Origin: Candidatus Lokiarchaeum ossiferum | GTDB taxonomy: Archaea; Asgardarchaeota; Lokiarchaeia; Sigyniarchaeales; Promethearchaeaceae | NCBI GenBank assembly: GCA_025839675.1 | Contig: CP104013.1 | Location: 2,913,121 to 2,977,120 of the forward strand | DNA length: 64,000 nucleotides | Direction of reading: 5' to 3' | Part shown: positions 1-64,000 of the stretch, piece by piece | Position numbering within the stretch: the first letter of the stretch is position 1 | How the letters are laid out: each line of letters begins with the position of its first letter | Notes under the pieces: model-generated | Databases searched by the model: none | Told to the model about the DNA's origin: nothing | What the model saw: only the letters and a program-made list of their open reading frames with translations | Translations under genes and position numbers: made by a program

Positions 1-124
1 TCAAAAAAAAGATCATCTAAAAAATGAAGAGGAAAGTCAGAAAATCAAAAACAAGTCTTTTTCATCTGAAAACAGTTCAATTATCACCCTAAACCAATCT
101 AAAAGCCCGTTCTTATTCCAAAAT

Positions 125-1276
125 TTGAAAAATTTTGAATCAACTATGGCAAATCAACTAAATCAATATTATCCTCACTACAACCCCCTTTTTGAGATAT
201 TAAATCATATTAAATTTCTAAATAATGGTGAAGATCGAGAGATAGCATTGAAAAAAAAACTAAATTTTTCAAATATTTTTATCCGATGTTTTGAAGGTCA
301 CGAACTACTTCCATTTCTATATACATTTAGTCAGATTGAAAACTTACCCTTCTATTATCTTGGTTTATCTGAAAAGACTGGAATGGATTTTTTCTCAAAT
401 TATGAAAAAAATGCAGAAGAAGTCATTAAATTTTTCCGAAATCTCATAAACCAATCATTTTTATTCGTTATTCCCTTGGAAGCTTTTGCTTTTGAATGGA
501 ATCACACAAATGAATCGAAAAATCGATCATCCAGCATTATTAATGAAAAACGAATTTTTTCCACGTGCCTCACACTTATTAATAACATTAGAACCCTTTG
601 TCCATTATCTACGATTGTAATCATTGATATCAGCAAGAATATTATTCCCATTGAATTTTTTTCAAATTTCGGTTCCAGTCTAAATATTATTTTACCAGAT
701 GCAGAAAGCCGCAGAAGATTTTTAGAATCCCTATTTTCCGATTCTCCAGAAGGGGCAATTGAAGGGGAACATTTGAGCCTGCAAATGAGAAATTGGAATT
801 ATGCTCATATTCGAAATCATATTCGTTATGCAAATCACTTGTTTCAAGCCCAACAATTTACCCAAAAAAAAAATAAGCAGCAATTCGATGATAATTATAT
901 TCTCGAAATGTTAGAAAACAATAGATTCTACAATCCACAAGCATTTTTAAGCGAAAAGACAACACTTAATGATGAATCTGGTCGATCTAATGCACATGAT
1001 AAATATAGAACAACTGAAAACGCTCAAATTCTTCAAACCATTAGTAATCAAACTCACTCTAATCTAGAATCCCAACTATACCAAGATGCAGCCTCGACTA
1101 ATTTTGAAGAATTATGCATTACAATCGATAAACTTGCCAAGGGATTAGTCTTACAACCTCAGGAACGCAAATTGTTAGCAAATCATGCTTTCATTATGCG
1201 GGATGACCCGAATAAGGCCCTTCAAAAATTAAATAAAGCCAAAAACGCAATTGATAAAATATTACATTTAGTATAA
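125..1276 (+). CDS. hypothetical protein, possibly a degenerate AAA-like pseudo-ATPase
   Basis: 383-aa uninterrupted ORF immediately upstream of smc. The segment 'NIILPDAESRRRFLESLF' resembles the AAA helix-2 insert / arginine-finger region, and 'TIVIIDISKN' resembles a Walker-B strand, but there is no intact GxxxxGK[ST] Walker A ('LGLSEKTGMDF'). Confidence 0.5.
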   Translation: MKNFESTMANQLNQYYPHYNPLFEILNHIKFLNNGEDREIALKKKLNFSNIFIRCFEGHELLPFLYTFSQIENLPFYYLGLSEKTGMDFFSNYEKNAEEVIKFFRNLINQSFLFVIPLEAFAFEWNHTNESKNRSSSIINEKRIFSTCLTLINNIRTLCPLSTIVIIDISKNIIPIEFFSNFGSSLNIILPDAESRRRFLESLFSDSPEGAIEGEHLSLQMRNWNYAHIRNHIRYANHLFQAQQFTQKKNKQQFDDNYILEMLENNRFYNPQAFLSEKTTLNDESGRSNAHDKYRTTENAQILQTISNQTHSNLESQLYQDAASTNFEELCITIDKLAKGLVLQPQERKLLANHAFIMRDDPNKALQKLNKAKNAIDKILHLV

Positions 1277-1305
1277 ACCAAATCTTTCCTTAGAGGTATC
1301 AAAAA

Positions 1306-4300
1306 ATGACCGAATCGAACGATATTCTTGCCTATCCAACTTCACAATCGGAAATACAGACGATTGAAAAAAATGAGGAGAAACAAGATATTTTAGGTCC
1401 GTCCTTCGATCAGGATTTAACCAAGGTAAAAAATGTAAAAATACACAAAATTATTCTGGAGAATTTTCTCTCGTTTGAGCACGATGAGGTGATTTTTGAT
1501 CCTGAATTCTCCATTATCACCGGTCCAAATGGTGCGGGAAAGAGCACCATTTATCAAGCCCTTAAATTTGTTTTAGGCTCCAATGATTATGACGGTCGTT
1601 ATGGAAAATGGGCCGATTTTATCAGGTCTGGAGCAAATTCAGCCTTAGTTCAAGTACATTTTGAGATAGACTCTCAACATTATATCATTCAACGTAGCGT
1701 AGAACGAAACAAAGCACCAACATTTGCAATTCAATATCCAAAAACCAAAAAAATTCAACGAACTAACGTTAAAACGATTCGAAATTTTTCACAGACCATC
1801 AGAATTGATCCCGATAACATTTTTTCTTTTATGTCACAAGGTAATATTGATTCAATCAAGGATTTCAAAGAGGAAACTTTATGCAATTTTGTAGAGGTAG
1901 GGATAGGGGTTGATATTTTACGCCATCAAATTTTGGATCAAAAACAGAAGATTGAAGCATTAGTGCGAGAAAACACAGTATTGCAAGCGCGAAAAGAGAA
2001 TTTAACGTATCAATTAGTTGAATTGGAGCCAAAATTAAAGAAACTTGAGAAAAAGAAAGAATTCCTTCAAAAACTGGATCTTTTAGAGGATGAATTATTA
2101 TGGAATCAGCGAAAAGAAATTTTACAAGCCATTCAAGAGAAGGAACAAGAAATTCTCCTCCAACAAACGCGGTGTACTAATATTGCTTTGGAAATCCAGA
2201 AACTAGAAGTAGAAGTAAGTGAGAAACAAACAAAAATTAATTCCGAAAACTCATTATTGGAACAGATTCAAACAGATTTAGCCACAAAGTCTGCCCGATT
2301 ACAAATTATTACAGATGAAATAACAAAAAAAACCACAGAAAAAAATAATATTGCAGAAAAAATTGAAGATTTAAGTAAGGAAATTGAACTTTATACATCC
2401 GATGCAAAAACTTGCGCAATTAAAATGGATGCGTCAAACAAACAGCTTGAGCAAATTGAAATTAAGATAAGCAATCATGAAAAAGAATTAAACACGTTTC
2501 AAGAAGAAGAACGTGAATTGAATAAAGAATTTCATACCCATCAAAAAATATTACTCGAGTACCAAGCCAAGACCTCCCAGAAACAAAATGAAATCCAACG
2601 GTTAGAAGAAATTACTAAAAGACATCAGGAATTAGAAGAAGAAATTGCCAGAAAAATTAAGGATATTAAAAAGATTAGAAACGACTTAGAAGCGTTTAGT
2701 TGGTTTATGAAAAATCCAAGATCCGATCTCCAATCTCGAATGATTGTGGTTTCTCAAAAATATGAATCTCAAATTACTCAAATCACTAACGACATTCAAG
2801 ATTTAGATAAGATTTACAAAGAGATAATTGAGAAAATCGAAAAAACAAAACATTCGGTGTACGATAAAGAAATGCCCAAACCCAAAGCAATTCAATCCAT
2901 GATGCAAGAAATTCGGGAGAGAAAATTACATTGTTTTGGACCCCTCATTGATTATATTTCCTTTGATGGATTATTTCAGAAAGCAATTGCATCAATATTT
3001 GGATCTCGTGTGTTAAATAGCTTCATAGCCAAGGATAATGAAACTTTTGCGCAATTGAAAAATATGGCTCAACGCTTTCGAGCTCAATGTAATATCTATT
3101 TGGAACGATCCAATCCCCTCCGGAAGCTTGCAGAACCACAAAATGCTGGGAAGAATGGTATTTTTGGATACATGGTAAACCAAATCGATTATTTAAATCC
3201 AGATATTGCGATTAAAAAAGTGATATATAGTGTCGCTAATCGAACGCTAATAGTTAAAGACCACATTACCGCTATAAATTTCGTTCAAAATTATAATTAT
3301 GACTCATGGATCGTCACCTTGGATGGAGAACAAATACGACCAAAGAAATTGGTGATTGAATCAAGACCTCATTTGACAAATAAAAACCAAATAAATTTTG
3401 CTAATGTGGCTCAAGCTAAACAATATTTAATCGAACTCAATGAAAAAGCAGAAATGAATCGGAAGGAAGTTAATCAACGCAAGCAGTTACAATTAGAAAA
3501 ACAGAATAAAAGGAAAATTCTCCAAACGAGATTAACCCAAATTGAAATGCTACTAACAAAATATAAGCTTCTCGAAATGGGTACTCTTCGGAAAAATAAA
3601 CTCATCTCTGAACGCGAAAAAGCATATCATAAGATGGAACTGGTGAAGGAAACTTGTGTAAATTTAGACTTGGAATTAGAGAAAATCAAATCGAATCTGC
3701 CCAAAGAAACCTTATCGGGACAAGAACGACTTGAAATACTCCCCCATTTAATCCAAAATTACCAAAACGAGCTGCAACAATATCAAAATACAAAAACAAA
3801 CTATAAGGAGGAACTCCAAAATCTTAAAATTGAGAAATCTACAATTGATACCAGTATATCCTTAAAAAATCAAGAAAAAGAAACTATTGAGACCAATTTA
3901 AAGAAGTTTGATGGTGAATTTTTTAACCTGTTTAAAGAAAACATGGGTTTAAAGACAGAAATAGATACCTTAAAGAAAGAAAAAACAAACCTTTCTCATC
4001 AACTCAAAGAATATATCCAATCCATTTCCATTTTGAATAAAGAAATAAGTACAAAAAATTTTGACAAGCTAAAAATTGACTTAAATATCGAAAAAATAAC
4101 GGAATTTATCTCAATCAATCAGCAAAAGTTGGACCAAATAGAACTAACATTTAAAGATAAAAAAACCCATTTTGTCCAAGATCGTTCCTTTCAAGAAATT
4201 GCCACCGATATTGCATTAATCAAGAAATTTATTAGTAATTATCGTGATATTGATGATTCTATTCTTGTATCAAAAGAAAAAATAGAAAATTCAATAACTC

Positions 4301-4857
4301 GGATCAATGAAAAGCGAGAAATGATTCACGAAGAAATTGATGCTGCCCAAGAAGCTGAAAAAGAATTAGAAGAAGCGTATTATGTAAAATTTGAGAAATC
4401 TATTATCATTTTAGAAGAAGCTATGAATAAGAAATTTTCTGTAGCTGAACTTAATTTCCGTGTACAGTTGAAGCTGAAAGGAGAAATAAAAAACTTAGGA
4501 CTCAATATCAATATTTTCTTTAAAATAGATGGAGAAGAAATGTCGTATCCATTAGCAGCTTTAAGCGGTGGGCAAAGATCCATGGTAGGAATATGTCTTA
4601 TGCTTTCCTTGAATCAGCTTAATCCTTCACCTCTTAATATTTATGATGAATGTGATATGTTTCTAGATGAAAAAAATGCTCAAACTGTTGCAAAACTTGT
4701 TTATCAACTCGCTCAATCTGGAGTTCAATTTGTCATCTTAATGCCTAGTAAAAATAAAACCCTATTACAACTAGCTAATAAAGTCATAGGTGTTAGTCGA
4801 AATGGTAAAAATGGACCTTCAACAGTCCATTACAGCCGACCAATGAAAAGGAGCTAG
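1306..4857 (+). CDS. smc: SMC (structural maintenance of chromosomes) ATPase
   Basis: 1183 aa. N-terminal Walker A 'ITGPNGAGKST', long coiled-coil arms rich in E/K/Q/L, central hinge-like segment ('GPLIDYISFDGLFQKAIASIFGSRVLNSFIAKDNETF...'), C-terminal ABC signature 'LSGGQRSMVGICLMLSL', and Walker B / D-loop 'IYDECDMFLDE'. Confidence 0.85.
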   Translation: MTESNDILAYPTSQSEIQTIEKNEEKQDILGPSFDQDLTKVKNVKIHKIILENFLSFEHDEVIFDPEFSIITGPNGAGKSTIYQALKFVLGSNDYDGRYGKWADFIRSGANSALVQVHFEIDSQHYIIQRSVERNKAPTFAIQYPKTKKIQRTNVKTIRNFSQTIRIDPDNIFSFMSQGNIDSIKDFKEETLCNFVEVGIGVDILRHQILDQKQKIEALVRENTVLQARKENLTYQLVELEPKLKKLEKKKEFLQKLDLLEDELLWNQRKEILQAIQEKEQEILLQQTRCTNIALEIQKLEVEVSEKQTKINSENSLLEQIQTDLATKSARLQIITDEITKKTTEKNNIAEKIEDLSKEIELYTSDAKTCAIKMDASNKQLEQIEIKISNHEKELNTFQEEERELNKEFHTHQKILLEYQAKTSQKQNEIQRLEEITKRHQELEEEIARKIKDIKKIRNDLEAFSWFMKNPRSDLQSRMIVVSQKYESQITQITNDIQDLDKIYKEIIEKIEKTKHSVYDKEMPKPKAIQSMMQEIRERKLHCFGPLIDYISFDGLFQKAIASIFGSRVLNSFIAKDNETFAQLKNMAQRFRAQCNIYLERSNPLRKLAEPQNAGKNGIFGYMVNQIDYLNPDIAIKKVIYSVANRTLIVKDHITAINFVQNYNYDSWIVTLDGEQIRPKKLVIESRPHLTNKNQINFANVAQAKQYLIELNEKAEMNRKEVNQRKQLQLEKQNKRKILQTRLTQIEMLLTKYKLLEMGTLRKNKLISEREKAYHKMELVKETCVNLDLELEKIKSNLPKETLSGQERLEILPHLIQNYQNELQQYQNTKTNYKEELQNLKIEKSTIDTSISLKNQEKETIETNLKKFDGEFFNLFKENMGLKTEIDTLKKEKTNLSHQLKEYIQSISILNKEISTKNFDKLKIDLNIEKITEFISINQQKLDQIELTFKDKKTHFVQDRSFQEIATDIALIKKFISNYRDIDDSILVSKEKIENSITRINEKREMIHEEIDAAQEAEKELEEAYYVKFEKSIIILEEAMNKKFSVAELNFRVQLKLKGEIKNLGLNINIFFKIDGEEMSYPLAALSGGQRSMVGICLMLSLNQLNPSPLNIYDECDMFLDEKNAQTVAKLVYQLAQSGVQFVILMPSKNKTLLQLANKVIGVSRNGKNGPSTVHYSRPMKRS

Positions 4858-4860
4858 AAA

Positions 4861-5523
4861 ATGCCGGATCTGTCGAATTTATTGGCGAAAACGACAAGAC
4901 TCAAAGATCGCATGGAAATGGACCATATTTCCCTCATTGAAGAAGATCTGAAATCGATTTTCATAGAATTGAAAGAATTAATATCTCCGAGTGATTTAGA
5001 TCTTGGGATTTCTGTCATGCAAAATGGTACATTGATGCTAGAACAAAAGATTGAAGAAGTGAAACGTTTCATCAATTATTTAACACAAAAGGATCAAATT
5101 TTTCAATTTATCACTTCAACTGCGACGGATCACCAACTAGCAACTATTTTATCACAAGTATGGCATGAACCCATTCAATTACCCTATTTATCAATGAATT
5201 ATCTCGTTGGAAATTGGGCAAAATTAGTAAGAGATAAAAAAATTCACCACACGAAATCAATTCAAGAGATTTCTCCGATTGAAAAGAAAACAGTGGGGAG
5301 TTTCACAGATTTTAGTGATCCCTTTGAAGAACAAATGTTAAGTTATTTAGATCGAATAAAGCCGATCTTACCTGCCACCATGGATGATATTTTAGGACAT
5401 TTTGATAATCCAGATAAATATTTCGAACAATTTTCATATATCCTTCATCTATTGCAAGAAGGATATCTTTACTTTAAAAAATCGACCCAACAATTTATAA
5501 AAGGTGAAATTCAAACTGAATGA
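4861..5523 (+). CDS. scpA: ScpA-like kleisin (segregation and condensation protein A) candidate
   Basis: 220-aa ORF starting 4 nt after the smc stop and overlapping the next gene (operon). C-terminal winged-helix-like segment 'FEQFSYILHLLQEGYLYF' resembles the ScpA C-terminus. The call rests on position plus weak motif similarity. Confidence 0.45.
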   Translation: MPDLSNLLAKTTRLKDRMEMDHISLIEEDLKSIFIELKELISPSDLDLGISVMQNGTLMLEQKIEEVKRFINYLTQKDQIFQFITSTATDHQLATILSQVWHEPIQLPYLSMNYLVGNWAKLVRDKKIHHTKSIQEISPIEKKTVGSFTDFSDPFEEQMLSYLDRIKPILPATMDDILGHFDNPDKYFEQFSYILHLLQEGYLYFKKSTQQFIKGEIQTE

Positions 5524-6067
5524 GTACGCTATTCTATTCCACTTACTATCCAGACAACAAAGTGACAATTCTTTACCCGGTAAAATACTAATTGGTTCCC
5601 ATTCAGAAGAATTAAAGGATAAATTAGGAATGAAAGGCAAAATTGGCCAAGATCAATATCAAAGATTATTAGAGCAGTTTGCAGAAAATATAAAACCTTT
5701 TGGATTAAAAATTCGCCAAAATCCGTTCAATCATTATTGGTATCTAACCCAAAACCATGATATTCAAAACTTATTCGCAGGAAATCCATTTTCTAATAAA
5801 ACACGGTTAGCCGCTACCTTTACGGTGATTCTTTCATTGTGCCTAATCAATTCAGGATCCACAGATCTGGGCACAATCCAAAAAGTACGGAAAAAAATGG
5901 ATATTCAGGGTGATGTGGAAGAATTATGTCAACTATATTTACTTAAACAGTCTGGAAATCAAGTTAAAATTCATGAAAACGTAGGATATTATCTTGATCT
6001 AGACCAATTTTCTCAATTCATGGAAACAGAAGCCTATCGAGCAGGAAATTTAAAGAAAGATCCCTAA
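5504..6067 (+). CDS. scpB: ScpB-like (segregation and condensation protein B) candidate
   Basis: 187 aa with two winged-helix-like halves. The second half, 'RLAATFTVILSLCLINSGSTDLGTIQKVRK...QVKIHENVGYYL', fits the ScpB pattern (L..LAiIAY.QP.T..EI..iRG). It is translationally coupled to the upstream gene. Confidence 0.5.
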   Translation: MKFKLNEYAILFHLLSRQQSDNSLPGKILIGSHSEELKDKLGMKGKIGQDQYQRLLEQFAENIKPFGLKIRQNPFNHYWYLTQNHDIQNLFAGNPFSNKTRLAATFTVILSLCLINSGSTDLGTIQKVRKKMDIQGDVEELCQLYLLKQSGNQVKIHENVGYYLDLDQFSQFMETEAYRAGNLKKDP

Positions 6068-6168
6068 TATTAATAACCATAAGGGGAGTAGTCATATTAT
6101 CTAGATAATATCGTAATAATTGACATGTTTTTTACAAAGACTAGAATATTTTTCGTTAGAGGATAACC

Positions 6169-6486
6169 TTGGGAATATTTACAAAGAAAAAACAATCTGG
6201 ACTCTCATCACGCTATAATAAAGAAGTACATATCAAACAAATTACGATTAATTCTCACCGTGACTTTACCGTTCTTCGTCACAATCTTCTGGATGGAAAC
6301 ATCATGATATGTAATTTAAAACCCCTAGTGCAAATAGCAAAAAAAGATCGTACGAATCAGGATTTGCATAATTCATTACAAAAAATTAAACATTATTGCA
6401 TTCAAAATGGGGCTATGGTCTCAAAATTAGAAGAGAGTTTACTACTTATTACACCTAATTCTGATTTCTTGATCAATTCAGTATAA
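6169..6486 (+). CDS. sepF: SepF-like cell-division protein (DUF552-like)
   Basis: 105 aa. 'IKQITINSHRDFTVLRHNLLDGNIMICNLKPLVQIAKKDRTNQDLHNSLQKIKHYCIQNGAMVSKLEESLLLITPNSDFLI' matches the SepF C-terminal domain pattern (i.v..p.s..d...i...l..G..vilNL..l......R..Dfl.G...a..G.i..i....fLl.P.nv.i). Confidence 0.5.
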   Translation: MGIFTKKKQSGLSSRYNKEVHIKQITINSHRDFTVLRHNLLDGNIMICNLKPLVQIAKKDRTNQDLHNSLQKIKHYCIQNGAMVSKLEESLLLITPNSDFLINSV

Positions 6487-6488
6487 TT

Positions 6489-6956
6489 TTACGACTTAAA
6501 TTTATCAAAGAGGGAACCTAAATCATTTTTTCCCAGATTTTCTAACACATCAATTAAATGATCGAGGGTGACGAACTTTTGAGACCAATCGGCTTCGTCC
6601 ACAGCTCGGATCAAACCGGGTTCAAAAATTGCGCAAGAATATTCCAATCCTTTTGTGCCAGCAATTTGCTTTGGTTCAATTCGAAGATTACTGGGATAAA
6701 ATTTATGCATTGTATCATCAAAAACTCGCCCTTGAACATCAAAATAGCGTGAAGTAGATTCATTAGATTTAACAATTCCAACCCCAACCGAAAATGTAAA
6801 AGAAGAATCGATATTCTGTTCTTGAATTACAATTGCTTCAGCATCATTTTGGGGAAATGGGGTAATTTTTGCTTTTTTTTTTAGAAGAGATTTAATATAT
6901 TTTATTTTAGTTAGTAAATTCATTTTTTTAGTTCCAATTTTATTTTTACAAATCAA
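6489..6956 (-). CDS. hypothetical protein
   Basis: 155-aa ORF convergent with the sepF-like gene; no recognisable motif. The true start may be an internal Met (MNLLTKIKY...). Confidence 0.4.
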   Translation of the reverse strand: MICKNKIGTKKMNLLTKIKYIKSLLKKKAKITPFPQNDAEAIVIQEQNIDSSFTFSVGVGIVKSNESTSRYFDVQGRVFDDTMHKFYPSNLRIEPKQIAGTKGLEYSCAIFEPGLIRAVDEADWSQKFVTLDHLIDVLENLGKNDLGSLFDKFKS

Positions 6957-7038
6957 TTAAAATTAAACTCGAATAAAGAAGTTATCAATAAATAAGCTTT
7001 TTAAATCCATACGACAAAATAAAACACTAGAGAAAAAA

Positions 7039-7296
7039 ATGCCAGAAACAGAAACTGGGACAGTCAAATGGTTTAGCCCGCGAAAAGGGTATGGGTTTAT
7101 TATTCGTGATAGTGTTGCCGAAGGAGAAGAAAATAAGGAGATATTCGTGCACTATTCTAAGGTAGAAATGGATGGATTCAAAACACTATTACCCGATCTT
7201 AGAGTTAGCTTTGAAATTTCACCAGGAAAAAGAGATGGAACAATAGAAGCGTCCAATGTAAAGATAATTCCACAAGAATTCAAAGAAACAAACTAA
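7039..7296 (+). CDS. csp: cold-shock domain protein
   Basis: 85 aa. 'GTVKWFSPRKGYGFI...EIFVHYSKVEMDGFKTLLPDLRVSFEISPGKRDGTIEASNV' carries the canonical CSD RNP1/RNP2-like motifs (KWFN.KGFGFI ... VFVH). Confidence 0.8.
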   Translation: MPETETGTVKWFSPRKGYGFIIRDSVAEGEENKEIFVHYSKVEMDGFKTLLPDLRVSFEISPGKRDGTIEASNVKIIPQEFKETN

Positions 7297-7334
7297 TTCT
7301 AAATCGTCTTAGTTATGAGGAAAAAAAGAACTAC

Positions 7335-8441
7335 TTATCTCTTTAAACGTTCAATAATAGCTGAAGTTAATATCAATTCGTATTTTAAAAAGTTATGACC
7401 ACCTCGCTGTGTTACTAACCAGTTTTCTATAGGAATTTCAGAAGCGGTAATGTTTTTTTTAAAGTTTATAGCTGATATTACTTTATCATTGAGAGAGTGG
7501 ATAAGAAAAAGGCTTTTCGCTGCATATTTTTGCCAATCAACGGTGGAAGTAAATTCTTTTTTCTTTTCTAAAATTTGTAATTCGGGAGAAATTTCTTTTT
7601 TTATTTTAGGAAGTGGATTAATAGGAACACCAAAAAAGGTGTATCGAAGCCAAAACCACCAATTTCGTTTGAAAGGAATAGGCGATGAGGGCATAACATC
7701 CGAATAATCTCCAATACATGCCACTGCAACGATCTTCTCGACACTTAATCCTTGAAATAGTAAACCTTGTTTGATTGATGCAACCGAACCTAAGGAAATT
7801 CCAACCAAATATATAGAGCGACCTTTGAATGCCTCATGATCTTGAAGAAAACGAATTATATCACCCAAGTCATGTGTGATTTCAACAAACTGATTATTTT
7901 TTCCTGCTTTACGCGAACCACTGACTCCTCGACAGTCATAAGCAATCACATCATAGCCAGCAAGAGCAATAGGAACTGTATAATGTCGAACATATTTTGA
8001 ATCATCGGAAAATCCATGAGAAAAAATCACAATGGGAGATTTTTGGGAAGTTCCATTCCAATGAAGTAATTCACCATTTAAAAATGACTCAATTTCTAAA
8101 TTTTCAGTAGGCTTTTCCATTTCCCAAGTGAGTGGGAAAAGAAAAGGAGTTATAGTCACATTGGGATGATTTACGTGTTTTCCGTACCATCGAAATTGCC
8201 AAAAATCACGCATTTCAAAATATAATGCCCAACATACCCACCATAGGATAAAAGTGAAGAGAGAAAGCAATAAATCTCCAACAATAGGGCCTTGATTCGA
8301 TTGAAATAACACATAATTTACATAAAAAATGAAACTTGCTAGGATTAAACCAAGAATAAATAACAAATAATGTTTAGGTCGTATGATCATGATTTTCTTC
8401 CTAAGATAAATTTCTTCCCAATGTCTCTTTAAATTTTGCAA
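7335..8441 (-). CDS. membrane-anchored alpha/beta-fold hydrolase
   Basis: 368 aa. Two N-terminal TM helices, then 'IFSHGFSDDS' (oxyanion HG) and nucleophile elbow 'VGISLGSVAS' (GxSxG). Its start overlaps the stop of the upstream methyltransferase-like gene by 41 nt. Confidence 0.7.
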   Translation of the reverse strand: MQNLKRHWEEIYLRKKIMIIRPKHYLLFILGLILASFIFYVNYVLFQSNQGPIVGDLLLSLFTFILWWVCWALYFEMRDFWQFRWYGKHVNHPNVTITPFLFPLTWEMEKPTENLEIESFLNGELLHWNGTSQKSPIVIFSHGFSDDSKYVRHYTVPIALAGYDVIAYDCRGVSGSRKAGKNNQFVEITHDLGDIIRFLQDHEAFKGRSIYLVGISLGSVASIKQGLLFQGLSVEKIVAVACIGDYSDVMPSSPIPFKRNWWFWLRYTFFGVPINPLPKIKKEISPELQILEKKKEFTSTVDWQKYAAKSLFLIHSLNDKVISAINFKKNITASEIPIENWLVTQRGGHNFLKYELILTSAIIERLKR

Positions 8442-11403
8442 ATTGATCGGATGATAGGGGGAAAGACTTCTTATTAGAGAACAAAGTAAAATAATAATCT
8501 TGATCTTGAGGACATAATTTACTTCCCCCCCGTATTGTTGGTTCCCATGATAATATAGTAGTTATTAATTTTTGTGGGGCTTGATAGATAACACCAAGTA
8601 AAATATCACAAATATCCAGAATAATTTTAATTTCGGAAGAATTAAACCGATTATGGCTTGAATCAAAATTTAGAAACAAATTTTTCATCAAACAACTTGC
8701 AAGCTCATCAATTATTTGATTATACAAATCTAACTTCTCAATTAGATTATCAGGGAGGGGAAATGCTCTCCATATATCAGTATTCATATGGCGTCCATCG
8801 CTATAGATTCGATACCATGTATAAAAAAAGGAACTGTTGAATACAAGGAGAAGCCAATTTCTTAAATAAAGATTTGATACAAGAATATTGCTTGCTGCAA
8901 TTTGGGTTCCATAATAAGGAATTTGATCCCAAGCATTGTACCAGTAATTTCCAGATATTCGATACCATATAACTTCTCCTTTATTAATTTTAACTGGATC
9001 CAATTTTTGTTTCAAATCAACAGGTGCCCGTAATAGTATAGGAGCAGAAAGAATATCACCAAGTACCACATAACGACTGGTGTGAACAGAATTTTTGGAT
9101 GAACTATACGACTGGAATAAAAAAAGCATAGATTGAATTACAGGATCCCCACATTTCGGTAGACGGTGCTTCTGATTGAAAGATGTAGAAATTATTTTCC
9201 CTAACAAGAAATCATTGGCTTTTAGATAGGAAAGATGATCTAAGGAAGGTTTCTTTCTATACATTGAGGTGGTATAGACAGGATAAAAGTGATTAGAACT
9301 ATCTTTAGTATTCTTACAAGGATCAACTTTGAAAAGACCTTGAAGTAACGAAATCGATTGGGTCATCCCTTCAAAAAAACGACATTTATCCCGGTCAAAA
9401 GACGCAATCAATGAGACTTTATATGTTGAAGCAAGTTTTGCGCGAGTTTGTGAGAGATCTTTGCTAAAACAGAGGACATATGAAGTGATAAAATTCAGAA
9501 CTCCTTTTTCTCGATTCAAATTTAAGGCTCGTTCGATAAATACAGAAGAAATTTCTTTTGGGAAAGAAGCATATTGAGAAACGAAATGTTTTTCTTTGGG
9601 AGAAAGCAAATTTCCATAGGGAGGATTACCTAAAATGACATGAAATCCAGGAGAAACACTATAGTTATTGGAAAATGTATGGGATAAATTATTCGTCTTT
9701 CTGTTAGTTGAACTAGGTTGAGGAGGGCGAAGAAATATTTCCGGAAATTCTATCAACCAATGAAATAATTCTTGATTGTTTTCATCGGATTTGTTTTTTG
9801 AAGGAATATGATACAACAAATTGCATAAATTCTTTGTGTTATGGTATATTTCCTTATAGTATTTTTCAAGTAAAGAATAATGTTGTGTTCCCACTTCATT
9901 AAGTAAAATTAAGCGTGAATTTAAATTGAGATTTAGAATTTCCCTCATTTCGTCAATTAAATGTGAAATTTTTTCAACCTTGATTATTGAATAAGATTCT
10001 TCATTGCGATGATGAAGGTTAGGATATAACCGAAGAAATTCTTTAGCATATTTTTGGGATTTTAAGTTAATTTTATAAAGTTCTATTGCATTGCGAATAA
10101 TTTGTTTTAGAATCTTGGTAAAATCATCCATAATTAAAGAATTAAATGTGAATGAATCTTTCTCTTCAATTTTATTTTGAAGTTCTTCTATACTTAAAAT
10201 TCCTGTTAACGAATTTCCCCTTCTAATATTAAGCTTTACTGGAACGAGACCTTCGATTTTAACAAATTTGTACATTTTTGAAGAGATTAAAGTCATAAAA
10301 CACCTTAACTTTGCAATAATTACAGCTTCAGGGTTGATATCCACCCCGTAGATCTGTTTTGGAAGCAAAATGTTTAGGGATATAATAAATTGGAACTGTT
10401 TCAATGAGGGAAAATCGGTGAAATATGGCTGAAATAAGGATTGTGATAATAAAAACGACTTTACTTTTTCAGATGATTGAATCTTGGCAAGATTCCACCA
10501 AAATTCATAAATCTCTTGAAGCTTTTTAATAGCACCTATCAAAAAATGACCTGAACCCATGGCGGGATCTAGTATCCGAAGAGAGGTCAGAACATAATAG
10601 AGAGAAATAAGCCAATTTTCTTGTTCTTTGAAACTTAATGAATCGTATTCAATTTGAAGAAGCTGCAAAATTGAATGAGACATATTAAAAGGAAAAGGAT
10701 CTTGAACAATAGAGTTCTTAAAAATTTGATAAAATGATAATTGATGAAAAATAGCTTTTTTTGCTAAAAACTGAGTTATATTTTGGGGAGTGTAAAAAGC
10801 ACCGGTAGAAGCACGAGTTTTTTCAGACATAAGATGCTCATACAGAGCACCTATTGTATATTCAGTGATTTTCCCAATATTCGCTTCATATAATTGAAAA
10901 CAATTTACTAAGGGAAGTGTATCAGGAAGACTGGAAGCCAAACCACGCAAAGATCCAAATTTGATATTCTTGCTATTGAAATTTTCACAAAAATAGCCAT
11001 TGTCTCCAAAAGCATATTGAATAAAGCCTCCCCAATCATTATTGCGAATGTTCATTTGTAAAGGTTGAAAGGGGAAGAATTCTTGCCAATCGGCTTCAAT
11101 TTTATGCGAAACAAAAATAGAATTAAAAATGTGAGTTAAAATCGTGCAATATTGCATGTTAGGGGGGCTATGATTTGAAAGATATGCTTCCATTTTAGGA
11201 TCACAAGAAGAAGAGAGCTTAACCATCCATTGTGGGTGTGAAAAAAAACTTTCTTGATCCAAACGCCAAACCCACATCATTAATAAAATAAACTGATCGA
11301 TATTTTTTGAAGTAACTGAATAAAGAGCAAGCGATTGCAAATATTTTTTGGTCTTCTGAAAGAGAACTAAAAAAAAGCGGATAGAAGTAATTTTATTCTT
11401 CAA
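8401..11403 (-). CDS. gamma-class N6-adenine DNA methyltransferase-like protein (Eco57I/MmeI/PglX-like MTase core, large insertion, C-terminal TRD-like region)
   Basis: 1000 aa. Motif X 'GAFYTPQNITQFLAK', motif I 'LDPAMGSGHFLIGA' and motif IV 'VILGNPPYGNLL' are present, with about 320 aa inserted between motifs I and IV. A roughly 400-aa C-terminal region is TRD-like. No obvious PD-(D/E)xK nuclease motif was seen in the roughly 200-aa N-terminus. Confidence 0.75.
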   Translation of the reverse strand: MKNKITSIRFFLVLFQKTKKYLQSLALYSVTSKNIDQFILLMMWVWRLDQESFFSHPQWMVKLSSSCDPKMEAYLSNHSPPNMQYCTILTHIFNSIFVSHKIEADWQEFFPFQPLQMNIRNNDWGGFIQYAFGDNGYFCENFNSKNIKFGSLRGLASSLPDTLPLVNCFQLYEANIGKITEYTIGALYEHLMSEKTRASTGAFYTPQNITQFLAKKAIFHQLSFYQIFKNSIVQDPFPFNMSHSILQLLQIEYDSLSFKEQENWLISLYYVLTSLRILDPAMGSGHFLIGAIKKLQEIYEFWWNLAKIQSSEKVKSFLLSQSLFQPYFTDFPSLKQFQFIISLNILLPKQIYGVDINPEAVIIAKLRCFMTLISSKMYKFVKIEGLVPVKLNIRRGNSLTGILSIEELQNKIEEKDSFTFNSLIMDDFTKILKQIIRNAIELYKINLKSQKYAKEFLRLYPNLHHRNEESYSIIKVEKISHLIDEMREILNLNLNSRLILLNEVGTQHYSLLEKYYKEIYHNTKNLCNLLYHIPSKNKSDENNQELFHWLIEFPEIFLRPPQPSSTNRKTNNLSHTFSNNYSVSPGFHVILGNPPYGNLLSPKEKHFVSQYASFPKEISSVFIERALNLNREKGVLNFITSYVLCFSKDLSQTRAKLASTYKVSLIASFDRDKCRFFEGMTQSISLLQGLFKVDPCKNTKDSSNHFYPVYTTSMYRKKPSLDHLSYLKANDFLLGKIISTSFNQKHRLPKCGDPVIQSMLFLFQSYSSSKNSVHTSRYVVLGDILSAPILLRAPVDLKQKLDPVKINKGEVIWYRISGNYWYNAWDQIPYYGTQIAASNILVSNLYLRNWLLLVFNSSFFYTWYRIYSDGRHMNTDIWRAFPLPDNLIEKLDLYNQIIDELASCLMKNLFLNFDSSHNRFNSSEIKIILDICDILLGVIYQAPQKLITTILSWEPTIRGGSKLCPQDQDYYFTLFSNKKSFPLSSDQFAKFKETLGRNLS

Positions 11404-12244
11404 TTTCTTTCAATTCAACAATAGTTTTATCACGTAATATGGTAGGCTTTGCAGATAATCGCATTTCATCAAGACTGAGTTGTTGTTTAGTGTTTTGCAC
11501 AGTATGCTTTAATATCACGCGAATATTAATTCCAATTGCTGCGGTTGAACTTATCCAGGCAATGCACATCCACATTACAAATAGCATAATTTGTAATCGA
11601 GGGATCAAATAAGGATCAGTATACCCAGAATCTAAGCTGAAAATTGCGATTCCTTTTTGAAGATAAAAGAAAACTCCAAGAATAATTCCTTCACTTACAA
11701 CCGCACAGATGATCAAGAAAATTCTTCGAGTGATGAGGGAATTAAGTGCATAAACACCTCCAATTCCAATTGTTATCCATGCAAAAATGATAGAAAGGGC
11801 AAAATTTTCTTCAAAAACTTCATGCGACGGCATTAATATATTATTCTCTATAGTCCAGCCAATAACGCGAAAGCTGTTGATGAGAATTAATAAGAAAGAA
11901 AGAGAATAAAGTAACCCTAAAATCATAAGAAAATTCATGGATATAGTGCGATCTTCCTTAAATCGAGATGCATCAATATTTTCTCCTAAAAGAAGATCAA
12001 TTTCTGCTTGAATTTTTAAAGGAATGGCATCAGAAAGAATTTCTAAGGAGTAGGAAGGAAATTTGTTTAAAATATCTTGACTGCTTTGGAGACCTTGTTC
12101 TCGTTCCTCTGCTTTGCATTTCGATCCAGAATAAAAATAAACTTTACGTTGGTCATTTTCGATAAGCAATGCGACATCATGAGGGAATAAATCTTCCGCT
12201 TCAATCCAGTCTTGCTTTGCGTGATCATAGATATAAACAAACAT
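11393..12244 (-). CDS. membrane protein with soluble N-terminal domain (unknown function)
   Basis: 283 aa. An N-terminal roughly 110-aa soluble region is followed by 5-6 predicted TM helices. It overlaps the start of the MTase-like gene by 11 nt (translational coupling). Confidence 0.55.
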   Translation of the reverse strand: MFVYIYDHAKQDWIEAEDLFPHDVALLIENDQRKVYFYSGSKCKAEEREQGLQSSQDILNKFPSYSLEILSDAIPLKIQAEIDLLLGENIDASRFKEDRTISMNFLMILGLLYSLSFLLILINSFRVIGWTIENNILMPSHEVFEENFALSIIFAWITIGIGGVYALNSLITRRIFLIICAVVSEGIILGVFFYLQKGIAIFSLDSGYTDPYLIPRLQIMLFVMWMCIAWISSTAAIGINIRVILKHTVQNTKQQLSLDEMRLSAKPTILRDKTIVELKEIEE

Positions 12245-12321
12245 TATACTAATATTATTGCTTCAGTTAATAAAAAATTTGATCACTGAAAATTAAATTC
12301 AAAGAGTAAATAAAAAACAAA

Positions 12322-13224
12322 CTACAAGGATGATTTGATCTGTTTTGCTCGAGTTCGTAAAGTTACTTCAGTTATTCGCGCAGTATCGGCAATTTCAGTC
12401 TGTGTTTTTCGTTCAACTGTTGGTTTAGCGGCCAGATACAATGCTGCTGCCGCCAATCCTTTAGGGTCTTTTCCCATCTTTTGAAGGCCATGTTTAAGTG
12501 CTAAGCGAAGTAAATCTGAAGCCTTTTTTTGAATACTTACGGAAATATTAAGATCATTTCCAAATCGGAATACAAGGGGTTCTGGGGAAACTGGTCGATA
12601 TTTCATATTCAGAACTGGAAGCACATTCCGTACAACTAAACCTAATGATCTGTGAACCCCTCTTAAAGGAAGCATTGCAACATCCACAATTTCTTCTAAT
12701 AAACGTGGAAAGTTATGAATTCGAATTGCGGCATAAGTAGAAGCAGCAACAAAAGAATCTATTGACCGTCCCATTGTTAATTTTTGTTTGGCGACTTCAG
12801 AGTAGATCTTCCACGCAGTTTCTAAGATATGATCGGGAATATTAAGCTTTTTAGCTAATTGATTAATTTTTGGTCGTGCTTCCCAGAAATTTCGTTCAAG
12901 GGAATTTACTAACGATCCTTGAATTTTGGAGAGCCTGTTGAACATTGATTTCTGCTTCCCGACTAAAGCTTGTCCTTTGGAATCAGAACTATTCACACCA
13001 ATTACTGTTCGTGGACCATAATTTCTCCAACGAGGTTCGGTTCGCCGACGATTTTTAACTTCATCGGCTGTATAAGCCCGTTTTTCAGCAGAAACATAAG
13101 CACGTCCTAAAACTAAACCACAGTTAGTGCACACACGCATACCTTCATTATTGACAAGTATTTCAGGAGTAGGGCAGCATTGTTCATCTTCATAATCTTT
13201 TTCATAAAATCTTGGAATGGCCAT
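12322..13224 (-). CDS. tfb: transcription initiation factor TFB (TFIIB homolog)
   Basis: 300 aa. N-terminal Zn ribbon 'CCPTPEILVNNEGMRVCTNCGLV', followed by two cyclin-like repeats. Confidence 0.85.
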   Translation of the reverse strand: MAIPRFYEKDYEDEQCCPTPEILVNNEGMRVCTNCGLVLGRAYVSAEKRAYTADEVKNRRRTEPRWRNYGPRTVIGVNSSDSKGQALVGKQKSMFNRLSKIQGSLVNSLERNFWEARPKINQLAKKLNIPDHILETAWKIYSEVAKQKLTMGRSIDSFVAASTYAAIRIHNFPRLLEEIVDVAMLPLRGVHRSLGLVVRNVLPVLNMKYRPVSPEPLVFRFGNDLNISVSIQKKASDLLRLALKHGLQKMGKDPKGLAAAALYLAAKPTVERKTQTEIADTARITEVTLRTRAKQIKSSL

Positions 13225-13652
13225 AGTGAATCAGTTGTTTTGATTGTTTAGTAATTGATAATTATTAATAGAAATTTGCCCATTATAGTCCCACAGAACT
13301 GTAATTTTTAGTTATTTCTATATATTTTGTAGTCATACACATATTAATCTGTTCGCATTATAAAAATTTCAAGGCTTCCAACACAGAATTCAACACCCAA
13401 AACCAATAAAAATCGATTCACCATTTTCTAGAAATTCAAGAAATTAGTTGTCAATGGAATAATTCCAATTCTCTAATGAATTAACACAAATGTCAAAGCT
13501 AAAAGCTAATTTAATCGGAATTTTTCCAAAAAAAGACAAAAGTATTGGAAATAAAAGCAAAAAAAGACAAACATTCATTTTTGTAATAATTTCTTTATAT
13601 ACAACTTCAATCGTTTAAATAGAAATTATAAAATAAAAATAAAAAAAAGAGA

Positions 13653-15119
13653 TTATCCCTTAGTTACTCCAATTGGAACTAAACGTGCCACTTTCTTCAC
13701 GATTCCTAAATTATGAGATACACCAACAACTTCATCAATGTTTTTGTAAGCAAGAGGAGCTTCTTCCGCGAGCACTTTCAAGGATGCGGCTCTAACAGAT
13801 ATTCCTCGATCATTTAATTCTTGTTTGATATTTTTACCAAAGAATTTGCGTTTTGCTTTGGATCGACTCATTTCTCGTCCTCCACCATGTGCTGTTGACG
13901 CAAAACTGAGATCCATTGCTTTTTGTTGACCCACACATAAGTAAGATGAAGTCCCCATAGAACCAGGAATTAAAACGGGTTGACCAATTTCACGATAATT
14001 TAAAGGTACATCCTTATGACCGGGTGGAAATGCGCGAGTAGCACCTTTTCGGTGAACATTTACCATTCCCCGTTTTCCATCTCCAAGATCATGTTCTTCT
14101 TGTTTCAAAATATTATGGGCTAAACCATAAACTAATTCCATATCCTCTGGTTTCACGTTTAAAACGTTATTAAATGCCCCACGAGCCCAATGCATGATTA
14201 TATGACGATTGGTCCAAGCAAAATTAGCCGCAGCGCGCATTTGAGCTAAATATCTATCAGCTTCTTTAGTTCCAGATATTACATAACCAAGTTCTCGATC
14301 AGGAGCAATAATTCCCTCCCGATGCATCAAATGATCAATTTCTTGCAAAGAATCGGTACAAATCTGGTGACCCATGGCCCGACTTCCGGTATGAATCATA
14401 ACGGTGACTTGATCTTTCTCAATACCCATAATTTTTGCTGCAACGGGATCCAGTATTTCAGCCACTTTTTGAATTTCAATAAAATGATTACCCGATCCTA
14501 AAGAACCTAATTGTCGAATTCCTCGGGCTTTTGCTTTTGCTGAGACTATTGAACTATCAGCACCTTGGGTAAACCCATTATCTTCACAATTCACACGATC
14601 TTTCTCGAATCCATACCCATTATCAATTGCCCAATTTATCCCTTCATCCAGAACTCTATCGAGATCCGTATTTGTAATTTTCAACTTTCCACGAGAACCC
14701 AATCCACTTGGAATCGCTTGAAATAAGGCTTCTGTCAATTCAGGAAGTACTGGAGCAACTTCAGCATATTTTAGGGGTGTTCGTAATAGCCGAACCCCGC
14801 AATTAATATCATACCCCACTCCCCCTGGTGAAATAGCCCCCCCTTCAACATCGGTCGCAGCCACCCCCCCTATACAAAACCCATACCCTTGATGGGCATC
14901 GGACATCGCAATCACTTGTTTTCGAATTCCAGGTAAGCACGCTACATTCGTAATTTGGTCAACACTTTTATCTCGTGCAATTCGTTCCATTAAATATTCG
15001 TTAGCATATATACGAGCCGGCACAGCCATTGTAAAATTCATAATGGTTTCATTAAACTTTACAACTTTCATTTCCGGGGAAACCTCATAGATGCCCTCAT
15101 CAACACGTCTTGGAATCAT
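13653..15119 (-). CDS. rtcB: RtcB RNA-splicing ligase (tRNA ligase)
   Basis: 488 aa. 'GGVGYDINCGVRLL' and 'GSGNHFIEIQ' are the canonical RtcB metal-binding motifs. There is no intein. Confidence 0.9.
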   Translation of the reverse strand: MIPRRVDEGIYEVSPEMKVVKFNETIMNFTMAVPARIYANEYLMERIARDKSVDQITNVACLPGIRKQVIAMSDAHQGYGFCIGGVAATDVEGGAISPGGVGYDINCGVRLLRTPLKYAEVAPVLPELTEALFQAIPSGLGSRGKLKITNTDLDRVLDEGINWAIDNGYGFEKDRVNCEDNGFTQGADSSIVSAKAKARGIRQLGSLGSGNHFIEIQKVAEILDPVAAKIMGIEKDQVTVMIHTGSRAMGHQICTDSLQEIDHLMHREGIIAPDRELGYVISGTKEADRYLAQMRAAANFAWTNRHIIMHWARGAFNNVLNVKPEDMELVYGLAHNILKQEEHDLGDGKRGMVNVHRKGATRAFPPGHKDVPLNYREIGQPVLIPGSMGTSSYLCVGQQKAMDLSFASTAHGGGREMSRSKAKRKFFGKNIKQELNDRGISVRAASLKVLAEEAPLAYKNIDEVVGVSHNLGIVKKVARLVPIGVTKG

Positions 15120-15528
15120 TTGTTTAATCTCTCCTTTAAATTTCTTAGATTTACAAGATACTTATATTAAAATGAGAAGCACGCAGTTTTATCTGCATTC
15201 CCAAGAGAATAGTCCATTCAACCCAATAGTACACCATCTATCGCAAAAATGTACTAGCATTTTGAACATGTTTATAGCAAACATCATCCAAAGGTAAGGT
15301 TTTTGAATCACCCATTCTATATTCAAACGTAAAGGACCTTTTTGGCCCCTACATTCAAGTTTAAGTCGGAAATCTACTCATGTTTTCTCAGTTTTCTTGC
15401 AAATGAATATTATAGATAAGCTATTTTTACGTTTTAAACTTGAGGTTGTTTTTTATAAGGAATTTTTTTCATCTTTATCGATAAAAAAAATAAGGTCTTA
15501 AAGACGATCATGCATTAACCTACATACG

Positions 15529-17007
15529 ATGACAAAACTACCATTCGTAGAATCTAGTGATGAAGAAGAGAATAAATCATCTTTAGAAAAAAAATTAGCT
15601 ACCAAATATGAATTTGGTTGGGATATATTTACGGATAATCAAAAAAAAGAAGTTTTTTCACTTGCAGAAGATTATCTCGAATTTTTACGCGCGGCTCGTA
15701 CGGAAAGAGAACGGACCATTTGGACATCAAAATATGTCGAGGAACGCGGTTTCAAACGGCTAGAAATTGGGAAGAACGTATCAGTTTTAAATCCTGGAGA
15801 TAAAGTTTATTACGTCAATCGATTTAAGAATGTCGCAATAGCAGTTATTGGACAAAAATCGATGCTAGAAAAAACACATATCATTGGATCTCACATTGAT
15901 ACCCCTCGTATGGACTTAAAAATGCGCCCGCTTTATGAAGATGGAAAGGCGAGTGTTGCAATGTTAAAAACACACTATTACGGAGGTTTAAAGAAATATC
16001 AATGGGCGTGTATTCCACTACATATGACTGGAATTATAGTAAAGCGTGATGGAACCAAGATAAATGTTGAAATTGGCAAAGATCCAAAAGATCCGGTATT
16101 TGTTATTCCTGATATTCTCCCCCATCTAATGGCAAACGTTCAAGCAAAAAGAACCACAACAACTGTCATTAAAGGTGAAGAACTAAATCTTTTGGCAGGT
16201 GGTTTCCCCATCAGTAAAGAAGAGGATAAGAAAGCCAAAAACCGATTTAAATTATATATTTTAAAATTATTAAATGAAAAATATGACATCATTGAAGAAG
16301 ATCTCCAATCCGCTGAGTTGAACATTGTTTCAGGATTAGATCCTCGTTATGTTGGTTTCGATAAGAGCATGATAGGAGCTGCAGGTCATGATGATGGAGT
16401 CTGCACTTGGACGGGTATTCGCGCATTAGTTGATCTTAAGGAAACCCCAAAAAACACTGCTGTTATGTCTATTTTTGATAAGGAAGAAATAGGAAGTAAT
16501 GGTAATACAGGAGCTCAATCTGCTTGGATTCGATTTGTGATGAATGATCTTATGGTCCGAACTGGCATTCCAGAATCACTTACAAACATGCATTTAACTC
16601 TGTCCAATTCTATGATGCTTTCTGCAGATGTTGGAGCAGCCATCAACCCAATATTCCCAACAGTTCATGATCCACTCAACGCAGCGATTTTGGGAAAAGG
16701 AGTTGTAGTTGAAAAGCATACTGGTGCCCGAGGGAAAAGCTCTTCTTCCGATGTACTTGCGGAAGTAATGGCATATCTCAGGAATATATTTGATGAAGGC
16801 AAGATCCCTTACCAAGTAGTTGAATTAGGAGCTGTAGATGAGGGCGGCGGGGGAACTATTGCAAAATTCTTTGCCGAAAGTTTCAATTGTGATGTTGTAG
16901 ACGTTGGTACACCTGTTATTGGGATGCACAGCCCATATGAAATTGTTCACGTTGCAGATCTGTATGCGACTTATCTCGCCTATAAAGTCTTTTATGAAGC
17001 TAAATAA
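15529..17007 (+). CDS. M18-family (aspartyl/DAP-type) aminopeptidase
   Basis: 492 aa. 'IGSHIDTPRMDLK', 'AGHDDGVC' and 'GMHSPYE' (metal-ligand His near the C-terminus) fit the M18/M42 aminopeptidase fold. Confidence 0.7.
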   Translation: MTKLPFVESSDEEENKSSLEKKLATKYEFGWDIFTDNQKKEVFSLAEDYLEFLRAARTERERTIWTSKYVEERGFKRLEIGKNVSVLNPGDKVYYVNRFKNVAIAVIGQKSMLEKTHIIGSHIDTPRMDLKMRPLYEDGKASVAMLKTHYYGGLKKYQWACIPLHMTGIIVKRDGTKINVEIGKDPKDPVFVIPDILPHLMANVQAKRTTTTVIKGEELNLLAGGFPISKEEDKKAKNRFKLYILKLLNEKYDIIEEDLQSAELNIVSGLDPRYVGFDKSMIGAAGHDDGVCTWTGIRALVDLKETPKNTAVMSIFDKEEIGSNGNTGAQSAWIRFVMNDLMVRTGIPESLTNMHLTLSNSMMLSADVGAAINPIFPTVHDPLNAAILGKGVVVEKHTGARGKSSSSDVLAEVMAYLRNIFDEGKIPYQVVELGAVDEGGGGTIAKFFAESFNCDVVDVGTPVIGMHSPYEIVHVADLYATYLAYKVFYEAK

Positions 17008-17130
17008 ATATGATGAAATTTATTACCTTTTTTTTTATCTTAATTGGTCATGGTGTTTATATAATTGCAAAACTGGACAGTTGCATCTCATTTTTTTGTA
17101 AAAATTTTGAAAAAAAAGTATGACAAACAT

Positions 17131-19224
17131 CTACAAGTTTTTCACTTCATTGAAGAGTTGATCAGAAGCGGCCTTTAATTCTTCTGCACCAGCACTTAAT
17201 TCTTCTAGGGTAGCAGCCATTTCTTCTGTGGAGGATGAAACTTCTTCTGTAATAGAGGAATTTTGTTCCACAACAGCGTTTATTTTTTCTACATTCTTAG
17301 CAATATCCTTGATATGAGTATCTTCATTTTCAATATTTGATGCAGATTCGGTGATTCCAACATCTGTTTGTACAATAACATCAAAGAGTGATTTAAGTTG
17401 ACTTCGAGTTTCTTGAATTGCAGTTATTCCAGCCTCAACAGATTGAGATGTAGCGGTTGTATTACCCACAGCTTCGCTAATACCATCTAAAATAATTTTA
17501 ATCAACTCATTAATTTGATCTGCAGCTTGCTTCGAATCTTCAGCGAGTTTACGCACTTGTTCCGCCACTACAGCAAACCCCTTCCCAGCATCACCAGCAC
17601 GGGCCGCTTCAATTGCAGCGTTAAGAGCGAGTAAATTTGTTTCTGTTGCAATTCCTGAAATTACATCAACAATTTTATTAATTGCCTGACTTTTTTCGGA
17701 TAGCTCATTCATTACCATATTCACTTTACTGGCATTTTTACTGATGTCGTCCATTTTTTCATTGATATTATCGGTCAATCGTTCACTTTCACGGGCCATC
17801 TCTTTACCATTCCGCGAAAGATCAACAACATGGCTAATTTTTCCAACAACTTCGGAGCTTAATATTTGAATTTGCTCAACCGCAGAGAGAATGTCATTCA
17901 AAGTTTGCGTCTGTACCTGAGCACCATTTGCGACTTCTTGAGAACCGGAAGTGATTTCTTGAACAGAAATATTGATTTGACCTGTCGAATCAGCAATTTG
18001 AGAGGCCATGCTGTTTACTTCTTCGGCAATCACTTTTACAGAAGATGAAAATCCTTTTTTGGCAGTAATATCTTGGAATTGTTGAAGAGAATATTGTAGA
18101 TCACCACCTTCATTAAACAACGAAAATGTATAAACATCAAGATAGACTTTCTTATTGGTTTTAGGATTAAGAAATATGTAGCTATCTTCAATAATTTTCT
18201 TGGTTTTTACTGCTTGCGCAATTAAAGTTTCGTTTTGACTTTGTATTTTTTCTTGGAATACTTCATAACTGATTTTGCCTATAATTTCATTTTGGGATAA
18301 TCCAAATATTCTAATTAGGGAATTATTTATCCGTTCAATCTCAAATCGAGGATTTATAACTGCCATAGGGGTAGGCATTTTATCAATGATTCCATTTATA
18401 ATTTGCATTTCTTCTTTGATTTTGGTAACCATCAGAGAAAAGGAATGGGATAAATCTCCGAATTCATCATCAGATTGAGTTTCAATTTGTACCGTATAAT
18501 TACCTTCCGCCACTTTCGTACTACCTTTGGATAAGATTTTGAGTGGCTTTACAATGACATAGTTGCTACTTACCACAAGTAAACCAGTTCCGAGGATTGC
18601 CACAATTACCGTAATCAATATCGAGGTATTTATTTGAGCTTGGACAATGTCATCTACATCATTAATATAAATTCCTGTCCCCACGATCCACCCCCAAGCA
18701 TCTAATTTACGAACATATGACTTTTTAGGTTCAATTCGATTTTCATCACTATAGTATTTCCATTCATAATCAACAAATCCATCTTTATCGGTTTCCTCAC
18801 ATGTTTGCATCATTTCAACGAATAAATGCTTCCCATTAGGATCAACATTTCCAGATATATCAGTACCATCAAGATGGGGGGAATTTGGATGCATGACCAT
18901 ATAAGGTGTATTATCAATTGTTTCCTGAATCCAAAAATAATCGAGAAGATCGGATCCATAACGATAATTTTTTATCATCTCTTTTGCAGTATTTTTTGCT
19001 TCAATTTCAGTGATATTACCATCAGTGAAATAATTATAGTATTGCAATATAGAGGATTCCGCCAAGTCCACCATGCTTTTCAAGTTATTTTCCTTTTCAA
19101 GATACATATTGCTTCGTGTTTGAATTGAAGTAGATAGTACAGTTGCCACAGAAAACAACACAATTGGAACAAGTCCAATGGCTAAAATTTTTATCCGAAT
19201 AGATATTCTTACACTTTTATTCAT
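17131..19224 (-). CDS. methyl-accepting chemotaxis protein (dCache sensor-TM-HAMP-PAS-MCP signalling domain)
   Basis: 697 aa. N-terminal TM, a roughly 170-aa extracytoplasmic Cache-like region and a second TM, then the highly conserved MCP signalling hairpin '[32 protein letters not shown]'. Confidence 0.85.
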
Positions 19225-19437
19225 TATATAAAGGCACCTCTACTGAATTGATTCGATAGAAATTGAACAACTCCAATAAAAAATAATAGTTCTGTTTCTG
19301 AATAAAGTTGTACAGTTATGTAACACAAAACCCAATTAGCACCTTTAAAACCTTCCATTGAAAGATGATTTTTTTAAATTAGCGAAACATAAATTTTTAA
19401 TTTTTTAAAATACTGATTTAGCTACAAAGAATTTTTT

Positions 19438-19510
19438 GCCAGTGTGGCTTAGCGGCTATAGCGCTTGATTCGTAATCAAGATGCCGGGGGTTCAAATCCC
19501 CCCATTGGCT
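19438..19510 (+). tRNA. tRNA-Thr (anticodon CGU)
   Basis: Hand-folded cloverleaf. Acceptor GCCAGTG / CATTGGC (one G-U pair), anticodon stem CTTGA/TCAAG with loop TTCGTAA (anticodon CGT), T-arm GGGGG-TTCAAAT-CCCCC. CCA is not encoded. Confidence 0.75.
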
Positions 19511-19540
19511 CCCTTTTCAGGTTTGGAGCAGAGATTATAT

Positions 19541-20014
19541 ATGCAAAGTCCAACTCATATTCTCACCGGTATTTTTCTTTATAAATTGATAATAGCACTT
19601 TTTCCGACACTTCCCACAATGTGGCTCGTGATAATCACCTCAATATTAGCATTTCTCTCACATGGATTGATAGATGCAATAGCAGTAATGACATATCATC
19701 CTTATAAAGCCAATTGGGAAGATAAATTCTTTAAAATATACCATATAGTTTTTGTTTATATCCTAACAGGGGTTTTAGTTATTTATTTTTTAATTCCATA
19801 TTGGTGGGTAATGATCTTTGCATTATTACCGGATTTAATTGATTGGTACACATTGAGGCCAATTTGGCACCACGATCCTGTAATTCACCCAAAAATTGAT
19901 CTCTTTCGGGATAAGTTTTTCCATTGGCTACCTGATTTAAAAGAAGAACGGTGGGCAGTGTTGGTTGAGTTTTTTTTGCTCTTAGTATTGGGAATTGGAA
20001 TAACTTTATTATGA
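19541..20014 (+). CDS. small polytopic membrane protein (unknown function)
   Basis: The ORF-track start at 19481 lies inside tRNA-Thr, so the start was moved to the in-frame Met at 19541 (MQSPTHILTGIFLY...). About 4 hydrophobic helices; rich in W/H/P. Confidence 0.45.
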   Translation: MQSPTHILTGIFLYKLIIALFPTLPTMWLVIITSILAFLSHGLIDAIAVMTYHPYKANWEDKFFKIYHIVFVYILTGVLVIYFLIPYWWVMIFALLPDLIDWYTLRPIWHHDPVIHPKIDLFRDKFFHWLPDLKEERWAVLVEFFLLLVLGIGITLL

Positions 20015-20045
20015 AAAAAAACAAGGAATTCCGAATATTTTTAAG

Positions 20046-20633
20046 ATGCAATCTCTAATCTATCTCATTATGAAAGTTATTGGGATAAATGGAAGTACTC
20101 GGGCGAATGGAAATACTCAAGCTGCTTTAAAAGAATTTGGGAGAGTGTTGCAATTGGCTGGTCATGAGATGGAAATTATCGAACTTCGGAAAATGAAACT
20201 TAATCCTTGCCATGCGTGCGGACAATGTAGCGGCACAAAAATGTGTGTTCAGAAAGATGATATAAATGAAATTTTCCAAAAACTGGATGGTGCTGATGGA
20301 ATTGTACTCGCGTCACCGGTATATTTCTCTAATGTTACTGCACGGATGGCGATGTTTATAGAACGAACAGGTACCATGTTTTGTGCTAATGAGCGATGTT
20401 TCAAGGGAAAAATAGGCGCTTCCATTGCCGTCGCTCGTCGTGCGGGTACGAATGTTGTTTATGCAATGTTAAATTACTACTTTGGGATTGGAGAAATGCC
20501 TATTGCATCTTCACGTTATTGGAATAATATTATGGCGCGAGATAGAGGAGATTATGATCAAGATGAAGAGGGAATTAAGATTATTCAAACTTTAGCACAC
20601 AATATGAGCAATATGTTAGAAAAACTGAGATGA
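20046..20633 (+). CDS. NADPH-dependent FMN reductase / iron-sulfur flavoprotein (flavodoxin-like)
   Basis: 'MKVIGINGSTRANGNT' (flavodoxin-like P-loop), 'CHACGQC' Cys cluster and 'GADGIVLASPVYFSNVTARM'. The true start is probably MKVIGINGS at about 20073. Confidence 0.7.
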   Translation: MQSLIYLIMKVIGINGSTRANGNTQAALKEFGRVLQLAGHEMEIIELRKMKLNPCHACGQCSGTKMCVQKDDINEIFQKLDGADGIVLASPVYFSNVTARMAMFIERTGTMFCANERCFKGKIGASIAVARRAGTNVVYAMLNYYFGIGEMPIASSRYWNNIMARDRGDYDQDEEGIKIIQTLAHNMSNMLEKLR

Positions 20634-20859
20634 AAAAAGAAAGAACTATAATAATTTTATTTTTTTTTATCTTGGTCTGAAATTTGATTGGTAGTTGGAG
20701 TCAAACCTTTAAAACTACTCTCCATCCTATCTATACGCAAATTAATTTCATCTAACTTTTCTAAAATTTCATAAAACCGGGATCCGAGACTAGCAAAGTG
20801 ATTTTTCGACAAAATTACACCTAATTATATCTTGGAGTTTATCTATATAAGCCTAAGCA

Positions 20860-21360
20860 TTGGCCCCTCTTTGCAATATAATTATGGGGAATGGATTCCC
20901 AAAATCTTATTTGTTGCTTTTCATTGGAATTAATGTGCGTCGTGAAACTTTTCTTCTACAAGTTTTTGAACCGGTTAAAATTAAAAATGAATTATATGGA
21001 AAATCCATTTCAATTAACCATCCAAAGAAATCCATTAAATTTACCTCAGCATTTCATGCTCCCACTTACATCCAATATGAGGACATAGAGGAAATAACAA
21101 TTTCCTATGATCGTAAAATAACACTTTTGGTTTTGGGATTTTTAACATTTTTTGTCTTTATTGGGATCTTCATTCTATTTTTCCGAACTCATTTACCCCC
21201 ATGGCACATCAAAATTGCTATAAAGGATCAAATCAAACCAATTTCAATCCGCGCCCGAATGAAGGATGAGGAAGCAGCCGCTTTGGCGGATTTTTGTACC
21301 CTCAAAATTCCTACAAAATTGCTTGTTCATGAGAAAAAAGCCAGAAAAATGGCTAAATAG
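20860..21360 (+). CDS. hypothetical membrane protein
   Basis: 166-aa ORF with one central hydrophobic helix (LLVLGFLTFFVFIGIFILFF). Nothing else recognisable. Confidence 0.35.
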   Translation: MAPLCNIIMGNGFPKSYLLLFIGINVRRETFLLQVFEPVKIKNELYGKSISINHPKKSIKFTSAFHAPTYIQYEDIEEITISYDRKITLLVLGFLTFFVFIGIFILFFRTHLPPWHIKIAIKDQIKPISIRARMKDEEAAALADFCTLKIPTKLLVHEKKARKMAK

Positions 21361-21499
21361 TGTGCTTAGGATGAAGAAATTTTTTATGTCATTACTCTAA
21401 CGATCTTGTAGATTGATTAGGAATATATATATGGATGAAGGAAAGTAAGTAAGTTGTTGTTACAATTCATTTTATGGTGTAACTGAGGAAAATATCACA

Positions 21500-22357
21500 A
21501 TGTCAAGCAATATAAATGCAACGATAACTTGCCCAACTTGTCAAAAAAGCAAAGATATTGAAATTCCGCGTGAATTATTTGAGACGAAAACGTGGGGTAT
21601 GGTGAAGGTCAATATTGAAAGGGATTATTGTTGCGAACATGCATTTTTAGCATATTTCAACAAAAAAGGAGAAAATGCAGGATATGAAAAATTGGATATT
21701 ATTTTTGATTTAAAAAAAACGGAAGAAGACCTAGAACAATTTCATTTAAAGGATTTATTAAAGCAATACGGTGAAGAGAATACCTGCATGATAATCCACG
21801 CTATGATCTTAAACACTCCAATTATTTTTCTCCATAAGAAGTATTTCAAAGAAAATAGATATATTAAAGCGACTTATAAAAAAGATATCTTCCAATTCAT
21901 CCAGTTAAAACAATTCTTGTTAAAATTTGTCGAAAATACTCTCTCTTTAATCACCCTTGAATTTGATACGGAGTATAATCAACACCCGAGAACAGATGCC
22001 TTAATTATTTCACCTACAAAGGAAATTGAACGACTACCTTGGGTATCTATTCCAATTGATTTTGAATTAAACATCGTTCATAAGGCAATGGATGTTTTAG
22101 ATGAAAGTGTGCAATATCTTGTAATACAAGATGAAATGCAAAAAATTCTCAAAAAAGCAGAAGTTTTTAACAAGATATTAGATAAATGGGCCGCAATATA
22201 TGAAGAAGATATTCGAAAACAGTTAGATGAAGCCTTTGAAACAGAATTAGACGATTATTCTTATCAATTATTAGTGCAAATTCTCGAAATAAGGTTTAAA
22301 GCAGATATGTCAAAAATTAAGAACCCCACTAGGCCAAAACAAAGACGTTTGAGATAA
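21500..22357 (+). CDS. hypothetical protein with N-terminal CxxC motif
   Basis: 285-aa ORF. 'CPTCQKS...CCEH' at the N-terminus; the remainder is helical and charged. Confidence 0.45.
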   Translation: MSSNINATITCPTCQKSKDIEIPRELFETKTWGMVKVNIERDYCCEHAFLAYFNKKGENAGYEKLDIIFDLKKTEEDLEQFHLKDLLKQYGEENTCMIIHAMILNTPIIFLHKKYFKENRYIKATYKKDIFQFIQLKQFLLKFVENTLSLITLEFDTEYNQHPRTDALIISPTKEIERLPWVSIPIDFELNIVHKAMDVLDESVQYLVIQDEMQKILKKAEVFNKILDKWAAIYEEDIRKQLDEAFETELDDYSYQLLVQILEIRFKADMSKIKNPTRPKQRRLR

Positions 22358-22400
22358 CCATCGTGAAAGCGGAAAAATTGAAAGAAAAAAACCAGAAAAA

Positions 22401-23198
22401 CTAATTCATTTCCAAAATTTTGGATAAGAATTTTTTTAACCGTTCGTTTGGAGGATTGTCAAATACTTCATCTGGGGTCCCCCTATAGATAATTTCTCCT
22501 TCATCCATAAAAATAACCCGAGTGGCAACTTCTTTTGCGAATGGAATTTCATGAGTTACTACCACAAGAGTATAGTGGAATTCAGTAACTAAGCGAATCA
22601 TAAATTCGAGGACTTCGCCAGTTAATTCGGGATCCAAAGCGGATGTGGGTTCATCAAAGAAGATCAATTTAGATCGCATAGCTAATACACGAGCAATTGC
22701 AACCCGTTGTTGTTGCCCTCCTGAAAGTTCTCCAGGATAACTATCTATTTTATCAGCTAAATTAACAGTATTTAGCACATCATTAATTCGTTTATCTATT
22801 TCATCATCATCTAAATTTAAAACTTTCTTTAAAGGCAATTCAATATTTTCCCTTACAGTCAAGTGCAAAAAGAGATTAAAGCTTTGAAACACCATCCCAA
22901 TATCTTTTCGAACTAAATCAATATTGACATCAGGAAGTGTAATCTCTTTTCCTTCAAAAAAAACTTGACCAGATGTAGGCTCAATTAATCGATTCATGCA
23001 CCTTAATAATGTGGATTTGCCGGAACCGCTACTCCCAATGATAACAATCACTTCCTTTGAGTAAATTTTCAAATCTACCCCTGGAGATTTAATTGCATTA
23101 AAATCTTTGAATTTCTTTGTTAAATTCCGAACTTCAAGTAATGGAACTTCTGAGTCATCTGCTATTTGATTTAATTCTTCACTAGTCATTGTGCACAC
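22401..23198 (-). CDS. ABC transporter ATP-binding protein (polar amino-acid type, GlnQ-like)
   Basis: Walker A 'GSSGSGKST', signature 'LSGGQQQRVAIARVLA', Walker B 'LIFFDEPTSALD', H-loop 'VVVTHE'. Confidence 0.9.
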   Translation of the reverse strand: MCTMTSEELNQIADDSEVPLLEVRNLTKKFKDFNAIKSPGVDLKIYSKEVIVIIGSSGSGKSTLLRCMNRLIEPTSGQVFFEGKEITLPDVNIDLVRKDIGMVFQSFNLFLHLTVRENIELPLKKVLNLDDDEIDKRINDVLNTVNLADKIDSYPGELSGGQQQRVAIARVLAMRSKLIFFDEPTSALDPELTGEVLEFMIRLVTEFHYTLVVVTHEIPFAKEVATRVIFMDEGEIIYRGTPDEVFDNPPNERLKKFLSKILEMN

Positions 23199-24120
23199 CT
23201 AATCCAGGAATTCGTAACTTCAATTCTAATTGTTTTGCAATTTTTGATAATGTAAAAGCTATAGCAAAATAAAATACCGCAGCAAATATGAATACTTGCC
23301 AAAAAGCATATCTCGATTGCAATGTTTGGGATTCTTTGGTAAGTTCTATTACCCCAATAGTAGATATTAATGAACTATTTAAGATTACATTTATAGTTTC
23401 ATTTGTTAATGGAGGTACAATGATTCTTATTGCTTGAGGAAGAACAACATGACGCATAGTTTGTAAGGATGTTAGACCCAAACCGCGAGCTGCTTCACTC
23501 TGACCTGAAGGAATTGCCAAGATCCCACCTCGAATAATTTCTGCTTGATATGCAGCAGTATTGAGTGCCAATGCCAAGGTTCCAGCATAAATTTCGGTAG
23601 TTAAATATTGAATATTTAAATTTCTAATTCCATCTATCATCCAGCCAGGTAATCCAAAATATACTAACAAAATTTGAACTAAGAGTGGTGTGGATCTAAA
23701 AAAATCGATGTATATTTGAGCGATTTGTCGCAATCCATAAAGTTTACTCTTACTAACTAAAATTACTGCCAACAATGCCGCAATAAAGAATCCAATTACA
23801 ACACTAATTAAACTAATAAAAATTGTTAAAGGAAGAGCAGCAGCCAACCTTCTTGTTATAGCTGGCAACCTCCAATCCAAATCCCCCAATGATGAAAATC
23901 CAAAAATTTTAAGAAATAGTTCAAAAATACTAATAAAAGGATCAAAATACATGGCACTTGGAATAATCCAAGATCTTATTATTCCATAGATAATGATAAG
24001 CAAAATTAATGTTAAAAACCACCACCCAAAATTTTTTCTTGTTGGACGGATCTTCTTAAGAAAAATTAATATTGGAGTGTTTTCCTTGTCGTGTTCATTA
24101 TGTGTAAAATTTTCAGTCAT
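23182..24120 (-). CDS. ABC transporter permease (amino-acid type)
   Basis: 312 aa, polytopic. The EAA-like loop 'SEAARGLGLTSLQTMRHVVLPQA' is typical of HisM/GlnP-type permeases. It overlaps the ATPase gene. Confidence 0.8.
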   Translation of the reverse strand: MTENFTHNEHDKENTPILIFLKKIRPTRKNFGWWFLTLILLIIIYGIIRSWIIPSAMYFDPFISIFELFLKIFGFSSLGDLDWRLPAITRRLAAALPLTIFISLISVVIGFFIAALLAVILVSKSKLYGLRQIAQIYIDFFRSTPLLVQILLVYFGLPGWMIDGIRNLNIQYLTTEIYAGTLALALNTAAYQAEIIRGGILAIPSGQSEAARGLGLTSLQTMRHVVLPQAIRIIVPPLTNETINVILNSSLISTIGVIELTKESQTLQSRYAFWQVFIFAAVFYFAIAFTLSKIAKQLELKLRIPGLGVHND

Positions 24121-24185
24121 TCGATTGTTTTCACCATAGTAAATTTTTGAAACTCAAAAATTAAAAAAAATCAAATAAAAAAGGA

Positions 24186-25160
24186 TTAATTGTTTTTCTT
24201 CTTAGATTTTCGGATAACACCATAAACAGTGACTGGGATTATTGCAATTAGTGAAAATATTGAGAATCCATTGATTGTATTTTTTATAACTGGTTGCACC
24301 AATGAATCCAAGACTTCTTTCAATTCTGGTTTATTTACAGAAGGAGTAGTTCCTATCCATTCTTCATAAATGGCGATATATTCTGTTGAAAATACCGGAT
24401 TATATGGATCATCTCCGAGTAATTTATCAATCGCTTCATTCATTCGTACTACTAATGTATTGGCACCCTGATCACATGCAATTCCAAAAGCCTCTGGACT
24501 GAATTGAGCCACAATTTCGAATTCACTACCTGTAATTGCATCACCAGCTTCAATTAAAGTGACTAAGTCACCTAAGACCACATCAACTGTCCCTGCATCG
24601 AGAGCTGCTAGGGCTAATGTGATTGTAGTATATGGTACAACACTACAAGCAAAATCTTCATCTTCAAGATACCATTGACTTGTAGTAGATGCTTGAATTC
24701 CACATTTAATACTTGCATTATTCACATCATCAACTGAATCAATATCAAGGGTTGAATCATTTTTAACCATAACTGCTTGCGAACTTAAGAAATACCATCG
24801 CGTAAAATTCATGGTTGTCATCCGATCATTAGTTATAGTCACTGCTGATATAACACAATCATAGGCACCTGTTGCTAAACTGGTAAATATTGTGTCCCAA
24901 GCAACATCATGATAAACTATATCAACCCCCATATCATCAGCAATGAATTCCATTATGCTAGGATCAAATCCCTCAATTACATCACCGGTCTTTTGTTCAA
25001 AAGGAGGGTATGCAGCTTCAATTCCAACATGGATTTCTCCAGCATCTATTACATCGGAAAGACTTGAATCCGTATATTCAGAAACAGCTGAAGGAACACT
25101 TAAAAAGATGATTGAAAAAGTAATGAGAATCATCCCCGCTTTTATTTTGTTATTTTTCAT
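24186..25160 (-). CDS. ABC transporter substrate-binding protein (SBP family 3, polar amino acids)
   Basis: 324 aa with an N-terminal signal/TM anchor. 'IHVGIEAAYPPFEQK' is a family-3 SBP motif. It is the third gene of the transporter operon. Confidence 0.8.
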   Translation of the reverse strand: MKNNKIKAGMILITFSIIFLSVPSAVSEYTDSSLSDVIDAGEIHVGIEAAYPPFEQKTGDVIEGFDPSIMEFIADDMGVDIVYHDVAWDTIFTSLATGAYDCVISAVTITNDRMTTMNFTRWYFLSSQAVMVKNDSTLDIDSVDDVNNASIKCGIQASTTSQWYLEDEDFACSVVPYTTITLALAALDAGTVDVVLGDLVTLIEAGDAITGSEFEIVAQFSPEAFGIACDQGANTLVVRMNEAIDKLLGDDPYNPVFSTEYIAIYEEWIGTTPSVNKPELKEVLDSLVQPVIKNTINGFSIFSLIAIIPVTVYGVIRKSKKKNN

Positions 25161-25360
25161 TTTTTCACCTTATGTAGTTTCTAGATGTCACAAATGTTAT
25201 AAAATATAAAAAAAAGTTCAATTTTTAAAACATCTCTTATAAGATTGGATGTTTGTCTATAAAAGCGTTTACATTAAAAGAATTCCTTGTGGGAATTTAA
25301 TTTTGATGGATAAAAGAATGGAAAATGAAATTCAGAAAAAATTGTATTTACAATAACTCA

Positions 25361-26698
25361 TTAAATGAAATAAACAATAAAAACAAGATAAATTATACCT
25401 AAAATTACATGAAGAAAGGCAAAAAGTCCACCTACTTTCGTCAATCGTTTATAAGTTAAATCTTTTACGCAATATTTCTCCGACAATTCCAATGTCATCA
25501 TATCGGCTGCACTCCCTTGAGGAAGAAAATTACCTCCTAAATTAACTCCAAGAACGAAAGCCACGATTAACGGAAGCATATCAAATCCTGCTGTTTCGAT
25601 CAAAATGTTGATTATTGGTAAGAATATGATGGTAACTGGAGCATTATCCATGAATCCTGACAGAATTGAAGTTACCAGTAAAATTGCGATGGATAAAAGA
25701 AAAACATCTTGAAAAGTAGCTTTTTCAATGAGATTTTCCATTAATTGTACAGTACCATTTATTTCCATCAAATGAACTAAAATAAAAAGGCACATGAAGA
25801 AGTACACTAACTTGTAATCAACCTTTCTCAGGAAATGGGATAGATGAGGTTCTTTCTTTTGTGATTTTCCAAGACGAGGATTAACAAAGACAAACACAAG
25901 CATACCAATCAAACCCGCTACATGAATTTGATCTATGAAAAGTAACAAAAGAACGAAAATGAGTAGAGCGATTAAGTTGATCATGATAACTTTTGAATCG
26001 GTCTGAAAATCGTCTTCTATTTGTATCTGAACATCAACAACCTCTTTCTCGTCACATGCAGCAATCCACTGTTTCTTTAGTTGTTTGGACAACACAAAAT
26101 AATCTAAAAGCACGAGTGTAACTATTGTTGAGACAACAAAAAAGACCCCAAATCGTGTAATGAAAAAAATAAATGAAAGATCAAAATAATTAGCAATCAT
26201 GATGTTTTCCGCGGAACCGAAGGGTGTAAGGGTAGAAGCCAAATTAATGCAAATGGTCATCCCCAAAAGGAAGGGAGAAGGGTTAATTTTAAGATCTTCA
26301 CAAGTGAGAACGATAATAGGGATGAAAATAATTGCCACACTCAAATCTTCTAAGATAGAAGCGGAAAGAGTAGACACAATACAAATCACATAAAACATTT
26401 TCCGAATATTGTTCCTATATTTCAGTACGATCCTTTTAGCAATTTCATGAAAAACTCTCGCTTCATTAAGGATTTCCACAATTGTAAACATGGCAATCAG
26501 AAAGAAAATAACTTCCCAATCAATCGCTCGAATATAAGTGTCTAAATCATGAGCAGCAGGTAAATCAATGCCTGTTACAGCCCCAGCAATAATAATTAAC
26601 AAAACGGAATATGAGAGGTAATCTTTTTCTTCAAAGAATAAAATAACAATTAAAATGAGAAAACATAGTCCAACGACGATTTGCGACAGTAAAGACAT
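25361..26698 (-). CDS. ArsB/NhaD/CitMHS-superfamily permease
   Basis: 445 aa, about 10-12 TM helices. Conserved 'NLASTLTPFGSAENIMIAN' and 'GVNLGGNFLPQGSAADMM' are shared with the paralog at 37880..39397. Confidence 0.7.
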   Translation of the reverse strand: MSLLSQIVVGLCFLILIVILFFEEKDYLSYSVLLIIIAGAVTGIDLPAAHDLDTYIRAIDWEVIFFLIAMFTIVEILNEARVFHEIAKRIVLKYRNNIRKMFYVICIVSTLSASILEDLSVAIIFIPIIVLTCEDLKINPSPFLLGMTICINLASTLTPFGSAENIMIANYFDLSFIFFITRFGVFFVVSTIVTLVLLDYFVLSKQLKKQWIAACDEKEVVDVQIQIEDDFQTDSKVIMINLIALLIFVLLLLFIDQIHVAGLIGMLVFVFVNPRLGKSQKKEPHLSHFLRKVDYKLVYFFMCLFILVHLMEINGTVQLMENLIEKATFQDVFLLSIAILLVTSILSGFMDNAPVTIIFLPIINILIETAGFDMLPLIVAFVLGVNLGGNFLPQGSAADMMTLELSEKYCVKDLTYKRLTKVGGLFAFLHVILGIIYLVFIVYFI

Positions 26699-26751
26699 GG
26701 GAAGATATATAAGATTTATTGATTATTAAACATTTCAGAAAAAAGATGGTG

Positions 26752-27723
26752 TTATTCCATCAATTTTTTCGATATTAGCCACTGAAAAGCAGATAAAACC
26801 CCAATATTTTCTTTGACTGACACGAGACTCATAGAATGGGGCATTGGTAATTGGTTTACATTAAACAACTGGGAAAATTTTTTGATTAAAGATTCAGATT
26901 TTTCTTTCTCGACTAAATCAGATTTATTTAATAGGATTAATATGGGGATGTGATTACTTTCAAAACTGGCTGGTGTAGGAAAATATTGTTGGATAACTCT
27001 TTCAAATTCTTCTTTAAATTCAAAATCTCGCGTTTCTGACGATGAAACATCCACAACATATATGATTGCATCAGGTTTATGACAATCTTTAAACCAAGTC
27101 TGTCGAATTGCCTTTTGACCCCCCACATCATAAATTTGAAATTGAAAATGCTCAATGGCAGCCCGGAGAATTTGAGTACCTAAAGTAGGGCGGATCTTTG
27201 GAGAGAAAGTCCCATATCTTAACAATTCAATTATTGAAGATTTTCCAACAGCTTCAATTCCTAAAAAGAGTAATTGGCCATAAGGGTGGTCTCCTTCAAA
27301 TTCTTCAAATTTATTGATTGCTTGACGTAAGAATCGATCGATCTTAGATATCTTCATTTGAATGATTGGGGAGGTTTTATTCTTATGTGAAAATATCTCT
27401 AAAATGTGAGGAATGTTTTTTATTTGTTCAGAAAGATTCTGTAACTCCTTTCTCCAGTTAAAAATTGTATGCTCTTCGGTCAATATTACTGAAATGAGGA
27501 GTAATTCATATCCAGTTCGAGCAATTCCAGAGGGAATACTAAATTTAAAATTAAGATATAATGCTTCTTCGTGCTTGACTTCAAAAAAGGGAGCATCTAA
27601 ATTCAAATCAAAAAGCTTAATTACAATATTTTTATCGGAATCATTAATATTTGAGGGAACAGCATTTAAAATCCACGGACCAGCCATTCGATCATAGTAA
27701 CTTACAAGTATTTTAACTGGCAA
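26752..27723 (-). CDS. Arf-like small GTPase with roughly 150-aa N-terminal extension domain
   Basis: 323 aa. G1 'GIEAVGKSS', Arf-type G3 'YDVGGQ', G4 'LNKSDL'. The N-terminal roughly 150 aa have no GTPase motifs. Confidence 0.75.
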   Translation of the reverse strand: MPVKILVSYYDRMAGPWILNAVPSNINDSDKNIVIKLFDLNLDAPFFEVKHEEALYLNFKFSIPSGIARTGYELLLISVILTEEHTIFNWRKELQNLSEQIKNIPHILEIFSHKNKTSPIIQMKISKIDRFLRQAINKFEEFEGDHPYGQLLFLGIEAVGKSSIIELLRYGTFSPKIRPTLGTQILRAAIEHFQFQIYDVGGQKAIRQTWFKDCHKPDAIIYVVDVSSSETRDFEFKEEFERVIQQYFPTPASFESNHIPILILLNKSDLVEKEKSESLIKKFSQLFNVNQLPMPHSMSLVSVKENIGVLSAFQWLISKKLME

Positions 27724-27874
27724 AGAAAATCATGAATACCATAGAATTACATCCAAAAAAGGTTTTTCACGCAAATAACGAAGTTGTTTTTTCTAATCAT
27801 TAACAAAATTGTTTTTTTGGGGGAAAATATCATTTGAGTATAATTTAATGAAGAAAAAAGGGAGAAAGTGAAAT

Positions 27875-29566
27875 TCACTCATCAGTTATAAAGGATGTCA
27901 AGTTAATTTCAAATCCAGCTGTTGGATACTCTAATCCGAAATTTAAAATGACTTCAGGATGAATTTCACCGATATATCCAATAATGTGATCTTTATAATG
28001 AATTTCGCCTGTTCGCCCGGGAATGAAAGTCGGATTTTCCGCTGGCACTATTTTTATGGCTTGTAATACCCCTAAAGTTCTTAAATAGTGATCTAAAACG
28101 GATTTGATTTCAGAATAATCACTTCCTTCAGAATGTAGGACGCAAGCAAGATGAGATTCCCGACGGGTTTGAGATTGCTCCTGTTTATCCAGTAGAATGA
28201 CGTCTCCTACTTCAAATAGGCGGAAAGGTTTTTCCCCAGATCGGTTGAATTGTAAGTTTTTCATCAAACTCACCAGTAGACTTCGCCGAACCGTGTTATA
28301 TTCAAGGGAAACAGGATTTTCCAGAATAATTTCATCCGATTTTTTCATTGGTAAGCGGAGACTTAAATTATCATTTTTGGAAATTAGGATATTATTGGAC
28401 ATTTCGATACAACCCGTACCTACCATAATATCTCGTGTCTTCTGTTCATTTACCAATACAGGATGATACTTACCTAACCCTTCCATATTAATTGTCAGAT
28501 CTAAATTTTGATACCCGTAGCCCATAGCAACTTCTTCGACGATATCCACTTCATGCATGATATCATCCCGATAGGCAGGAATAGCGACATCAATCGTGTT
28601 GGAATCAACAATTTTGGCATCCAATCGCATTTTTTCTAAGCATTCCATCATTTCTTGGGGGGAGAGATGTAATCCAATATAAGAATTAATGTAATCAACT
28701 CGAGCTTGCCAGTGTTTTGGAGTTAAATCAGGAGTATACATCGCATTATCGGGCTCATCCTCGTAAATCACTTTCACGGACTCAACTTCACCTCCCATAT
28801 CAGCAAAGGTTGAAGCTAAAATATTTAACGCTACATCCACAGCTTTTTTACTTGTTCCAGTAAGATCTAAGAGTAGATTTTTAGTTTTATCAGGTGTAAC
28901 TGTGGTATATGTCCCATTTATCACAGGAGGAAAAGATACTACTTTTCCTTCAGCATCATAGATCATAGGATATTCATTAAAACCTTCTAATAAGTGGGCA
29001 TACTGAATTCCCATCGGATGTTCCTCCAAAATTTCCTGAGGGGTTAATTCATAGGCTTCCAAGTGAAGAGCTTTAAATTTAACACCATCAGGCTTCACAG
29101 TGGTGTAAAGATAAGGCCCTTTGACAGTATCATAATCATGAATACCTATTGCAACCTTCTTCCGATCCCTTCCTACAGCCCAATGCAAGATTTCTTGCAT
29201 TCGCATGAGAGTAATGACCTGGGTTTCATTAAGAGGTTCTGCAAAGCGAACTAATCCGGACACCACAAACGGACGAACTTTCCGTACTTTGGCATCTACC
29301 TTGAAATATTCCAACCCCTTCTTGACATGATATTCTTGTAACCCTTTTGCAAGACCATAATATCCCGCAAGAACGCGCGCGACCCCTTCAGGACTTGAAA
29401 AATCGGGACGATTGGGATTGAATTCTACCTTAATTATCCCTTCTTCAGGATCATAATCATCAATATCCAAGGATATCCATTGTAAATCATATTGGAGTGT
29501 TTCATAAGTTAATTCCTTATCCAACAATTCTGATAGCTGGGAAATTTTTAATTCTATCGTAGGCAT
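27875..29566 (-). CDS. pheT: phenylalanine-tRNA ligase beta subunit (archaeal type)
   Basis: About 560 aa, B3/4 and B5-like domains, directly downstream of pheS. The ORF-track start at 29629 overlaps pheS; the Met at 29566 (MPTIELKI...) abuts the pheS stop instead. Confidence 0.85.
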   Translation of the reverse strand: MPTIELKISQLSELLDKELTYETLQYDLQWISLDIDDYDPEEGIIKVEFNPNRPDFSSPEGVARVLAGYYGLAKGLQEYHVKKGLEYFKVDAKVRKVRPFVVSGLVRFAEPLNETQVITLMRMQEILHWAVGRDRKKVAIGIHDYDTVKGPYLYTTVKPDGVKFKALHLEAYELTPQEILEEHPMGIQYAHLLEGFNEYPMIYDAEGKVVSFPPVINGTYTTVTPDKTKNLLLDLTGTSKKAVDVALNILASTFADMGGEVESVKVIYEDEPDNAMYTPDLTPKHWQARVDYINSYIGLHLSPQEMMECLEKMRLDAKIVDSNTIDVAIPAYRDDIMHEVDIVEEVAMGYGYQNLDLTINMEGLGKYHPVLVNEQKTRDIMVGTGCIEMSNNILISKNDNLSLRLPMKKSDEIILENPVSLEYNTVRRSLLVSLMKNLQFNRSGEKPFRLFEVGDVILLDKQEQSQTRRESHLACVLHSEGSDYSEIKSVLDHYLRTLGVLQAIKIVPAENPTFIPGRTGEIHYKDHIIGYIGEIHPEVILNFGLEYPTAGFEINLTSFITDE

Positions 29567-29567
29567 T

Positions 29568-31142
29568 TTAATAGGACACCTCCCGTAACCATGAGATATT
29601 ACTTTGATACAAATCTCGAATATCTTCACGTTTAAGCTTTAACATAGCGAGTCGCTCTAATCCTAATCCCCATGCGAGAACTCGAACAGGGTGCTTAATG
29701 CCCCATGCGTACGTAACTTCAGGTCGGAAAATACCCGATCCTCCCATTTCAAGCCATGCACCCAGTTCTTCACTGTATACAGAAACTTCCATGGAAGGTT
29801 CAGTATATGGGAAAAATCCGGGGCGGGTGATCACTTTCTTGAATCCCATCCGGCGATAAAATTCAGTAATTTGACCAATTAGATCACTCAATGAGACATC
29901 TTCAGCAATCACGATGCCATCAATTTGCTGAAATTCAGCTAAGTGGGTGCGATCGACCTTTTCGTTCCGAAATACCCGATCAATACAGAATACTTTGACA
30001 GGCAATTTTTGGTTTTCTAGCCCCACTTTTGCAAGATGACGAATAGTAGTTGCTGTAGTATGGGTGCGTAACAATAATTTTTTTGCTATATCTTCAGACC
30101 AATCATATCCCCACCCAGTAGATCCTGTATCACCTCCATTTTCATGGATATTTTTGATTTGGGACACATATTCCTTTTTAGGGAGGATTCCTTTGTTAGG
30201 TTTTTTAAGATAAAAGGTATCGTGCATTTCTCGAGCGGGATGGCCTTGGGGTTGATATAAACTATCAAAATTGTAAAAAGCTGTTTCGACAATTGGACCC
30301 CGAATTTCTTGAAATCCCATGGAAAAGAACACTTCACGAATTTGATTTTTCACAATCGTCATGGGATGCAACTTACCAACTTGAAAGCGAGGTCCTTCAA
30401 TCCCTACTTCATAATGTTTTAAATTCGCGAGTTTTTCTTTCCATTCACCAGATTTCAGCATATCGGAGGTGATCCTCAATACTTCTTCTTGTACTTCCTC
30501 GATCTCAGAAATTTTGATCTTCAGTCCTTTTTCGGTTAATTGAACAATTCTAACCGTTCCTTTTTCTCGACTAACCATTTTACGCTTGGTTAAGGTTTTG
30601 ACTTCGTTTTGTAATTCTTTTGGTATGGAAGAGAGAGAAAGGGGTGAATCTTTAGTAAATAATTTTAAAAGATGTTCCAAAGAAGATTCTTCAGCAGCCT
30701 CACTGTAAATAAATATTTGATTTGTTCCAGCTGCATCTGAGGTCACTACCCATTTATTTTTTTTCATATTTGTGAGTGCAATAAAGAAGATGTTTTTCTT
30801 AAACCCTAAAATCTTTGCAGCTTCAGCCGCTAACTCATCTAAATTCACTTCTTTTCGGCCATCTTTCACAAATAATTTGAATAGTTGACGTTCGGGTAGT
30901 CCTTTTTCATAATACGAAAGTCCTTCTTTGTTTAATTTTAAGGATATAACTTCACTTTCGGAGAATGTTGCTAACCCATTTTGCTCTAAAGTATATACGG
31001 CGCCCGACATGAGTTTCTCATATCCTAAGTTAAGGTGCTTGCTCAAATCCCATGCTTCCATTGGTTTATTGAGCTTTTGCAACTCCTTAAGCACGTCCAT
31101 ATATTCCGTTTTTAACGCGATTTTCTGACTGGTGGGTGTCAT
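29568..31142 (-). CDS. pheS: phenylalanine-tRNA ligase alpha subunit (archaeal type)
   Basis: 524 aa. Class-II motif 2 'FRNEKVDRTHLAEFQQIDG' and motif 3 'GSGIFRPEV...LAWGLGLERLAMLK'. Confidence 0.9.
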   Translation of the reverse strand: MTPTSQKIALKTEYMDVLKELQKLNKPMEAWDLSKHLNLGYEKLMSGAVYTLEQNGLATFSESEVISLKLNKEGLSYYEKGLPERQLFKLFVKDGRKEVNLDELAAEAAKILGFKKNIFFIALTNMKKNKWVVTSDAAGTNQIFIYSEAAEESSLEHLLKLFTKDSPLSLSSIPKELQNEVKTLTKRKMVSREKGTVRIVQLTEKGLKIKISEIEEVQEEVLRITSDMLKSGEWKEKLANLKHYEVGIEGPRFQVGKLHPMTIVKNQIREVFFSMGFQEIRGPIVETAFYNFDSLYQPQGHPAREMHDTFYLKKPNKGILPKKEYVSQIKNIHENGGDTGSTGWGYDWSEDIAKKLLLRTHTTATTIRHLAKVGLENQKLPVKVFCIDRVFRNEKVDRTHLAEFQQIDGIVIAEDVSLSDLIGQITEFYRRMGFKKVITRPGFFPYTEPSMEVSVYSEELGAWLEMGGSGIFRPEVTYAWGIKHPVRVLAWGLGLERLAMLKLKREDIRDLYQSNISWLREVSY

Positions 31143-31479
31143 GTTATTTCTCCACTACCTTAGTATTTTTTTCTTGATTAATCAAATTTATTGAAAATAT
31201 GGAAATCCACCATCATTACTGGTAGGAATGAGTTATGAGAATAGACACTGATTTCAATTATAAATGAAGATTGCAATTCATGAAATCCAAAAGATAAGTG
31301 CCATTTTTCTTACTATCTATTTGGGGATCCTAGTGAAAGGATACCAAGATTTATACTGAATTAAATAATTTGAAAGTTTTTCATGGTTAGAGAAGGAGTT
31401 TTAAATCAATTTGGAAAAAATTGAAAAAAATCTTTTTTTTATGCACTTTTCTTTAAATCTCTTTTTGAGGTAAATCAGT

Positions 31480-31917
31480 TCAAAGAACCACATTAGAATT
31501 CTCTCCATACTCAATTTTGCTGAGAATTTCCTTGTCTTCAATTTTTTCCACCCATTGAGCTTTCTGCACCTTTGCTTTCTGAGATTCAATTGGGGGTCGA
31601 TAAAAGAACATATAATACCCGATGAATATAAAGACTAATCCACCAATAGATAGGAAAATTCCTCCCATTTCAATAAATGAAATCCCTAGAAAAAAGAAAA
31701 CTAATGATACAAGTATAAAAATTATCCCAAATATTTTCCATACTAAAGGGCGTGGGGCAATGAACGAATCATAGAAACAAGGTGCACATAACATTTCTGA
31801 ATACCTTGTGGAAATTTCTTTCTTTCTTTTACATTCCACACATACTAAAGAATGGCAATTCTCACATGTTTCAACCGCTATCCTGTCGGGGTGAAATTTA
31901 CATTTTGGATCTGACAT
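31480..31917 (-). CDS. B-box/zinc-ribbon-like Cys-His protein with two C-terminal TM helices
   Basis: 145 aa. 'CKFHPDRIAVETCENCHSLVCVECKRKK...CAPC' (C-x2-H-x7-C-x2-CH-x3-C-x2-C ... C-x2-C), followed by two hydrophobic helices. Confidence 0.5.
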   Translation of the reverse strand: MSDPKCKFHPDRIAVETCENCHSLVCVECKRKKEISTRYSEMLCAPCFYDSFIAPRPLVWKIFGIIFILVSLVFFFLGISFIEMGGIFLSIGGLVFIFIGYYMFFYRPPIESQKAKVQKAQWVEKIEDKEILSKIEYGENSNVVL

Positions 31918-32043
31918 GAATATAATCCCTAGTCTTCTTAAAATTTATAAATTCATTGGTAACACCTTTTTTTCGACTTGCATTGCTTTCACTTATCATC
32001 CAATTGGATTATTTTGGGTATTACTTAGAATTATTTTTACGAT

Positions 32044-32421
32044 TCAACTCTTTTGAGGATATCGATCACATTGCTCAAAAAACGTAATATCCGCATATCC
32101 AGCATATATTCTACCGGAATGAATAACATCCTTAGGAATATAATATCTATCCCCCTTGATAAAAGTATATTTCTTTTCTCCAATTGTGAGTTCAATGGTT
32201 CCTTCCAGAACAAAACCAACTTGAGCAGCATGGGAATGGGCAGGTAAATCTACATCCTTGCTAAACTCCATAAAAATAATTTGATGTGTGGACGATTGAG
32301 ACAAATACGCAGATATTCCACTTATTGGGATGTCTGCCTTGGGAAGATTCAAAATTGGTTCTGGAAAAATACCAAGAGGAAGTACGTTTCTCTCATCAGC
32401 GGTTTGTAATTCATTATCCAT
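32044..32421 (-). CDS. cupin-domain protein
   Basis: 125 aa. 'HSHAAQVGFVLEGTIELTIGEKKYTFIKGDRYYIPKDVIHSG' has the two-His cupin motifs (H.H...G ... G....P....H). Confidence 0.6.
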   Translation of the reverse strand: MDNELQTADERNVLPLGIFPEPILNLPKADIPISGISAYLSQSSTHQIIFMEFSKDVDLPAHSHAAQVGFVLEGTIELTIGEKKYTFIKGDRYYIPKDVIHSGRIYAGYADITFFEQCDRYPQKS

Positions 32422-32567
32422 ATTTGATAACTTTTTTTGTAGTTAATCAAATTTGTTAAAATAGAAAACATCCCCAGTTCCAACGCAAATGGATTCCTTT
32501 TTAATTTTTCTATTGATAATTTTTGGCTTAAACATCCTTTATAATCTTTGAAAGATAGCGAGGCTTA

Positions 32568-33434
32568 GTGTTCAAGAAAATGGCATCAGAATTAAATAAA
32601 AAAAATAAAAAAAAAATGAGCCCAATTTCGTTGTTCTTCCTGCTCAGTTATACTCTCTTTTGGGGATATTTAGTTGTTGCATTTGCAATTATTACGATCC
32701 TTTCTTTAGATCCGGCGAATCTTCCGGTTTTTGCCGCAGAAATGTTAGGCATTGTCGGATCATATGCTCCAAGCGTCGCGGCTATCATAGTATTGCTTCA
32801 ATATAATGATAAACAGGCAATAAAAGCGCTATTGAAACAATATATAAACTTCAAGGCTTCGTGGAAGTTATACTTACTGGGATTATTACCAATAGTTGTG
32901 GCATTCATCAGTGCATTAATTGGGAGAATTTTCATTTCTAATCCACCTGAAATCGTAATGTTATCCTCATTTGCTCCCGCCATCTTTGTTACTCTGTTGC
33001 TCGATGTTGCTAAGGGTCCTATTGGTGAGCAAGCAGGTTGGCGTGGCTTCGGATATGCAAAATTAATGGAAAAGCAAAGTTTCTTGAAAACTGGTTTGAT
33101 AATTGGTTTTTTCTGGGCTTTTTGGCACGCACCTCTATGGTTGATGAATGCCTGGTCCATCGGAGAGGTTCTTGGTTTTATCCTTACCGCGGTTGCTACA
33201 ACACTCTTCATGAATTGGATGCGGTTTAAAAACCAAAAATCGTTGATACCTGTGGTGCTGTTTCATTTATCCATGAATTTTGGCTTGCAATTGGTGACCG
33301 ATATTGGGTTCAACTTGATTTCTTTGCGTGTTTTGCTTCCGATATACGGAGTAGTGTTTGTTATTTTGGCAACATTATTCTACGCATCAAATAAATCTCA
33401 GCTAATTAACTCTTCTCATTCAAAAATTGAGTAA
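32568..33434 (+). CDS. CPBP-family intramembrane metalloprotease (CAAX protease / Abi-like)
   Basis: 288 aa, polytopic. Motif 1 'GPIGEQAGWRGFG' (EExxxR-like) and motif 2 'FWAFWHAP' (FxxxH), then 'VLFHLSMN' (HxxxN). Confidence 0.7.
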   Translation: MFKKMASELNKKNKKKMSPISLFFLLSYTLFWGYLVVAFAIITILSLDPANLPVFAAEMLGIVGSYAPSVAAIIVLLQYNDKQAIKALLKQYINFKASWKLYLLGLLPIVVAFISALIGRIFISNPPEIVMLSSFAPAIFVTLLLDVAKGPIGEQAGWRGFGYAKLMEKQSFLKTGLIIGFFWAFWHAPLWLMNAWSIGEVLGFILTAVATTLFMNWMRFKNQKSLIPVVLFHLSMNFGLQLVTDIGFNLISLRVLLPIYGVVFVILATLFYASNKSQLINSSHSKIE

Positions 33435-33566
33435 TTCAATCTTTTTTTCTTCTTGTATCCTTTTCACTTAATAACTCCAGAGCAGAAGAACTCAAGGAAT
33501 GCGATATAAATTAAAAAGCAAAAGGGTTTTCTTGAAGAAAATTGCTTCTGTTATGGAAAAGAAATG

Positions 33567-33652
33567 GTGTAGGAGGGGGGATTCGAACCCTCGATGAGCT
33601 ACCTCACTAGCGCCTCAGGCTAGCGCCGTGGACCATGCTTGGCTACCCCTAC
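33567..33652 (-). tRNA. tRNA-Leu (anticodon GAG), CCA encoded
   Basis: Reverse complement folds as a class-II tRNA: acceptor GTAGGGG/CTCCTAC, anticodon stem CTAGC/GCTAG with loop CTGAGGC (anticodon GAG), 14-nt variable arm, T-arm GAGGG-TTCGAAT-CCCCC, discriminator A, then ACCA. Confidence 0.75.
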
Positions 33653-34480
33653 AGAAAAGATAGTATTACTATTAAAAATATAGCATAATAAAAAAAACTT
33701 TTGATACTAGTAATTCCCATTAAATTTCGAAGGTGCATAGATTTCGTGGGTTGAAGAATTGGACTCATAATCAGAGTATTTGGACTAAGCATGAAGGTTC
33801 ATTGTAAAAATTGGAAACAAAGAAAAAAAAACTCAACTCGTCTTGTTTGAAAAAAATGTATTTCTAATTGATCTAATCATAGCAGCGATCAAGTCGAACA
33901 GGATGATTTTGGGGGACATAACCATAGGAACTATTATAAAATGTTTTTAACCCAGCTTGTAATTCATTAACACAGTTTGTGTGGTCTTCATTTGAGAATG
34001 TTTTTCGTTTAAAGAATTTCATAATTAGACATAGCTAACAAATAGATATTAAACTTATTCTTATAAAAAAAAAAGATACTACTAGAACGCAATTATGGAA
34101 ACCAACCAAAAAAGGATAGAGTAAAAATTACACTTATAAATTTAATGTGGAAAATTCAAATTTCGATTTGTGTATCTTCAAAATTTTCATAAATTTTCAG
34201 TGGAATTCATTACATGCTAGAAAATCTTGTCAAATTGTCGTAATTGTCACAATATCAAATATTTCAAAAGATTTACACCTAATAGAATGATTTAACTTGA
34301 TTTCGTGATTAAAAAGTAGGGTTTTTAACCTTAAAACCATATTTAAAGGATAAATGAACCACATATTTTTGGAATAGTTCATAACTTTTAACTATCGTGA
34401 AGTAGCATCTTTATTTTGAGATAAATTAGAAGTCTACCCAAGCTGCACCACATTATACTCGAAAATCAATTAATTAAAAA

Positions 34481-36430
34481 TTAGATATTTCGTTCTTTTT
34501 TCTCTAATTTTTCTGTCGTTGTGGTTTTTTTAACCCCAGATAATTTTTGGATCTCAATTTCTTGGAGAAGCAATGCCAAACTGTAGATGATGTAGATAAT
34601 CCCGATGATGATCATTAATCCAACAACAAGGTTTTGCAATAATTCCGCAGAATCGTCAGGGAAGTATTGGGACCCAACATATAATAGATCAAAGCCAATA
34701 AATAGTGAGAATAAAAGAAATATCAATCCAAGTGATAAAACAATACCGAATAAACCATATTTGAGTTTTCGTGATAATAATTCACCGCGTTCGGAATGAC
34801 GAGTAATTCCACCAACAATAACAGTCCCCCCTTCTTGTTTTAGAATTTTCAAAATCCAACTGCGAATTGGGACAACATCAAAAATAAGGGAGAAAATAGC
34901 AATGATGGCCAAGATATTAAAAATATTGGATATTTCTAATCCGGTTTCGGCTCCTAATCGAATATCGATTTTTAATAATTTTAAAACTAAAACAAAAAGC
35001 AAGCTAATTCCCATTTTGCTGCCATAAAGCATAAGTAGTAATCGATCTCGGCGAGCTATTTGGAATAAATAATAGATTCCTCCCACAACAATTGTTATAA
35101 CCCCAAATATTATTCCCAAAGTACTTTGTACTGTTGAAAACATTGAAAAAATCAAAATAAGACTGGTGATAATGCTCAAAATGGGAATAAAGGGATAGAG
35201 AGGAACTTTCCAAGGGCGAATTAAATTCGGGCGGGATTTACGCAATATAATTACTGCGAGGGAAAGAAAAATCATTGAAAACAAAAAGATGAAGTTACTC
35301 GCTTCTGTTATCAAACTAATATCCATACTCAGGGTAAAAACAAACATCAAAACCCCGGAAATAGTCATGGCAACCCATTGAACACCATTTTTTTTTTTTT
35401 GTACAATGTTGTGAATGAAACCATCCCGAGACATGGAATGTAGGATGTGGGTGGACATTTGAATACCTGCATTTATGGAGGTAATAGTTGCTACCATTCC
35501 AATAAATCCCATAAAATAGATACCGAAATCATTGTTCAGTATTCTGCCAAACATATCAGCTAAAGGAACTTTGGATTCAGATTGAATAACGGCATTCCAA
35601 GATGGTGAATTTACTTCACCTAAATTGAGAAGAGTGACTAATCCTACCATCCAATAAATAAAAATGGCAATTAGAATCGAAAAAATGAAGGTCCGAGGAA
35701 TATTTTTCCGAGGTTTTTTAATCTGATCGAAAGCATTGGTTAAGGATTCAAATGTACTGTTCCACTCATAAACACAATATATGACGAAAGTGTAGCCCGT
35801 CATAGATAAAACTTCTCCAAAAGTAAATGGTTCGGATAAAATCTTACCAGAAAAATCTGTATGTTCTATTTGACTTCCCACAATTAATCCAATGACAATA
35901 TAGATAAGAAATCCTCCTAAGATGATCCAAGTTGCAATTTTCATGGCTTTATTTAAGGGAATAGGTTTTTTCAAGTTTAGAATGAGGAAAACAATGATGA
36001 TTGATGCACCAATAATATTGATCAGATTCGGATTAATTATGCGGTTAGGGAGAAAAACTTCTAAGGATAATGCAAATCCAAGACCAGATAGGGCAGCAAA
36101 TAATAAGTTTCCGATCCAAATTAGCCACCCGATGAGATATCCTTGCCCCCCCCCGATAGCTTCTTTGGAAAAACTATAACTTCCACCTTCAATGGGAAGG
36201 GAAAGAGCTAATTCAGAGTAAATGAGAACGAAGCCCAACATTAATAAGCCATTTAAAATGAGGGAAATAAGCATTCCACCCTTCGCGGTCATAATAACCG
36301 TTCCTATAATTGCAAATATAGGCCCCCCGATGGTCCCTCCTAAACCTTTACTTAGAAGCTGGCGTAACCCAATTGATTTTTTTGGTTCCTCAAATTCTTC
36401 ATCGTCGGTTTGATCGATTTCGCTTCCCAT
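34481..36430 (-). CDS. APC-superfamily amino-acid permease with extra C-terminal TM extension
   Basis: 649 aa, more than 12 TM helices. A Gly-rich N-terminal helix 'LGGTIGGPIFAIIGTVI' is typical of APC transporters. There is an additional roughly 170-aa hydrophobic C-terminal extension. Confidence 0.75.
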   Translation of the reverse strand: MGSEIDQTDDEEFEEPKKSIGLRQLLSKGLGGTIGGPIFAIIGTVIMTAKGGMLISLILNGLLMLGFVLIYSELALSLPIEGGSYSFSKEAIGGGQGYLIGWLIWIGNLLFAALSGLGFALSLEVFLPNRIINPNLINIIGASIIIVFLILNLKKPIPLNKAMKIATWIILGGFLIYIVIGLIVGSQIEHTDFSGKILSEPFTFGEVLSMTGYTFVIYCVYEWNSTFESLTNAFDQIKKPRKNIPRTFIFSILIAIFIYWMVGLVTLLNLGEVNSPSWNAVIQSESKVPLADMFGRILNNDFGIYFMGFIGMVATITSINAGIQMSTHILHSMSRDGFIHNIVQKKKNGVQWVAMTISGVLMFVFTLSMDISLITEASNFIFLFSMIFLSLAVIILRKSRPNLIRPWKVPLYPFIPILSIITSLILIFSMFSTVQSTLGIIFGVITIVVGGIYYLFQIARRDRLLLMLYGSKMGISLLFVLVLKLLKIDIRLGAETGLEISNIFNILAIIAIFSLIFDVVPIRSWILKILKQEGGTVIVGGITRHSERGELLSRKLKYGLFGIVLSLGLIFLLFSLFIGFDLLYVGSQYFPDDSAELLQNLVVGLMIIIGIIYIIYSLALLLQEIEIQKLSGVKKTTTTEKLEKKERNI

Positions 36431-36549
36431 GGTTATCCCTAAATATCTAAAGGTGGAACTTAGATATGATTATTATTGATCTTCTCTTACTATATAATTT
36501 TCGGCAATCAGCAAAAAATCTTTAACGATGAAATTTCAAGTAAATACAT

Positions 36550-37038
36550 ATGGCAAAGAAAGATGGATTTGAGGAAGAAAGTAAAGATATGATGGATGAT
36601 GAGTTACTTGATGACATCCCCGATGATATTTTATTAAATGAAGATTTGGATGATCCTTTGTTAGCAGAAGCAGAAGCCTTATTGGGAATTGCCAAGCCAG
36701 GATCGAAACCAAAAAAAAACCTCACTCCGAAAAAAACTGAAGAGGATAAGAAATCGATTCAAACAGAACCCAAAATCTTGAAAAAAGCAGTTATAAGCAA
36801 GCAAACTATGAAAGAATTTACCATTTTTATTCTGAAAAAAGCAAAAATCTATGAAGAGATTGCTTTTGAAACGATTCTCCGAAAATTAAATCCAGCCTGG
36901 AATTTTACGGAACCAGTTCTCATTGATGTGTTAGAAGCGATTATCGAATCCAATACCGTGACGGCTATAAAGATGAAAATGACGGCAAATTCTCTAAAAT
37001 TTTATTCCGCCACCCATCCGAAAGATAAAAAGATCTAA
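36550..37038 (+). CDS. acidic/lysine-rich low-complexity protein with C-terminal winged-helix-like segment
   Basis: 162 aa. The first roughly 50 aa are D/E-rich ('DDELLDDIPDDILLNEDLDDPLL'), then a K-rich stretch, then a helical C-terminus. Confidence 0.45.
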   Translation: MAKKDGFEEESKDMMDDELLDDIPDDILLNEDLDDPLLAEAEALLGIAKPGSKPKKNLTPKKTEEDKKSIQTEPKILKKAVISKQTMKEFTIFILKKAKIYEEIAFETILRKLNPAWNFTEPVLIDVLEAIIESNTVTAIKMKMTANSLKFYSATHPKDKKI

Positions 37039-37152
37039 GGGTAGAGTTTATGATCTATAATTTTTTAAGATAATATTTCGCTTTTAGATAAGGAAAATTG
37101 TTATATGGGGATACGAACAATCAAAATATAATATTAATCGAGTTGAAAACTA

Positions 37153-37665
37153 ATGGCAATGCTACACGACGAAGAACACATTTGTAAACACTGTAATAAA
37201 AAAACCCCCCACATTCACCACTGCACTCCGGTTGAAGAAGCAAAACGATATACTTGCGGTTTTTGCGGGACTGAAAACATAAATCACCGCCACATGTGCA
37301 AGGAAAAATTAAATAACATCAAATTTTATTGTGCTAATTGTGGAGCGGTGGGAGTAGAAGAAACGGACATCTGTAATCCTGTGCCAATTGATGCAGAACA
37401 ACGAGAACAATGGGATAAAGTGGCATCAAAAACAGATACAGAAGTATTGGATTCTTGCCGAATTTGTGGTCAACCAGTTTCACCACCCGGTCATTTCTGT
37501 GATCCGAAATATCCGTATGTTTGCGAATATTGTGGTGTAAAAGTCGAGACGGGACACCATTTTTGTAAAGAAAAAGTAGGTAATTGTAAATATGACTGCA
37601 AAACTTGTGGTCGGATCGCTATTAAAGCGACAGATGTATGTGCTCCCTTTAAATTTAGAGATTAA
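37153..37665 (+). CDS. Cys-rich tandem-repeat protein (six C-x2-C-G-x7-[H/D]-x-C-x-[P/E] modules)
   Basis: 170 aa containing CKHCNKKTPHIHHCTP, CGFCGTENINHRHMCKE, CANCGAVGVEETDICNP, CRICGQPVSPPGHFCDP, CEYCGVKVETGHHFCKE and CKTCGRIAIKATDVCAP. Confidence 0.6.
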   Translation: MAMLHDEEHICKHCNKKTPHIHHCTPVEEAKRYTCGFCGTENINHRHMCKEKLNNIKFYCANCGAVGVEETDICNPVPIDAEQREQWDKVASKTDTEVLDSCRICGQPVSPPGHFCDPKYPYVCEYCGVKVETGHHFCKEKVGNCKYDCKTCGRIAIKATDVCAPFKFRD

Positions 37666-37879
37666 TTGGAAAACGATCTCCCTTTTTTTCATCCTTTTCT
37701 CTAGCTGGAAACCTTTATATATTTGAAGTATACTAATAAAATTACGCAATAAGATACGGCTCTAGCTCAAGTACCACGGAATTTCCAAATTCTTAATTCC
37801 AGAAATGTTGAAAATTCAGCCTACTCCTCCCCGTAGTCTATGCGATTTTACCATAAATTATTTCGAGTTGAACTTATAA

Positions 37880-39397
37880 ATGGACAATATGTTGATACTA
37901 CAAATTATCATAGGGATTTGTTTCACAGGAATTGTAGTGACATTATTTTTAGAAAGTAAAGACTACCTTACCTACAGCTTATTGTTTTTGTTCATTATTG
38001 GTATCAGCTCATACTTTTTAAACAAGGATTTGTTTACAGATCCTGATATTGCAGATAACATTATTTTAGCAATTGATTGGAATGTGATTGTTTTTTTAGT
38101 CTGTCTGTTTTCCATTGTGGAAATTCTAAATGATCAAAAAGTATTTCATGAAATTGCATTGAAAATAGTTAATCGATTTCACAATCACCCAAGAAAGATG
38201 TTCTATGCTTTGAGTATTACCTCTACCTTTATAGCCACAATAATTGAGGATCTTAGTGTTGCGATTGTCTTTGTTCCGATAGTCATCGAAGCATGCAAAA
38301 AAATGCGAATTGATCCAACACCATATTTATTTGGAGTGACAATTTGTATCAATCTGGCGAGCACTTTAACACCGTTTGGTTCCGCAGAAAATATAATCAT
38401 TGCCAACCATTTTGGGTTATCCCTTCATTGGCATCTTATATATTTAGGGATATATTTTCTCGTAGGATTAGCGATTACTCTATTCTTTTTGGATATCTTT
38501 GTCTTGAAAGGTTATATAAAAAATTTTGAATATTCACAGAAAAGTGCGATTCCAGGATATTTTGATCCAAATGAAGATGTGGGAATGTCAGAGGTTCATG
38601 AAAACCCTCCAATGATCGATAAAATGTTGCATCGAGCTACACTACAGGACATAAAATTCAAATATCTGCAAGAAGGTCCTAAAGGAGGTGTTTTACAACA
38701 AGCGGAACTCATTCAAATTCCAGAAAGTGCTCATATTCTGGATATCAAAATTGAAAAAAGTGTTTTTCGCAAAAATATTGTTGGTTTGCTCATTTTTGTA
38801 GTGGTACTTGTCACAATCTCCAATATTATAATAGCTGGTGTGTTAGGACTTTTGTTGTTTTTATTTCTCAATCCTGTTGAAATTTTCCCCGGTAAACGTC
38901 CTGAGCCTTCTGTGTCAACCTATCTTCATAAAATTGATGCAAAACTCATATACTTCTTTATAATTTTATTCTTAACGGTATTTTTTATGGGAAAAGCGGG
39001 ATTAACAAATATTATTGAAAATTTGGTCGAATCTGTATCACATCACAATACTTTCGTACTCGCTATCGGGTTATTGATAATAACATCCCTGCTTTCAGGG
39101 TTGCTTGATGATGCACCAATCACCATTTTATTTTTACCAATAATTCAAGACCTAATCAACACGGGATTGTACTCTGATAATGCATTATTTATTGCTTTTA
39201 CCTTAGGGATTAATTTAGGCGGAAATTTCTTACCCCAAGGAGCAGCTTGTGATATGATGACTTTAGAATTGGCGAGAAAGAACGGTGTAGAAAATTTCAC
39301 TTATAAAAGTCTAACTATTGTGGGTGGATTATTTGCATTACTCCATATTCTCTTGGGAATCGGCTATATCTATATCTTTACGGAATTAATTATTTAA
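37880..39397 (+). CDS. ArsB/NhaD/CitMHS-superfamily permease (paralog of 25361..26698)
   Basis: 505 aa. Shares 'NLASTLTPFGSAENIIIAN' and 'GINLGGNFLPQGAACDMMTLEL' with the first copy, and has a roughly 70-aa hydrophilic central loop inserted. Confidence 0.7.
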   Translation: MDNMLILQIIIGICFTGIVVTLFLESKDYLTYSLLFLFIIGISSYFLNKDLFTDPDIADNIILAIDWNVIVFLVCLFSIVEILNDQKVFHEIALKIVNRFHNHPRKMFYALSITSTFIATIIEDLSVAIVFVPIVIEACKKMRIDPTPYLFGVTICINLASTLTPFGSAENIIIANHFGLSLHWHLIYLGIYFLVGLAITLFFLDIFVLKGYIKNFEYSQKSAIPGYFDPNEDVGMSEVHENPPMIDKMLHRATLQDIKFKYLQEGPKGGVLQQAELIQIPESAHILDIKIEKSVFRKNIVGLLIFVVVLVTISNIIIAGVLGLLLFLFLNPVEIFPGKRPEPSVSTYLHKIDAKLIYFFIILFLTVFFMGKAGLTNIIENLVESVSHHNTFVLAIGLLIITSLLSGLLDDAPITILFLPIIQDLINTGLYSDNALFIAFTLGINLGGNFLPQGAACDMMTLELARKNGVENFTYKSLTIVGGLFALLHILLGIGYIYIFTELII

Positions 39398-39575
39398 TAT
39401 TATAATCTTTAGAGATATTGCCTCAAAAATATATTGGAGTAAATTTTAAACCCTAATGCATAGATGAGAAACGATTTTTAGGCTCAGATACCCTGAGTAG
39501 TTATCTTCATTCGAGGTTTCTTTCGAGGTTTCGTCGGACTTCCTTCGATATGTATCATCATCGCCATAATGGTAA

Positions 39576-40991
39576 GTGATTCTAATCATATCATTTTTTC
39601 GATTTCTGGTAGAAAATATTCGAAAGAAAAAGTTGAATATACAAAGTGAAATGAATCTATTAATGGAAAATTTTTGGGACTTTGCGAAGTATATAGAATT
39701 AAAATATAGATATGATACAACTCCAATGTATCGATCATTACTATCTATCGCAAATGGATTGAATTCACCATTTTTTGAGGGGAAAAAATTAAATCCTCAA
39801 CAATTAATAACTAATTCCTTTGATTCCCCCACTACTCAAAAAGGGATCTCAGCTTTTTTTGATTCACCCCAAAAAAAAGAATTTCGAGAGTGCTCTCAAG
39901 AATCGCTCATTTCTATTGGTTATTATGAACCATACACAAAATCGGCTCTTGATGAAGGTCAAAAACCCATTTTTGGACATAAAATGATTATTCAATTTCA
40001 TTTAGCAATCAGACATATAAAGTTGGGTTATAATATAATTAATCTAGAAGATGAATCCTTGATCGAGAAGATGCCAAAATTACTATTATTCGTTTCTTCT
40101 ACTATCTTAAGTAAAGCTGTGCAACTCAACTTGATTGAATATGTTAGGAAGGGAGGTCATTTATGCATTTTTGGAGATTTTCCAGTATGTGATGAACAAC
40201 ACCAAACCTATTCCTTAATAAAAGACGAGTACTCTAAAACCCAAAATAGTGGAAAAATCAAATATTTTAAAGGAAATCCCCTTACTTGTCGTAGAGGTAT
40301 TCGATATTATCTCGAAGAATTTTCTTTGAAATATAAAAATCAAATATCTCGGCTCAGAATACCAAAAATTTTCTCACCTATTAAGGAAAATCTTTCTTTT
40401 TCTAAAATTTCTGCAAATATCCTAAGAAAATTTAATCCAACAGAACTTCAAGGCGATAGTCTCAAATCGATCCACCTTCTCTTACGATTTCTTCAAAAAC
40501 AAGGGATCACACGTAAAATTGATGTGTCAGTAAGAACAGAGTATATTTTCCGCCACAAAATTGAAGTCTTTGTTTATACCCATCCTGATAAGGATCTTCT
40601 CTACCTTTTTATTTTTAGCAGAGATACTAGCTGGACTCTACCCGTTTCGATTCACCTTTATATCCCAGAGCGTTCTTTTAGCTTGCGTGTCCGCACAAAT
40701 ATACTTGGACATACTTCACAAGTTCTCCGTATTGAAAATGGTGAATTGAATAATTTCATCTATACTGGGATAAATCCTATTTTGCATACCAAAGCTCGGT
40801 TATATTTAAAAGTCAATAAAGATACGATTAAAACTTCTGATCCAGTTGATATCATTTATATTCGGAAAGAAAATAGTGCAGAGATTTATGCGGGCCATGG
40901 TAATTTTAAATATAACAAAAAAATATTCTTGAAAGGATTACAAGACCAACCCATTGTGGTTAAAAAAGGGGCTCACAAAATTTCTTTTTAG
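39576..40991 (+). CDS. hypothetical protein with GH42 trimerisation / class-I glutamine-amidotransferase-like domain
   Basis: 'KLLLFVSSTILSKAVQLNLIEYVRKGGHLCIFGDFPVCDEQ' resembles the beta-galactosidase (GH42) trimerisation domain core (lyll..e.a..l..yV.nGGtlv.t..sg.vDe), but no catalytic TIM barrel precedes it. The start is likely internal (MNLLMENFWDF). Confidence 0.4.
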   Translation: MILIISFFRFLVENIRKKKLNIQSEMNLLMENFWDFAKYIELKYRYDTTPMYRSLLSIANGLNSPFFEGKKLNPQQLITNSFDSPTTQKGISAFFDSPQKKEFRECSQESLISIGYYEPYTKSALDEGQKPIFGHKMIIQFHLAIRHIKLGYNIINLEDESLIEKMPKLLLFVSSTILSKAVQLNLIEYVRKGGHLCIFGDFPVCDEQHQTYSLIKDEYSKTQNSGKIKYFKGNPLTCRRGIRYYLEEFSLKYKNQISRLRIPKIFSPIKENLSFSKISANILRKFNPTELQGDSLKSIHLLLRFLQKQGITRKIDVSVRTEYIFRHKIEVFVYTHPDKDLLYLFIFSRDTSWTLPVSIHLYIPERSFSLRVRTNILGHTSQVLRIENGELNNFIYTGINPILHTKARLYLKVNKDTIKTSDPVDIIYIRKENSAEIYAGHGNFKYNKKIFLKGLQDQPIVVKKGAHKISF

Positions 40992-41145
40992 TATCTCTTT
41001 TGATCCTTTTCGATCGCTTTTTTTTGAAAGATTGGGGAAATCCTAAATCGATCAATTCACGATGGTGGGTTGGGATAAGCTTATAAATATGAAGATGACA
41101 TTTTCGATCATATTGATTTTGTCGATGGATAAAATTAGAAGATGA

Positions 41146-42099
41146 ATGATAATGGTTACAATAGCAGATGGAAGATATTCTCTTCCCAGTTCTTACCTTT
41201 ATTCCAAAACCCAGCATGTTTTCTTGGATAAAGTGAAAAAAATTTGTGGTTTAGATCAAATCGGCTATGCTTTTCTTAAAAAGCCAACAGAAATGCAAAT
41301 ACTAGTTGATAAGGAAGTAAAGGTGGGAGAACCCTTTGTTGCAATAACAACGGATAGAGGGATTTCAACCTTAAATTCACCCTGTTCGGGCATATTGAAG
41401 ACAAAGCATGATGATGCTTTGGAAAAAATGGAAAATGATACCTATGAATATGGTATTCTTGAGTTTGAAGAAATAACTGAAATTGATACTGCATTAATTA
41501 CTGGAGCAGACATTGAACCTTGGGCTAATCATGAGGTGCGGTCATTATTAAAAAATGAATATAGCTTCAAGGTAATTTTAACCGGAGATTCAGCAGTTGG
41601 AAAGACGGCCATTAAAGTCCGCTTTACAGATGACTATTTTAAACAAGACTTAAAGACAACTTTGGGAGTCGATTTTGGTTCAAAAGAATTGAAGTGCGAA
41701 TATTTAACAGAAGATATTCTATTTTCTGGGGTGTATAGATTTACTTCAAAAATGAACGTGTGGGATGCTGCAGGGCAAAGTCATTATGACAAAATTCGAG
41801 GCATGTACTACCGAGATGCTAAAGGAGCACTTCTGGTGTATGATGTGAACAATCCTGTATCATTTGATAATTTAGATAAATGGATTGAAGAATTAGATGA
41901 AAATTTGGGGCATGTGCCTACTTTACTCATTGGGAATAAAACAGATTTGGAGAGATTGGTACCACTTGAAAAAGCCTTGGAATTTGCGAAAAACCATGGT
42001 TTTCTTTATGCAGAATGTTCAGCAAAAACGGGTGATAAAGTTGAGAATGTTTTTCGGAAGTTAGCCATAGAAATCTACAAAAAAGAAGAAAATTTGTAA
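41146..42099 (+). CDS. Rab/Ras-like small GTPase with roughly 140-aa N-terminal extension domain
   Basis: 317 aa. G1 'GDSAVGKTA', G3 'WDAAGQ', G4 'GNKTDL', G5 'CSAKTG'. The N-terminal roughly 140 aa have no GTPase motifs. Confidence 0.8.
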   Translation: MIMVTIADGRYSLPSSYLYSKTQHVFLDKVKKICGLDQIGYAFLKKPTEMQILVDKEVKVGEPFVAITTDRGISTLNSPCSGILKTKHDDALEKMENDTYEYGILEFEEITEIDTALITGADIEPWANHEVRSLLKNEYSFKVILTGDSAVGKTAIKVRFTDDYFKQDLKTTLGVDFGSKELKCEYLTEDILFSGVYRFTSKMNVWDAAGQSHYDKIRGMYYRDAKGALLVYDVNNPVSFDNLDKWIEELDENLGHVPTLLIGNKTDLERLVPLEKALEFAKNHGFLYAECSAKTGDKVENVFRKLAIEIYKKEENL

Positions 42100-42135
42100 A
42101 TTTGAGGCTTCGTTTTTTTTTCTATGCTTTATTTT

Positions 42136-42615
42136 CTATATCGCTTTAATGTGTACCAAGTATTTATATAAAAGAGTGTTTAAATCAGGCTCAATTGATT
42201 CGTAAATAGACTTATTTGATCGATTGTGGAGAATTTGATCATGAAATTTAGTATAGAAGAGATCTAATCCCGTTTCATAGAAAGTTGAAATGTGATCTTT
42301 TATAATATTTGGTCGAAACATCATTGTCAGAATTAATCCATGTTTCGCAACAATATTCATCTCAATGTTCAAACCTTCGATTAGGATACGTTGGATTTTT
42401 CCAACATTTTCTTCCCCAAATACATTTAACGCAGCTATGAAATTACTCATCAAAGGAATTTTTATATCAAAATCATCTGTAAAGGATTTTGAATATAAAA
42501 TGTCACCGCCTTCACGTGCAATAAATATTCCAATTATGTATTTTTTCAATATTTTATGAAATTTAGAATTTTCAGATAGATTTGTCATTGAAGATGAACA
42601 TGTCGATTTATCCAT
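42136..42615 (-). CDS. roadblock/LC7-like (MglB-like) small protein, paralog A
   Basis: 159 aa, about 70% identical to 44552..45070 ('GGDILYSKSF...PLMSNFIAALNVFGEENVGKI.RILIEGL.IEMNIVAKHGL.LTMMFRP'). The alternating hydrophobic pattern resembles the roadblock fold. It is convergent with and 37 nt from the Rab-like GTPase gene. Confidence 0.45.
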   Translation of the reverse strand: MDKSTCSSSMTNLSENSKFHKILKKYIIGIFIAREGGDILYSKSFTDDFDIKIPLMSNFIAALNVFGEENVGKIQRILIEGLNIEMNIVAKHGLILTMMFRPNIIKDHISTFYETGLDLFYTKFHDQILHNRSNKSIYESIEPDLNTLLYKYLVHIKAI

Positions 42616-42760
42616 TCAAAACACTTTTACTATTAGGTATGATAAGCAATATTATAAAAATATCCATTTTTGAAAAGTAACTCACAAATATAGGACGAAA
42701 TCACATAATATGATATTGTTAATATTCTTTATAATACCGATAAGAAAAAACCCAAAAAAA

Positions 42761-44389
42761 TCACGAAAGATAACTTCGTTTCCAATCATCAATTCGGACC
42801 AAATTTGTCTTAATAGTCCGCGGACTTAACCATCGCAAGATATTGAGCTTAGAGCCTGCTTTATCATTGGTACCTGATGCACGAGCTCCCCCAAAGGGTT
42901 GTCTGCCGACAATAGCACCAGTAGGTTTATCATTAATGTAAAAATTACCTGCGGCATATCTTAACACTTTCTTACTTAGAGCAATTGCTTCAATATCCGT
43001 TGCAAAAATAGCTCCAGTTAGAGCATATGGAGAAGTTGCATCGCATATATGAAGGATCTGCTCAAATTCGTTTTCAGGATATACATAAACCGTAACAATT
43101 GGACCAAATATTTCTTCTTCCATCAATCGAGCTCGCGAATCTTTGGCTAGAATAACAGTTGGGTCAATGAACCAGCCTTTTGTCTCATCAATCTCTCCTC
43201 CTGTAATTATTTCATAAGATTCAGGATGATTTTTCGCATAGTTTAAATACTCAACAATTTTTCTAAAGGATTTTTCATCAATGATAGAACCACCGGCTAC
43301 TTCCAAGGAGGAAACGTCCCCATATTTGAAATTTGGGAGGGTTTCCAAAATTATTTGCTTGTAAGAAGACCATTGATTCTCTGGAATATAGACTCGGGAG
43401 GCTGCAGAACATTTCTGTCCCTGATACTCAAAACTCCCACGTATTATATTCATAGCAGTATGTTGTAGTGGGGCAGATTGATGAACCATAATAAAATCTT
43501 TCCCACCAGTTTCTCCGACAATACGTGGAAAATTTCTGTAACTCCGCAAATTTAACCCGACTTGTTGCCAAATTTTGATCAAAGTATCATAACTTCCAGT
43601 GAAATGGATTCCTGCGAGATTGGGATTATTTATGACAATTCCAGCATCTTGGCTATCAAACGGAACAAAATTAATAACACCTGGAGGCAATCCAGATTCC
43701 AATAAGACTTCCATGATCTTATAATTGGCAAAAATCACACTTCGAGCAGGTTTCCACAATACCACATTTCCTGCTACAGCAGGTGCTGCCGCAAGATTGC
43801 CACCTATTGAATAAAAATTGAAGGGTGGAATAGCCAGAATAAATCCTTCAAGAGGACGCCATTCAAATTCATTTTCTTCCCCAACATAACTTTTAGGTTG
43901 AATTGCAAACAATTCTTCAAGATATTTGGAGTTATAATTAAGAAAATCAATCATTTCAGCTAAATCAATTTCTGCTTCATAGGGAGTTTTGGATTGGTTT
44001 AACATTATAGCAGCAATATTTTCAATTCGTTTTGGTCCAGCAAGGAGTTCAGCCGCTTTACGAAATATATTCACACGATCACATGCATCTAATTCTGACC
44101 ATTGTTCGTGGGCATCTAATGCTGACGAAATTGCATCTTTCAAGTGTTCTTTAGTTGCTAAATGAGCCTTAGCAAGGATTTGAGAGTGATCATGAGGAGA
44201 AACAATATCAATCACTTTTGAAGACCGTATTTTTTTCCCATTGATAATTAGCGGAATTTCTTCAACATGGTTTTTCATACGTTCGAGTTCTTTAAGGAGC
44301 ATTGAGCGCTCTTTGGAATTTTTTTTATAAGTTGGGATTTGATCAACATCATTTTCTACTATTTGGGGTACACATTCCATACAAAACAC
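42761..44389 (-). CDS. aldehyde dehydrogenase, likely 1-pyrroline-5-carboxylate / glutamate-semialdehyde dehydrogenase type
   Basis: 542 aa. ALDH catalytic Glu motif 'VGETGGKDF' and Cys motif 'GQKCSAASR'. The N-terminal extension and length are typical of RocA/P5CDH-like enzymes. Confidence 0.8.
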   Translation of the reverse strand: MFCMECVPQIVENDVDQIPTYKKNSKERSMLLKELERMKNHVEEIPLIINGKKIRSSKVIDIVSPHDHSQILAKAHLATKEHLKDAISSALDAHEQWSELDACDRVNIFRKAAELLAGPKRIENIAAIMLNQSKTPYEAEIDLAEMIDFLNYNSKYLEELFAIQPKSYVGEENEFEWRPLEGFILAIPPFNFYSIGGNLAAAPAVAGNVVLWKPARSVIFANYKIMEVLLESGLPPGVINFVPFDSQDAGIVINNPNLAGIHFTGSYDTLIKIWQQVGLNLRSYRNFPRIVGETGGKDFIMVHQSAPLQHTAMNIIRGSFEYQGQKCSAASRVYIPENQWSSYKQIILETLPNFKYGDVSSLEVAGGSIIDEKSFRKIVEYLNYAKNHPESYEIITGGEIDETKGWFIDPTVILAKDSRARLMEEEIFGPIVTVYVYPENEFEQILHICDATSPYALTGAIFATDIEAIALSKKVLRYAAGNFYINDKPTGAIVGRQPFGGARASGTNDKAGSKLNILRWLSPRTIKTNLVRIDDWKRSYLS

Positions 44390-44551
44390 CTCTAATTTTG
44401 GAATTTTTCTATATCAAGGACTTAATGTAAAACGAGTAATCTGACTAGTAAAAACTATCAAATCAATATTAAACAAACCCATTGCAATAATAAGAAGAAT
44501 AGGGGATTTGTAAACAAAAAGAAAGAATTATGGAATAAAAAGTAATATCAA

Positions 44552-45070
44552 TTAAAGAGCTTCAATATGCACAAGATATTCAAATAATAACTCGAACATT
44601 TTTGGGTCAAATTGCTCATAAATTGTCTGATTAGTCCGGTTTTGGGCGATTTGTTCTTTAAACTCATCATAAAACATATCCAATCCAATTTCATAATATT
44701 TTGAGATATGATCTTTGACCATATGAGGACGAAACATCATTGTTAGAACCAAGCCATGCTTCGCAACAATATTCATTTCAATATCTAAACCTTCTATTAA
44801 AATACGCTTGATTTTACCGACATTTTCTTCCCCAAATACATTTAGAGCGGCGATAAAATTACTCATTAAAGGAAGTTTTAATCCATCTTGAAATGATTTG
44901 GAATACAAAATATCCCCTCCATCTCGAGCTACAAATATTCCCACAAGATACTTTTCCAAAATTTTTTGAAATTTCACATTTATTGGAACGTAGGGATGAT
45001 GCGAGGACAGAAAAGAAGTTTTTGTATTTTCCATAAAAATCACCTTGGCGATATGATTCGTTTTGATCAA
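44552..45070 (-). CDS. roadblock/LC7-like (MglB-like) small protein, paralog B
   Basis: 172 aa. Near-identical core to 42136..42615 (see that entry). Confidence 0.45.
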   Translation of the reverse strand: MIKTNHIAKVIFMENTKTSFLSSHHPYVPINVKFQKILEKYLVGIFVARDGGDILYSKSFQDGLKLPLMSNFIAALNVFGEENVGKIKRILIEGLDIEMNIVAKHGLVLTMMFRPHMVKDHISKYYEIGLDMFYDEFKEQIAQNRTNQTIYEQFDPKMFELLFEYLVHIEAL

Positions 45071-45167
45071 ATAACCGTTTGATCAAATAATTGTTTGATC
45101 AATATATAAAGTAAACGCAATGTTTACATGGGGATAACTCGGAAATAGAATCCAAAAAAAATGACTT

Positions 45168-46289
45168 TTATTTGCCAATCAAACCAGATTTTTTCGCAAT
45201 TTTCAAGAAAGCAAGTTGTAAAATGAAGGTTTCAAATATTGGGGATAATTCTATGATAGGAGAATTGAAGTTAATCATTAGGACATCGTAATCAGATTTA
45301 TAAAATGCAGATAAACTCGGATTATTACAAAGAATTACAACTTTTCCCGCTCGAATTTTAATTTGATCAATTAAACGAATGAGTGTGTTGTTAGATTCTT
45401 CTCCTTCTCTATCTCCAACTAGCATCATACAATTGATAGATTTATCTTCAATTCTGCGTTCAAAAACTTGAAATGGTCCATGGAAAAAATGCCCCAAAGC
45501 AATTCCTTCAGCGAACTTGCGATGATATGTTTTAGCAATCAGAGCTGCAAACTTCGCACAAGCCAAGGATGATGGATCTTTTGAGATGAAATATAAATAT
45601 TGAAGCTCATAGCCCAAAAAATCAGAAATTTGATCAACACTTTTCTCCCAAGATTCACGAAAATCTTTGAGTTCAGAGATCAATTCAAAAGATCCTTTCT
45701 GGATCGTATCTAAATTAAAATCGGTTCCCACTAACATTTGAGAAACTAAATAAAGCACAAATAAGGTATTTCCAAATGATTTCAAGCCAATAACTAATTC
45801 TGAATCAACATAAGTATGGAAAACTTGACCGCATTTTTTTGCAACGGGAGAATTTTGCTCATTAGTTATGAGCCAAAGCAAATTTCTATCAATTTTGAGT
45901 AAAGAAAGGTGATCTAGTGCTTTTAATATTAAGCGCGATGACCCAGATCGGGATATAAAAATATAAAGTGTATCTTGGGAATCTTCAGGCAAGAAATAAT
46001 CGTAAAATTCGGTTAATTCGATACATTCCCATGTAAAATCTAAAGCATAGGGTGAATTCATGAATACAAATCGAGGTATGAAACTGGCGAAGTGATTAAA
46101 CGTATTTCCAATAAAAACGACTTTTGAAAATTTAATTTGGGAAACGATTTGAATGATACTTTGGACCATTTTCTTACCTTCTCCAGTAGTATAAGAATTC
46201 ACACAATCTTGTAATACTTCAGGAGCATTGAGAAAATTCTTAAGTAGGTCATTATAAGAAAAAGGCCAAATTTGCGTTTCTGGGGTCAC
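45168..46289 (-). CDS. SIS-domain sugar-phosphate isomerase/deaminase-like protein (double SIS)
   Basis: 373 aa. The 'FISRSGSS' S-x-S-G-x-S/T SIS phosphate-binding motif and a second SIS-like half. Overlaps the upstream paralog by 4 nt. Confidence 0.6.
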   Translation of the reverse strand: MTPETQIWPFSYNDLLKNFLNAPEVLQDCVNSYTTGEGKKMVQSIIQIVSQIKFSKVVFIGNTFNHFASFIPRFVFMNSPYALDFTWECIELTEFYDYFLPEDSQDTLYIFISRSGSSRLILKALDHLSLLKIDRNLLWLITNEQNSPVAKKCGQVFHTYVDSELVIGLKSFGNTLFVLYLVSQMLVGTDFNLDTIQKGSFELISELKDFRESWEKSVDQISDFLGYELQYLYFISKDPSSLACAKFAALIAKTYHRKFAEGIALGHFFHGPFQVFERRIEDKSINCMMLVGDREGEESNNTLIRLIDQIKIRAGKVVILCNNPSLSAFYKSDYDVLMINFNSPIIELSPIFETFILQLAFLKIAKKSGLIGK

Positions 46290-47368
46290 TTTTCAATTAC
46301 CTCCCGGCGTAGAGCTTGATCTAAAAGCAAATATTGTAATACAATCGTCTCAAAAATAGGAGCTAAAGAAGGATTTTTTGTAGTGTGTTCAAAAACCCAA
46401 ACATTTTCATTTGATCTCCCCAACGATGATAACTCTCGGCTGTTATTAATAAGCATCACTTTTCCTGAGCCTAATTTTTTACTAACCATCTCAATCAAGC
46501 GAAGGGTATCTTCAAGATTAGATTCATCCCCAATAATTAGCACACATCGAAAATCTTCTGGATTAGATTGCACTATTTGATAGGGGCCATGGAGAAAAAG
46601 ACCAATATTTGTTCCTTCTCCATAAATACGGGCATAAGATTTGACACTAAAAGCCCCCCTATACGCAGTTGATAGAGAAGCACCTTTGGAAATGAAATAA
46701 AGAAAATTATAATCTGTTCCTAAAAACTCTGTCAGTGATTTAACATGAAATTCCCAATCTTGGCCGTAAAATTTTATTTCAAAAATTAATTGGCGAATTT
46801 CTTCTTCAATTTTAGACGAGATGACATCGCGATTCATAAATGCTCTGCCTATAAAGTAGAGAACCAGCATTGCATTGACATAAGATTTTGTTCCGATAAC
46901 TTCTTCATCCCCCACAACAGTAGGTAAAATAAAATGAGAGTTTTGAGCCACGAAAGATTCCAGATTATTTGATACACCCCAAATTTTCTGAGGATCCAGA
47001 TTTTTATCTTGTAAATGTTGAATTGCAAGTTTTATTTGAGGAGAATTCCCTGAATGCGAAACAAAGCAAAAAACACATTTTTGCTTCAGCCTACGGGGAG
47101 TAAAATATTTGAGAAATTCATCCCCCTCATAAATTTCACAAGTTTTCTTTCTACGATTGATATAGTAAAAAGGGATATATGAAGCGAAGAAATTATAACT
47201 ATGCCCCACAAAAATGATTTGTTCAATATTTTTGGATTGAACATATTGTTTTATTTGATTAATCTTTTGTTTTCCCTCAAACGACAAATAATAACGCAAA
47301 CACTTGAGCATCGCCTTGGGAATGGATTGAAAATCATCCAAGATAGTATCAAATTTCAACTTGGTCAT
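46286..47368 (-). CDS. SIS-domain sugar-phosphate isomerase/deaminase-like protein (double SIS), paralog
   Basis: 360 aa. 'FVSHSGNS' SIS motif; overall collinear with 45168..46289. Confidence 0.6.
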   Translation of the reverse strand: MTKLKFDTILDDFQSIPKAMLKCLRYYLSFEGKQKINQIKQYVQSKNIEQIIFVGHSYNFFASYIPFYYINRRKKTCEIYEGDEFLKYFTPRRLKQKCVFCFVSHSGNSPQIKLAIQHLQDKNLDPQKIWGVSNNLESFVAQNSHFILPTVVGDEEVIGTKSYVNAMLVLYFIGRAFMNRDVISSKIEEEIRQLIFEIKFYGQDWEFHVKSLTEFLGTDYNFLYFISKGASLSTAYRGAFSVKSYARIYGEGTNIGLFLHGPYQIVQSNPEDFRCVLIIGDESNLEDTLRLIEMVSKKLGSGKVMLINNSRELSSLGRSNENVWVFEHTTKNPSLAPIFETIVLQYLLLDQALRREVIEK

Positions 47369-47817
47369 TTCTATATGATTGTTATTTATTTGTTTAACTC
47401 AAAAACCTTAGCTCAAAACATTGTTTGTGATTTTACTCAAAAAAAGAAATTTTAAAAATGAAGGATTAACACCTTAGTAAAAGTTGTCTACTCGATAATA
47501 ATTATTAACCGGATGCATATAGAAATTAGTCGGATAACATATCTTAACAATGGAATTTAAATAGGAAGGAGTCAATTTCAGAATTAAGGCGAAATTTTAA
47601 TTATAAACTTTTCCTTCCTATAAGAACTTTATTGAGTAAATTTTATAAAGATCATGGTCAATTAAGCACCATATTTAAAGTATTAACCGCTTACTTTTAC
47701 GAGAATAACTTATCCGTTAACAAGCCAATTTATATACGATCTCGACAAAAATAGATTTGTGTGTGAATCATTCAATTCAAGATGATGAATGAATTTTTTT
47801 GTGAGGGATAAACTAAA
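47369..47817. promoter_or_regulatory. candidate replication origin (oriC) upstream of orc1/cdc6, with ORB-like inverted repeats flanking an AT-rich stretch
   Basis: 449-bp AT-rich non-coding region. TTAWCCG-type elements occur at about 47503-47515 (attattaaccggatg) and 47528-47540 (agtcggataacat, inverted), and again at 47680-47694 (tattaaccgcttac) and 47707-47721 (cttatccgttaac). They bracket a roughly 60-bp A/T-rich stretch (47590-47650). The region sits next to orc1/cdc6 and the PolD genes. Confidence 0.35.
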
Positions 47818-49107
47818 ATGTTCGATATTGATGATTATTTTACCGATTTTATGAAGAATGAAAAAATTTTTGAAGATCGCGATGTATTACGCCCGGAATT
47901 TATACCATCTATTTTACCACATCGAGATTTGCAAGTGAAGCGAATTGCCGAAATCGTGGCGTGTACCCTTAAAAATTCTATGCCTTCAAATATTTTCATT
48001 TTTGGTAAAACCGGAACAGGAAAAACAGCCGTTGTAGGTCATGTTAGCGAACGGTTAAATTATCAATGTCGAAAAGCGGGAATTACAGAATCTCAATGGA
48101 TATTTTTAAATTGCCAGGAGGTCAATACAGGATATCGGATCTTAGCTAAAATTTGTGCGGAGATAGACCCTAACGATCCCGTTCCAATTGCAGGATGGCC
48201 CATTGACGTCATTTTCGATAAGCTCGTAGAAAAACTGGATAAATTTGTCGAAGGAATATGTTTTCTTGTTTTAGACGAAATAGATATTTTAGTTAAAAAT
48301 ACTAAAAAATCGCATGATGTCCTATATAACTTGGCCCGTATCAACTCTCGCTTGAAAAAAGGGCGAGTGAACCTAATTGGCATTTCTAATGTATTAAATT
48401 TCAAAAGTGCCTTGGATCCACGGGTTCTTAGCAGTCTTGGAGAAGAAGAAATTGTGTTTCCAGCATATAATGCCATGGAACTATCAGATATTTTACGCCA
48501 ACGTGCCCAAAAAGCTTTTAATGAAAATGCACTCGACGATAGTGTGATACCTCTCTGTGCTGCCTTGGCGGCAAAAGAGCATGGAGATGCGCGAAAAGCA
48601 TTAGATTTACTTCGTAAAGCCGGAGAATTAGCTGAACGCCGCAATACACTCACAGTAACCTCTGATCATGTTTATTTTGCCCAAGCAGATATCGAAAAAG
48701 ATAAAATGCAAGAATACTGTGAAGCTTTGCCACTCCAAAGTAAAACTATTTTATTAAGCATCTACCATATGCAGAAGTACAGAGGGGAACAAGCCATAAT
48801 TACTGGAGATATCTATAATGCATATTCTGAAATTTCCACTATGGTTCCCGGTCTAAATAAACTTACCCAACGGCGTGTATCAGAATTAATCCGAGAATTA
48901 GATTTATCCGGGATGGTAAATGCCCGCGTAAAATCAAATGGACGTTATGGTCGGACCAAATTTATCAAGCTAAATATCCCCCTTAATGATACATCAAAAT
49001 ACTTAAAAAATGAACGCCGCTTAAACGAGCTAATCAATTATCGCCCCATTTGTGTAGGACAAAAAACGATCCAGCACAATGGAACAAAATTTCGCAAGTT
49101 AGCATAA
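47818..49107 (+). CDS. orc1: Orc1/Cdc6 replication initiator
   Basis: 429 aa. Walker A 'GKTGTGKTAVV', Walker B 'LVLDEIDIL', sensor regions and a C-terminal winged-helix domain. Confidence 0.9.
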   Translation: MFDIDDYFTDFMKNEKIFEDRDVLRPEFIPSILPHRDLQVKRIAEIVACTLKNSMPSNIFIFGKTGTGKTAVVGHVSERLNYQCRKAGITESQWIFLNCQEVNTGYRILAKICAEIDPNDPVPIAGWPIDVIFDKLVEKLDKFVEGICFLVLDEIDILVKNTKKSHDVLYNLARINSRLKKGRVNLIGISNVLNFKSALDPRVLSSLGEEEIVFPAYNAMELSDILRQRAQKAFNENALDDSVIPLCAALAAKEHGDARKALDLLRKAGELAERRNTLTVTSDHVYFAQADIEKDKMQEYCEALPLQSKTILLSIYHMQKYRGEQAIITGDIYNAYSEISTMVPGLNKLTQRRVSELIRELDLSGMVNARVKSNGRYGRTKFIKLNIPLNDTSKYLKNERRLNELINYRPICVGQKTIQHNGTKFRKLA

Positions 49108-49141
49108 ACTCAATCTAAGTGAAGCCCAATAATTAACCAAA

Positions 49142-49825
49142 TTATTCAAAGAACCACAATGATTTTTGATAAACGATATTCCGTAGAAGCTCAATGGTTT
49201 TTTCACTGTCTTTAACAAACAATTTCATGAAAATACGAGCAATGTGAATGCAAAACTGCTTTTGGGATTTTCGTAGAGAATTATATTCTGGACAAGAGTG
49301 AGAAATGGATCGGGCTTTCACATCAATTTTAAAGCGATATGACTGTGAAATTCCGCCATCATCTTTACTTTTAACAATTCCTTCAATTTTATCGTCAAAT
49401 GCAACTAAATCCAGTGAAACGGCGGAAGATCTTATTTTCCCGGCTTTTTCAAGAACTGAAACATCAACCAAATCCGACAGGAGAGCTTGATATGTCATGC
49501 TTGGAGTGATATCAATTGGAGGCCGCCATGATTGAGCTAATGCTGCAGCCATGGTTTTTGCTTTTAAAATCCCTTTTTCTTGCCAAGTGAGAAATTCCTG
49601 TTGTAATTCATCACTTAAAGAAATCGACTCGCTTTCTTTATTTTCAGAAAGATATTCCAGATGTATTGCTTGTTGAACTATTTTTTTTGTCTTCTCCAAG
49701 GGGGCGAGAAATAAATCGAAAGCAATGAAATTATATAACTCATCAACATTAATTTCGGGTTGATCAATAATTTTCCACCAGTGAAGGACGATATTTTTGA
49801 GATCCGAAGGAATTGTAAAGGCCAT
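49142..49825 (-). CDS. hypothetical protein in replication-gene neighbourhood
   Basis: 227-aa ORF between orc1 and PolD DP1; no recognisable motif. Confidence 0.5.
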   Translation of the reverse strand: MAFTIPSDLKNIVLHWWKIIDQPEINVDELYNFIAFDLFLAPLEKTKKIVQQAIHLEYLSENKESESISLSDELQQEFLTWQEKGILKAKTMAAALAQSWRPPIDITPSMTYQALLSDLVDVSVLEKAGKIRSSAVSLDLVAFDDKIEGIVKSKDDGGISQSYRFKIDVKARSISHSCPEYNSLRKSQKQFCIHIARIFMKLFVKDSEKTIELLRNIVYQKSLWFFE

Positions 49826-49849
49826 TTTTTCTTGTTCCTTTGTATTATG

Positions 49850-51793
49850 TTACATATCAGCAGCTAAATCAATAACTTGGGGAGTAAATTTGCCATTAAC
49901 ATTAATAATGGTCGGTTTCCCAAAATCAGGTTCAATTCCCAGACTTTTCTGGAAATCAGTTTGACCTTGGAAACAACCTGAGTTGATTGTTGTGATGCCA
50001 TGGTAAGTTCCCACGCCATTTTTATGGAGATGCCCGGTATGCAAAATATCTGGCAGGGTACTCATGATCATCCAATCTTCAAGTAAGGGGGCAATTTCAG
50101 TTTTTTTCCCATATGTAGGAGTTAAATCACGCGCTCGAATAAATTCATTCATTGTTTTACAAGGATCTTCGTGAGACATCCCTGGAATGGACATGTTCAT
50201 ATCAATCAACGAAGTTCCATGAAACATCTGGACCTTGATTCCGTGAAGACTAACCATAGTTGGGCAACCTACCATTGATATACCCATTTCATACATTGCG
50301 GGAGCCATTTCTTTCGAGATTGCAGGATTGGGCACAGCCTTCCGAACAGCATCATGATCACCAGGGGAAGCAATTATTTGAATATAATCGGGAATTTGAG
50401 AGAGATATTCAGCGGTGGCCTCGTATTGTTTATAAATATCTTTAATAAATAAATGTTTATCTTGATTTGGATAAATTCCAATTCCATCAACAATATCTCC
50501 AGCAATACAGAGATATTTGATTTTACCCGCTTGCTTTACTTGTTTATCCGATCCCATATTACAATTTAAATAATCAACGAATCGATTCCATTCTTTTTCC
50601 AGCCAATATTTACTTCCAAAGTGAAGATCGGATACAAAACAGATCGATAGGTCTTCTTGCGGATAATTTATGGGATGGGTATTGGGAGAATCAGGAAAGA
50701 TAATCTTATTGATCATGATAATGCGAGAATTCGTTTTTTTATTCACACTTAAATATCCATCCACAATCACTACATGGTCGGGTAATAGATAATTCATCAA
50801 ATCATAAAGTTCTTTAGGTTCTTGTCGCACTAAAGTCATACACGTTCCTGTTAGATCTTCAAATTCTATTAAATAATTCCGTTTTGAAGTTTGGCGTTTT
50901 TCAACTACCATCCCCACAAATTTCACTTCAACTGAATTTTCCAAGCGATTAATCATGTTGATATCCAAGAGACTATGACCTTCAGGACGTTTCTTTAAAA
51001 TTTTAGTCAATTTATGAAACTTATCCGCTTGGAGTCCGACGAATTCATCGAGTTTTCCATCGGTGAACATTTTTCCAGTAGGATCTGAAATGATTTCCAC
51101 TTCTGCATTATATTCTGAAGCTAATGGGCGAAAAGTTGAAGTTGATTGACGGATTTGAACACGTTGATAACTTTTCTTCTTTTCTTCCCGAATTCGCAGA
51201 ATTTCGGTTTCGTCCATCCGCCCTTTACTCGAAGATGGAGTCTCAAGATTCGATTCAGGAGGGAGTTGTTCCGAAACAACTTTATCATCCCCTAGATCTA
51301 TGGTAGGAAGAGGCTTTAATACTTTCTGACCTGGAGGATTTTGAGAAATACTTGGAAACTCGGGAGAATCAGGTGGTTCAGGAATATCATTCAAATCGTC
51401 TATTGGAATCGATTTTTTATTTTTTTTTCCTCGATCTGGAACGAGTACTGATTTTTTTTTAATAAGATTGAGTGAATTCTTGGAATTACTGGTTTGAGAA
51501 TTCAAGTTTGTTTCATTGCTACTATTATGATTAGAACGGCCTGAAATATCTTGTGGATGAATGTTTGGGGTAATTTTTGATCCATATTCTTGCAATAATA
51601 TTTCTAAAGTGACATGCGAATTAAAAATCGGTGAGAATGATATTTTTCGGATTAAATCTTCGAGTTCTTGCGCATTAAATTTCAAATCTTCAATGTAACA
51701 CAACGCTTCAGGGGAAATATTAATACGAGAAGCGAGAAATTTCTGAAGAATACTTTCGAGGGGAAATCCTTGAGGTGTTTGCGCAATGGTCAT
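49850..51793 (-). CDS. polB: DNA polymerase II (PolD) small subunit DP1
   Basis: 647 aa. The C-terminal calcineurin-like phosphoesterase fold carries 'VSDLHFG', 'GDIVDG', 'GDHD' and 'GHLH'. An OB-fold precedes it. A roughly 120-aa S/N/P/K-rich low-complexity linker follows the N-terminal domain. Confidence 0.9.
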   Translation of the reverse strand: MTIAQTPQGFPLESILQKFLASRINISPEALCYIEDLKFNAQELEDLIRKISFSPIFNSHVTLEILLQEYGSKITPNIHPQDISGRSNHNSSNETNLNSQTSNSKNSLNLIKKKSVLVPDRGKKNKKSIPIDDLNDIPEPPDSPEFPSISQNPPGQKVLKPLPTIDLGDDKVVSEQLPPESNLETPSSSKGRMDETEILRIREEKKKSYQRVQIRQSTSTFRPLASEYNAEVEIISDPTGKMFTDGKLDEFVGLQADKFHKLTKILKKRPEGHSLLDINMINRLENSVEVKFVGMVVEKRQTSKRNYLIEFEDLTGTCMTLVRQEPKELYDLMNYLLPDHVVIVDGYLSVNKKTNSRIIMINKIIFPDSPNTHPINYPQEDLSICFVSDLHFGSKYWLEKEWNRFVDYLNCNMGSDKQVKQAGKIKYLCIAGDIVDGIGIYPNQDKHLFIKDIYKQYEATAEYLSQIPDYIQIIASPGDHDAVRKAVPNPAISKEMAPAMYEMGISMVGCPTMVSLHGIKVQMFHGTSLIDMNMSIPGMSHEDPCKTMNEFIRARDLTPTYGKKTEIAPLLEDWMIMSTLPDILHTGHLHKNGVGTYHGITTINSGCFQGQTDFQKSLGIEPDFGKPTIINVNGKFTPQVIDLAADM

Positions 51794-52046
51794 AGTTTTT
51801 TTTTCCTATCAATTCTTACCAATTTGCATATTTAAAGCCAGACAGCATCGACATTTTTAAAGTTTTACTATGCCATAAGCGTCCTTGATTTAATTTACAT
51901 AAATTTCCCATTAAATGTATATATTGTCACGCTGACAAATCCAAATTTAAAGTAACATGTATAAAAGCACATACATAGGAAAATCATGTGAAAACATTCT
52001 TTTCCAAATCCTTCCGATTTTATATTCATCCCATTAGGTAAATATT

Positions 52047-55000
52047 ATGCCCGTCGTAATGTCCGAGAAAAGTAAAAAATATTTTGATAAAATTGAAGAA
52101 GATGTCAATAAAATTTATGAATTTGCCAATAAAGCTCGTGCTATAGGAATTGATCCAGCTCCTGAAGTGGAATCACCTCCTGCCCGAGATATGGCAGGAC
52201 GGGTTGAAAAGTTAGTTGGACCTGAAGGAATCGCCCAATATTTGCGGGAGTGGAAGGAAGCAGGAGAAGATCAAGATGAAAGTTGTTTTCGAGCAATGGA
52301 TTGGATCATCGATGGGAAATTTGGAAAGCAATATGATCCCAATGAAGCGGTTGATCTAGCAATTCGTGTCGCTTTAGCAATAAAAACGGAAGGAGTTGTC
52401 TCAGCACCCTTAGAAGGTATTGCAAAAGTCGTCATTCGAGAAAATTTAGCAGGGGGAGAACCGTACTTAGCACTTTATTTTGCAGGACCAATTCGAGCAG
52501 CAGGGGGAACAGTCCAAGCTTTTGCAGTATTGTGTGCTGAACACGTTCGTCGAAAAATGGGGATCGCAGAATGGAAAGCAACCCCCGATGAAGTGGGACG
52601 ATTTGTTGAAGAAGTGAAACTTTATGATCGAATTATGAACTTGCAATATCCCTCCACACAAGAAGAGTTAGCCTTTGCTGTCGAACATCTGACGATTGAA
52701 CTTAATGGAGATGCAACAGAGACCCAAGAAGTTTCAGCTTATCGAGATTTGCAACGTATTGAAACGAATTTTGTACGGGGAGGACCTTGTTTAGTTTTGA
52801 ATGATGGGGTTTTGCTTAAGTCTAAGAAAATTTTACGTGTTATTGATAAGCGGAAGATCGAGGGGTGGGATTGGCTCCGAAAATTAAAAAAATTGGCTCA
52901 TGCAGATACTAAAAAGAAAATAGATGAGGACGGGAAAGATAAAGCTAAGGATTATGGAGGAGACACTTACAAAGGTAAAAAGATCATTGAGGAAGAAGAA
53001 AAAGTTGAAGTTATAGCTGAATCCCCAGTGCAAAAACGCCAAGAATACTTGAATGAAAAAAATCCGCCTCTCAATAAATTCATTGCAGACATTATTGCTG
53101 GTCGCCCCGTTTTTGCTTATCCCTCTCGAATTGGAGGTCATCGCATAAGATATGGACGATCACGCAATACAGGTCTTGCCGCATGTGGCACGCATCCATC
53201 CCAAATGATTCTATTAGAGAGATATATGGCTATTGGCACCCAGATCCGAATAGAAAGACCGGGGAAAAGTGGGTCTACGATGCCTGTCACATCTATCGAA
53301 CCACCAATCGTTTTAATGAAAAATGGCGATGTAAAGCAACTTTGGGACATAAAGGAAGCTGCTGATATTGCGGACAATCGATTAACGGCTAAAATTCTCT
53401 TTTTAGGAGATATGCTTTTTGGGTATGGAGAATTTGCAGAAAATAATCACACAGTTCTTCCATCAGGCTATTGTGAAGAATGGTGGGCAGTGGAATTAGA
53501 AGATAAAATTCAAAAGATGACCGCTGACGGAGGCACACCCTTTACCGATCTTCCAGAAGATCTATCTCAACCAATAATTGAAAAAATGATCACAAATCCT
53601 TTTGATGAAATTCCCAATGGTCGCCAAGCTCTTGAACTTTCACGTAAGTATGATGTGGGAATCCATCCTCGCAGTTTAGATCATTGGGGAAATATTAATG
53701 CGGTTGATCTTTTGGCAATTCGGAAGCAATTTGGTTTAGGACTTTGTAAATTATTCAAAGTTGCCAATACATCTGATCTTTCTATTGAAGCGCCATCTTT
53801 AACCCAATTAGAAACTAAGTTCCAGGATGGATTTGACCTTCCCATAACTTCCGAAACCAAAAAATTCTTTGAAACCGCTTACACCCCCCATCAAAATTAC
53901 GATTCATATATACATATTGATCCAAACCGTGCGATTATTTTTTATGAGCTCTTTGGATTTGGGACATCATCCGTTTATACTTCCGAAGCAGAACAGAAAG
54001 CTCCCGAATTGACGGCATTGGATCTATTTCCTTACCTTACTTCTATCCGAGTTAATGATAAAGCCCCCCACTACATGGGAAGTCGGATGGGCCGCCCCGA
54101 AAAAGCAAAAGAGCGCAAAATGCGCCCTCCTGTTCATGGTTTATTTCCCATCGGACATGATTCCAAACTTCAACGGAGCTTTCAATCCGCTGCAGGAGTA
54201 GCCTACATTGAAGTGGAATTGGGACAAAAATCATGTCCAAAATGTAATTCCAATACATTTTTAAACAAATGTCCAAAATGTGGAACCTTGACCAACTTTA
54301 AAAAAATTTGTTCCCGTTGTAACAAACTGTACGATCAACAAGACACCGAATGTCCCGATTGTAATAGCTTTTTATCCAGTACTTCCCTAAAAAAAATCCC
54401 TTTCAAGAAATATTTTGAAGTGGCCGCCAGTCATATTGCCAAGACCATCCCCTCCTTGAAAGGCGTTAAAGGTATGACTTCCGAATACAAAATTCCAGAA
54501 CCGATCGAAAAGGGTATTCTACGAGGAATTCATGATGTATATGTTTATAAAGATGGTACAATTCGAGCCGATGCTACTGATATACCCTTAACCCATTTTA
54601 CTTGCCGTGAAATCAATACATCGGTCGAGAAAATCCTAGAACTCGGGTATGATCTTGATATCTATGGGAAACCCATTACCGATGAAAATCAGGTAATCGA
54701 GATAAAAGTGCAAGATGTTCTCCTCACCCATCACTTAGGTGATTATTTCGTCAAAGTGGCTAATTTTGTGGATGATGAACTTCATTACCTCTACAAACAA
54801 CCTAAATTTTATAATGTAAAAGATAAATATGATCTTATTGGCCACTATATGGCAGGCTTAGCCCCCCACACTTCGGCCGCTATCATTGGACGGTTAATTG
54901 GCTTTACATATGCGGAATCAGGCTATGCTCATCCTTATTGGCACGCCGCGAAACGTAGAAACTGTGATGGTGATGAAGACGGAATCATGTTGCTCCTGGA

Positions 55001-55721
55001 ATGTTTGCTGAATTTCTCAATGTATTATCTCCCTTCTTCTTTGGGAGGCAAAATGGATGCACCTTTAGTCGTTTCTTTGCTACTGGATCCCTTAGAAGTA
55101 GATGGAGAATCTCATAACGTCGATTATGCAAGCAAATATCCTCTCCGGTTTTATGAAGAAGCACTTACCTACAAAAAACCTAGCGACATGGACAGTTATA
55201 TGGTTCTTTTCAAACATAAACTCCGTACCGAAGCGCAATTTGAAGGGTCAATGTTTACCCACCCAACTTCTTCGATTAATCTCGGGCCTCGAAAATCTGC
55301 CTATACGACACTGGGTACAATGACTGAGAAAATTGAATCGCAATTGTACATGGCAAAAACAATTACTGCGGTTGATGCAAAGGATGTGGCCCGAAAGGTC
55401 ATCTCCTCCCATTTTGCTCCAGATATTTTGGGAAATCTTCGCGCATTCTCTACCCAAGGGTTCCGATGTATAAAATGTGGCGCGAAATATCGTCGAGTGC
55501 CTATATCGGGAAAATGTAATAAATGTCGAGCCGGAAAATTGCTCATGACAGTCCATGCGGGGGGGGTCATCAAATATCTTCCAAAAGCTCAAAAACTTAT
55601 TAAAGAATTTGATTTAGGGGACTATACTGAACAACGCTGGCAAATAATCGAAAAAAATGTAATGTCACTGACCAATAATCCCCGTGTGAAGCAAAAATCA
55701 ATCAAAAGTTTCTTCAAATAA
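52047..55721 (+). CDS. polC: DNA polymerase II (PolD) large subunit DP2
   Basis: 1224 aa, no intein. Internal Zn-finger cluster 'CPKCNSNTFLNKCPKCG...CSRCN...CPDCN' and C-terminal Zn finger 'CIKCGAKYRRVPISGKCNKCRAG'. Divergent from DP1 with a 253-bp shared promoter region. Confidence 0.9.
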   Translation: MPVVMSEKSKKYFDKIEEDVNKIYEFANKARAIGIDPAPEVESPPARDMAGRVEKLVGPEGIAQYLREWKEAGEDQDESCFRAMDWIIDGKFGKQYDPNEAVDLAIRVALAIKTEGVVSAPLEGIAKVVIRENLAGGEPYLALYFAGPIRAAGGTVQAFAVLCAEHVRRKMGIAEWKATPDEVGRFVEEVKLYDRIMNLQYPSTQEELAFAVEHLTIELNGDATETQEVSAYRDLQRIETNFVRGGPCLVLNDGVLLKSKKILRVIDKRKIEGWDWLRKLKKLAHADTKKKIDEDGKDKAKDYGGDTYKGKKIIEEEEKVEVIAESPVQKRQEYLNEKNPPLNKFIADIIAGRPVFAYPSRIGGHRIRYGRSRNTGLAACGTHPSQMILLERYMAIGTQIRIERPGKSGSTMPVTSIEPPIVLMKNGDVKQLWDIKEAADIADNRLTAKILFLGDMLFGYGEFAENNHTVLPSGYCEEWWAVELEDKIQKMTADGGTPFTDLPEDLSQPIIEKMITNPFDEIPNGRQALELSRKYDVGIHPRSLDHWGNINAVDLLAIRKQFGLGLCKLFKVANTSDLSIEAPSLTQLETKFQDGFDLPITSETKKFFETAYTPHQNYDSYIHIDPNRAIIFYELFGFGTSSVYTSEAEQKAPELTALDLFPYLTSIRVNDKAPHYMGSRMGRPEKAKERKMRPPVHGLFPIGHDSKLQRSFQSAAGVAYIEVELGQKSCPKCNSNTFLNKCPKCGTLTNFKKICSRCNKLYDQQDTECPDCNSFLSSTSLKKIPFKKYFEVAASHIAKTIPSLKGVKGMTSEYKIPEPIEKGILRGIHDVYVYKDGTIRADATDIPLTHFTCREINTSVEKILELGYDLDIYGKPITDENQVIEIKVQDVLLTHHLGDYFVKVANFVDDELHYLYKQPKFYNVKDKYDLIGHYMAGLAPHTSAAIIGRLIGFTYAESGYAHPYWHAAKRRNCDGDEDGIMLLLECLLNFSMYYLPSSLGGKMDAPLVVSLLLDPLEVDGESHNVDYASKYPLRFYEEALTYKKPSDMDSYMVLFKHKLRTEAQFEGSMFTHPTSSINLGPRKSAYTTLGTMTEKIESQLYMAKTITAVDAKDVARKVISSHFAPDILGNLRAFSTQGFRCIKCGAKYRRVPISGKCNKCRAGKLLMTVHAGGVIKYLPKAQKLIKEFDLGDYTEQRWQIIEKNVMSLTNNPRVKQKSIKSFFK

Positions 55722-55922
55722 GCCTTTTTTTTTATTAATTTGAGCTTTACATTTAACAAGGAATTAAATTTATATTGAACTTTGTTTCTTGCTAAAACAA
55801 AATTTAATTTTACAGTATGGGATATTTGTATTTAATAAATTTTACTTAACAATAATTACAGAATATGAAATTTTTAGTATAAAATGTAAGTGTTTAAACA
55901 AGAATCCTTCTTCTCCAAAGAT

Positions 55923-56945
55923 ATGCAACTTGAAGAATTTGTTCCTAAAATGCCAAAAATCGAGCTTCATGTCCATTTGGAAGGATCCATTCAACCCTCC
56001 ACTTTACTTCATTTGGCAAAAAAAAATCATGTTTCCTTACCCTCCCAAACCTTAAAAGAGATTTCACAATGGTTCACTTTTTCAAATATTTCCCATTTGT
56101 TCGAAGTTTACCCCAAAATATGTGAATGTATTCAAACTCCCGAGGATATTGAGTACATTACGAAAGAATTTTTAAAGGGGCAATCTAGCCAAAATATTCT
56201 CTATTCTGAAGTAACCTACACCGCTTCCAATCAATGGTACGACAATGGAATACCTTTAAGGGAACAAATTGAGGCGATTAATCGGAGTCGTCATTGGGCA
56301 GAGAAAAAACTCAATACATCTATGGGTTTGATTATCGATATCCCCCGACAACTATCTCCAGACCAAGGACTAAGTATTGCCCAACAAGTTGTGGAAAGTC
56401 AAAATTTAGGAATCATTGGTCTTGGACTCGGTGGAAATGAACGGGATTATCCTCCAGCAATTTTTCAGGATGCATTTGAATATATTAAAGGGACTCCAAT
56501 TCATAGTGTTCCCCATGCCGGAGAAATGGCAGGACCTCAAAGTATTTGGGATTCAATTCACTTTTTGGGAGCAGAACGGATTGGTCATGGTGTTCGATGT
56601 GGTGAGGATCCGATGTTAATGGATTTTCTTCGGGAACATCAAATTCCCTTGGAAATATGTCCAACAAGCAATATTTGTTTGGGAATCTATGAAGAATTCC
56701 AAAATCATCCAATCAATCAGCTTTTTCAAGCAGGATTAAATGTTTCCATCAATTCAGATGATCCAACATTATTTAACACAACACTTACACAGGAATTCCT
56801 AACATTGATTTCAGTTTTCAATTATAGTTTAAACGATCTTAAACGATTTACTGTGAATGCAATTAATGCTTCATTTTCTGGACCAGAAATGAAAGAAGAT
56901 CTATTTAAAAGGATAAAAAACGAGTTTTCAAAATTTGATGATTAA
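55923..56945 (+). CDS. add: adenosine deaminase
   Basis: 'PKIELHVHLEGS' (metal-binding HxH), 'HAGE' and C-terminal 'SINSDDP'. The ORF-track start is 55890; the Met at 55923 (MQLEEF...) is better placed relative to an upstream TATA-like 'agtataaaa'. Confidence 0.8.
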   Translation: MQLEEFVPKMPKIELHVHLEGSIQPSTLLHLAKKNHVSLPSQTLKEISQWFTFSNISHLFEVYPKICECIQTPEDIEYITKEFLKGQSSQNILYSEVTYTASNQWYDNGIPLREQIEAINRSRHWAEKKLNTSMGLIIDIPRQLSPDQGLSIAQQVVESQNLGIIGLGLGGNERDYPPAIFQDAFEYIKGTPIHSVPHAGEMAGPQSIWDSIHFLGAERIGHGVRCGEDPMLMDFLREHQIPLEICPTSNICLGIYEEFQNHPINQLFQAGLNVSINSDDPTLFNTTLTQEFLTLISVFNYSLNDLKRFTVNAINASFSGPEMKEDLFKRIKNEFSKFDD

Positions 56946-57447
56946 GATGCAATAATAGCCTATTTTTTTTTTTCATCATAGCATTTGACAGAATTATTCA
57001 TTTGATCGCATATTTCTTGATCTAACGGACTTGTGGGTTGATTTTGAGCATCAGGATGCTGCTCTGCAAATAACTTCTGAGAATTTTTCAATATTTTCTC
57101 CACTTTTGAATTTATTTGTGCAATTTCCATATCCGTCTAGATACAAATCAAATTTATTCCATATAGTTTTATTTATTTGTGTTAACAGTACAGATAGACA
57201 TAATTGTATCTCCCAATTTTCTTGTAGGTATTAAATTATGGTGCATACTTTACTACTTTAAGAAATTAGTAAGAAAATTTTGTAGAAATTATCTGAGAAG
57301 TAGTATTAATTGATCTTTTTTGATCATCGAATGATTCATTAAAAGAAAATCAAGATATCTTTTGTTTTTCGAGAATTTTTTAAATACTAGCAATTTTATA
57401 ATAACAAGCCACCTTGAATGTTGGGATTTCGATGATTTGATGAAATA

Positions 57448-57942
57448 ATGATAATTGAAACAAAATATACAGAAAAAGATTACCATAACGCCTTTTCTTC
57501 GTATTATTCTTCAGTATGGGTCTTTAAAATATTCCCAATGTTTGGCACTATAGCTTTTGTGCTCCCTTTTATTTTATATGGCATATATAAAAGGTTAAGT
57601 TACCATTTGGGACTCCTCCTTATAGTATCACTCTTTTGTTTTCTTTTTAAATGGATAATTATTACATTTAATGTAAAGGAAATGAAATCCAATAAAAATT
57701 TTGGGAGCGCTAATGTGGTTGAATTCTTTAATGATGGGCGCATTGAGGCTAGATCGGAGAATGCGAAATCCGAATTTCGAATAGATAGCTTCATTCATTA
57801 TAAAGTTTCTAAAGGTTGGATTTATCTATTTATTCAAAAAAATCTTTTTATTCCAATAAGGATTTCCGATGCTACTCCAAATGAGTCGTTTGAAGAATTA
57901 TTAGGATTATTGCATAAATTTGGAATAAAAAAGAAAGGGTAA
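57448..57942 (+). CDS. hypothetical membrane protein
   Basis: 164 aa with two N-terminal hydrophobic helices; the C-terminal half is soluble. No motif. Confidence 0.4.
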   Translation: MIIETKYTEKDYHNAFSSYYSSVWVFKIFPMFGTIAFVLPFILYGIYKRLSYHLGLLLIVSLFCFLFKWIIITFNVKEMKSNKNFGSANVVEFFNDGRIEARSENAKSEFRIDSFIHYKVSKGWIYLFIQKNLFIPIRISDATPNESFEELLGLLHKFGIKKKG

Positions 57943-58273
57943 TAACCGAATCTAATAATTTAGAAAATAATGGAAAATAGTTGAGAATTAATAGAATTTA
58001 GAACAGAATTTTATCCAATATTGTATTATTATTGAAGATACTGGCAAAAATGGTTAGAAAAATGTTGATAGACAGACCAAATCACTCCAATCAAAGATTT
58101 AGGTGTTGATAGTTTGATTGGCAATGCTCTCCCTATTAGCTCTTTTATCATTTTTTCTTCTCCTATGAAGCCATATAAAAAGTCCTAAAGTAGGTAGATG
58201 CAAAAAAATCGAAAATTTTTATATTGATCTTGTATTAGATTACTTAGATCGTTAATCCGACTAAAAAAACCAT

Positions 58274-58393
58274 GCACATGTAGCCAAGCTGGTCGACGGC
58301 GCTGGACTTGAATTGATCTCTTCAATTTTGAAGGATCTAAAGATATCCAGTAAGCTTACGCTTTCGTGGGTTCGAATCCCCCCGTGTGCGCCA
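58274..58393 (+). tRNA. tRNA-Ser (anticodon UGA) with 32-nt intron at position 37/38; CCA encoded
   Basis: Acceptor GCACATG/CGTGTGC (one G-U pair), D-stem GCC/GGC, anticodon stem CTGGA(58302-58306)/TCCAG(58346-58350), loop C-T-TGA-A, then an insert at 58313-58344. Long variable arm (class II), T-arm GTGGG-TTCGAAT-CCCCC, discriminator G, CCA at 58391-58393. Confidence 0.65.
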
Positions 58394-58645
58394 TCTTTCT
58401 TTTATTTCCTTTAATTGTGAGTTAGTTATTTTTGATACTATGGAATAATAGATCAGGAAGTCTAGTGAGTGGAAAGAAAGCATTTTGAGCTCTATAAATT
58501 AGAAAAATTAATTTTCATTTCAAGCGAATAAACTCAAAAAAGGATTAGATTGTTTCTGAAAGGAGATTAAAGTAAATTTTTGCTATGCAATAGGCTGTTC
58601 AAGGAATTTTTTTGGTTGCTTATAATCAGAATTCATGGCACAGGG

Positions 58646-59323
58646 TCAATTATCTGGTATCTCATCAAGCATTTTTTGGGAACATTCAGGACATAATCCA
58701 TGAGTAAATTCAGTACCTTTGCTCATGCGAAAATAATCATCTACTGGGAGCCAAGAACCTTCTTCCGAATGGATTTTTTTACATGAAGAACATATTGGAA
58801 GAATTGATTCGAGGGTGTGAATTTTCATTAAAGCTTCCTGAAGATCATTATTTCGAAAAATTAATTCTAAATCCGTTTCAATGACTTTCTGAAAGCTTCC
58901 AACGAGTTTATTATAATTATCTGTATAAGCATTCGGTTTTGAATCCAAAACACAGACGGTTCCAAAGATTTCACCGTTTGGCCAACTAATCGGAAATCCA
59001 AGATAAGAAATCATACCGAGTTTTATATCCGGATTCTGATTCCATTCTGGATCGTTTAAAGCATCTTGAACAATTAAGGATCGTTGGGATTGCATCACGG
59101 TGGTGCAATAGAGTCCACTTAATTTCGCCTTTTCTCCAACTTCATAGGGATTTCCTTGTGTGTTACTCGAAACAAAGACTTCTATATTTGGAGGAGAGAC
59201 ACGCATAATTAACCCAGAGGGGACATTGATAATTTCCGCCATGATATTAACAATTTCTTGCCAATTTTTAATAAATTTATCTGGAATTGAAGTAGAATTG
59301 GTGGAAATATCAAAATTTTGCAT
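58646..59323 (-). CDS. GAF-like sensor domain protein with C-terminal Cys-rich zinc-ribbon-like module
   Basis: 225 aa. N-terminal roughly 170 aa are GAF/PAS-like. The C-terminus is 'CSSCKKIHSEEGSWLPVDDYFRMSKGTEFTHGLCPEC' (C-x2-C-KKI...W...HG-x-CP-x-C). Confidence 0.5.
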   Translation of the reverse strand: MQNFDISTNSTSIPDKFIKNWQEIVNIMAEIINVPSGLIMRVSPPNIEVFVSSNTQGNPYEVGEKAKLSGLYCTTVMQSQRSLIVQDALNDPEWNQNPDIKLGMISYLGFPISWPNGEIFGTVCVLDSKPNAYTDNYNKLVGSFQKVIETDLELIFRNNDLQEALMKIHTLESILPICSSCKKIHSEEGSWLPVDDYFRMSKGTEFTHGLCPECSQKMLDEIPDN

Positions 59324-59522
59324 AATAATTATTATGAGGCAATATTTGAAAAAAAATATTATTAAAAATTATTTGTGGAAGAGATATTCTTCTAACAAAT
59401 TATAAGGCAAAATTACCATGGAGATCAAAAATCAAAATGTGAAGTCAAATTTTTTCACATTTTTGGCGTTAAGACATTTAAAAAGTCAATTCATCATTAT
59501 AATGGCATAGAATTATATAAGA

Positions 59523-60617
59523 TTGAAACAGATTGAGAAGTGGATGGCAATTCAAATATATGTATTCCTCAGGATGAGCTTAAACGGAGTTTTGTTCATT
59601 CTTTTTATAATATTTCTGTATAAAGCAATACGAAGGAAACAATTTGCCCCATTTTTGACTGGAAGCTTTTCTTTAGCTTTGATCGGCAACACTATAATCT
59701 TATTCACAGATCAAATCATTAAAATCAATTTATACGGTCATTTTCTGGTGGCTGTTTCTTTTTCTCTAATTTATCTTCATTGTGTTGCCTTGATCAATTC
59801 CAGGCCAAACATGTTTATCCAGATCTTTTTCATCAGCTTGAATTCAGCCATTTTATTGATCTCTATGTTGAAATCTTTTGATCTGCTTAGCGAAAATATT
59901 GCATCTCAGCTTGTAATGCAAATTTCTTCAACAATAAAAATGGTAGCACTGGTATTTTCTGTTATCATTGAGGTCAAGATATATTCAAACACGAAATTGG
60001 TAACTGTTAAAATAGAATTGATTTCAATTGTCATCTTGCTGATCTATGCAATCAACTTATTTATCCGAGATTTTTTATTTTTTTCAGAATATGCAATGAT
60101 TTTTACCCAAATTTCGTGGTTTTCGGTTTTACTAGGGAGTATCCTATTAATTTGCAACTATATAACGCATGCAAACTACATATACTATCTTCCCTTTCCG
60201 ATTCATAGTATCATTGTATATAATGAAGGCGGAATGTTAACCTATGCTCAAAAATTTAATAATTCGAAATTTACTGATCAACTTCCAGATGCTTTAATTT
60301 CTGGAATATACTCAGCAATATCATCATTAGTTAGAGATACATTGGGAGTAGGTGCTCAGTTGCAACATATTAATGCAGATAAATATCAAATCTATTTCAA
60401 AGAAACTTCTAATTTGAAGGCAACCTTGGCAGTGATAGCCTTAGGGAAATCATTCTTTTTCCAAAAATCACTAAATAAATTCATTGATTCCATCCCTAAT
60501 AGTTTAATTAATGAAATAAATCAACCAGGGGTTGCTTTATCGGATTTTCAGCAAGAAATTGAGGAGTATGTTAAACAGTCTTTTCCTTATATTCAAATTC
60601 TAAATGATTTAGATTAA
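59523..60617 (+). CDS. polytopic membrane protein with C-terminal roadblock/LC7-like domain
   Basis: 364 aa, about 7 TM helices over residues 1-230. The C-terminal 'IVYNEGGMLTYAQKF...LISGIYSAISSLVRDTLGVGAQLQHINADKYQIYFKETSNLKATLAVIA' is collinear with the core of the two small paralogs at 42136 and 44552. Confidence 0.5.
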   Translation: MKQIEKWMAIQIYVFLRMSLNGVLFILFIIFLYKAIRRKQFAPFLTGSFSLALIGNTIILFTDQIIKINLYGHFLVAVSFSLIYLHCVALINSRPNMFIQIFFISLNSAILLISMLKSFDLLSENIASQLVMQISSTIKMVALVFSVIIEVKIYSNTKLVTVKIELISIVILLIYAINLFIRDFLFFSEYAMIFTQISWFSVLLGSILLICNYITHANYIYYLPFPIHSIIVYNEGGMLTYAQKFNNSKFTDQLPDALISGIYSAISSLVRDTLGVGAQLQHINADKYQIYFKETSNLKATLAVIALGKSFFFQKSLNKFIDSIPNSLINEINQPGVALSDFQQEIEEYVKQSFPYIQILNDLD

Positions 60618-60753
60618 TGATTAAAATGTAGAATTGTTTTAGGTTTGATGGATTCATTAGCTGTCAAATTATATCACTCAGACCATCAGAATACAAACTT
60701 AGGATAATGAAGTCTTATGAAGTTATTTAAGGCAAAAAAGCCCATTATTTACT

Positions 60754-61608
60754 ATGAAATTGAAAGTTGGTCAAACTATACAAAAAGTGGGAGAAGTGAA
60801 ATCCTCCCATTTTATGAAGATGGTAAATCTCCTCGGGTTTGAACACGTGGAATTTGATCCTACTGTATTCGATGATATTGAGGCAACAATTCCAACCATT
60901 AGAAAACATTCCGTAGTGCTTCATGCCCCCTTCTACTCTTGGTGGGGGTATGATTTGAGTTCCCGGAATCAATCGGAAAAAGTTGAAGCTTATATGAAAA
61001 ATGTGGAGAAGTTTGCATCCCAGTTGAAGGCACATTCAATTGTGGTGCACCCCCCGATGGATCCAGAGGGTGATAAAGTTTTTTTTTTAGAAAATCTGAA
61101 TAGACTCCCTATAACAATTTTCTTAGAGAATCTTCCAGGACAAAAACTCTCTGATTTTGAACGGTGGTATCTTGAAACAAAAGCGAAAACTACGACTCAC
61201 ACAGAAATATGTTTTGATGTACCACACAGTTTTCTAACCCACGGAAGAGAGAATTTATTCAATATTCCCGAATCGTTGATTTCAGACATAAATTACATTC
61301 ACATCTCCGAGTTATCTTCGGAGAAAGATTGCCATTGGCCCTTTGGGACTCCAGGAGGAGAATTACCTTTTGAGAAATTTGTGGATTTTCTACATCGAAT
61401 TGATTTCAATGGAATTATTAATATGGAAATGATGCCAGCAGATTTGCAAGGAATTAATAACCTTATCGATTCATACTTGAAATTAAAGAAACTTGGGACT
61501 AAGTTCCAATATATAATGAAAAAGATACGAGTCACGTTAATCAAACCTATTTTATTGAATAAGCTGCAAGGGGTGCCATTAAAAGCAGAACCTGATAAAC
61601 ATATTTGA
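60754..61608 (+). CDS. sugar-phosphate isomerase/epimerase-like TIM-barrel protein (xylose-isomerase-like fold)
   Basis: 284 aa. 'HAPFYSWWGYDL...AHSIVVHPP' and 'HISE...MEM' are spaced like the metal-ligand His/Glu residues of the AP-endonuclease-2 / xylose-isomerase-like TIM barrel. Weak call. Confidence 0.4.
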   Translation: MKLKVGQTIQKVGEVKSSHFMKMVNLLGFEHVEFDPTVFDDIEATIPTIRKHSVVLHAPFYSWWGYDLSSRNQSEKVEAYMKNVEKFASQLKAHSIVVHPPMDPEGDKVFFLENLNRLPITIFLENLPGQKLSDFERWYLETKAKTTTHTEICFDVPHSFLTHGRENLFNIPESLISDINYIHISELSSEKDCHWPFGTPGGELPFEKFVDFLHRIDFNGIINMEMMPADLQGINNLIDSYLKLKKLGTKFQYIMKKIRVTLIKPILLNKLQGVPLKAEPDKHI

Positions 61609-61832
61609 TTTTCAATAAATCACAGACAATTTTTTTTAAAGTGCCATTGATATATTCAAAATTGATTATAATATCGCTTCCATATATTTATAGGATTAAA
61701 TAATTGTAAATTAACCTATCAAGGAATTGAAGAAAAATTGGAAAGGAATAATAATTTCAAACCGGATGAACTATTTAACTCATTTTTTTTGCAAAAATAA
61801 ATATATATCCTAGATGAAATAAATTGAAGGAA

Positions 61833-64000
61833 ATGTCAGAACAAATATATCGGCAAGTTTTTGAAGGTGCTGCTGAGGGGATTTTGATAGCAGATGTTAA
61901 TACCAAGGAATTTTTATTTGCAAATCCTGCAATATGTAATCTATTAAAGTATTCTAAGGATGAATTAATTCGTCTATCAGTTTTGGATATTCACCCAAAG
62001 GAAGAGTTGGATCATGTACTTTCTGAATTTAATGCACAAGCCCGGGGTGAAAAAATTGTGGCAATGAGCATACCTTGTTTAAGAAAAGATGGAAAAGTGA
62101 TCTATGCTGATATCAATACTACTAGGGTAATCATTAATAATAAGGAATATAACCTTGGGTTTTTTTCGGATGTTACCTCACGAATAGATGCATTAAAGCA
62201 AGCTCAAGATCACATAATATTTCTAGAAAGTCTAGATAAAATTGAAGTAGCTATCAGATCTGCCACAAACGCAGAAGAATTGCTTCATAATGTTTTGCAA
62301 GAAGTTTTCGCTATTTTCAATTGCGATAGGGCATTTCTATTTTACCCATGTGATCCTGAATCCCCTAGTTACCGAATTCCATTTGAAATTTTTAAAAAGG
62401 AATATCCAGGAGCTTCCATCCAAGATCTGGACCAACCCATGAGACCTGGAGAAGTAGATATATGCAGAGCAGTTCTTGCAACAAGCAATCCTATATCTTA
62501 TGGACCAAATGGCGATTTCCCACTCTATACAGAAGGTACAGAACAATTTGGAATTCTTTCACAATTAGTAATAGCAATTCATCCGAAATTAGATAAACCT
62601 TGGATTCTCGGTTTGCACCAATGTTCATTTGCTCGAATTTGGTCACCCGCAGAATATACACTTTTGAAGGAGATTGGTCGCCGGATATCTGACGGTTTAA
62701 ATAGCTTGCTTATATTTCAACAACTCCAAGAAAGTCAAATGGAATATAAAAATCTTCTTGATGCTATTCCAGATATGGTTTGGGTAAGTGATTTGGAAGA
62801 AAAATTTCTATTTGCTTCGGAAGGCTGGAAACGTATTGCAGGTTATGATCCTAAAGAGTTGATTGGAAAACCTTTCTACGATATAATGGTGAAAGAAGAA
62901 CAAGCGGAACTTGATTTTGCACCTGAAGAATATCAAGAAGGAGTTAAAGAAAAATTTGATGATCTTAAAACAAAAGAAGCAGCTTATCGTGATTTTCTAA
63001 ATTGGAATTATCATAAAAATGGTGAAAAACGATGTCACTCATCTAGCGCAGTGCCTCGATATGATAAACAAGGTAAATTTATTGGATATGTAGGGATTGA
63101 TAAAGATATAACAGATTGGGTTAAAGCAGAAAGAGCCTTAAAAATGAATCAAATACGTTTGGAAGCCCAAATTAAGCTCAATAATATGATATCATCATCC
63201 ATTACCCAAATAACAGATTTTACTTTAAATGAGGCGATAAAAATGACCGAGAGTGAACTTGGTTATTTAGCTTTTATAAATCATGATGAATCTATACTAA
63301 CGATACAGAGCTGGTCCCAAAAAACGATGAAACAATGCCAGATTAAAGACAAGCCTTTGAAATTCCAAGTTAAAGATACCGGGTTGTGGGGAGAATCAAT
63401 TCGTCAAAGAAAACCAACAATTACTAATGATTATGATGCTCCTAATCCCTTCAAAAAGGGGATTCCAGAAGGTCATATTCACCTTTCACGACATTTAAAT
63501 GTTCCAATTTTTGAGAAAGACAAGATTGTTGCTTTGATAGGCGTTGCTAACAAGAAAGAAAATTATGATGAAGCAGATATTTCCCAGTTGACCTTACTAG
63601 TGCAAGCAATGTGGATGATTATTACTAGGAAAAAATCAGAGGAGGAACTTCAAAAAGTTGAAGATCAGCTGATTCAAAGTAGAAAAATGGAAGCTATTGG
63701 ACAACTTGCTGGGGGAGTTGCGCATGATTTCAATAATATCTTGGCGGGAATATTGGGTGCTGCTGAAGTTCTTATGGATATAAATACAGATAATTCAAAC
63801 CAAATAGAATTTTTAGAAATGATAATTCAGGATGTAAAACGTGCATCAACTTTAACCAACAAACTTTTAACTTTCAGCCATAAAAATAAGAAAAAATTTG
63901 AGACAATCGATTGTTTAGAGGTAATTAATGACACAATCAGCATATTAAAACGAGCGATTGATAAAAAAATAAATATCAAATTTGAAAACAACGCAGTTCA
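61833..64000 (+). CDS. multi-PAS/GAF sensor histidine kinase (5' partial; continues beyond window end)
   Basis: ATG at 61833, open to the window edge. PAS-like modules: 'QVFEGAAEGILIADVNTKEFLFANPAICNLLKYSKDELIRLSVLDIHPKE'. GAF-like region, then HisKA phospho-acceptor 'QSRKMEAIGQLAGGVAHDFNNILAGILG'. Confidence 0.8.
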   Translation, partial: MSEQIYRQVFEGAAEGILIADVNTKEFLFANPAICNLLKYSKDELIRLSVLDIHPKEELDHVLSEFNAQARGEKIVAMSIPCLRKDGKVIYADINTTRVIINNKEYNLGFFSDVTSRIDALKQAQDHIIFLESLDKIEVAIRSATNAEELLHNVLQEVFAIFNCDRAFLFYPCDPESPSYRIPFEIFKKEYPGASIQDLDQPMRPGEVDICRAVLATSNPISYGPNGDFPLYTEGTEQFGILSQLVIAIHPKLDKPWILGLHQCSFARIWSPAEYTLLKEIGRRISDGLNSLLIFQQLQESQMEYKNLLDAIPDMVWVSDLEEKFLFASEGWKRIAGYDPKELIGKPFYDIMVKEEQAELDFAPEEYQEGVKEKFDDLKTKEAAYRDFLNWNYHKNGEKRCHSSSAVPRYDKQGKFIGYVGIDKDITDWVKAERALKMNQIRLEAQIKLNNMISSSITQITDFTLNEAIKMTESELGYLAFINHDESILTIQSWSQKTMKQCQIKDKPLKFQVKDTGLWGESIRQRKPTITNDYDAPNPFKKGIPEGHIHLSRHLNVPIFEKDKIVALIGVANKKENYDEADISQLTLLVQAMWMIITRKKSEEELQKVEDQLIQSRKMEAIGQLAGGVAHDFNNILAGILGAAEVLMDINTDNSNQIEFLEMIIQDVKRASTLTNKLLTFSHKNKKKFETIDCLEVINDTISILKRAIDKKINIKFENNAV

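Follow-up and report, generated by a model that had tools for sequence, protein, structure and literature searches.

A conserved solitary N6-adenine methyltransferase gene of Lokiarchaeia, probably domesticated from a restriction-like pair, lies between two membrane-protein genes

The central gene of the three-gene group analysed here probably encodes an N6-adenine DNA methyltransferase (MTase) that is solitary and inherited vertically, a 'persistent orphan' domesticated from a restriction-like pair. It looks like a domesticated methylase and not like a new defence system. We propose that its ancestor served as the modification subunit in a two-gene system, which would have combined a PLD/HKD-SNF2 nuclease-helicase with an Eco57I-type MTase bearing a target-recognition domain (TRD). 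Both the nuclease-helicase partner and an N-terminal extension of the MTase would have been lost in the ancestor of the sampled Lokiarchaeia, and the MTase gene would have been fixed between the genes of a Loki-specific gelsolin-domain membrane protein and of a membrane-anchored, esterase-type hydrolase. The whole stretch of DNA that was analysed, 64 kb in length, is called the window below.

Organization of the locus

Three co-directional open reading frames on the minus strand form the group: 11393-12244 (283 aa), 8401-11403 (1000 aa) and 7335-8441. The genes and their putative signals are:

12268..12277, minus strand: T/A-rich box TTTTTTATTA, ~28 nt before the ATG; candidate archaeal TATA element of the three-gene unit
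11393..12244, minus strand: gene of a membrane protein (283 aa; 100% identity to L. ossiferum B35 NEF87_002464)
8401..11403, minus strand: gene of a 1000-aa Eco57I-family gamma-class N6-adenine MTase, TTG start
7335..8390, minus strand: gene of a 351-aa membrane-anchored alpha/beta hydrolase, true start ATG 8390
7321..7330, minus strand: T-run TTCTTTTTTT, 4 nt past the hydrolase stop; candidate archaeal terminator of the unit

The first-pass annotation had described an overlap at each end of the MTase gene, 11 nt at its start and 41 nt at its stop, and only the former proved to be real. The MTase TTG (11403) and the stop codon of the upstream gene (11393-11395) do overlap by 11 nt, since the codons upstream of Met42 evolve like coding sequence: when the 41 codons before Met42 were compared with those of a 69%-identical relative, 25 were identical, 7 were synonymous and 9 non-synonymous, and codon position 2 held 1 of the 22 differences. 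These codons encode an N-terminal helix, FFxxFxKxxxY, which is present in every Loki MTase ortholog examined. The first MTase start codon lies within the upstream gene in 9 of 10 loci (overlap -4 to -38 nt), and in 8 of 9 loci compared it falls inside the conserved ..KEIE.. codons of that gene. At one Loki locus (L023), however, an 82-nt gap precedes an MTase gene with an ATG start, so the start overlap is dispensable. By contrast, the 41 nt apparently shared with the hydrolase gene result from choosing the longest TTG-initiated frame and are not genuine. The hydrolase protein is conserved only from MIIRPKH (ATG 8390) onward, 10 nt past the MTase stop (8401-8403). In the 69%-identical relative the hydrolase is without any upstream extension, and both database annotations give the protein as 351 aa. 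Across loci the spacing from MTase to hydrolase gene ranges from -4 to +66 nt.

Judged from sequence, TTTTTTATTA may serve as the TATA element of the three-gene unit in this genome of 32% GC; a similar A3-T6 box stands at equal distance in the 69%-identical relative and in the Promethearchaeum loci. The T-run TTCTTTTTTT may act as the terminator of the unit, and T-rich stretches follow the hydrolase stop in several orthologous loci, though not in all. The three genes are probably carried on one transcript, and ribosomes that have completed the upstream gene are probably needed for translation of the MTase from its weak TTG. An 85-aa plus-strand frame within the hydrolase gene (7450-7707) was judged spurious.

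The methyltransferase and its motifs

The domains and motifs of the 1000-aa protein are:

10819..11403, minus strand: N-terminal helical domain, aa 1-195, non-nuclease
10786..10806, minus strand: TGAFYTP, aa 200-206
10543..10569, minus strand: motif I DPAMGSGHF, aa 279-287, AdoMet-binding loop
9664..10203, minus strand: variable helical spacer ('insertion'), aa ~401-580, the least conserved segment
9616..9627, minus strand: motif IV NPPY, aa 593-596, catalytic
8404..9318, minus strand: TRD-like domain and helical tail, aa 696-1000, with motifs HRLPK, SGNYWYNAW and NSSFFYTWYRIYSDGRHMN

The family assignment is clear. Pfam Eco57I (PF07669) matched at 84.8 bits against a cut-off of 25.3 (E 9.5e-24), and the MmeI_Mtase Pfam domain was also matched. 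The gamma-class motifs noticed at first reading were confirmed, with GNPPYG spanning aa 592-597; motif I (aa 279) precedes NPPY (aa 593), which is the gamma order, and both are kept in all orthologs. TG(A/T)(F/Y)YTP occurs in 11/11 Loki sequences (that of the window plus 10 orthologs), as do intact active-site motifs, motif I is shared by all Loki orthologs and the bacterial relatives, and NPPY is invariant in 20/20 aligned family members. The dN/dS of 0.22 indicates purifying selection, and the MTase is the fastest-evolving gene of its block. The enzyme most likely binds AdoMet through motif I and flips the target adenine into the NPPY pocket.

A sequence search against PDB sequences gave no match. 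In Foldseek the top match was BrxX/PglX (9ewz_C, E 2.6e-12), followed by CamA and MmeI, with M.BseCI and LlaBIII also found; the top structural neighbours listed are all DNA MTases or restriction-modification enzymes with TRDs, several of them solved bound to DNA. The best PADLOC profiles were DrmMI, Type IIG and PglX. No transmembrane segment was predicted in the MTase. The absence of a PD-(D/E)xK nuclease, also claimed earlier, was upheld: aa 1-195 gave no Pfam match and are modelled by AF2 as helices with no beta-strands. The AF2 model, built from generic Eco57I relatives, is of mediocre quality (mean pLDDT 65), and its TRD part is uninformative.

The long insertion between motifs I and IV, put at about 320 aa in the first-pass annotation, is present as a spacer of 313 aa but is not a special feature, the same distance being 293-322 aa in other Lokiarchaeum-like genomes, 133-164 aa in Promethearchaeum and 144-282 aa in bacterial and DPANN relatives. 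Its extra part (aa ~401-580) is only 16-21% identical between Loki genera, is mostly missing from Promethearchaeum and is modelled as long helices with pLDDT <50.

The C-terminal part was correctly recognized as TRD-like. Pfam TaqI_C gave no direct match in the MTase; hhalign of the family C-terminus against the TRD region of PF12950-bearing generic Eco57I MTases, a TaqI_C-type region, gave a probability of 93% (E 3.4e-7). In the TRD, sequences from different Loki genera are 42-46% identical, and most bacterial and DPANN relatives are 34-40% identical to them. By these comparisons the domain appears to be of TaqI_C type and unusually conserved rather than hypervariable, and it would read a fixed DNA motif. 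The description as a gamma-class N6A MTase-like protein that has its TRD at the C-terminus and carries no fused nuclease thus holds.

It could be argued that the MTase no longer methylates DNA and instead acts on RNA or protein, or persists as a non-catalytic DNA-binding scaffold. NPPY enzymes do include RNA and protein (HemK-type) methyltransferases, and the evolutionary rate of the MTase is relaxed relative to neighbouring genes. However, the AdoMet-binding and catalytic motifs are all invariant across genera, the structural neighbours named above are enzymes of DNA, and the TRD is homologous to DNA-reading TaqI_C-type domains. We therefore regard this reading as highly improbable.

Conservation and synteny in Lokiarchaeia

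The MTase occupies the syntenic position in 12/12 Loki loci with readable flanks, in the genera Lokiarchaeum and Promethearchaeum; the loci compared are those retrieved by pattern matching. In the window the trio is neighboured by TFB, RtcB, CSD, SepF-like, SMC and other genes. A housekeeping block of about 10 genes (TFB, the trio, CSD, SepF-like, ScpB/A-like and SMC) is common to all Loki loci as far as contigs reach. The order and tight spacing of the trio are kept wherever the contig extends to the flanking genes, so the placement of the MTase tightly between two membrane-protein genes, which the earlier reading had wished to see checked in related genomes, is conserved and is not an assembly artefact. 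In a neighbour-joining tree the Loki MTases are monophyletic, with a Bipolaricaulota sequence as sister.

Recent horizontal acquisition of the MTase was ruled out by its GC content, which equals that of the flanks, by the syntenic locus and by the monophyletic clade. One fixed locus, a vertical-looking monophyletic phylogeny and a conserved TRD make the gene unlike defence genes, which are patchy and hypervariable. When viral contigs were scanned for the family, all that came up were matches of 22-23% identity. Virus-borne copies, which would suggest an active restriction barrier, are thus not indicated.

Relatives outside Lokiarchaeia and loss of the partner at the Loki locus

Homologs outside Lokiarchaeia are 30-40% identical over the C-lobe and TRD of the MTase and have HRLPK, SGNYWYNAW and DGRHMN in common with it. 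They are preceded, usually with an overlap, by a PLD+SNF2 gene of ~1100-1200 aa. By Pfam this gene lies upstream at loci L011, L015, L016, L018 and L022, and locus L014 holds a helicase C-terminal fragment at the contig edge; the PADLOC profile 'HKD+Snf2' matched the partner gene with E 2.7e-156. Neighbouring genes include Schlafen/AlbA, Fic, GmrSD and OLD, which are defence-island contexts. The window MTase thus belongs to the same sequence clade as the PLD(HKD)-SNF2 + Eco57I-type MTase modules (PADLOC C3a139 'HKD+Snf2'). It is different from these modules in two respects: the Loki loci have no helicase-nuclease gene upstream of the MTase (0/12 loci with readable upstream flank), and the Loki MTases are missing the ~110-280 extra N-terminal residues carried by all bacterial and DPANN relatives except that of locus L021.

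The MTase could still be the modification half of a working restriction system whose nuclease-helicase has been relocated in the genome, with the membrane genes irrelevant. The family is otherwise tied to PLD-SNF2, and restriction-type genes are plentiful in MK-D1, with 4 Type IIG, 2 Type III Mod and 11 Type II MTase genes (PMC10609329). We nevertheless consider relocation unlikely. Where both bacterial or DPANN genes were identified they are adjacent and usually overlapping, which suggests an obligate co-expression that was lost in Loki, and the Loki proteins are without the N-terminal extension of nearly all partnered homologs. The fixed locus, the monophyletic clade and the conserved TRD also speak against it, and no PLD-SNF2 partner was found among the large ORFs scanned in the 64-kb window.

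Comparison with known defence and orphan systems

The PLD-SNF2/MTase modules are similar to the pair of effector and MTase found in 'Type-2 BREX-related (BR)' systems (PMC12839542). No DUF499 ATPase or DUF3780 was found in the window or in the loci of the bacterial relatives. The latter are therefore not strict Type-2 BR members, for which these genes are defining (PMC12839542), and a Type-2 BR identity was ruled out for the window as well.

BREX PglX/BrxX is the best full-length structural match of the window MTase (9ewz_C as above; also 8c45) and has the same layout, namely a helical N-domain, an MTase interrupted by a helical insertion and a TRD at the C-terminus. PglX is also the best NCBIfam match, but NF033452 scored 75.9 bits, far under its curated cut-off of 500. 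As the first-pass annotation had stated, no BREX, Type I or Type III partner genes were found among the flanking ORFs scanned (for BREX: PglZ, BrxC/PglY, BrxA/B and BrxL), and BREX was ruled out by the missing partners and the sub-threshold score. DISARM class 1 DrmMI is the best PADLOC profile (E 2.9e-25, aa 259-641) and has a similarly long spacer between motifs I and IV; DISARM was ruled out in the same manner, by sub-threshold scores and because none of DrmA (helicase), DrmB (DUF1998), DrmC (PLD) and DrmD was seen in the flanks here or in 12 orthologous loci. Type IIG/IIL enzymes (Eco57I, MmeI, DrdV) have the Eco57I and MmeI_Mtase Pfam domains and the fused TRD in common with the window MTase. 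Unlike them, the window MTase lacks a nuclease domain at its N-terminus, whether PD-(D/E)xK or of another type, which ruled out Type IIG.

A further parallel is with persistent orphan MTases such as Dam, CcrM and C. difficile CamA. Like these, the Loki MTase has no cognate nuclease at its locus, a single lineage-wide locus, purifying selection and a conserved specificity domain, and CamA is among its top fold matches. It differs from them by its much larger size (1000 aa), its BREX/DISARM-like architecture and its position between membrane-protein genes. Persistent orphan MTases are documented in archaea, including two BREX-like ones (PMC10609329).

Possible role of the methylation

A partner-less methylase at one locus in all the Lokiarchaeia loci recovered could set an m6A mark of housekeeping type in Asgard archaea, where DNA methylation is essentially unstudied. 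The mark would be set on the chromosome for a non-defence purpose, such as the timing of replication or segregation, repair, or transcription. Literature searches turned up no methylome of Lokiarchaeia and no biochemical work on the enzyme in L. ossiferum or MK-D1, and for the single Asgard genome surveyed in PMC10609329 no methylation data are tabulated. Given the conserved TRD, a class-wide motif should emerge from the methylome of L. ossiferum B35 or of P. syntrophicum MK-D1, the two cultured strains. In annotation pipelines and defence-system finders, REBASE-style ones included, the label of this gene would probably be Type IIG, PglX or DrmMI. If our reading is correct, it is a clean example in which the modification half of a BREX/DISARM-like helicase-nuclease system was exapted.

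The flanking membrane proteins and the three-gene arrangement

The upstream protein is polytopic, as first described, with four transmembrane helices, and comprises:

11975..12244, minus strand: gelsolin-homology (GH) domain, aa 1-90, secondary structure bbbb-long helix-b-helix
11504..11944, minus strand: four-helix transmembrane bundle, aa ~101-247, AF2 and hydropathy in agreement
11396..11503, minus strand: conserved, predicted cytoplasmic C-tail (..RLSAKPTILRDKxxVELKEIEE), whose last codons hold the MTase start

In the AF2 model the transmembrane helices are at 101-129, 141-172, 175-196 and 216-247 (pLDDT mostly 85-96). Residues P267-T-I-L270, D272 and E280 of the C-tail are invariant. The hydrolase was likewise correctly taken for a membrane-anchored alpha/beta hydrolase. 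It has two transmembrane segments (9-27 and 40-58), Pfam matches to Hydrolase_4 (PF12146, 43.7 against 27) and Abhydrolase_1 (PF00561, 41.7 against 25.8), and an intact triad of Ser199 (GISLG), Asp302 (HSLND) and His332 (GGHNF) in 351-aa numbering; HGF, GxSLG, ND and GGHNF are kept in 10 orthologs.

From the positive-inside rule, the soluble domains of all three proteins are predicted to be cytoplasmic. This would suit a reading in which the three genes make up a single functional module, a membrane-associated system of a new kind with an epigenetic or defensive role; the C-tail would dock the MTase at the membrane or actin cortex, and the hydrolase would be effector or lipid-remodelling partner. 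The conserved order and tight spacing point the same way, as does the MTase start inside the ..KEIE.. codons. The PTILRD tail is found in nearly all members of the closest subfamily of GH-4TM proteins, whose genes precede the MTase, and in none of the more distant GH-4TM subfamilies. The conserved start overlap and a C-tail that tracks with the presence of the MTase are a hint of a link closer than mere adjacency. On the other hand, the trio is never seen beyond the TFB-to-SMC block, so its adjacency has no independent support and conservation of the trio is inseparable from that of the whole block. Distant GH-4TM genes precede a Rio2 kinase gene, with neither a hydrolase nor an adjacent MTase gene. 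The gap and ATG start at L023 and the extra gene that locus L024 tolerates just upstream argue in the same direction, PADLOC had no match for either membrane protein, and core-genome behaviour is atypical for defence systems. We consider a single three-gene module to be unlikely. The undescribed three-gene defence system suggested in the first-pass annotation is not supported, in view of the distant membrane-protein branch, of trio conservation that is inseparable from that of the block, and of the MTase itself, whose relatives pair with PLD-SNF2 and whose Loki gene is fixed in a housekeeping block with a conserved TRD; the epigenetic role proposed beside it is the better supported half of that interpretation.

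A more specific form of physical module would have the lineage-specific tail PTILRDKPPVELKEIE recruit the MTase to the membrane or Lokiactin cortex, the helical N-domain of the MTase having replaced the dock for the helicase-nuclease. Methylation would then be tied in space or time to chromosome segregation and cell division, which the SMC, ScpAB-like and SepF-like genes nearby would fit, and the esterase would act in the same process. We think this quite improbable, and the solitary orphan MTase is our preferred reading.

The GH domain itself has the gelsolin/cofilin fold, as indicated by fold and profile matches, the best being Thor ProGel. When PDB sequences were searched with the GH family profile, ProGel ranked first (E 0.0031); Pfam Gelsolin (PF00626) scored 12.9 bits, below its cut-off of 21 (E 0.1). 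The fold of the N-terminal 90 aa is thus common to this protein and the Asgard gelsolins ProGel, 1DGelX and 2DGel, and the fusion of a GH domain to a four-helix transmembrane bundle is absent from the Asgard gelsolin architectures described (PMC7444086, PMC9433394). Should the GH-4TM protein bind Lokiactin, it would link actin directly to the membrane, which would bear on the protrusions of these cells, on their crawling motility and on the origins of the eukaryotic cortex. The GH-4TM family comprises ~90 sequence clusters; the canonical IYxWxG is replaced by VYFYSG in the window protein, and distant members carry IYLWxGPKS.

Locus organization and gene junctions

The trio comprises genes for a membrane protein with a gelsolin-homology domain and a four-helix transmembrane bundle (GH-4TM), an Eco57I-family gamma-class N6-adenine methyltransferase (MTase) and an alpha/beta hydrolase.

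Features of the trio and its neighbours (window coordinates)
12322-13224, minus strand: TFB
11393-12244, minus strand: GH-4TM membrane protein, 283-aa ORF (related proteins P0221-P0308; loci L029-L059 of relatives)
8401-11403, minus strand: MTase, 1000-aa ORF
8404-9318, minus strand: target-recognition domain (TRD)-like C-terminal domain of the MTase (homologs in loci L004-L021)
7335-8441, minus strand: alpha/beta hydrolase, longest ORF
Beyond the hydrolase gene, convergent: cold-shock-domain (CSD) gene
6489-6956, minus strand: 144/155-aa ORF, no family match
6169-6486, plus strand: adjoining 105-aa SepF-like protein

The GH-4TM protein matched NEF87_002464 from the 6.04-Mb genome of Candidatus Lokiarchaeum ossiferum at 100% identity, and the MTase was 97% identical to a protein of the second L. 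ossiferum genome. The window carried archaeal markers (TFIIB, RtcB, PolD large subunit, an intron-containing tRNA), and the trio genes showed no GC difference from its ~32%. The PolD large subunit (DP2) gene (52047-55721, plus) had a noticeably higher local GC (0.39-0.40 vs ~0.32). A 117-nt tRNA (58274-58390, plus), presumably with an intron, was detected by Rfam and missed by ARAGORN, and a 697-aa Cache-HAMP-PAS-MCP chemoreceptor-type protein was encoded at 17131-19224 (minus) in this Asgard genome.

The first-pass annotation had proposed that the MTase start overlaps the membrane protein gene by 11 nt, while the NCBI annotation begins the MTase at Met42. Compared with a 69%-identical relative, 25 of the 41 codons 5' of Met42 were identical, 7 synonymous and 9 non-synonymous, codon position 2 holding just 1 of 22 nucleotide differences; a helix encoded there (FFxxFxKxxxY) was found in all Lokiarchaeial orthologs examined, Promethearchaeum syntrophicum MK-D1 included. 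Because these 41 codons evolve as coding sequence, the overlap is, on codon comparison, real. The first MTase start codon overlapped the GH-4TM gene in 9/10 loci and was a TTG inside the conserved ..GAAATTGA.. (..KEIE..) codons in 8/9 compared junctions; the exceptions were a GTG overlapping by 4 nt at one locus and, at another, an ATG that an 82-nt gap separates from the upstream gene. A further overlap of 41 nt, claimed between the MTase and the hydrolase, turned out to be spurious: hydrolase conservation starts at MIIRPKH (ATG 8390), 10 nt past the MTase stop, the gene of the 69% relative has no extension 5' of it and the protein is 351 aa long in both database annotations, so the longest ORF was rejected as an artefact. 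An 85-aa ATG ORF antisense within the hydrolase gene (7450-7707, plus) is probably spurious too.

The N-terminus of the hydrolase forms a transmembrane hairpin (9-27, 40-58), and the Ser-Asp-His triad is complete and shared by all orthologs; the nearest named families of the hydrolase were generic esterases and lactonases, with very low scores. Further on, the 144/155-aa ORF occupied the same place in most Lokiarchaeial loci reaching that far (40-57% identity), and the 105-aa protein had weak similarity to SepF (E 0.002) and likewise to BasC (E 0.003).

Architecture and conservation of the methyltransferase

The gamma-class motifs reported for the 1000-aa protein were all found (TGAFYTP at aa 200, DPAMGSGHF at aa 279, GNPPYG at aa 592), the Pfam Eco57I score was well over threshold, and every Lokiarchaeial ortholog retained TG(A/T)(F/Y)YTP, DP(A/S)xG(S/T/A)G, (Y/F)G(V/I)D(I/L)N and NPPY. 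The supposed insertion of about 320 aa was over-read, although 313 aa do separate motifs I and IV. Other Lokiarchaeum-like genomes have 293-322 aa between these motifs, Promethearchaeum has 133-164 and the bacterial and DPANN relatives have 144-282, and DrmMI profiles cover a comparable distance; the segment was the least conserved of the MTase and was modelled by AF2 as long helices at low confidence. By sequence comparison, it is a length-variable spacer. The MTase has no nuclease domain: residues 1-195 had no family match and were modelled as helices without beta-strands, in agreement with the earlier statement that no PD-(D/E)xK nuclease is obvious. The best full-length structural match was BrxX/PglX, followed by orphan CamA, MmeI, M.BseCI, LlaBIII and DrdV; the MTase scored far under the cut-off of the curated PglX model.

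Besides the window, 12 Lokiarchaeial loci had a readable upstream flank (given as L001-L006, L008, L009, L023-L025), including two L. ossiferum genomes, MK-D1 and several MAGs. The neighbourhood was conserved: as far as each contig reaches, the order was TFB, membrane protein, MTase, hydrolase and CSD (opposite strand), then the 144-aa ORF, the SepF-like gene, two small genes in ScpB/ScpA position (unrecognised by Pfam and NCBIfam in the window) and SMC. No helicase or nuclease gene was found in any of the 12. One contig (L024) carried an additional 1002-aa Eco57I + N6_Mtase + TaqI_C gene (3851-6859, minus), on the opposite strand between TFB and the GH-4TM gene, directly upstream of the trio.

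Across genera, the MTase kept 30-46% identity to its window counterpart, the membrane protein 36-45%, the hydrolase ~50%, SMC 41-44% and TFB ~80%; MTase divergence is therefore roughly what its slower-evolving neighbours would predict. Against the 69% relative, the MTase dN/dS of 0.22 indicated purifying selection, yet it was the most relaxed of the block (membrane protein 0.15, hydrolase 0.12, SMC 0.07). By hhalign (probability 93%), the C-terminal domain is a homolog of the TaqI_C-type TRD found in ordinary Eco57I enzymes. Identity in this domain was 42-46% from one Lokiarchaeial genus to another and 34-40% with most relatives among bacteria and DPANN, exceeding that of the catalytic-domain N-lobe even when Lokiarchaeia are compared with bacteria (34-40% versus 21-34%). 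Specificity domains are not usually so conserved, which points to a target motif held in common or to an additional role.

Origin of the methyltransferase

A genome scan with the family-specific peptides EIYEFWW and NYWYNAW recovered 19 loci, 7 of them from Lokiarchaeia and the others from Bipolaricaulota, Minisyncoccia, Halanaerobium, Altarchaeum, Aenigmatarchaeota, Caldisericota and unclassified bacteria and archaea. In a neighbour-joining tree, the Lokiarchaeial MTases formed one clade with the Bipolaricaulota protein as sister. Where non-Lokiarchaeial loci had sufficient upstream sequence, the MTase (914-1289 aa, mostly with ~110-280 extra N-terminal residues relative to Lokiarchaeial proteins) was preceded, usually with overlap, by a gene for a 1086-1206-aa protein with an N-terminal PLD/HKD nuclease domain and an SNF2 helicase (Pfam), which PADLOC assigned to 'HKD+Snf2' (E 2.7e-156) ahead of DrmD, BrxH and DpdE. 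Neighbouring Schlafen/AlbA, Fic, GmrSD and OLD-family nuclease genes are defence-island company. These pairs share the effector/MTase logic of Type-2 BR (PMC12839542) but are not strict members, because neither DUF499 nor DUF3780 was found in their loci.

Persistent orphan MTases have been documented for archaea, two BREX-like MTases among them (PMC10609329), and the window MTase matches the published signature by its fixed locus, vertical descent, conserved TRD and partner loss. The same features leave the proposal of a new defence system unsupported; otherwise the first-pass description was largely correct, apart from the 41-nt overlap and the insertion. The MTase is best explained as a domesticated, persistent orphan enzyme that is predicted to methylate DNA at N6-adenine and derives from a PLD-SNF2/MTase restriction-like pair. 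The nuclease-helicase partner would have been lost at this locus in Lokiarchaeia, and in the loci recovered the MTase gene is fixed between those for a gelsolin-domain protein with a membrane anchor and a membrane esterase.

The gelsolin-domain membrane protein and the trio as a possible unit

The 283-aa GH-4TM protein had no match in Pfam, NCBIfam or PADLOC. Its AF2 model (21 homologs, pLDDT 78) comprised an N-terminal alpha/beta domain, four long transmembrane helices and a disordered tail, and the positive-inside rule would place the GH domain and C-tail on the cytoplasmic side. An exhaustive profile search gave 91 cluster representatives (50% identity), most of 255-320 aa and matching across the GH domain and bundle; distant members have the canonical gelsolin signature IYLWxGPKS. 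Published Asgard gelsolins include ProGel, 1DGelX and 2DGel (PMC7444086, PMC9433394), and five GH proteins were co-immunoprecipitated in L. ossiferum. The three Asgard actin-regulator papers covered make no mention of a transmembrane form, and Co-IP in one of the studies, by its own account, probably under-represents membrane proteins.

Functional or physical coupling of the three products is a minority possibility. In favour of a functional unit, order, tight spacing and the MTase start overlap are conserved across Lokiarchaeial loci, a T/A-rich box lies ~28 nt before the first trio gene, also in relatives, and a T-run follows the last; the PTILRD...KEIE tail is confined to the closest GH-4TM subfamily, whose genes precede an MTase in every known context. 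Against it, the trio was never seen apart from the larger syntenic block, so its adjacency lacks independent support; one Lokiarchaeial locus lacks the overlap, another accommodates the extra MTase gene, and 31 metagenomic loci of a distant subfamily (~260 aa, IYLWxGPKS present, C-tail absent) had neither an adjacent MTase nor the hydrolase. Taken together, co-transcription and translational coupling are therefore likely.

Where ORFs were read, the distant GH-4TM gene had 2-oxoacid:ferredoxin oxidoreductase genes on one side and the Rio2 kinase gene on the other. Six of these loci (L029, L032, L035, L049, L053, L055) encoded a different, short (679 aa) Eco57I/TaqI_C MTase in the same orientation, ~3.6 kb downstream (e.g. 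L035:10360-12399), beyond Rio2, small SAM-MTase, LSm, GGACT and phosphoesterase genes; this proximity may be coincidence.

Follow-up and report, generated by a model that had tools for sequence, protein, structure and literature searches.

A longin-fold protein family genomically linked to a GcvH-like/Rab-like GTPase in Candidatus Lokiarchaeum ossiferum

Gene content of the locus

The window, i.e. the whole stretch of 64,000 nucleotides analyzed here, originates from Ca. Lokiarchaeum ossiferum. Its list of open reading frames (ORFs) confirms four genes at the locus: a GTPase gene on the + strand and, on the - strand, a 159-aa gene, an aldehyde dehydrogenase (ALDH) gene and a 172-aa ORF. The features are:

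41146..42099, + strand: GcvH-like and Rab-like GTPase gene; the ORF has 317 aa, or 315 aa from ATG 41152
41146..41490, + strand: N-terminal GcvH-like β-rich domain, residues ~1-115; PF01597 in homologs, precomputed GCV_H matches
41503-41550, + strand: linker helix after the GcvH-like domain, residues 120-135, from the secondary structure of the model
41557..42099, + strand: Rab-like G domain, residues 138-317; motifs read from alignments
42100..42135, no strand: convergent spacer from the GTPase stop to the stop of the 159-aa gene; 36 nt, with a T9 run on the + strand
42136..42615, - strand: longin-fold paralog A2, 159 aa, NEF87_002491; ORF convergent with the GTPase gene; family HMM E 5e-70
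42761..44389, - strand: L-glutamate gamma-semialdehyde (P5C) dehydrogenase (ALDH) gene; TIGR01236, Pfam Aldedh
44552..45034, - strand: longin-fold paralog A1, NEF87_002493, 160 aa; reading on to TTG 45070 gives the 172-aa ORF (44552-45070)
45062..45110, - strand: candidate promoter and operator of paralog A1; TATA-like TTTATATA (45110-45103), then three TTGATCAA palindromes 16 nt apart

An earlier sequence-only reading had described a convergent 159-aa gene 37 nt from the GTPase gene and a second copy of it, 172 aa long, on the same strand with about 70% identity. The convergent gene is there, separated by 36 nt, and the second copy lies on the same strand with 67% identity; its length, however, is likely 160 aa. 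The 172-aa ORF begins with TTG and the annotated product begins at ATG 45034, which we favor because GGTGAT precedes it and a TATA-like box lies further upstream. Similarly, the GTPase probably starts at its second ATG (41152, MVTIADGRY...), since this Met (M3) is invariant in 50 homologs. A2 is identical to P0007 and falls into clade A of the neighbor-joining tree. The dehydrogenase assignment is secured by TIGR01236 (730 bits, cutoff 613.6), and Pfam Aldedh also matches.

Judged by its upstream region, A1 seems to be transcribed from a promoter separate from that of the GTPase gene. The operator-like motif TTGATCAA shows no enrichment across the whole window, and a scan for sigma-70 promoters and intrinsic terminators gave counts at shuffle level, which are uninformative for an archaeon. 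Upstream of cdc6 (47369-47817), where origin-like repeats were sought, just weak short repeats were seen.

The GTPase and the small longin-fold proteins

The gene at 41146..42099 had been read as Rab-like, and this holds. The protein matches Pfam Ras (E 2e-46, residues 142-311) and TIGR00231 small_GTP, and its AF2 model has a pLDDT of 86. Among solved chains, the G domain comes closest to Thorarchaeota Rab 7ezb (E 1.5e-33), Rab10, Ypt31/32, Rab11 and Rab1, and is not of the MglA type. The motifs are complete and conserved in 50 homologs (G1 GDSAVGKT, switch I T172, G3 WDAAGQ, G4 NKTD, G5 SAK), and an insert of ~10 residues extends the β2-β3 interswitch hairpin (a 10-residue gap in the alignment with the Thorarchaeota Rab). 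Since G1-G5 and the catalytic Gln are intact, the GTPase should cycle through its nucleotide states. A C-terminal Cys as part of a prenylation motif is absent from the protein, which ends in ...IYKKEENL, and from every aligned homolog.

The sequence-only reading had overlooked the GcvH-like domain preceding the G domain. PF01597 GCV_H matches 33 of 50 full-length homologs of the GTPase (41-97% identical) at E<=0.01, with a best value of 1.1e-9; the window protein itself has no match at E<=0.1. The position of the lipoyl-lysine, aligned by eye to GcvH (residue 71, R in the window), is not conserved, with N, Q, R, K or S across homologs. No description of a GcvH-like plus Rab-like architecture was found in the literature searched.

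The two small genes had been taken for roadblock/LC7 genes. Structure prediction confirms a related superfold, since they are paralogs of the longin/roadblock superfold, and corrects the type: the 159- and 160-aa proteins form a stand-alone longin-fold family. The AF2 model (pLDDT 82) has the order β-β-α-β-β-β-α-α after an extra N-terminal helix (helix 18-29; strands 30-37 and 42-47; helix 54-67; strands 77-80, 85-92 and 95-101; helices 111-130 and 136-156). A roadblock topology (α-β-β-α-β-β-β, at most one C-terminal helix, roadblocks as closest structures) is ruled out by the two C-terminal helices and by longin domains being the closest solved structures, at 4-16% identity. In line with this, PF03259 Robl_LC7 matches neither window protein at E<=0.1, none of the 29 family members at E<=1 and a single one of 46 remote relatives (E 5.6e-3). 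Fuz_longin_1 matches five of the 29 family members (best E 5e-4) and three of the 46 remote relatives (best E 6.7e-7), all below threshold (22 bits for P0291, cutoff 26.1), and no curated longin family gives an above-threshold profile match to the small proteins. Pfam otherwise returned a chance-level TRAM match, NCBIfam nothing, and phmmer and profile searches of the PDB nothing relevant. The family is an orphan that has no Pfam model, and all its named members belong to Promethearchaeia/Lokiarchaeia.

Conservation is focused on the β1-β2 loop and the segment from α1 to β4, where conservation reaches at least 90% at 20 of 35 positions, compared with just 6 of 53 in helices α0, α2 and α3. The β1-β2 loop reads D-G-G-D, with G40 invariant, G39 and D41 at least 90% conserved, and no Pro. 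R77, at the start of β3, is invariant and K92 nearly so. The β4-β5 turn, which we take to be the place of the arginine finger in NPRL2 and FLCN, consists of K92-H93 and contains no Arg.

Conserved linkage, fusions and paralog pairs

The proposed linkage of the small genes to the GTPase gene is borne out across Lokiarchaeia: of 14 distinct loci, 12 (the window, L001, L002, L003, L006-L011, L016 and L018) have a family gene adjoining the gene of a GcvH-Rab GTPase. Usually the longin gene lies directly downstream of the GTPase gene on the same strand; clade-B copies always do so, with gaps of 2-75 nt in called loci. The linked loci include a second one of L. ossiferum (L003, intergenic gap of 22 nt) and one of cultured P. 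syntrophicum MK-D1 (L010). The former comprises the pair NEF87_002033/002034, and the longin of the latter is probably DSAG12_01132. The window departs from the usual arrangement, as its longin genes are convergent and not co-transcribed with the GTPase gene. Family genes at L015 and, as a long variant, at L017 have no GTPase gene nearby, and the GcvH-Rab genes of L012, L013 and L014 have no longin gene nearby. A peptide-pattern scan of the genome contigs with strict patterns returned six loci.

Natural fusions point in the same direction. In P0234 (384 aa), a longin domain of the family (profile E 1.9e-41) is fused to a G domain that is 48% identical to that of the window and carries the interswitch insert. 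This protein is known from one 1.9-kb contig (L019), on which the next gene downstream falls outside the family, and its G domain has degenerate motifs (DxxGQ to DxxGP, NKxD to TKSD). In three remote relatives, the fusion partner is an Arf/Rag-like G domain. P0233 carries two longin domains in tandem, each matching with an E-value of ~1e-28.

Two longin paralogs flank or follow the GTPase gene at five loci, as A1 and A2 (window, L002), as A and B (L001) or as tandem B1 and B2 (L007, L008); a single paralog is found within the retrieved parts of L003, L009, L010, L016 and L018. These pairs originated independently of one another next to the GTPase gene.

The likeness of A1 and A2 extends over 156 aa and, with a BLASTP E-value of 2e-78, is far beyond chance. 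The sequence-only reading had seen in it a recent duplication around the dehydrogenase gene, and neither part of this claim survives. Nucleotide alignment, proposed then for defining the boundaries, places them at the coding cores (42188-42571 and 44604-44981, 74-77% identical, one 6-nt indel), with no flanking DNA shared between the copies. Because dS is saturated at ~2.2 and no flanking DNA is in common, we reject a recent event; moreover, A1 and A2 each have a 1:1 ortholog in another assembly (L002). The duplication is old and lineage-specific. Purifying selection acts on A1 and A2 alike, the slowly evolving A1 having a dN/dS of 0.03 and the faster-evolving A2 one of 0.22 (0.215 against its L002 ortholog). 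As to the dehydrogenase, its gene is present in L002 and absent from the orthologous locus L001 of a relative, where a different family paralog lies directly downstream of the GTPase gene. It is a secondary insertion outside the conserved module, and given its absence at L001 we reject it as a functional part.

Proposed role, alternatives and relation to known systems

With this in mind, we propose that the cognate partner of the longins is the neighboring GcvH-like/Rab-like GTPase, which we consider very probable. Longin pairs form the core of TRAPP, Mon1-Ccz1, FLCN-FNIP and GATOR1. By analogy, we infer that the family proteins dimerize, as an A1/A2 heterodimer in the window, and bind the GTPase directly. 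The conserved dimer face would comprise helix α1, the invariant FGEEN.G.I.R loop and strand β3, and through this α1/β3 face the dimer would hold on to the switch regions of the GTPase, thereby controlling its nucleotide state. We count the P0233 tandem and the recurrent paired paralogs as indirect support for dimerization. Nucleotide exchange (GEF) is favored over GTPase activation (GAP) because, to our knowledge, the eukaryotic longin platforms that act on Rab-type GTPases are GEFs, and because the hallmarks of longin GAPs are missing. For this picture as a whole, a longin dimer platform that binds the GTPase and controls its nucleotide state with a leaning towards exchange, we see an even chance; that the longins are specifically a GEF is tentative, and we would put it somewhat short of even. 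A bolder version, speculative and on balance improbable, would make the module a minimal two-subunit longin GEF for one Rab-like GTPase and a free-standing prokaryotic counterpart of the Mon1-Ccz1/TRAPP core, whose heterodimers formed repeatedly by duplication and whose degenerate GcvH-like (lipoyl-carrier-fold) domain might connect the switch with metabolic or protein-docking inputs.

The small proteins could instead be a GAP for the neighboring GTPase, acting as an MglB-like dimer or by a basic finger, which we regard as unlikely. In the MglB manner, the dimer repositions the catalytic residues of the GTPase itself; FLCN, NPRL2 and SMCR8 supply a basic finger. A GAP would fit the superfold common to MglB and LAMTOR, the N-terminal helix that the model has in common with roadblocks, and the UniProt name of NEF87_002493 ('Roadblock/LC7 domain-containing'), and the conservation of R77 and K92 makes a finger-type mechanism possible. 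The conserved GGD lies in the β1-β2 loop where longin GAPs carry the GP motif, their hallmark (PMC12290439), yet the GP motif itself is missing, so that membership in the longin GAP class (FLCN/NPRL2/SMCR8) is unsupported.

The longins may also be non-catalytic effectors or adaptors that sit on the GTP-bound GTPase and relay its state to other proteins, a reading to which we likewise attach a low probability. There is precedent, since the SRX longin domain of SR-alpha binds SR-beta-GTP, and the sigma, mu and zeta longins of coats sit in Arf-regulated coats. Against it, no further conserved partner genes were seen in the neighborhoods of these loci, where the flanks vary with the locus type (SIS genes at clade-A loci, Hdr-like genes at clade-B loci). 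In addition, the most conserved surface is the α1/β3 platform, which GEF and GAP longin dimers use according to the literature cited in PMC10933270. Finally, adjacency might be meaningless, with the longins serving a GTPase-independent role (e.g. a SNARE-type or unrelated longin function) and hitch-hiking in synteny among close relatives. The convergent, non-operonic genes of the window and the GTPase-free L015 and L017 would agree with this, as would the observation that MK-D1 GTPases generally lie outside operons with roadblock or longin genes (Tran et al., PMC10933270). We nevertheless consider it very unlikely, as the adjacency in 12 of 14 loci spans two cultured genera and three or more genomic contexts whose other neighbors differ, P0234 fuses the domain to the same GTPase subfamily, and same-strand gaps of 2-25 nt suggest co-translation units.

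GTPases of the Rab-, Arf- and Rag-like types number in the dozens in Asgard genomes, as do longin and roadblock proteins. Matching regulators to GTPases is hard owing to the lack of operons (Tran et al. 2024, PMC10933270). The module offers one specific pairing, for which the conserved order of the genes, their independent duplications and the natural fusions speak. It is a rare and testable combination of a GTPase with a putative regulator in an archaeon closely related to eukaryotes; it also points to the combination of a GcvH-like with a Rab-like domain. The module occurs in L. ossiferum and in P. syntrophicum MK-D1, the two cultured Lokiarchaeia, and makes pre-eukaryotic longin control of Rab-type switches, GEF versus GAP, a straightforward biochemical question; if the bolder version above holds, these organisms would allow direct reconstitution of a first matched pair of an Asgard Rab and its regulator. 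The system had been suspected to be uncharacterized; indeed, the literature searched contained no paper describing a GcvH-Rab GTPase with a longin module.

Among known systems, the bacterial pair MglA/MglB joins a Ras-like GTPase to a roadblock-dimer GAP. The proteins described here differ from MglB and from archaeal and Asgard roadblocks by their two C-terminal helices, their best matches to longins and the lack of a PF03259 match, and their GTPase, Rab-like rather than MglA-like, has a catalytic Gln of the Ras type. With FLCN-FNIP, GATOR1 NPRL2-NPRL3 and C9orf72-SMCR8 they share a conserved glycine-containing β1-β2 loop by conserved basic residues and, if they pair as proposed, the longin-pair architecture. 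However, GGD replaces the GP motif, the β4-β5 turn has no Arg, C-terminal domains such as DENN are absent, and those complexes act on Rag/Arf GTPases (PMC12290439), whereas the GTPase here is Rab-like. The first longin domains of Mon1-Ccz1 and the TRAPP subunits Bet5/Trs23 (TRAPPC1/C4) belong to tri-longin or multi-subunit complexes. Here, in contrast, we find stand-alone proteins of ~160 aa with an extra N-terminal helix and no significant sequence homology to them, a locus devoid of a TRAPPC3/Bet3-like partner, and a GTPase with a GcvH-like domain and no prenylation site, for which exchange by the longins is putative. In Asgard archaea, an operon of LAMTOR1-like, Rab-like GTPase and DENN genes as well as longin/roadblock-GTPase fusions have been described (Liu et al., bioRxiv 10.1101/2020.10.19.343400; Tran et al. 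2024, PMC10933270). Unlike that operon, the present locus has neither a DENN nor a LAMTOR1-like gene, its GTPase carries the GcvH-like N-terminal domain, and its longin family lacks a Pfam model. Common to both is that, specifically in Asgard archaea, a Rab-like GTPase is genomically linked to members of the roadblock/longin superfamily, an arrangement that has been read as a candidate GEF module.

The GTPase and its orphan longin neighbours

All four open reading frames (ORFs) described in the sequence-only reading are present in the window:

41146-42099, +, ORF, Ras-family GTPase gene, 317 aa
42136-42615, -, ORF, small gene A2 (NEF87_002491), 159 aa, convergent with the GTPase gene
42761-44389, -, ORF, aldehyde dehydrogenase gene (TIGR01236)
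44552-45070 as ORF, annotated product 44552-45034 (160 aa), -, second small gene A1, 100% identical to NEF87_002493

A2 indeed converges on the GTPase gene, at 36 nt rather than 37, and the paralogy of the small genes, put at about 70% identity, is confirmed at 67% over 156 aa (E 2e-78). The second copy lies on the same strand as described, its 172-aa form being an ORF extension, as the annotated start is ATG 45034, with GGTGAT before it and a TATA-like box upstream. In this upstream region (45062-45110, -), the TATA-like TTTATATA is directly followed by three TTGATCAA palindromes at 16-nt spacing, which overlap the expected transcription start of A1 and look like a candidate operator to which a dimeric transcription factor could bind; elsewhere in the window the motif shows no enrichment.

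Residues 142-311 of the GTPase match Pfam Ras (E 2e-46), and its nearest solved proteins are a Thorarchaeota Rab (E 1.5e-33), Rab10, Ypt31/32, Rab11 and Rab1. All five G motifs (G1 to G5) and the catalytic Gln are present in intact form and kept in 50 homologs; compared with Thor-Rab, the interswitch hairpin is longer by an insert of ~10 residues, and the protein lacks a C-terminal cysteine. The first ~115 residues (41146-41490), absent from the earlier account, form a beta-rich domain that is matched by the glycine-cleavage H-protein (GcvH) profile in 33 of the 50 homologs (best E 1.1e-9). Since the lipoyl-lysine position varies in the homolog alignment, this GcvH-like domain, a lipoyl-carrier fold, is presumably not lipoylated. 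With a pLDDT of 86 but a pTM of 0.60, the full-length model does not firmly fix how the two domains are oriented towards each other. This ~317-aa GcvH-Rab architecture, of which we found no description in the literature searched, occurs in Lokiarchaeia and also in proteins labelled Hel-, Hod- and Sigynarchaeota at 45-53% identity.

No curated profile recognises A1 or A2 in Pfam, NCBIfam and PDB sequence searches. An AlphaFold2 model of the small protein, built on 29 family members (pLDDT 82, pTM 0.78), comprises helix 18-29, two strands, helix 54-67, three strands and helices 111-130 and 136-156; its best structural matches are longins, with AP mu/sigma subunits, Ykt6, Trs23/Bet5, sedlin, Lst4 and Ccz1 among the longin-fold proteins named. 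Remote relatives weakly match Fuz_longin_1 (best 6.7e-7), MAPKK1_Int, Clat_adaptor_s, SRP-alpha_N, Longin and Robl_LC7, which places the family within the longin/roadblock superfamily, though outside every curated family; the proposed roadblock/LC7 assignment is right at the superfold level, the fold itself being that of a longin. Searching 5.8 billion clustered proteins with the family profile returned 101 clusters, all of hypothetical proteins that carry no Pfam domain; wherever the source organism is named, it is Lokiarchaeum, Promethearchaeum, Harpocratesius or "Promethearchaeota/Promethearchaeia archaeon". Across 1.84 billion representatives, an exhaustive HMMER scan gave only 70 proteins at E<=1e-3.

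Linkage, fusions and history

The GTPase-small-gene synteny that had been proposed as a check is borne out in relatives: a family longin gene touches a GcvH-Rab GTPase gene in 12 of 14 distinct loci carrying such a gene, among them:

L003 (NEF87_002033/002034), a second locus in L. ossiferum: longin downstream of GTPase on one strand, 22 nt apart
L016 and L018: as L003, with gaps of 25 and 2 nt respectively
L009, L010 (P. syntrophicum MK-D1), L011: longin downstream of GTPase on one strand
L007, L008 (MAGs of Promethearchaeum): GTPase then two tandem longin genes
L001 (relative's orthologous locus): GTPase then clade-B longin and convergent clade-A longin
L006: GTPase 3' end, convergent, directly after the longin gene

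At L015 and L017 (a 281-aa long variant) the longin gene has no GTPase gene nearby. Conversely, a longin neighbour is lacking at three GcvH-Rab genes: L012 (Helarchaeota), L013 (assembly GCA_019058315.1) and L014, a third L. ossiferum paralog (P0079) followed by two AsnC-type regulator genes and a 181-aa small GTPase gene (4001-7309). GTPase-longin operons of clade-B type are always divergently flanked by an HdrA/B/C-like cluster with CCG, Fer4 and NAD-binding domains (L003 1-6617, also with FlpD; L016 1-2845; L018 1-2747), seen in L. ossiferum and two other assemblies.

Gene fusions lend independent support to the predicted longin-GTPase link. In P0234 (384 aa; L019 285-1439, a single 1.9-kb contig), a family longin domain (profile E 1.9e-41) replaces the GcvH-like domain and is joined to a G domain 48% identical to that of the window GTPase, insert included. 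As a caveat, this protein comes from that one contig, and its G3 and G4 motifs are degenerate, with WDIAGP lacking the catalytic Gln and TKSD the G4 Asn, so P0234 may be a locked or pseudo-GTPase. Furthermore, P0233 is a longin-longin tandem protein, and three remote family relatives are fused to Arf/Rag-like G domains.

A neighbour-joining tree divides the family into clade B, the copy directly downstream of the GTPase, and clade A, to which both window copies belong. Their duplication falls within clade A: it is younger than the split from the L001 lineage and older than the splits from the P0002/P0005 lineages and from the L002 organism, in which each copy has a 1:1 ortholog. DNA similarity between the copies is limited to 42188-42571 versus 44604-44981 (74-77% identical, one 6-nt indel), and the flanks share nothing. 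The duplication had been called recent; as the paralog dS is saturated (about 2.2), it is judged lineage-specific and not recent. Against the L002 orthologs, dN/dS is 0.029 for A1, 0.215 for A2 and 0.020 for the GTPase, indicating purifying selection on both copies, close to that on the GTPase for A1 and weaker for A2. The suggestion of a still diversifying module gains limited support from the asymmetry. Paired longin paralogs next to the GTPase have originated on at least three separate occasions (A+B, A1+A2, B1+B2), as would be expected if a heterodimer were advantageous.

The gene between the window copies encodes an L-glutamate gamma-semialdehyde (P5C) dehydrogenase (TIGR01236, 730 bits versus a cutoff of 613.6). 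L001 shares two SIS genes and the orthologous GTPase (73% identity) with the window and lacks the dehydrogenase, and in place of A2 it carries a gene of clade B, on the same strand as the GTPase; hence the dehydrogenase is a secondary insertion outside the module.

The two tandem SIS-domain genes (45168-47368; 373 and 360 aa, 4-nt overlap), similar to the GlmS isomerase half, stay beside the module in L001 and L002 and may form an amino-sugar cluster with a GLMA-like glucosaminidase-related gene upstream of the GTPase (39576-40991). A 170-aa Cys/His-rich protein (37153-37665), also kept in L002, shows several CxxC repeats resembling zinc ribbons and matches Pfam double-zinc-ribbon profiles only weakly. 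A Cdc6/Orc1 gene (47818-49107) lies near a gene for the small subunit of DNA polymerase D (49850-51793); a replication origin could lie in the 450 bp upstream of cdc6 (from 47369), where a search for origin-like repeats gave weak short ones only.

A putative regulator pair and its relation to known systems

The a1/b3 face is the established dimerisation and GTPase-binding surface of longin/roadblock dimers (summarised in PMC10933270). Family conservation is focused on the b1-b2 loop (GGD), helix a1, an invariant FGEEN.G.I.R loop, strand b3 and the b3-b4 turn, with 20 of 35 positions at least 90% conserved in this set versus 6 of 53 in helices a0, a2 and a3. On the best-supported reading, the longins are very probably cognate partners of the GcvH-Rab GTPase, and a dimeric longin platform would act on its switch regions.

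In eukaryotes, longin platforms on Rab-type GTPases (TRAPP, Mon1-Ccz1, BLOC-3, CPLANE, DENN) are exchange factors. With this in mind, and because the hallmarks of longin GAPs are missing, we tentatively favour GEF activity, the direction of regulation being drawn by analogy; the invariant acidic loop (E69, E70) might, speculatively, be the exchange element. The longins may instead act as a GAP, for which the invariant R77 could speak, but at the b4-b5 turn, which we take to be the site of the NPRL2/FLCN arginine fingers, the family has Lys-His. Likewise, the GP motif of longin GAPs (PMC12290439) is replaced by GGD. They may also be non-catalytic effectors, consistent with the high structural similarity of the family to SRX and coat longins.

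Links between GTPases and roadblock/longin proteins are known in Asgard archaea, including Rag/Arf-like GTPase fusions and a LAMTOR1-like/Rab-like/DENN operon (bioRxiv 10.1101/2020.10.19.343400; PMC10933270; PMC4917890). Tran et al. (PMC10933270) noted that MK-D1 GTPase genes generally do not share operons with RB or longin genes and are hard to match for that reason; the GTPase-longin pair of L010 is at least one exception within that organism. In the literature searched we found no description of the GcvH-Rab/family-longin module, which would provide a matched GTPase-regulator pair whose reconstitution is possible from two cultured organisms. Altogether, the module shares with the known Asgard links a small GTPase with a longin/roadblock-fold partner, and differs from them in its orphan longin family, its unusual GcvH-like/Rab-like architecture and its recurrent paralog pairing.

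Follow-up and report, generated by a model that had tools for sequence, protein, structure and literature searches.

We found that the intergenic gap upstream of orc1/cdc6 in Candidatus Lokiarchaeum ossiferum is, judged from its conservation in related genomes, certainly a conserved control region of orc1, which appears to combine a promoter, a 5′ UTR hairpin, a second promoter-like copy and a directional array of short boxes. By sequence comparison, the gap is built around two tandem composite units about 175 bp apart, each reading TATTAACCG-[RATAAC-W-TATC]-[TTAACAA]-[TATA box]. Two functional readings of this region, one in which it controls transcription only and one in which a replication origin is fused to the orc1 promoter, are about equally likely. 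An origin adjacent to orc1 is the default expectation for such a gap, and the candidate origin that an earlier note had placed here is therefore unsurprising as stated; what is new is the corrected anatomy of the region and the definition of its boxes.

Gene neighbourhood of the gap

The gene downstream of the gap encodes an initiator of the Orc1-1 type. Its product matches the Pfam families Cdc6_lid and Cdc6_C and scores 384.6 bits against TIGR02928 (cutoff 181.3), and its closest solved relatives are A. pernix ORC1 (2v1u, E = 1e-96) and S. solfataricus Cdc6-1 (2qby_A, E = 2e-92). Furthermore, the recognition helix (TQRRVS) and the wing (GRYG) of its winged-helix domain match those of the DNA-bound A. 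pernix and Sulfolobus proteins. Both subunits of PolD are encoded further downstream, and the neighbourhood described in the earlier note, orc1/cdc6 with DP1 and DP2 close by, is thus confirmed (Table 1).

Between orc1 and dp1 lies a gene for a conserved 227-aa protein, which is identical to NEF87_002497 and carries the UniRef name 'SWIM-type domain-containing'. Its AlphaFold2 model (pLDDT 72.6) combines an N-terminal winged-helix-like fold with a C-terminal SWIM-type H-x-C...C-x-H motif. Sequence searches of this protein against Pfam, NCBIfam and the PDB gave no match, and Foldseek returned weak wHTH matches, none of them at E <= 1e-3.

The Orc1 protein has an identical counterpart on two closed chromosomes; on one of them, CP163304 (strain B36, 6.27 Mb), it is encoded at about 3.249 Mb. 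The DP2 of CP163304 contains an intein that is absent from the DP2 of the window (the whole 64-kb stretch of L. ossiferum DNA analysed here). Because of this difference chromosome coordinates were not used as evidence, and the chromosome position of orc1, which alone is no proof, was dropped as an argument for an origin.

For comparison we collected 15 orthologous loci with 96-65% Orc1 identity and a further one with 50%. In all of them the block orc1 - 227-aa gene - DP1 - DP2 is kept. The upstream neighbour differs, being a minus-strand SIS gene, an inserted plus-strand membrane-protein gene, a plus-strand glycoside hydrolase or a PIN/MazE pair, and the gap upstream of orc1 measures 310-534 bp in the relatives irrespective of which gene lies there. 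The distal part of the L. ossiferum gap has a conservation profile near 0.05-0.18 and is absent in relatives with other upstream genes; its minus strand contains the TATA-like TTTTTAAAATTT (about 47447-47459), a candidate promoter of the SIS gene.

Table 1. Features of the gap upstream of orc1 and of the genes that follow it. Positions are those of the window; elements 1 to 4 are the four repeats of the earlier note.
Feature	Position	Strand	Remarks
Gap upstream of orc1	47369-47817		449 bp, 26% GC; between minus-strand SIS-domain gene and orc1/cdc6
Distal part of gap	47369..47460	-	Presumed 5′ leader and promoter of divergent SIS-domain gene
Box 0, AAGGATTAACACCTTA (ATTAAC box)	47461..47476	+	13/16 positions as in 47678-47693 (repeat search)
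Unit A	47500-47563	+	Weaker copy of unit B, same orientation
Unit A TATTAACCG box (element 1)	47500..47511	+	11/12 identical to 47678-47689
Unit A GGATAACATATC (element 2, on the other strand)	47532..47543	+	Direct counterpart of unit B GAATAACTTATCC
Unit A TTAACAA-N3-AATTTAAATA	47544..47563	+	Second, weaker BRE/TATA-like module, oriented as orc1
Perfect 10-bp inverted repeat, ATAGGAAGGA / TCCTTCCTAT	47561-47570 and 47612-47621		41-bp AT-rich spacer
Most AT-rich 60-mer (candidate DUE of the earlier note)	47592..47651		83% AT; top 0.7% of 60-mers
Unit B	47678-47752	+	Predicted orc1 core promoter
Unit B TATTAACCG box (element 3)	47678..47689	+	46 bp upstream of TATA box
GAATAACTTATCCGTTAACAA element of orc1 promoter	47703..47723	+	Contains element 4; conservation 0.8 (15 loci)
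orc1 TATA box AATTTATATA	47727..47736	+	TTTAWATA columns invariant in 15 loci
Proximal element ATCTCGACAAAAAT	47739..47752	+	Between TATA box and predicted TSS; invariant in 15 loci
orc1 5′ UTR hairpin	47766..47794	+	Stem TCATTCA (47768-47774) / TGAATGA (47786-47792), then T7 run
orc1/cdc6, Orc1-1 type	47818..49107	+	Pfam, TIGR02928, structure relatives
227-aa conserved protein	49142..49825	-	Between orc1 and dp1 in every locus
PolD small subunit DP1	49850..51793	-	Metallophos match; DNA_pol_E_B in orthologues; synteny
PolD large subunit DP2	52047..55721	+	E 1e-98 to 1e-130; intein-free copy

The predicted orc1 promoter and its 5′ UTR hairpin

Unit B is the predicted core promoter of orc1 and is of the TATA-box type. 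It stays near-invariant in 15 Lokiarchaeia loci, the most divergent of which has 65% Orc1 identity, irrespective of the gene upstream; in the alignment of these loci the segment 47679-47770 reads AATAACTTATCC(R)TTAACAA - N5 - TTTAWATA - N3 - ATCTCGACAAAAAT - ..TGTGTGTG. An HMM of the unit found a match in every locus, with E <= 1.5e-11 and down to 4e-17. TTTAWATA is the archaeal TATA consensus; here it is preceded by a purine-rich flank and kept among the orthologous loci. The promoter elements follow each other in the order TATTAACCG box, GAATAACTTATCCGTTAACAA, TATA box at 47727-47736 and CGACAAAAAT proximal element. In most lineages the TATTAACCG box of this unit takes the form TATTAAC or TATTAAT at -130 to -175, and GAATAACTTATCCGTTAACAA contains two WTAAC pentamers, at 47705 and 47717. 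In archaeal promoters the distance from the TATA box to the start of transcription is about 25 nt, and the orc1 TSS is predicted at about 47757-47760, with indirect support from the proximal element, which other promoters share, and from the hairpin that follows.

The sequence CGACAAAAT of the proximal element also directly follows TATA-like boxes at 7012 (a cold-shock gene) and at 41119 (minus strand), and a further copy at 20806 has no clear TATA box. Because it recurs after the TATA-like boxes of other genes, CGACAAAAT looks like a generic core-promoter element rather than an initiator site. We rejected TCGACAAAAA as an Orc1 site on the same grounds, the same element being present behind TATA-like boxes at unrelated genes. 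An E2F-like site (TTTSSCGC) was also discarded: TATTAACCGC matches it at just 6 of the 8 positions and the CGC is not kept in relatives.

Downstream of the promoter, a hairpin starts 18-28 nt after GACAAAA in most of the 12 lineages compared. This offset is near-constant and the hairpin sequences differ, with stems such as TCATTCA/TGAATGA, TTCACTCAAA/TTTGAGTGAA, CTTCCTT/GAGGAAG and CCCGCGAGT/ATTTGCGGG, among others. The folding is stronger than expected (Stouffer Z of about -4.7, combined by hand from 12 per-lineage z-scores), and the best-stem score of 7.46 compares with 6.13 +/- 0.34 in shuffled sequences, none of which scored as high (0/500). RNAalifold predicted 0 pairs on a MAFFT alignment of the hairpin region, and a covariance model recovered nothing beyond its six training sequences; with the alignment-based and covariance tools negative, support for the hairpin consists of the per-lineage folding and the stem statistics. 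The position of the predicted hairpin downstream of the promoter fits a transcribed 5′ UTR of roughly 60 nt.

Two tandem composite units

A TATTAACCG box stands ahead of each copy of the unit, at about 47503 and 47681. In a gapped self-alignment of units A and B, which needs a 2-nt indel, ATAACATATC--TTAACAATGGAATTTAAATAGGA is identical to ATAACTTATCCGTTAACAAGCCAATTTATATACGA at 28 of 35 positions; the score of 28 lies above a null of 21.1 +/- 2.6 and was reached by 6 of 300 shuffles. Exact matches to TTAACAANNNNNTTTAWATA (TTAACAA-N5-TTTAWATA) occur twice in the 64 kb, at 47544 and 47717, on the same strand and 173 bp apart. Among the relatives, the unit-B HMM gave secondary plus-strand matches at the relative position of unit A in at least nine lineages, individually weak (E = 0.3-7), and the similarity between A and B is slightly higher within a locus than across loci (p = 0.036). 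Semi-conserved blocks between the units form a secondary conservation peak at 47604-47653. Further upstream, the ATTAAC of box 0 is kept at about -350 in the loci L009, L001 and L008.

These units provide an explanation for the four short elements that the earlier note had described as two inversely oriented pairs of a TTAWCCG type, bracketing an A/T-rich stretch of roughly 60 bp. The four strings are found at the places given for them, but TTAWCCG, present in 3 of 12 lineages, is not the conserved core. This motif has 22 matches in the 64 kb and four of them lie in the gap, at 47505 (+), 47531 (-), 47683 (+) and 47710 (+); such clustering has a local Poisson P of about 1e-5 and a scan-statistic P of 0.008 for any 449-bp window, for a motif that was chosen post hoc. 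According to the strands of these matches the first pair is indeed inverted, but the second is a direct repeat. The AT-rich 60-mer does lie between the pairs, which are separated by about 140 bp and not by 60. Element 2 (CGGATAA) and element 4 (TTATCCG) correspond to the left half of RATAAC-W-TATC in unit A and to its right half in unit B, respectively, hence their inverted look. The four elements are best read as fragments of two direct composite units.

A directional array of conserved boxes

The repeated cores that are conserved are TTAWCC, ATTAAC and TATTAAC/WTAAC, and not the exact TTAWCCG. In an unbiased k-mer enrichment of the distal upstream regions of 12 lineages, with unit B left out, the top k-mers were TATTAA (42 observed, 5-6 expected), TATTAAC (14 compared with 0.2-0.3) and ATTAAC (20 compared with 2-2.6). 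Relative to the remaining sequence of each locus, TATTAAC is 21-fold enriched in the gaps upstream of orc1 (p = 2e-14). Against a first-order Markov null we counted 14 TATTAAC where 2.05 were expected, 30 ATTAAC (6.6 expected) and 24 TTAWCC (7.8 expected), and for each of these three motifs 0 of 300 simulations reached the observed count. TTAWCCG itself was found 6 times, compared with 1.2 under the null, and is essentially specific to L. ossiferum. The earlier note had staked its proposal in part on the repeats being conserved upstream of orc1 in relatives, and this is the case for the TATTAAC/ATTAAC/TTAWCC boxes.

The boxes have a preferred direction. WTAAC occurs 8 times on the plus strand and twice on the minus strand of the L. 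ossiferum locus, and across lineages it is found 49 times in the orc1 sense and 16 times in antisense (p = 5e-5), with no C/G asymmetry as the cause. Together, units A and B carry eight WTAAC/TATTAAC boxes in the orc1 sense, which form a directional array, and the boxes and modules upstream of orc1 keep their positions across 12 lineages. We infer that the boxes bind a sequence-specific protein.

Search for origin features

The archaeal layout of ORB/mini-ORB repeats that the earlier note had recognised is not borne out: canonical cores are absent from the gap and from 12 relatives, and the repeats belong to direct units, one of which is the predicted BRE/TATA promoter of orc1. A search with the ORB core TCCAGTGGAAA gave no match in the gap even at 2 mismatches, and the counts in the 64-kb window are at chance level. 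The TTCC-N4-GAA core is also absent from the gap, and no ORB-like core was found in the gaps of the 12 lineages, looser regexes included. Two ORB-like matches in dp1 (51707 and 51756), which recall the ORB cluster in Pyrococcus dp1, were rejected as coding sequence (GFPLE, NISPE) occurring at chance level, and no other ORB-like or repeat-rich region was found in 44-60 kb.

The perfect 10-bp inverted repeat is confined to L. ossiferum. An inverted repeat conserved around the AT-rich spacer was convincing by eye, and we rejected it upon comparing arm similarity within loci and across loci (p = 0.64); the apparent likeness in relatives arises because TATA-like boxes are self-complementary. The AT-rich stretch, although in the top 0.7% of 60-mers, appears ordinary for the genome, at least 15 other 100-mers in the window being less stable.

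Corrected for gene strand, GC, GC3 and AT skew show no switch at the gap (47.6 kb) within the 64-kb window. A published analysis of complete Lokiarchaeia genomes reports no bidirectional GC-skew pattern (PMC11291895), so that skew is unlikely to settle or to locate an origin. Similarly, Orc1-1 contacts just one base specifically, and ORBs cannot be discerned in many archaea (PMC3089459), so that the missing ORBs are not fatal to an origin in the gap.

Interpretation of the control region

We give an even chance to the reading in which the gap serves the control of orc1 transcription only. Under this hypothesis the boxes would be operator sites, through which a DNA-binding protein would tune the transcription of orc1. 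A candidate for this protein is Orc1 itself, by autoregulation, which occurs at other archaeal cdc6 promoters; alternatively, a winged-helix factor dedicated to this task may read the boxes, for example the 227-aa protein encoded next to orc1. Transcription control would account for every conserved element as well as for the direct orientation of the boxes, and the sequence itself demands no origin. The directionality of the boxes (49 vs 16) suits operator arrays upstream of a promoter better than it suits ORB pairs, the TATA consensus is at a sensible distance from the orc1 start codon, and the gap has no ORB core, conserved inverted repeat, exceptional DUE or skew switch. On the other hand, archaeal promoters do not usually have a conserved, box-bearing upstream region that exceeds 300 bp, and this region persists even at loci whose upstream gene runs in the same direction as orc1 and requires no promoter in the gap. 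Control of orc1 alone also leaves unit A without an obvious gene to serve, as neither Rfam nor the small-ORF check gave a candidate, and the absence of recognisable ORBs does not exclude an origin. Furthermore, in nearly all archaea studied an origin adjoins the Orc1-1 orthologue (PMC7617429; PMC1904270), and this near-universal adjacency argues against a role in transcription only.

Position and synteny make it plausible that the gap is an origin adjacent to orc1, with non-canonical boxes and fused to the promoter of this gene, a reading whose likelihood we place somewhat short of even. Orc1 would then bind the TATTAAC/WTAAC arrays of units A and B, with binding at unit B also autoregulating orc1, and unwinding would take place in the AT-rich spacer between them, at 47567-47677. 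In favour of this reading, the gene downstream of the gap encodes an initiator of the Orc1-1 type with a conserved recognition helix and wing in its winged-helix domain, the orc1-DP1-DP2 synteny is that of the Thermococcales oriC, and the long gap is kept irrespective of the neighbouring gene. The strong and specific enrichment of the boxes (TATTAAC 21-fold, p = 2e-14; 14 against a Markov expectation of 2.05) and the placement of two box clusters on either side of the most AT-rich 60-mer also fit an origin, and the literature allows for origins with no discernible ORBs (PMC3089459). Against it, ORB and mini-ORB cores are absent from all 12 lineages despite the conserved DNA-contact residues of Orc1, and the boxes around the AT-rich spacer are direct, not inverted. 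Moreover, the sole good inverted repeat is confined to L. ossiferum, the AT-rich stretch does not stand out and the 64-kb window shows no compositional switch. More tentative still, and in our view rather doubtful, is the specific proposal of an ORB-less Asgard origin set by the directional TATTAAC/WTAAC array in two tandem units fused to the orc1 promoter, whose boxes would be read by the Orc1-1-type initiator through its conserved DNA contacts, possibly together with the wH/SWIM 227-aa protein.

We regard it as improbable that unit A drives transcription across 47588-47700, either of a short, unannotated non-coding RNA or of an alternative long leader of orc1. The RNA would then include the semi-conserved blocks at 47604-47653, in keeping with the secondary conservation peak there, and unit A is kept where no upstream gene needs a promoter. 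Distant lineages have a unit A that looks like a complete copy of the promoter, with TTATATA and then CGACCAAAATGA in L018, and with TATATAGCACGCCG present in both units of L016. Yet the L. ossiferum unit A lacks the CGACAAAA proximal element and the HMM matches to unit A are individually weak (E = 0.3-7). An Rfam search of the gap returned nothing above chance, no covarying structure was detected, and the small ORFs in the gap are all TTG-start, low-complexity frames, none of them credible or conserved.

That the repeats beyond the basic promoter are a chance similarity in AT-rich intergenic DNA is largely refuted by the comparative data and hardly credible: the A/B repeat is modestly significant in the window alone (6/300 shuffles), TTAWCCG was picked post hoc and is present in just 3/12 lineages, and self-complementary TATA-like sequences create apparent inverted repeats, but box and module positions are kept across 12 lineages that are not near-identical strains (65-82% Orc1 identity), 0/300 Markov simulations reach the TATTAAC, ATTAAC or TTAWCC counts, and the strand bias has p = 5e-5.

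In the literature searched, we found no description of an Asgard replication origin or of the elements reported here. Since Candidatus L. ossiferum is cultured, the gap with its defined boxes and its two modules offers a concrete target for mutation. If the ORB-less origin is true, the gap would provide the first cis-architecture to be defined for a replication origin of an Asgard archaeon; if it is a promoter alone, it still defines conserved cis-elements and a 5′ UTR hairpin governing orc1 expression.

Comparison with known systems

The closest parallel in gene order is the oriC of Thermococcales (Pyrococcus abyssi/furiosus), where the order is oriC-cdc6-dp1-dp2 (PMC1904270). As there, the Lokiarchaeum gap is a non-coding region directly upstream of a single Orc1-1-type gene with DP1 and DP2 downstream, and it shares with the Thermococcales oriC AT-rich segments and clustered short repeats that are conserved within the order (PMC1904270; PMC4640148). 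In Pyrococcus the mini-ORBs are 13 bp and the ORBs 34 bp long, with invariant TTCC and GAA cores, and two of the ORBs form an inverted repeat (PMC1904270); none of this was found in the Lokiarchaeum gap, whose boxes are TATTAAC/WTAAC and mostly co-oriented. Lokiarchaeum also differs in carrying the 227-aa wH/SWIM gene between orc1 and dp1, and no second box cluster was found in its dp1.

In Sulfolobus solfataricus, oriC1 and oriC2 contain ORB and mini-ORB sites that are bound by Orc1-1 and overlap the cdc6 promoter region. The Lokiarchaeum gap is similar in having an adjacent Orc1-1 orthologue with conserved key winged-helix residues, and in holding the initiator promoter and candidate binding sites together; unlike the S. 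solfataricus origins, it has no ORB consensus and no inverted ORBs flanking a DUE.

The origin of Methanothermobacter thermautotrophicus consists of arrays of 13-bp mini-ORBs that are bound cooperatively by Cdc6-1 (PMC1904270). Many copies of a short box beside the initiator gene are common to both, and by analogy cooperative binding to the array would be an attractive model for Lokiarchaeum. In contrast to the mini-ORBs, the Lokiarchaeum box is unrelated to the ORB core, as far as comparison with that core alone goes, and its conserved core is just 6-7 bp long.

Finally, the gap resembles regulated archaeal BRE/TATA promoters in its TTTAWATA, its shared proximal element, its 5′ UTR hairpin and its directional upstream boxes. 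It differs from the usual promoters of this kind in its unusual extent, a conserved region of more than 300 bp with a second, promoter-like module in tandem.

A conserved gene between orc1 and dp1

The interval between orc1 and dp1 is constantly occupied by a gene for a 227-aa protein, a place that it keeps in relatives ranging from 96% to 50% Orc1 identity. No family assignment was obtained for this protein. We found that its AlphaFold2 model (pLDDT 72.6) combines an N-terminal winged-helix-like fold with a C-terminal sheet, the latter carrying an invariant SWIM-type motif (H176-x-C178...C192-x-H194), and that Foldseek searches with the model gave matches to wHTH regulators, all of them weak. 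We regard the 227-aa protein as a candidate partner for the replication module, one that would bind DNA.

Intein polymorphism in PolD DP2

DP2 is 1224 aa long and without intein in both the window and a metagenome assembly (L004), and 1696 aa long in the closed genome CP163304 of L. ossiferum strain B36 (L005) and in a relative at 96% identity (L009), where an Intein_splicing/LAGLIDADG insertion sits in the catalytic domain. The DP2 intein is a presence/absence polymorphism among close strains.

The orc1 leader and other elements

Most of 12 lineages have a hairpin in the orc1 5′ UTR at near-constant spacing from the promoter. Its stem sequence varies, and in L. ossiferum it is followed by a T7 run. 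This hairpin may be a regulatory RNA element.

Few bases 3′ of TATA-like boxes, CGACAAAAT recurs at several unrelated genes of the window, and may represent a general promoter-proximal element in Lokiarchaeum promoters. The short gap flanked by minus-strand genes for a 172-aa unknown protein and the first SIS-domain protein holds 2.6 copies of the 16-bp unit TTTGATCAAATAACCG, from which overlapping palindromes (TTGATCAAA) arise; the repeat resembles the operator of a dimeric regulator.

In one sub-lineage of relatives (L002, L003 and L014), the orc1 upstream region is separated from the SIS gene by an inserted gene for a predicted membrane protein of ~280 aa. The stop codon of this gene is followed at once by the conserved orc1 gap, which opens with an ATTAACGTGTTAAT palindrome.

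Ras/Arf-family small GTPases are typical “eukaryotic signature” proteins of Asgard archaea. The window encodes two, each with an N-terminal extension of ~140 aa, and two relatives (L010 and L011) have a syntenic Ras-family gene two genes upstream of orc1.

Finally, Rfam identified a 117-nt tRNA (40.7 bits) at a position where ARAGORN reported none. This tRNA probably contains an intron; intron-containing tRNAs are common in Asgard archaea.

Positions of the features described, in the window or in orthologous orc1 loci of relatives
Feature	Sequence	Position	Strand
227-aa protein gene	window	49142-49825	-
DP2 gene, no intein	window	52047-55721
DP2 gene, intein-bearing	L005, L009	from about 7230
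orc1 5′ UTR hairpin	window; equivalent positions in L001-L018	47766-47794
CGACAAAAT site	window	7003-7020
CGACAAAAT site	window	41110-41130	-
CGACAAAAT site	window	20800-20816
CGACAAAAT site (orc1)	window	47739-47752
TTTGATCAAATAACCG repeat	window	45062-45102
Inserted membrane-protein gene	L002	3671-4519
Inserted membrane-protein gene	L003	4833-5666
Inserted membrane-protein gene	L014	1866-2690
Small GTPase gene	window	41146-42099	+
Small GTPase gene	window	26752-27723	-
tRNA	window	58274-58390	+
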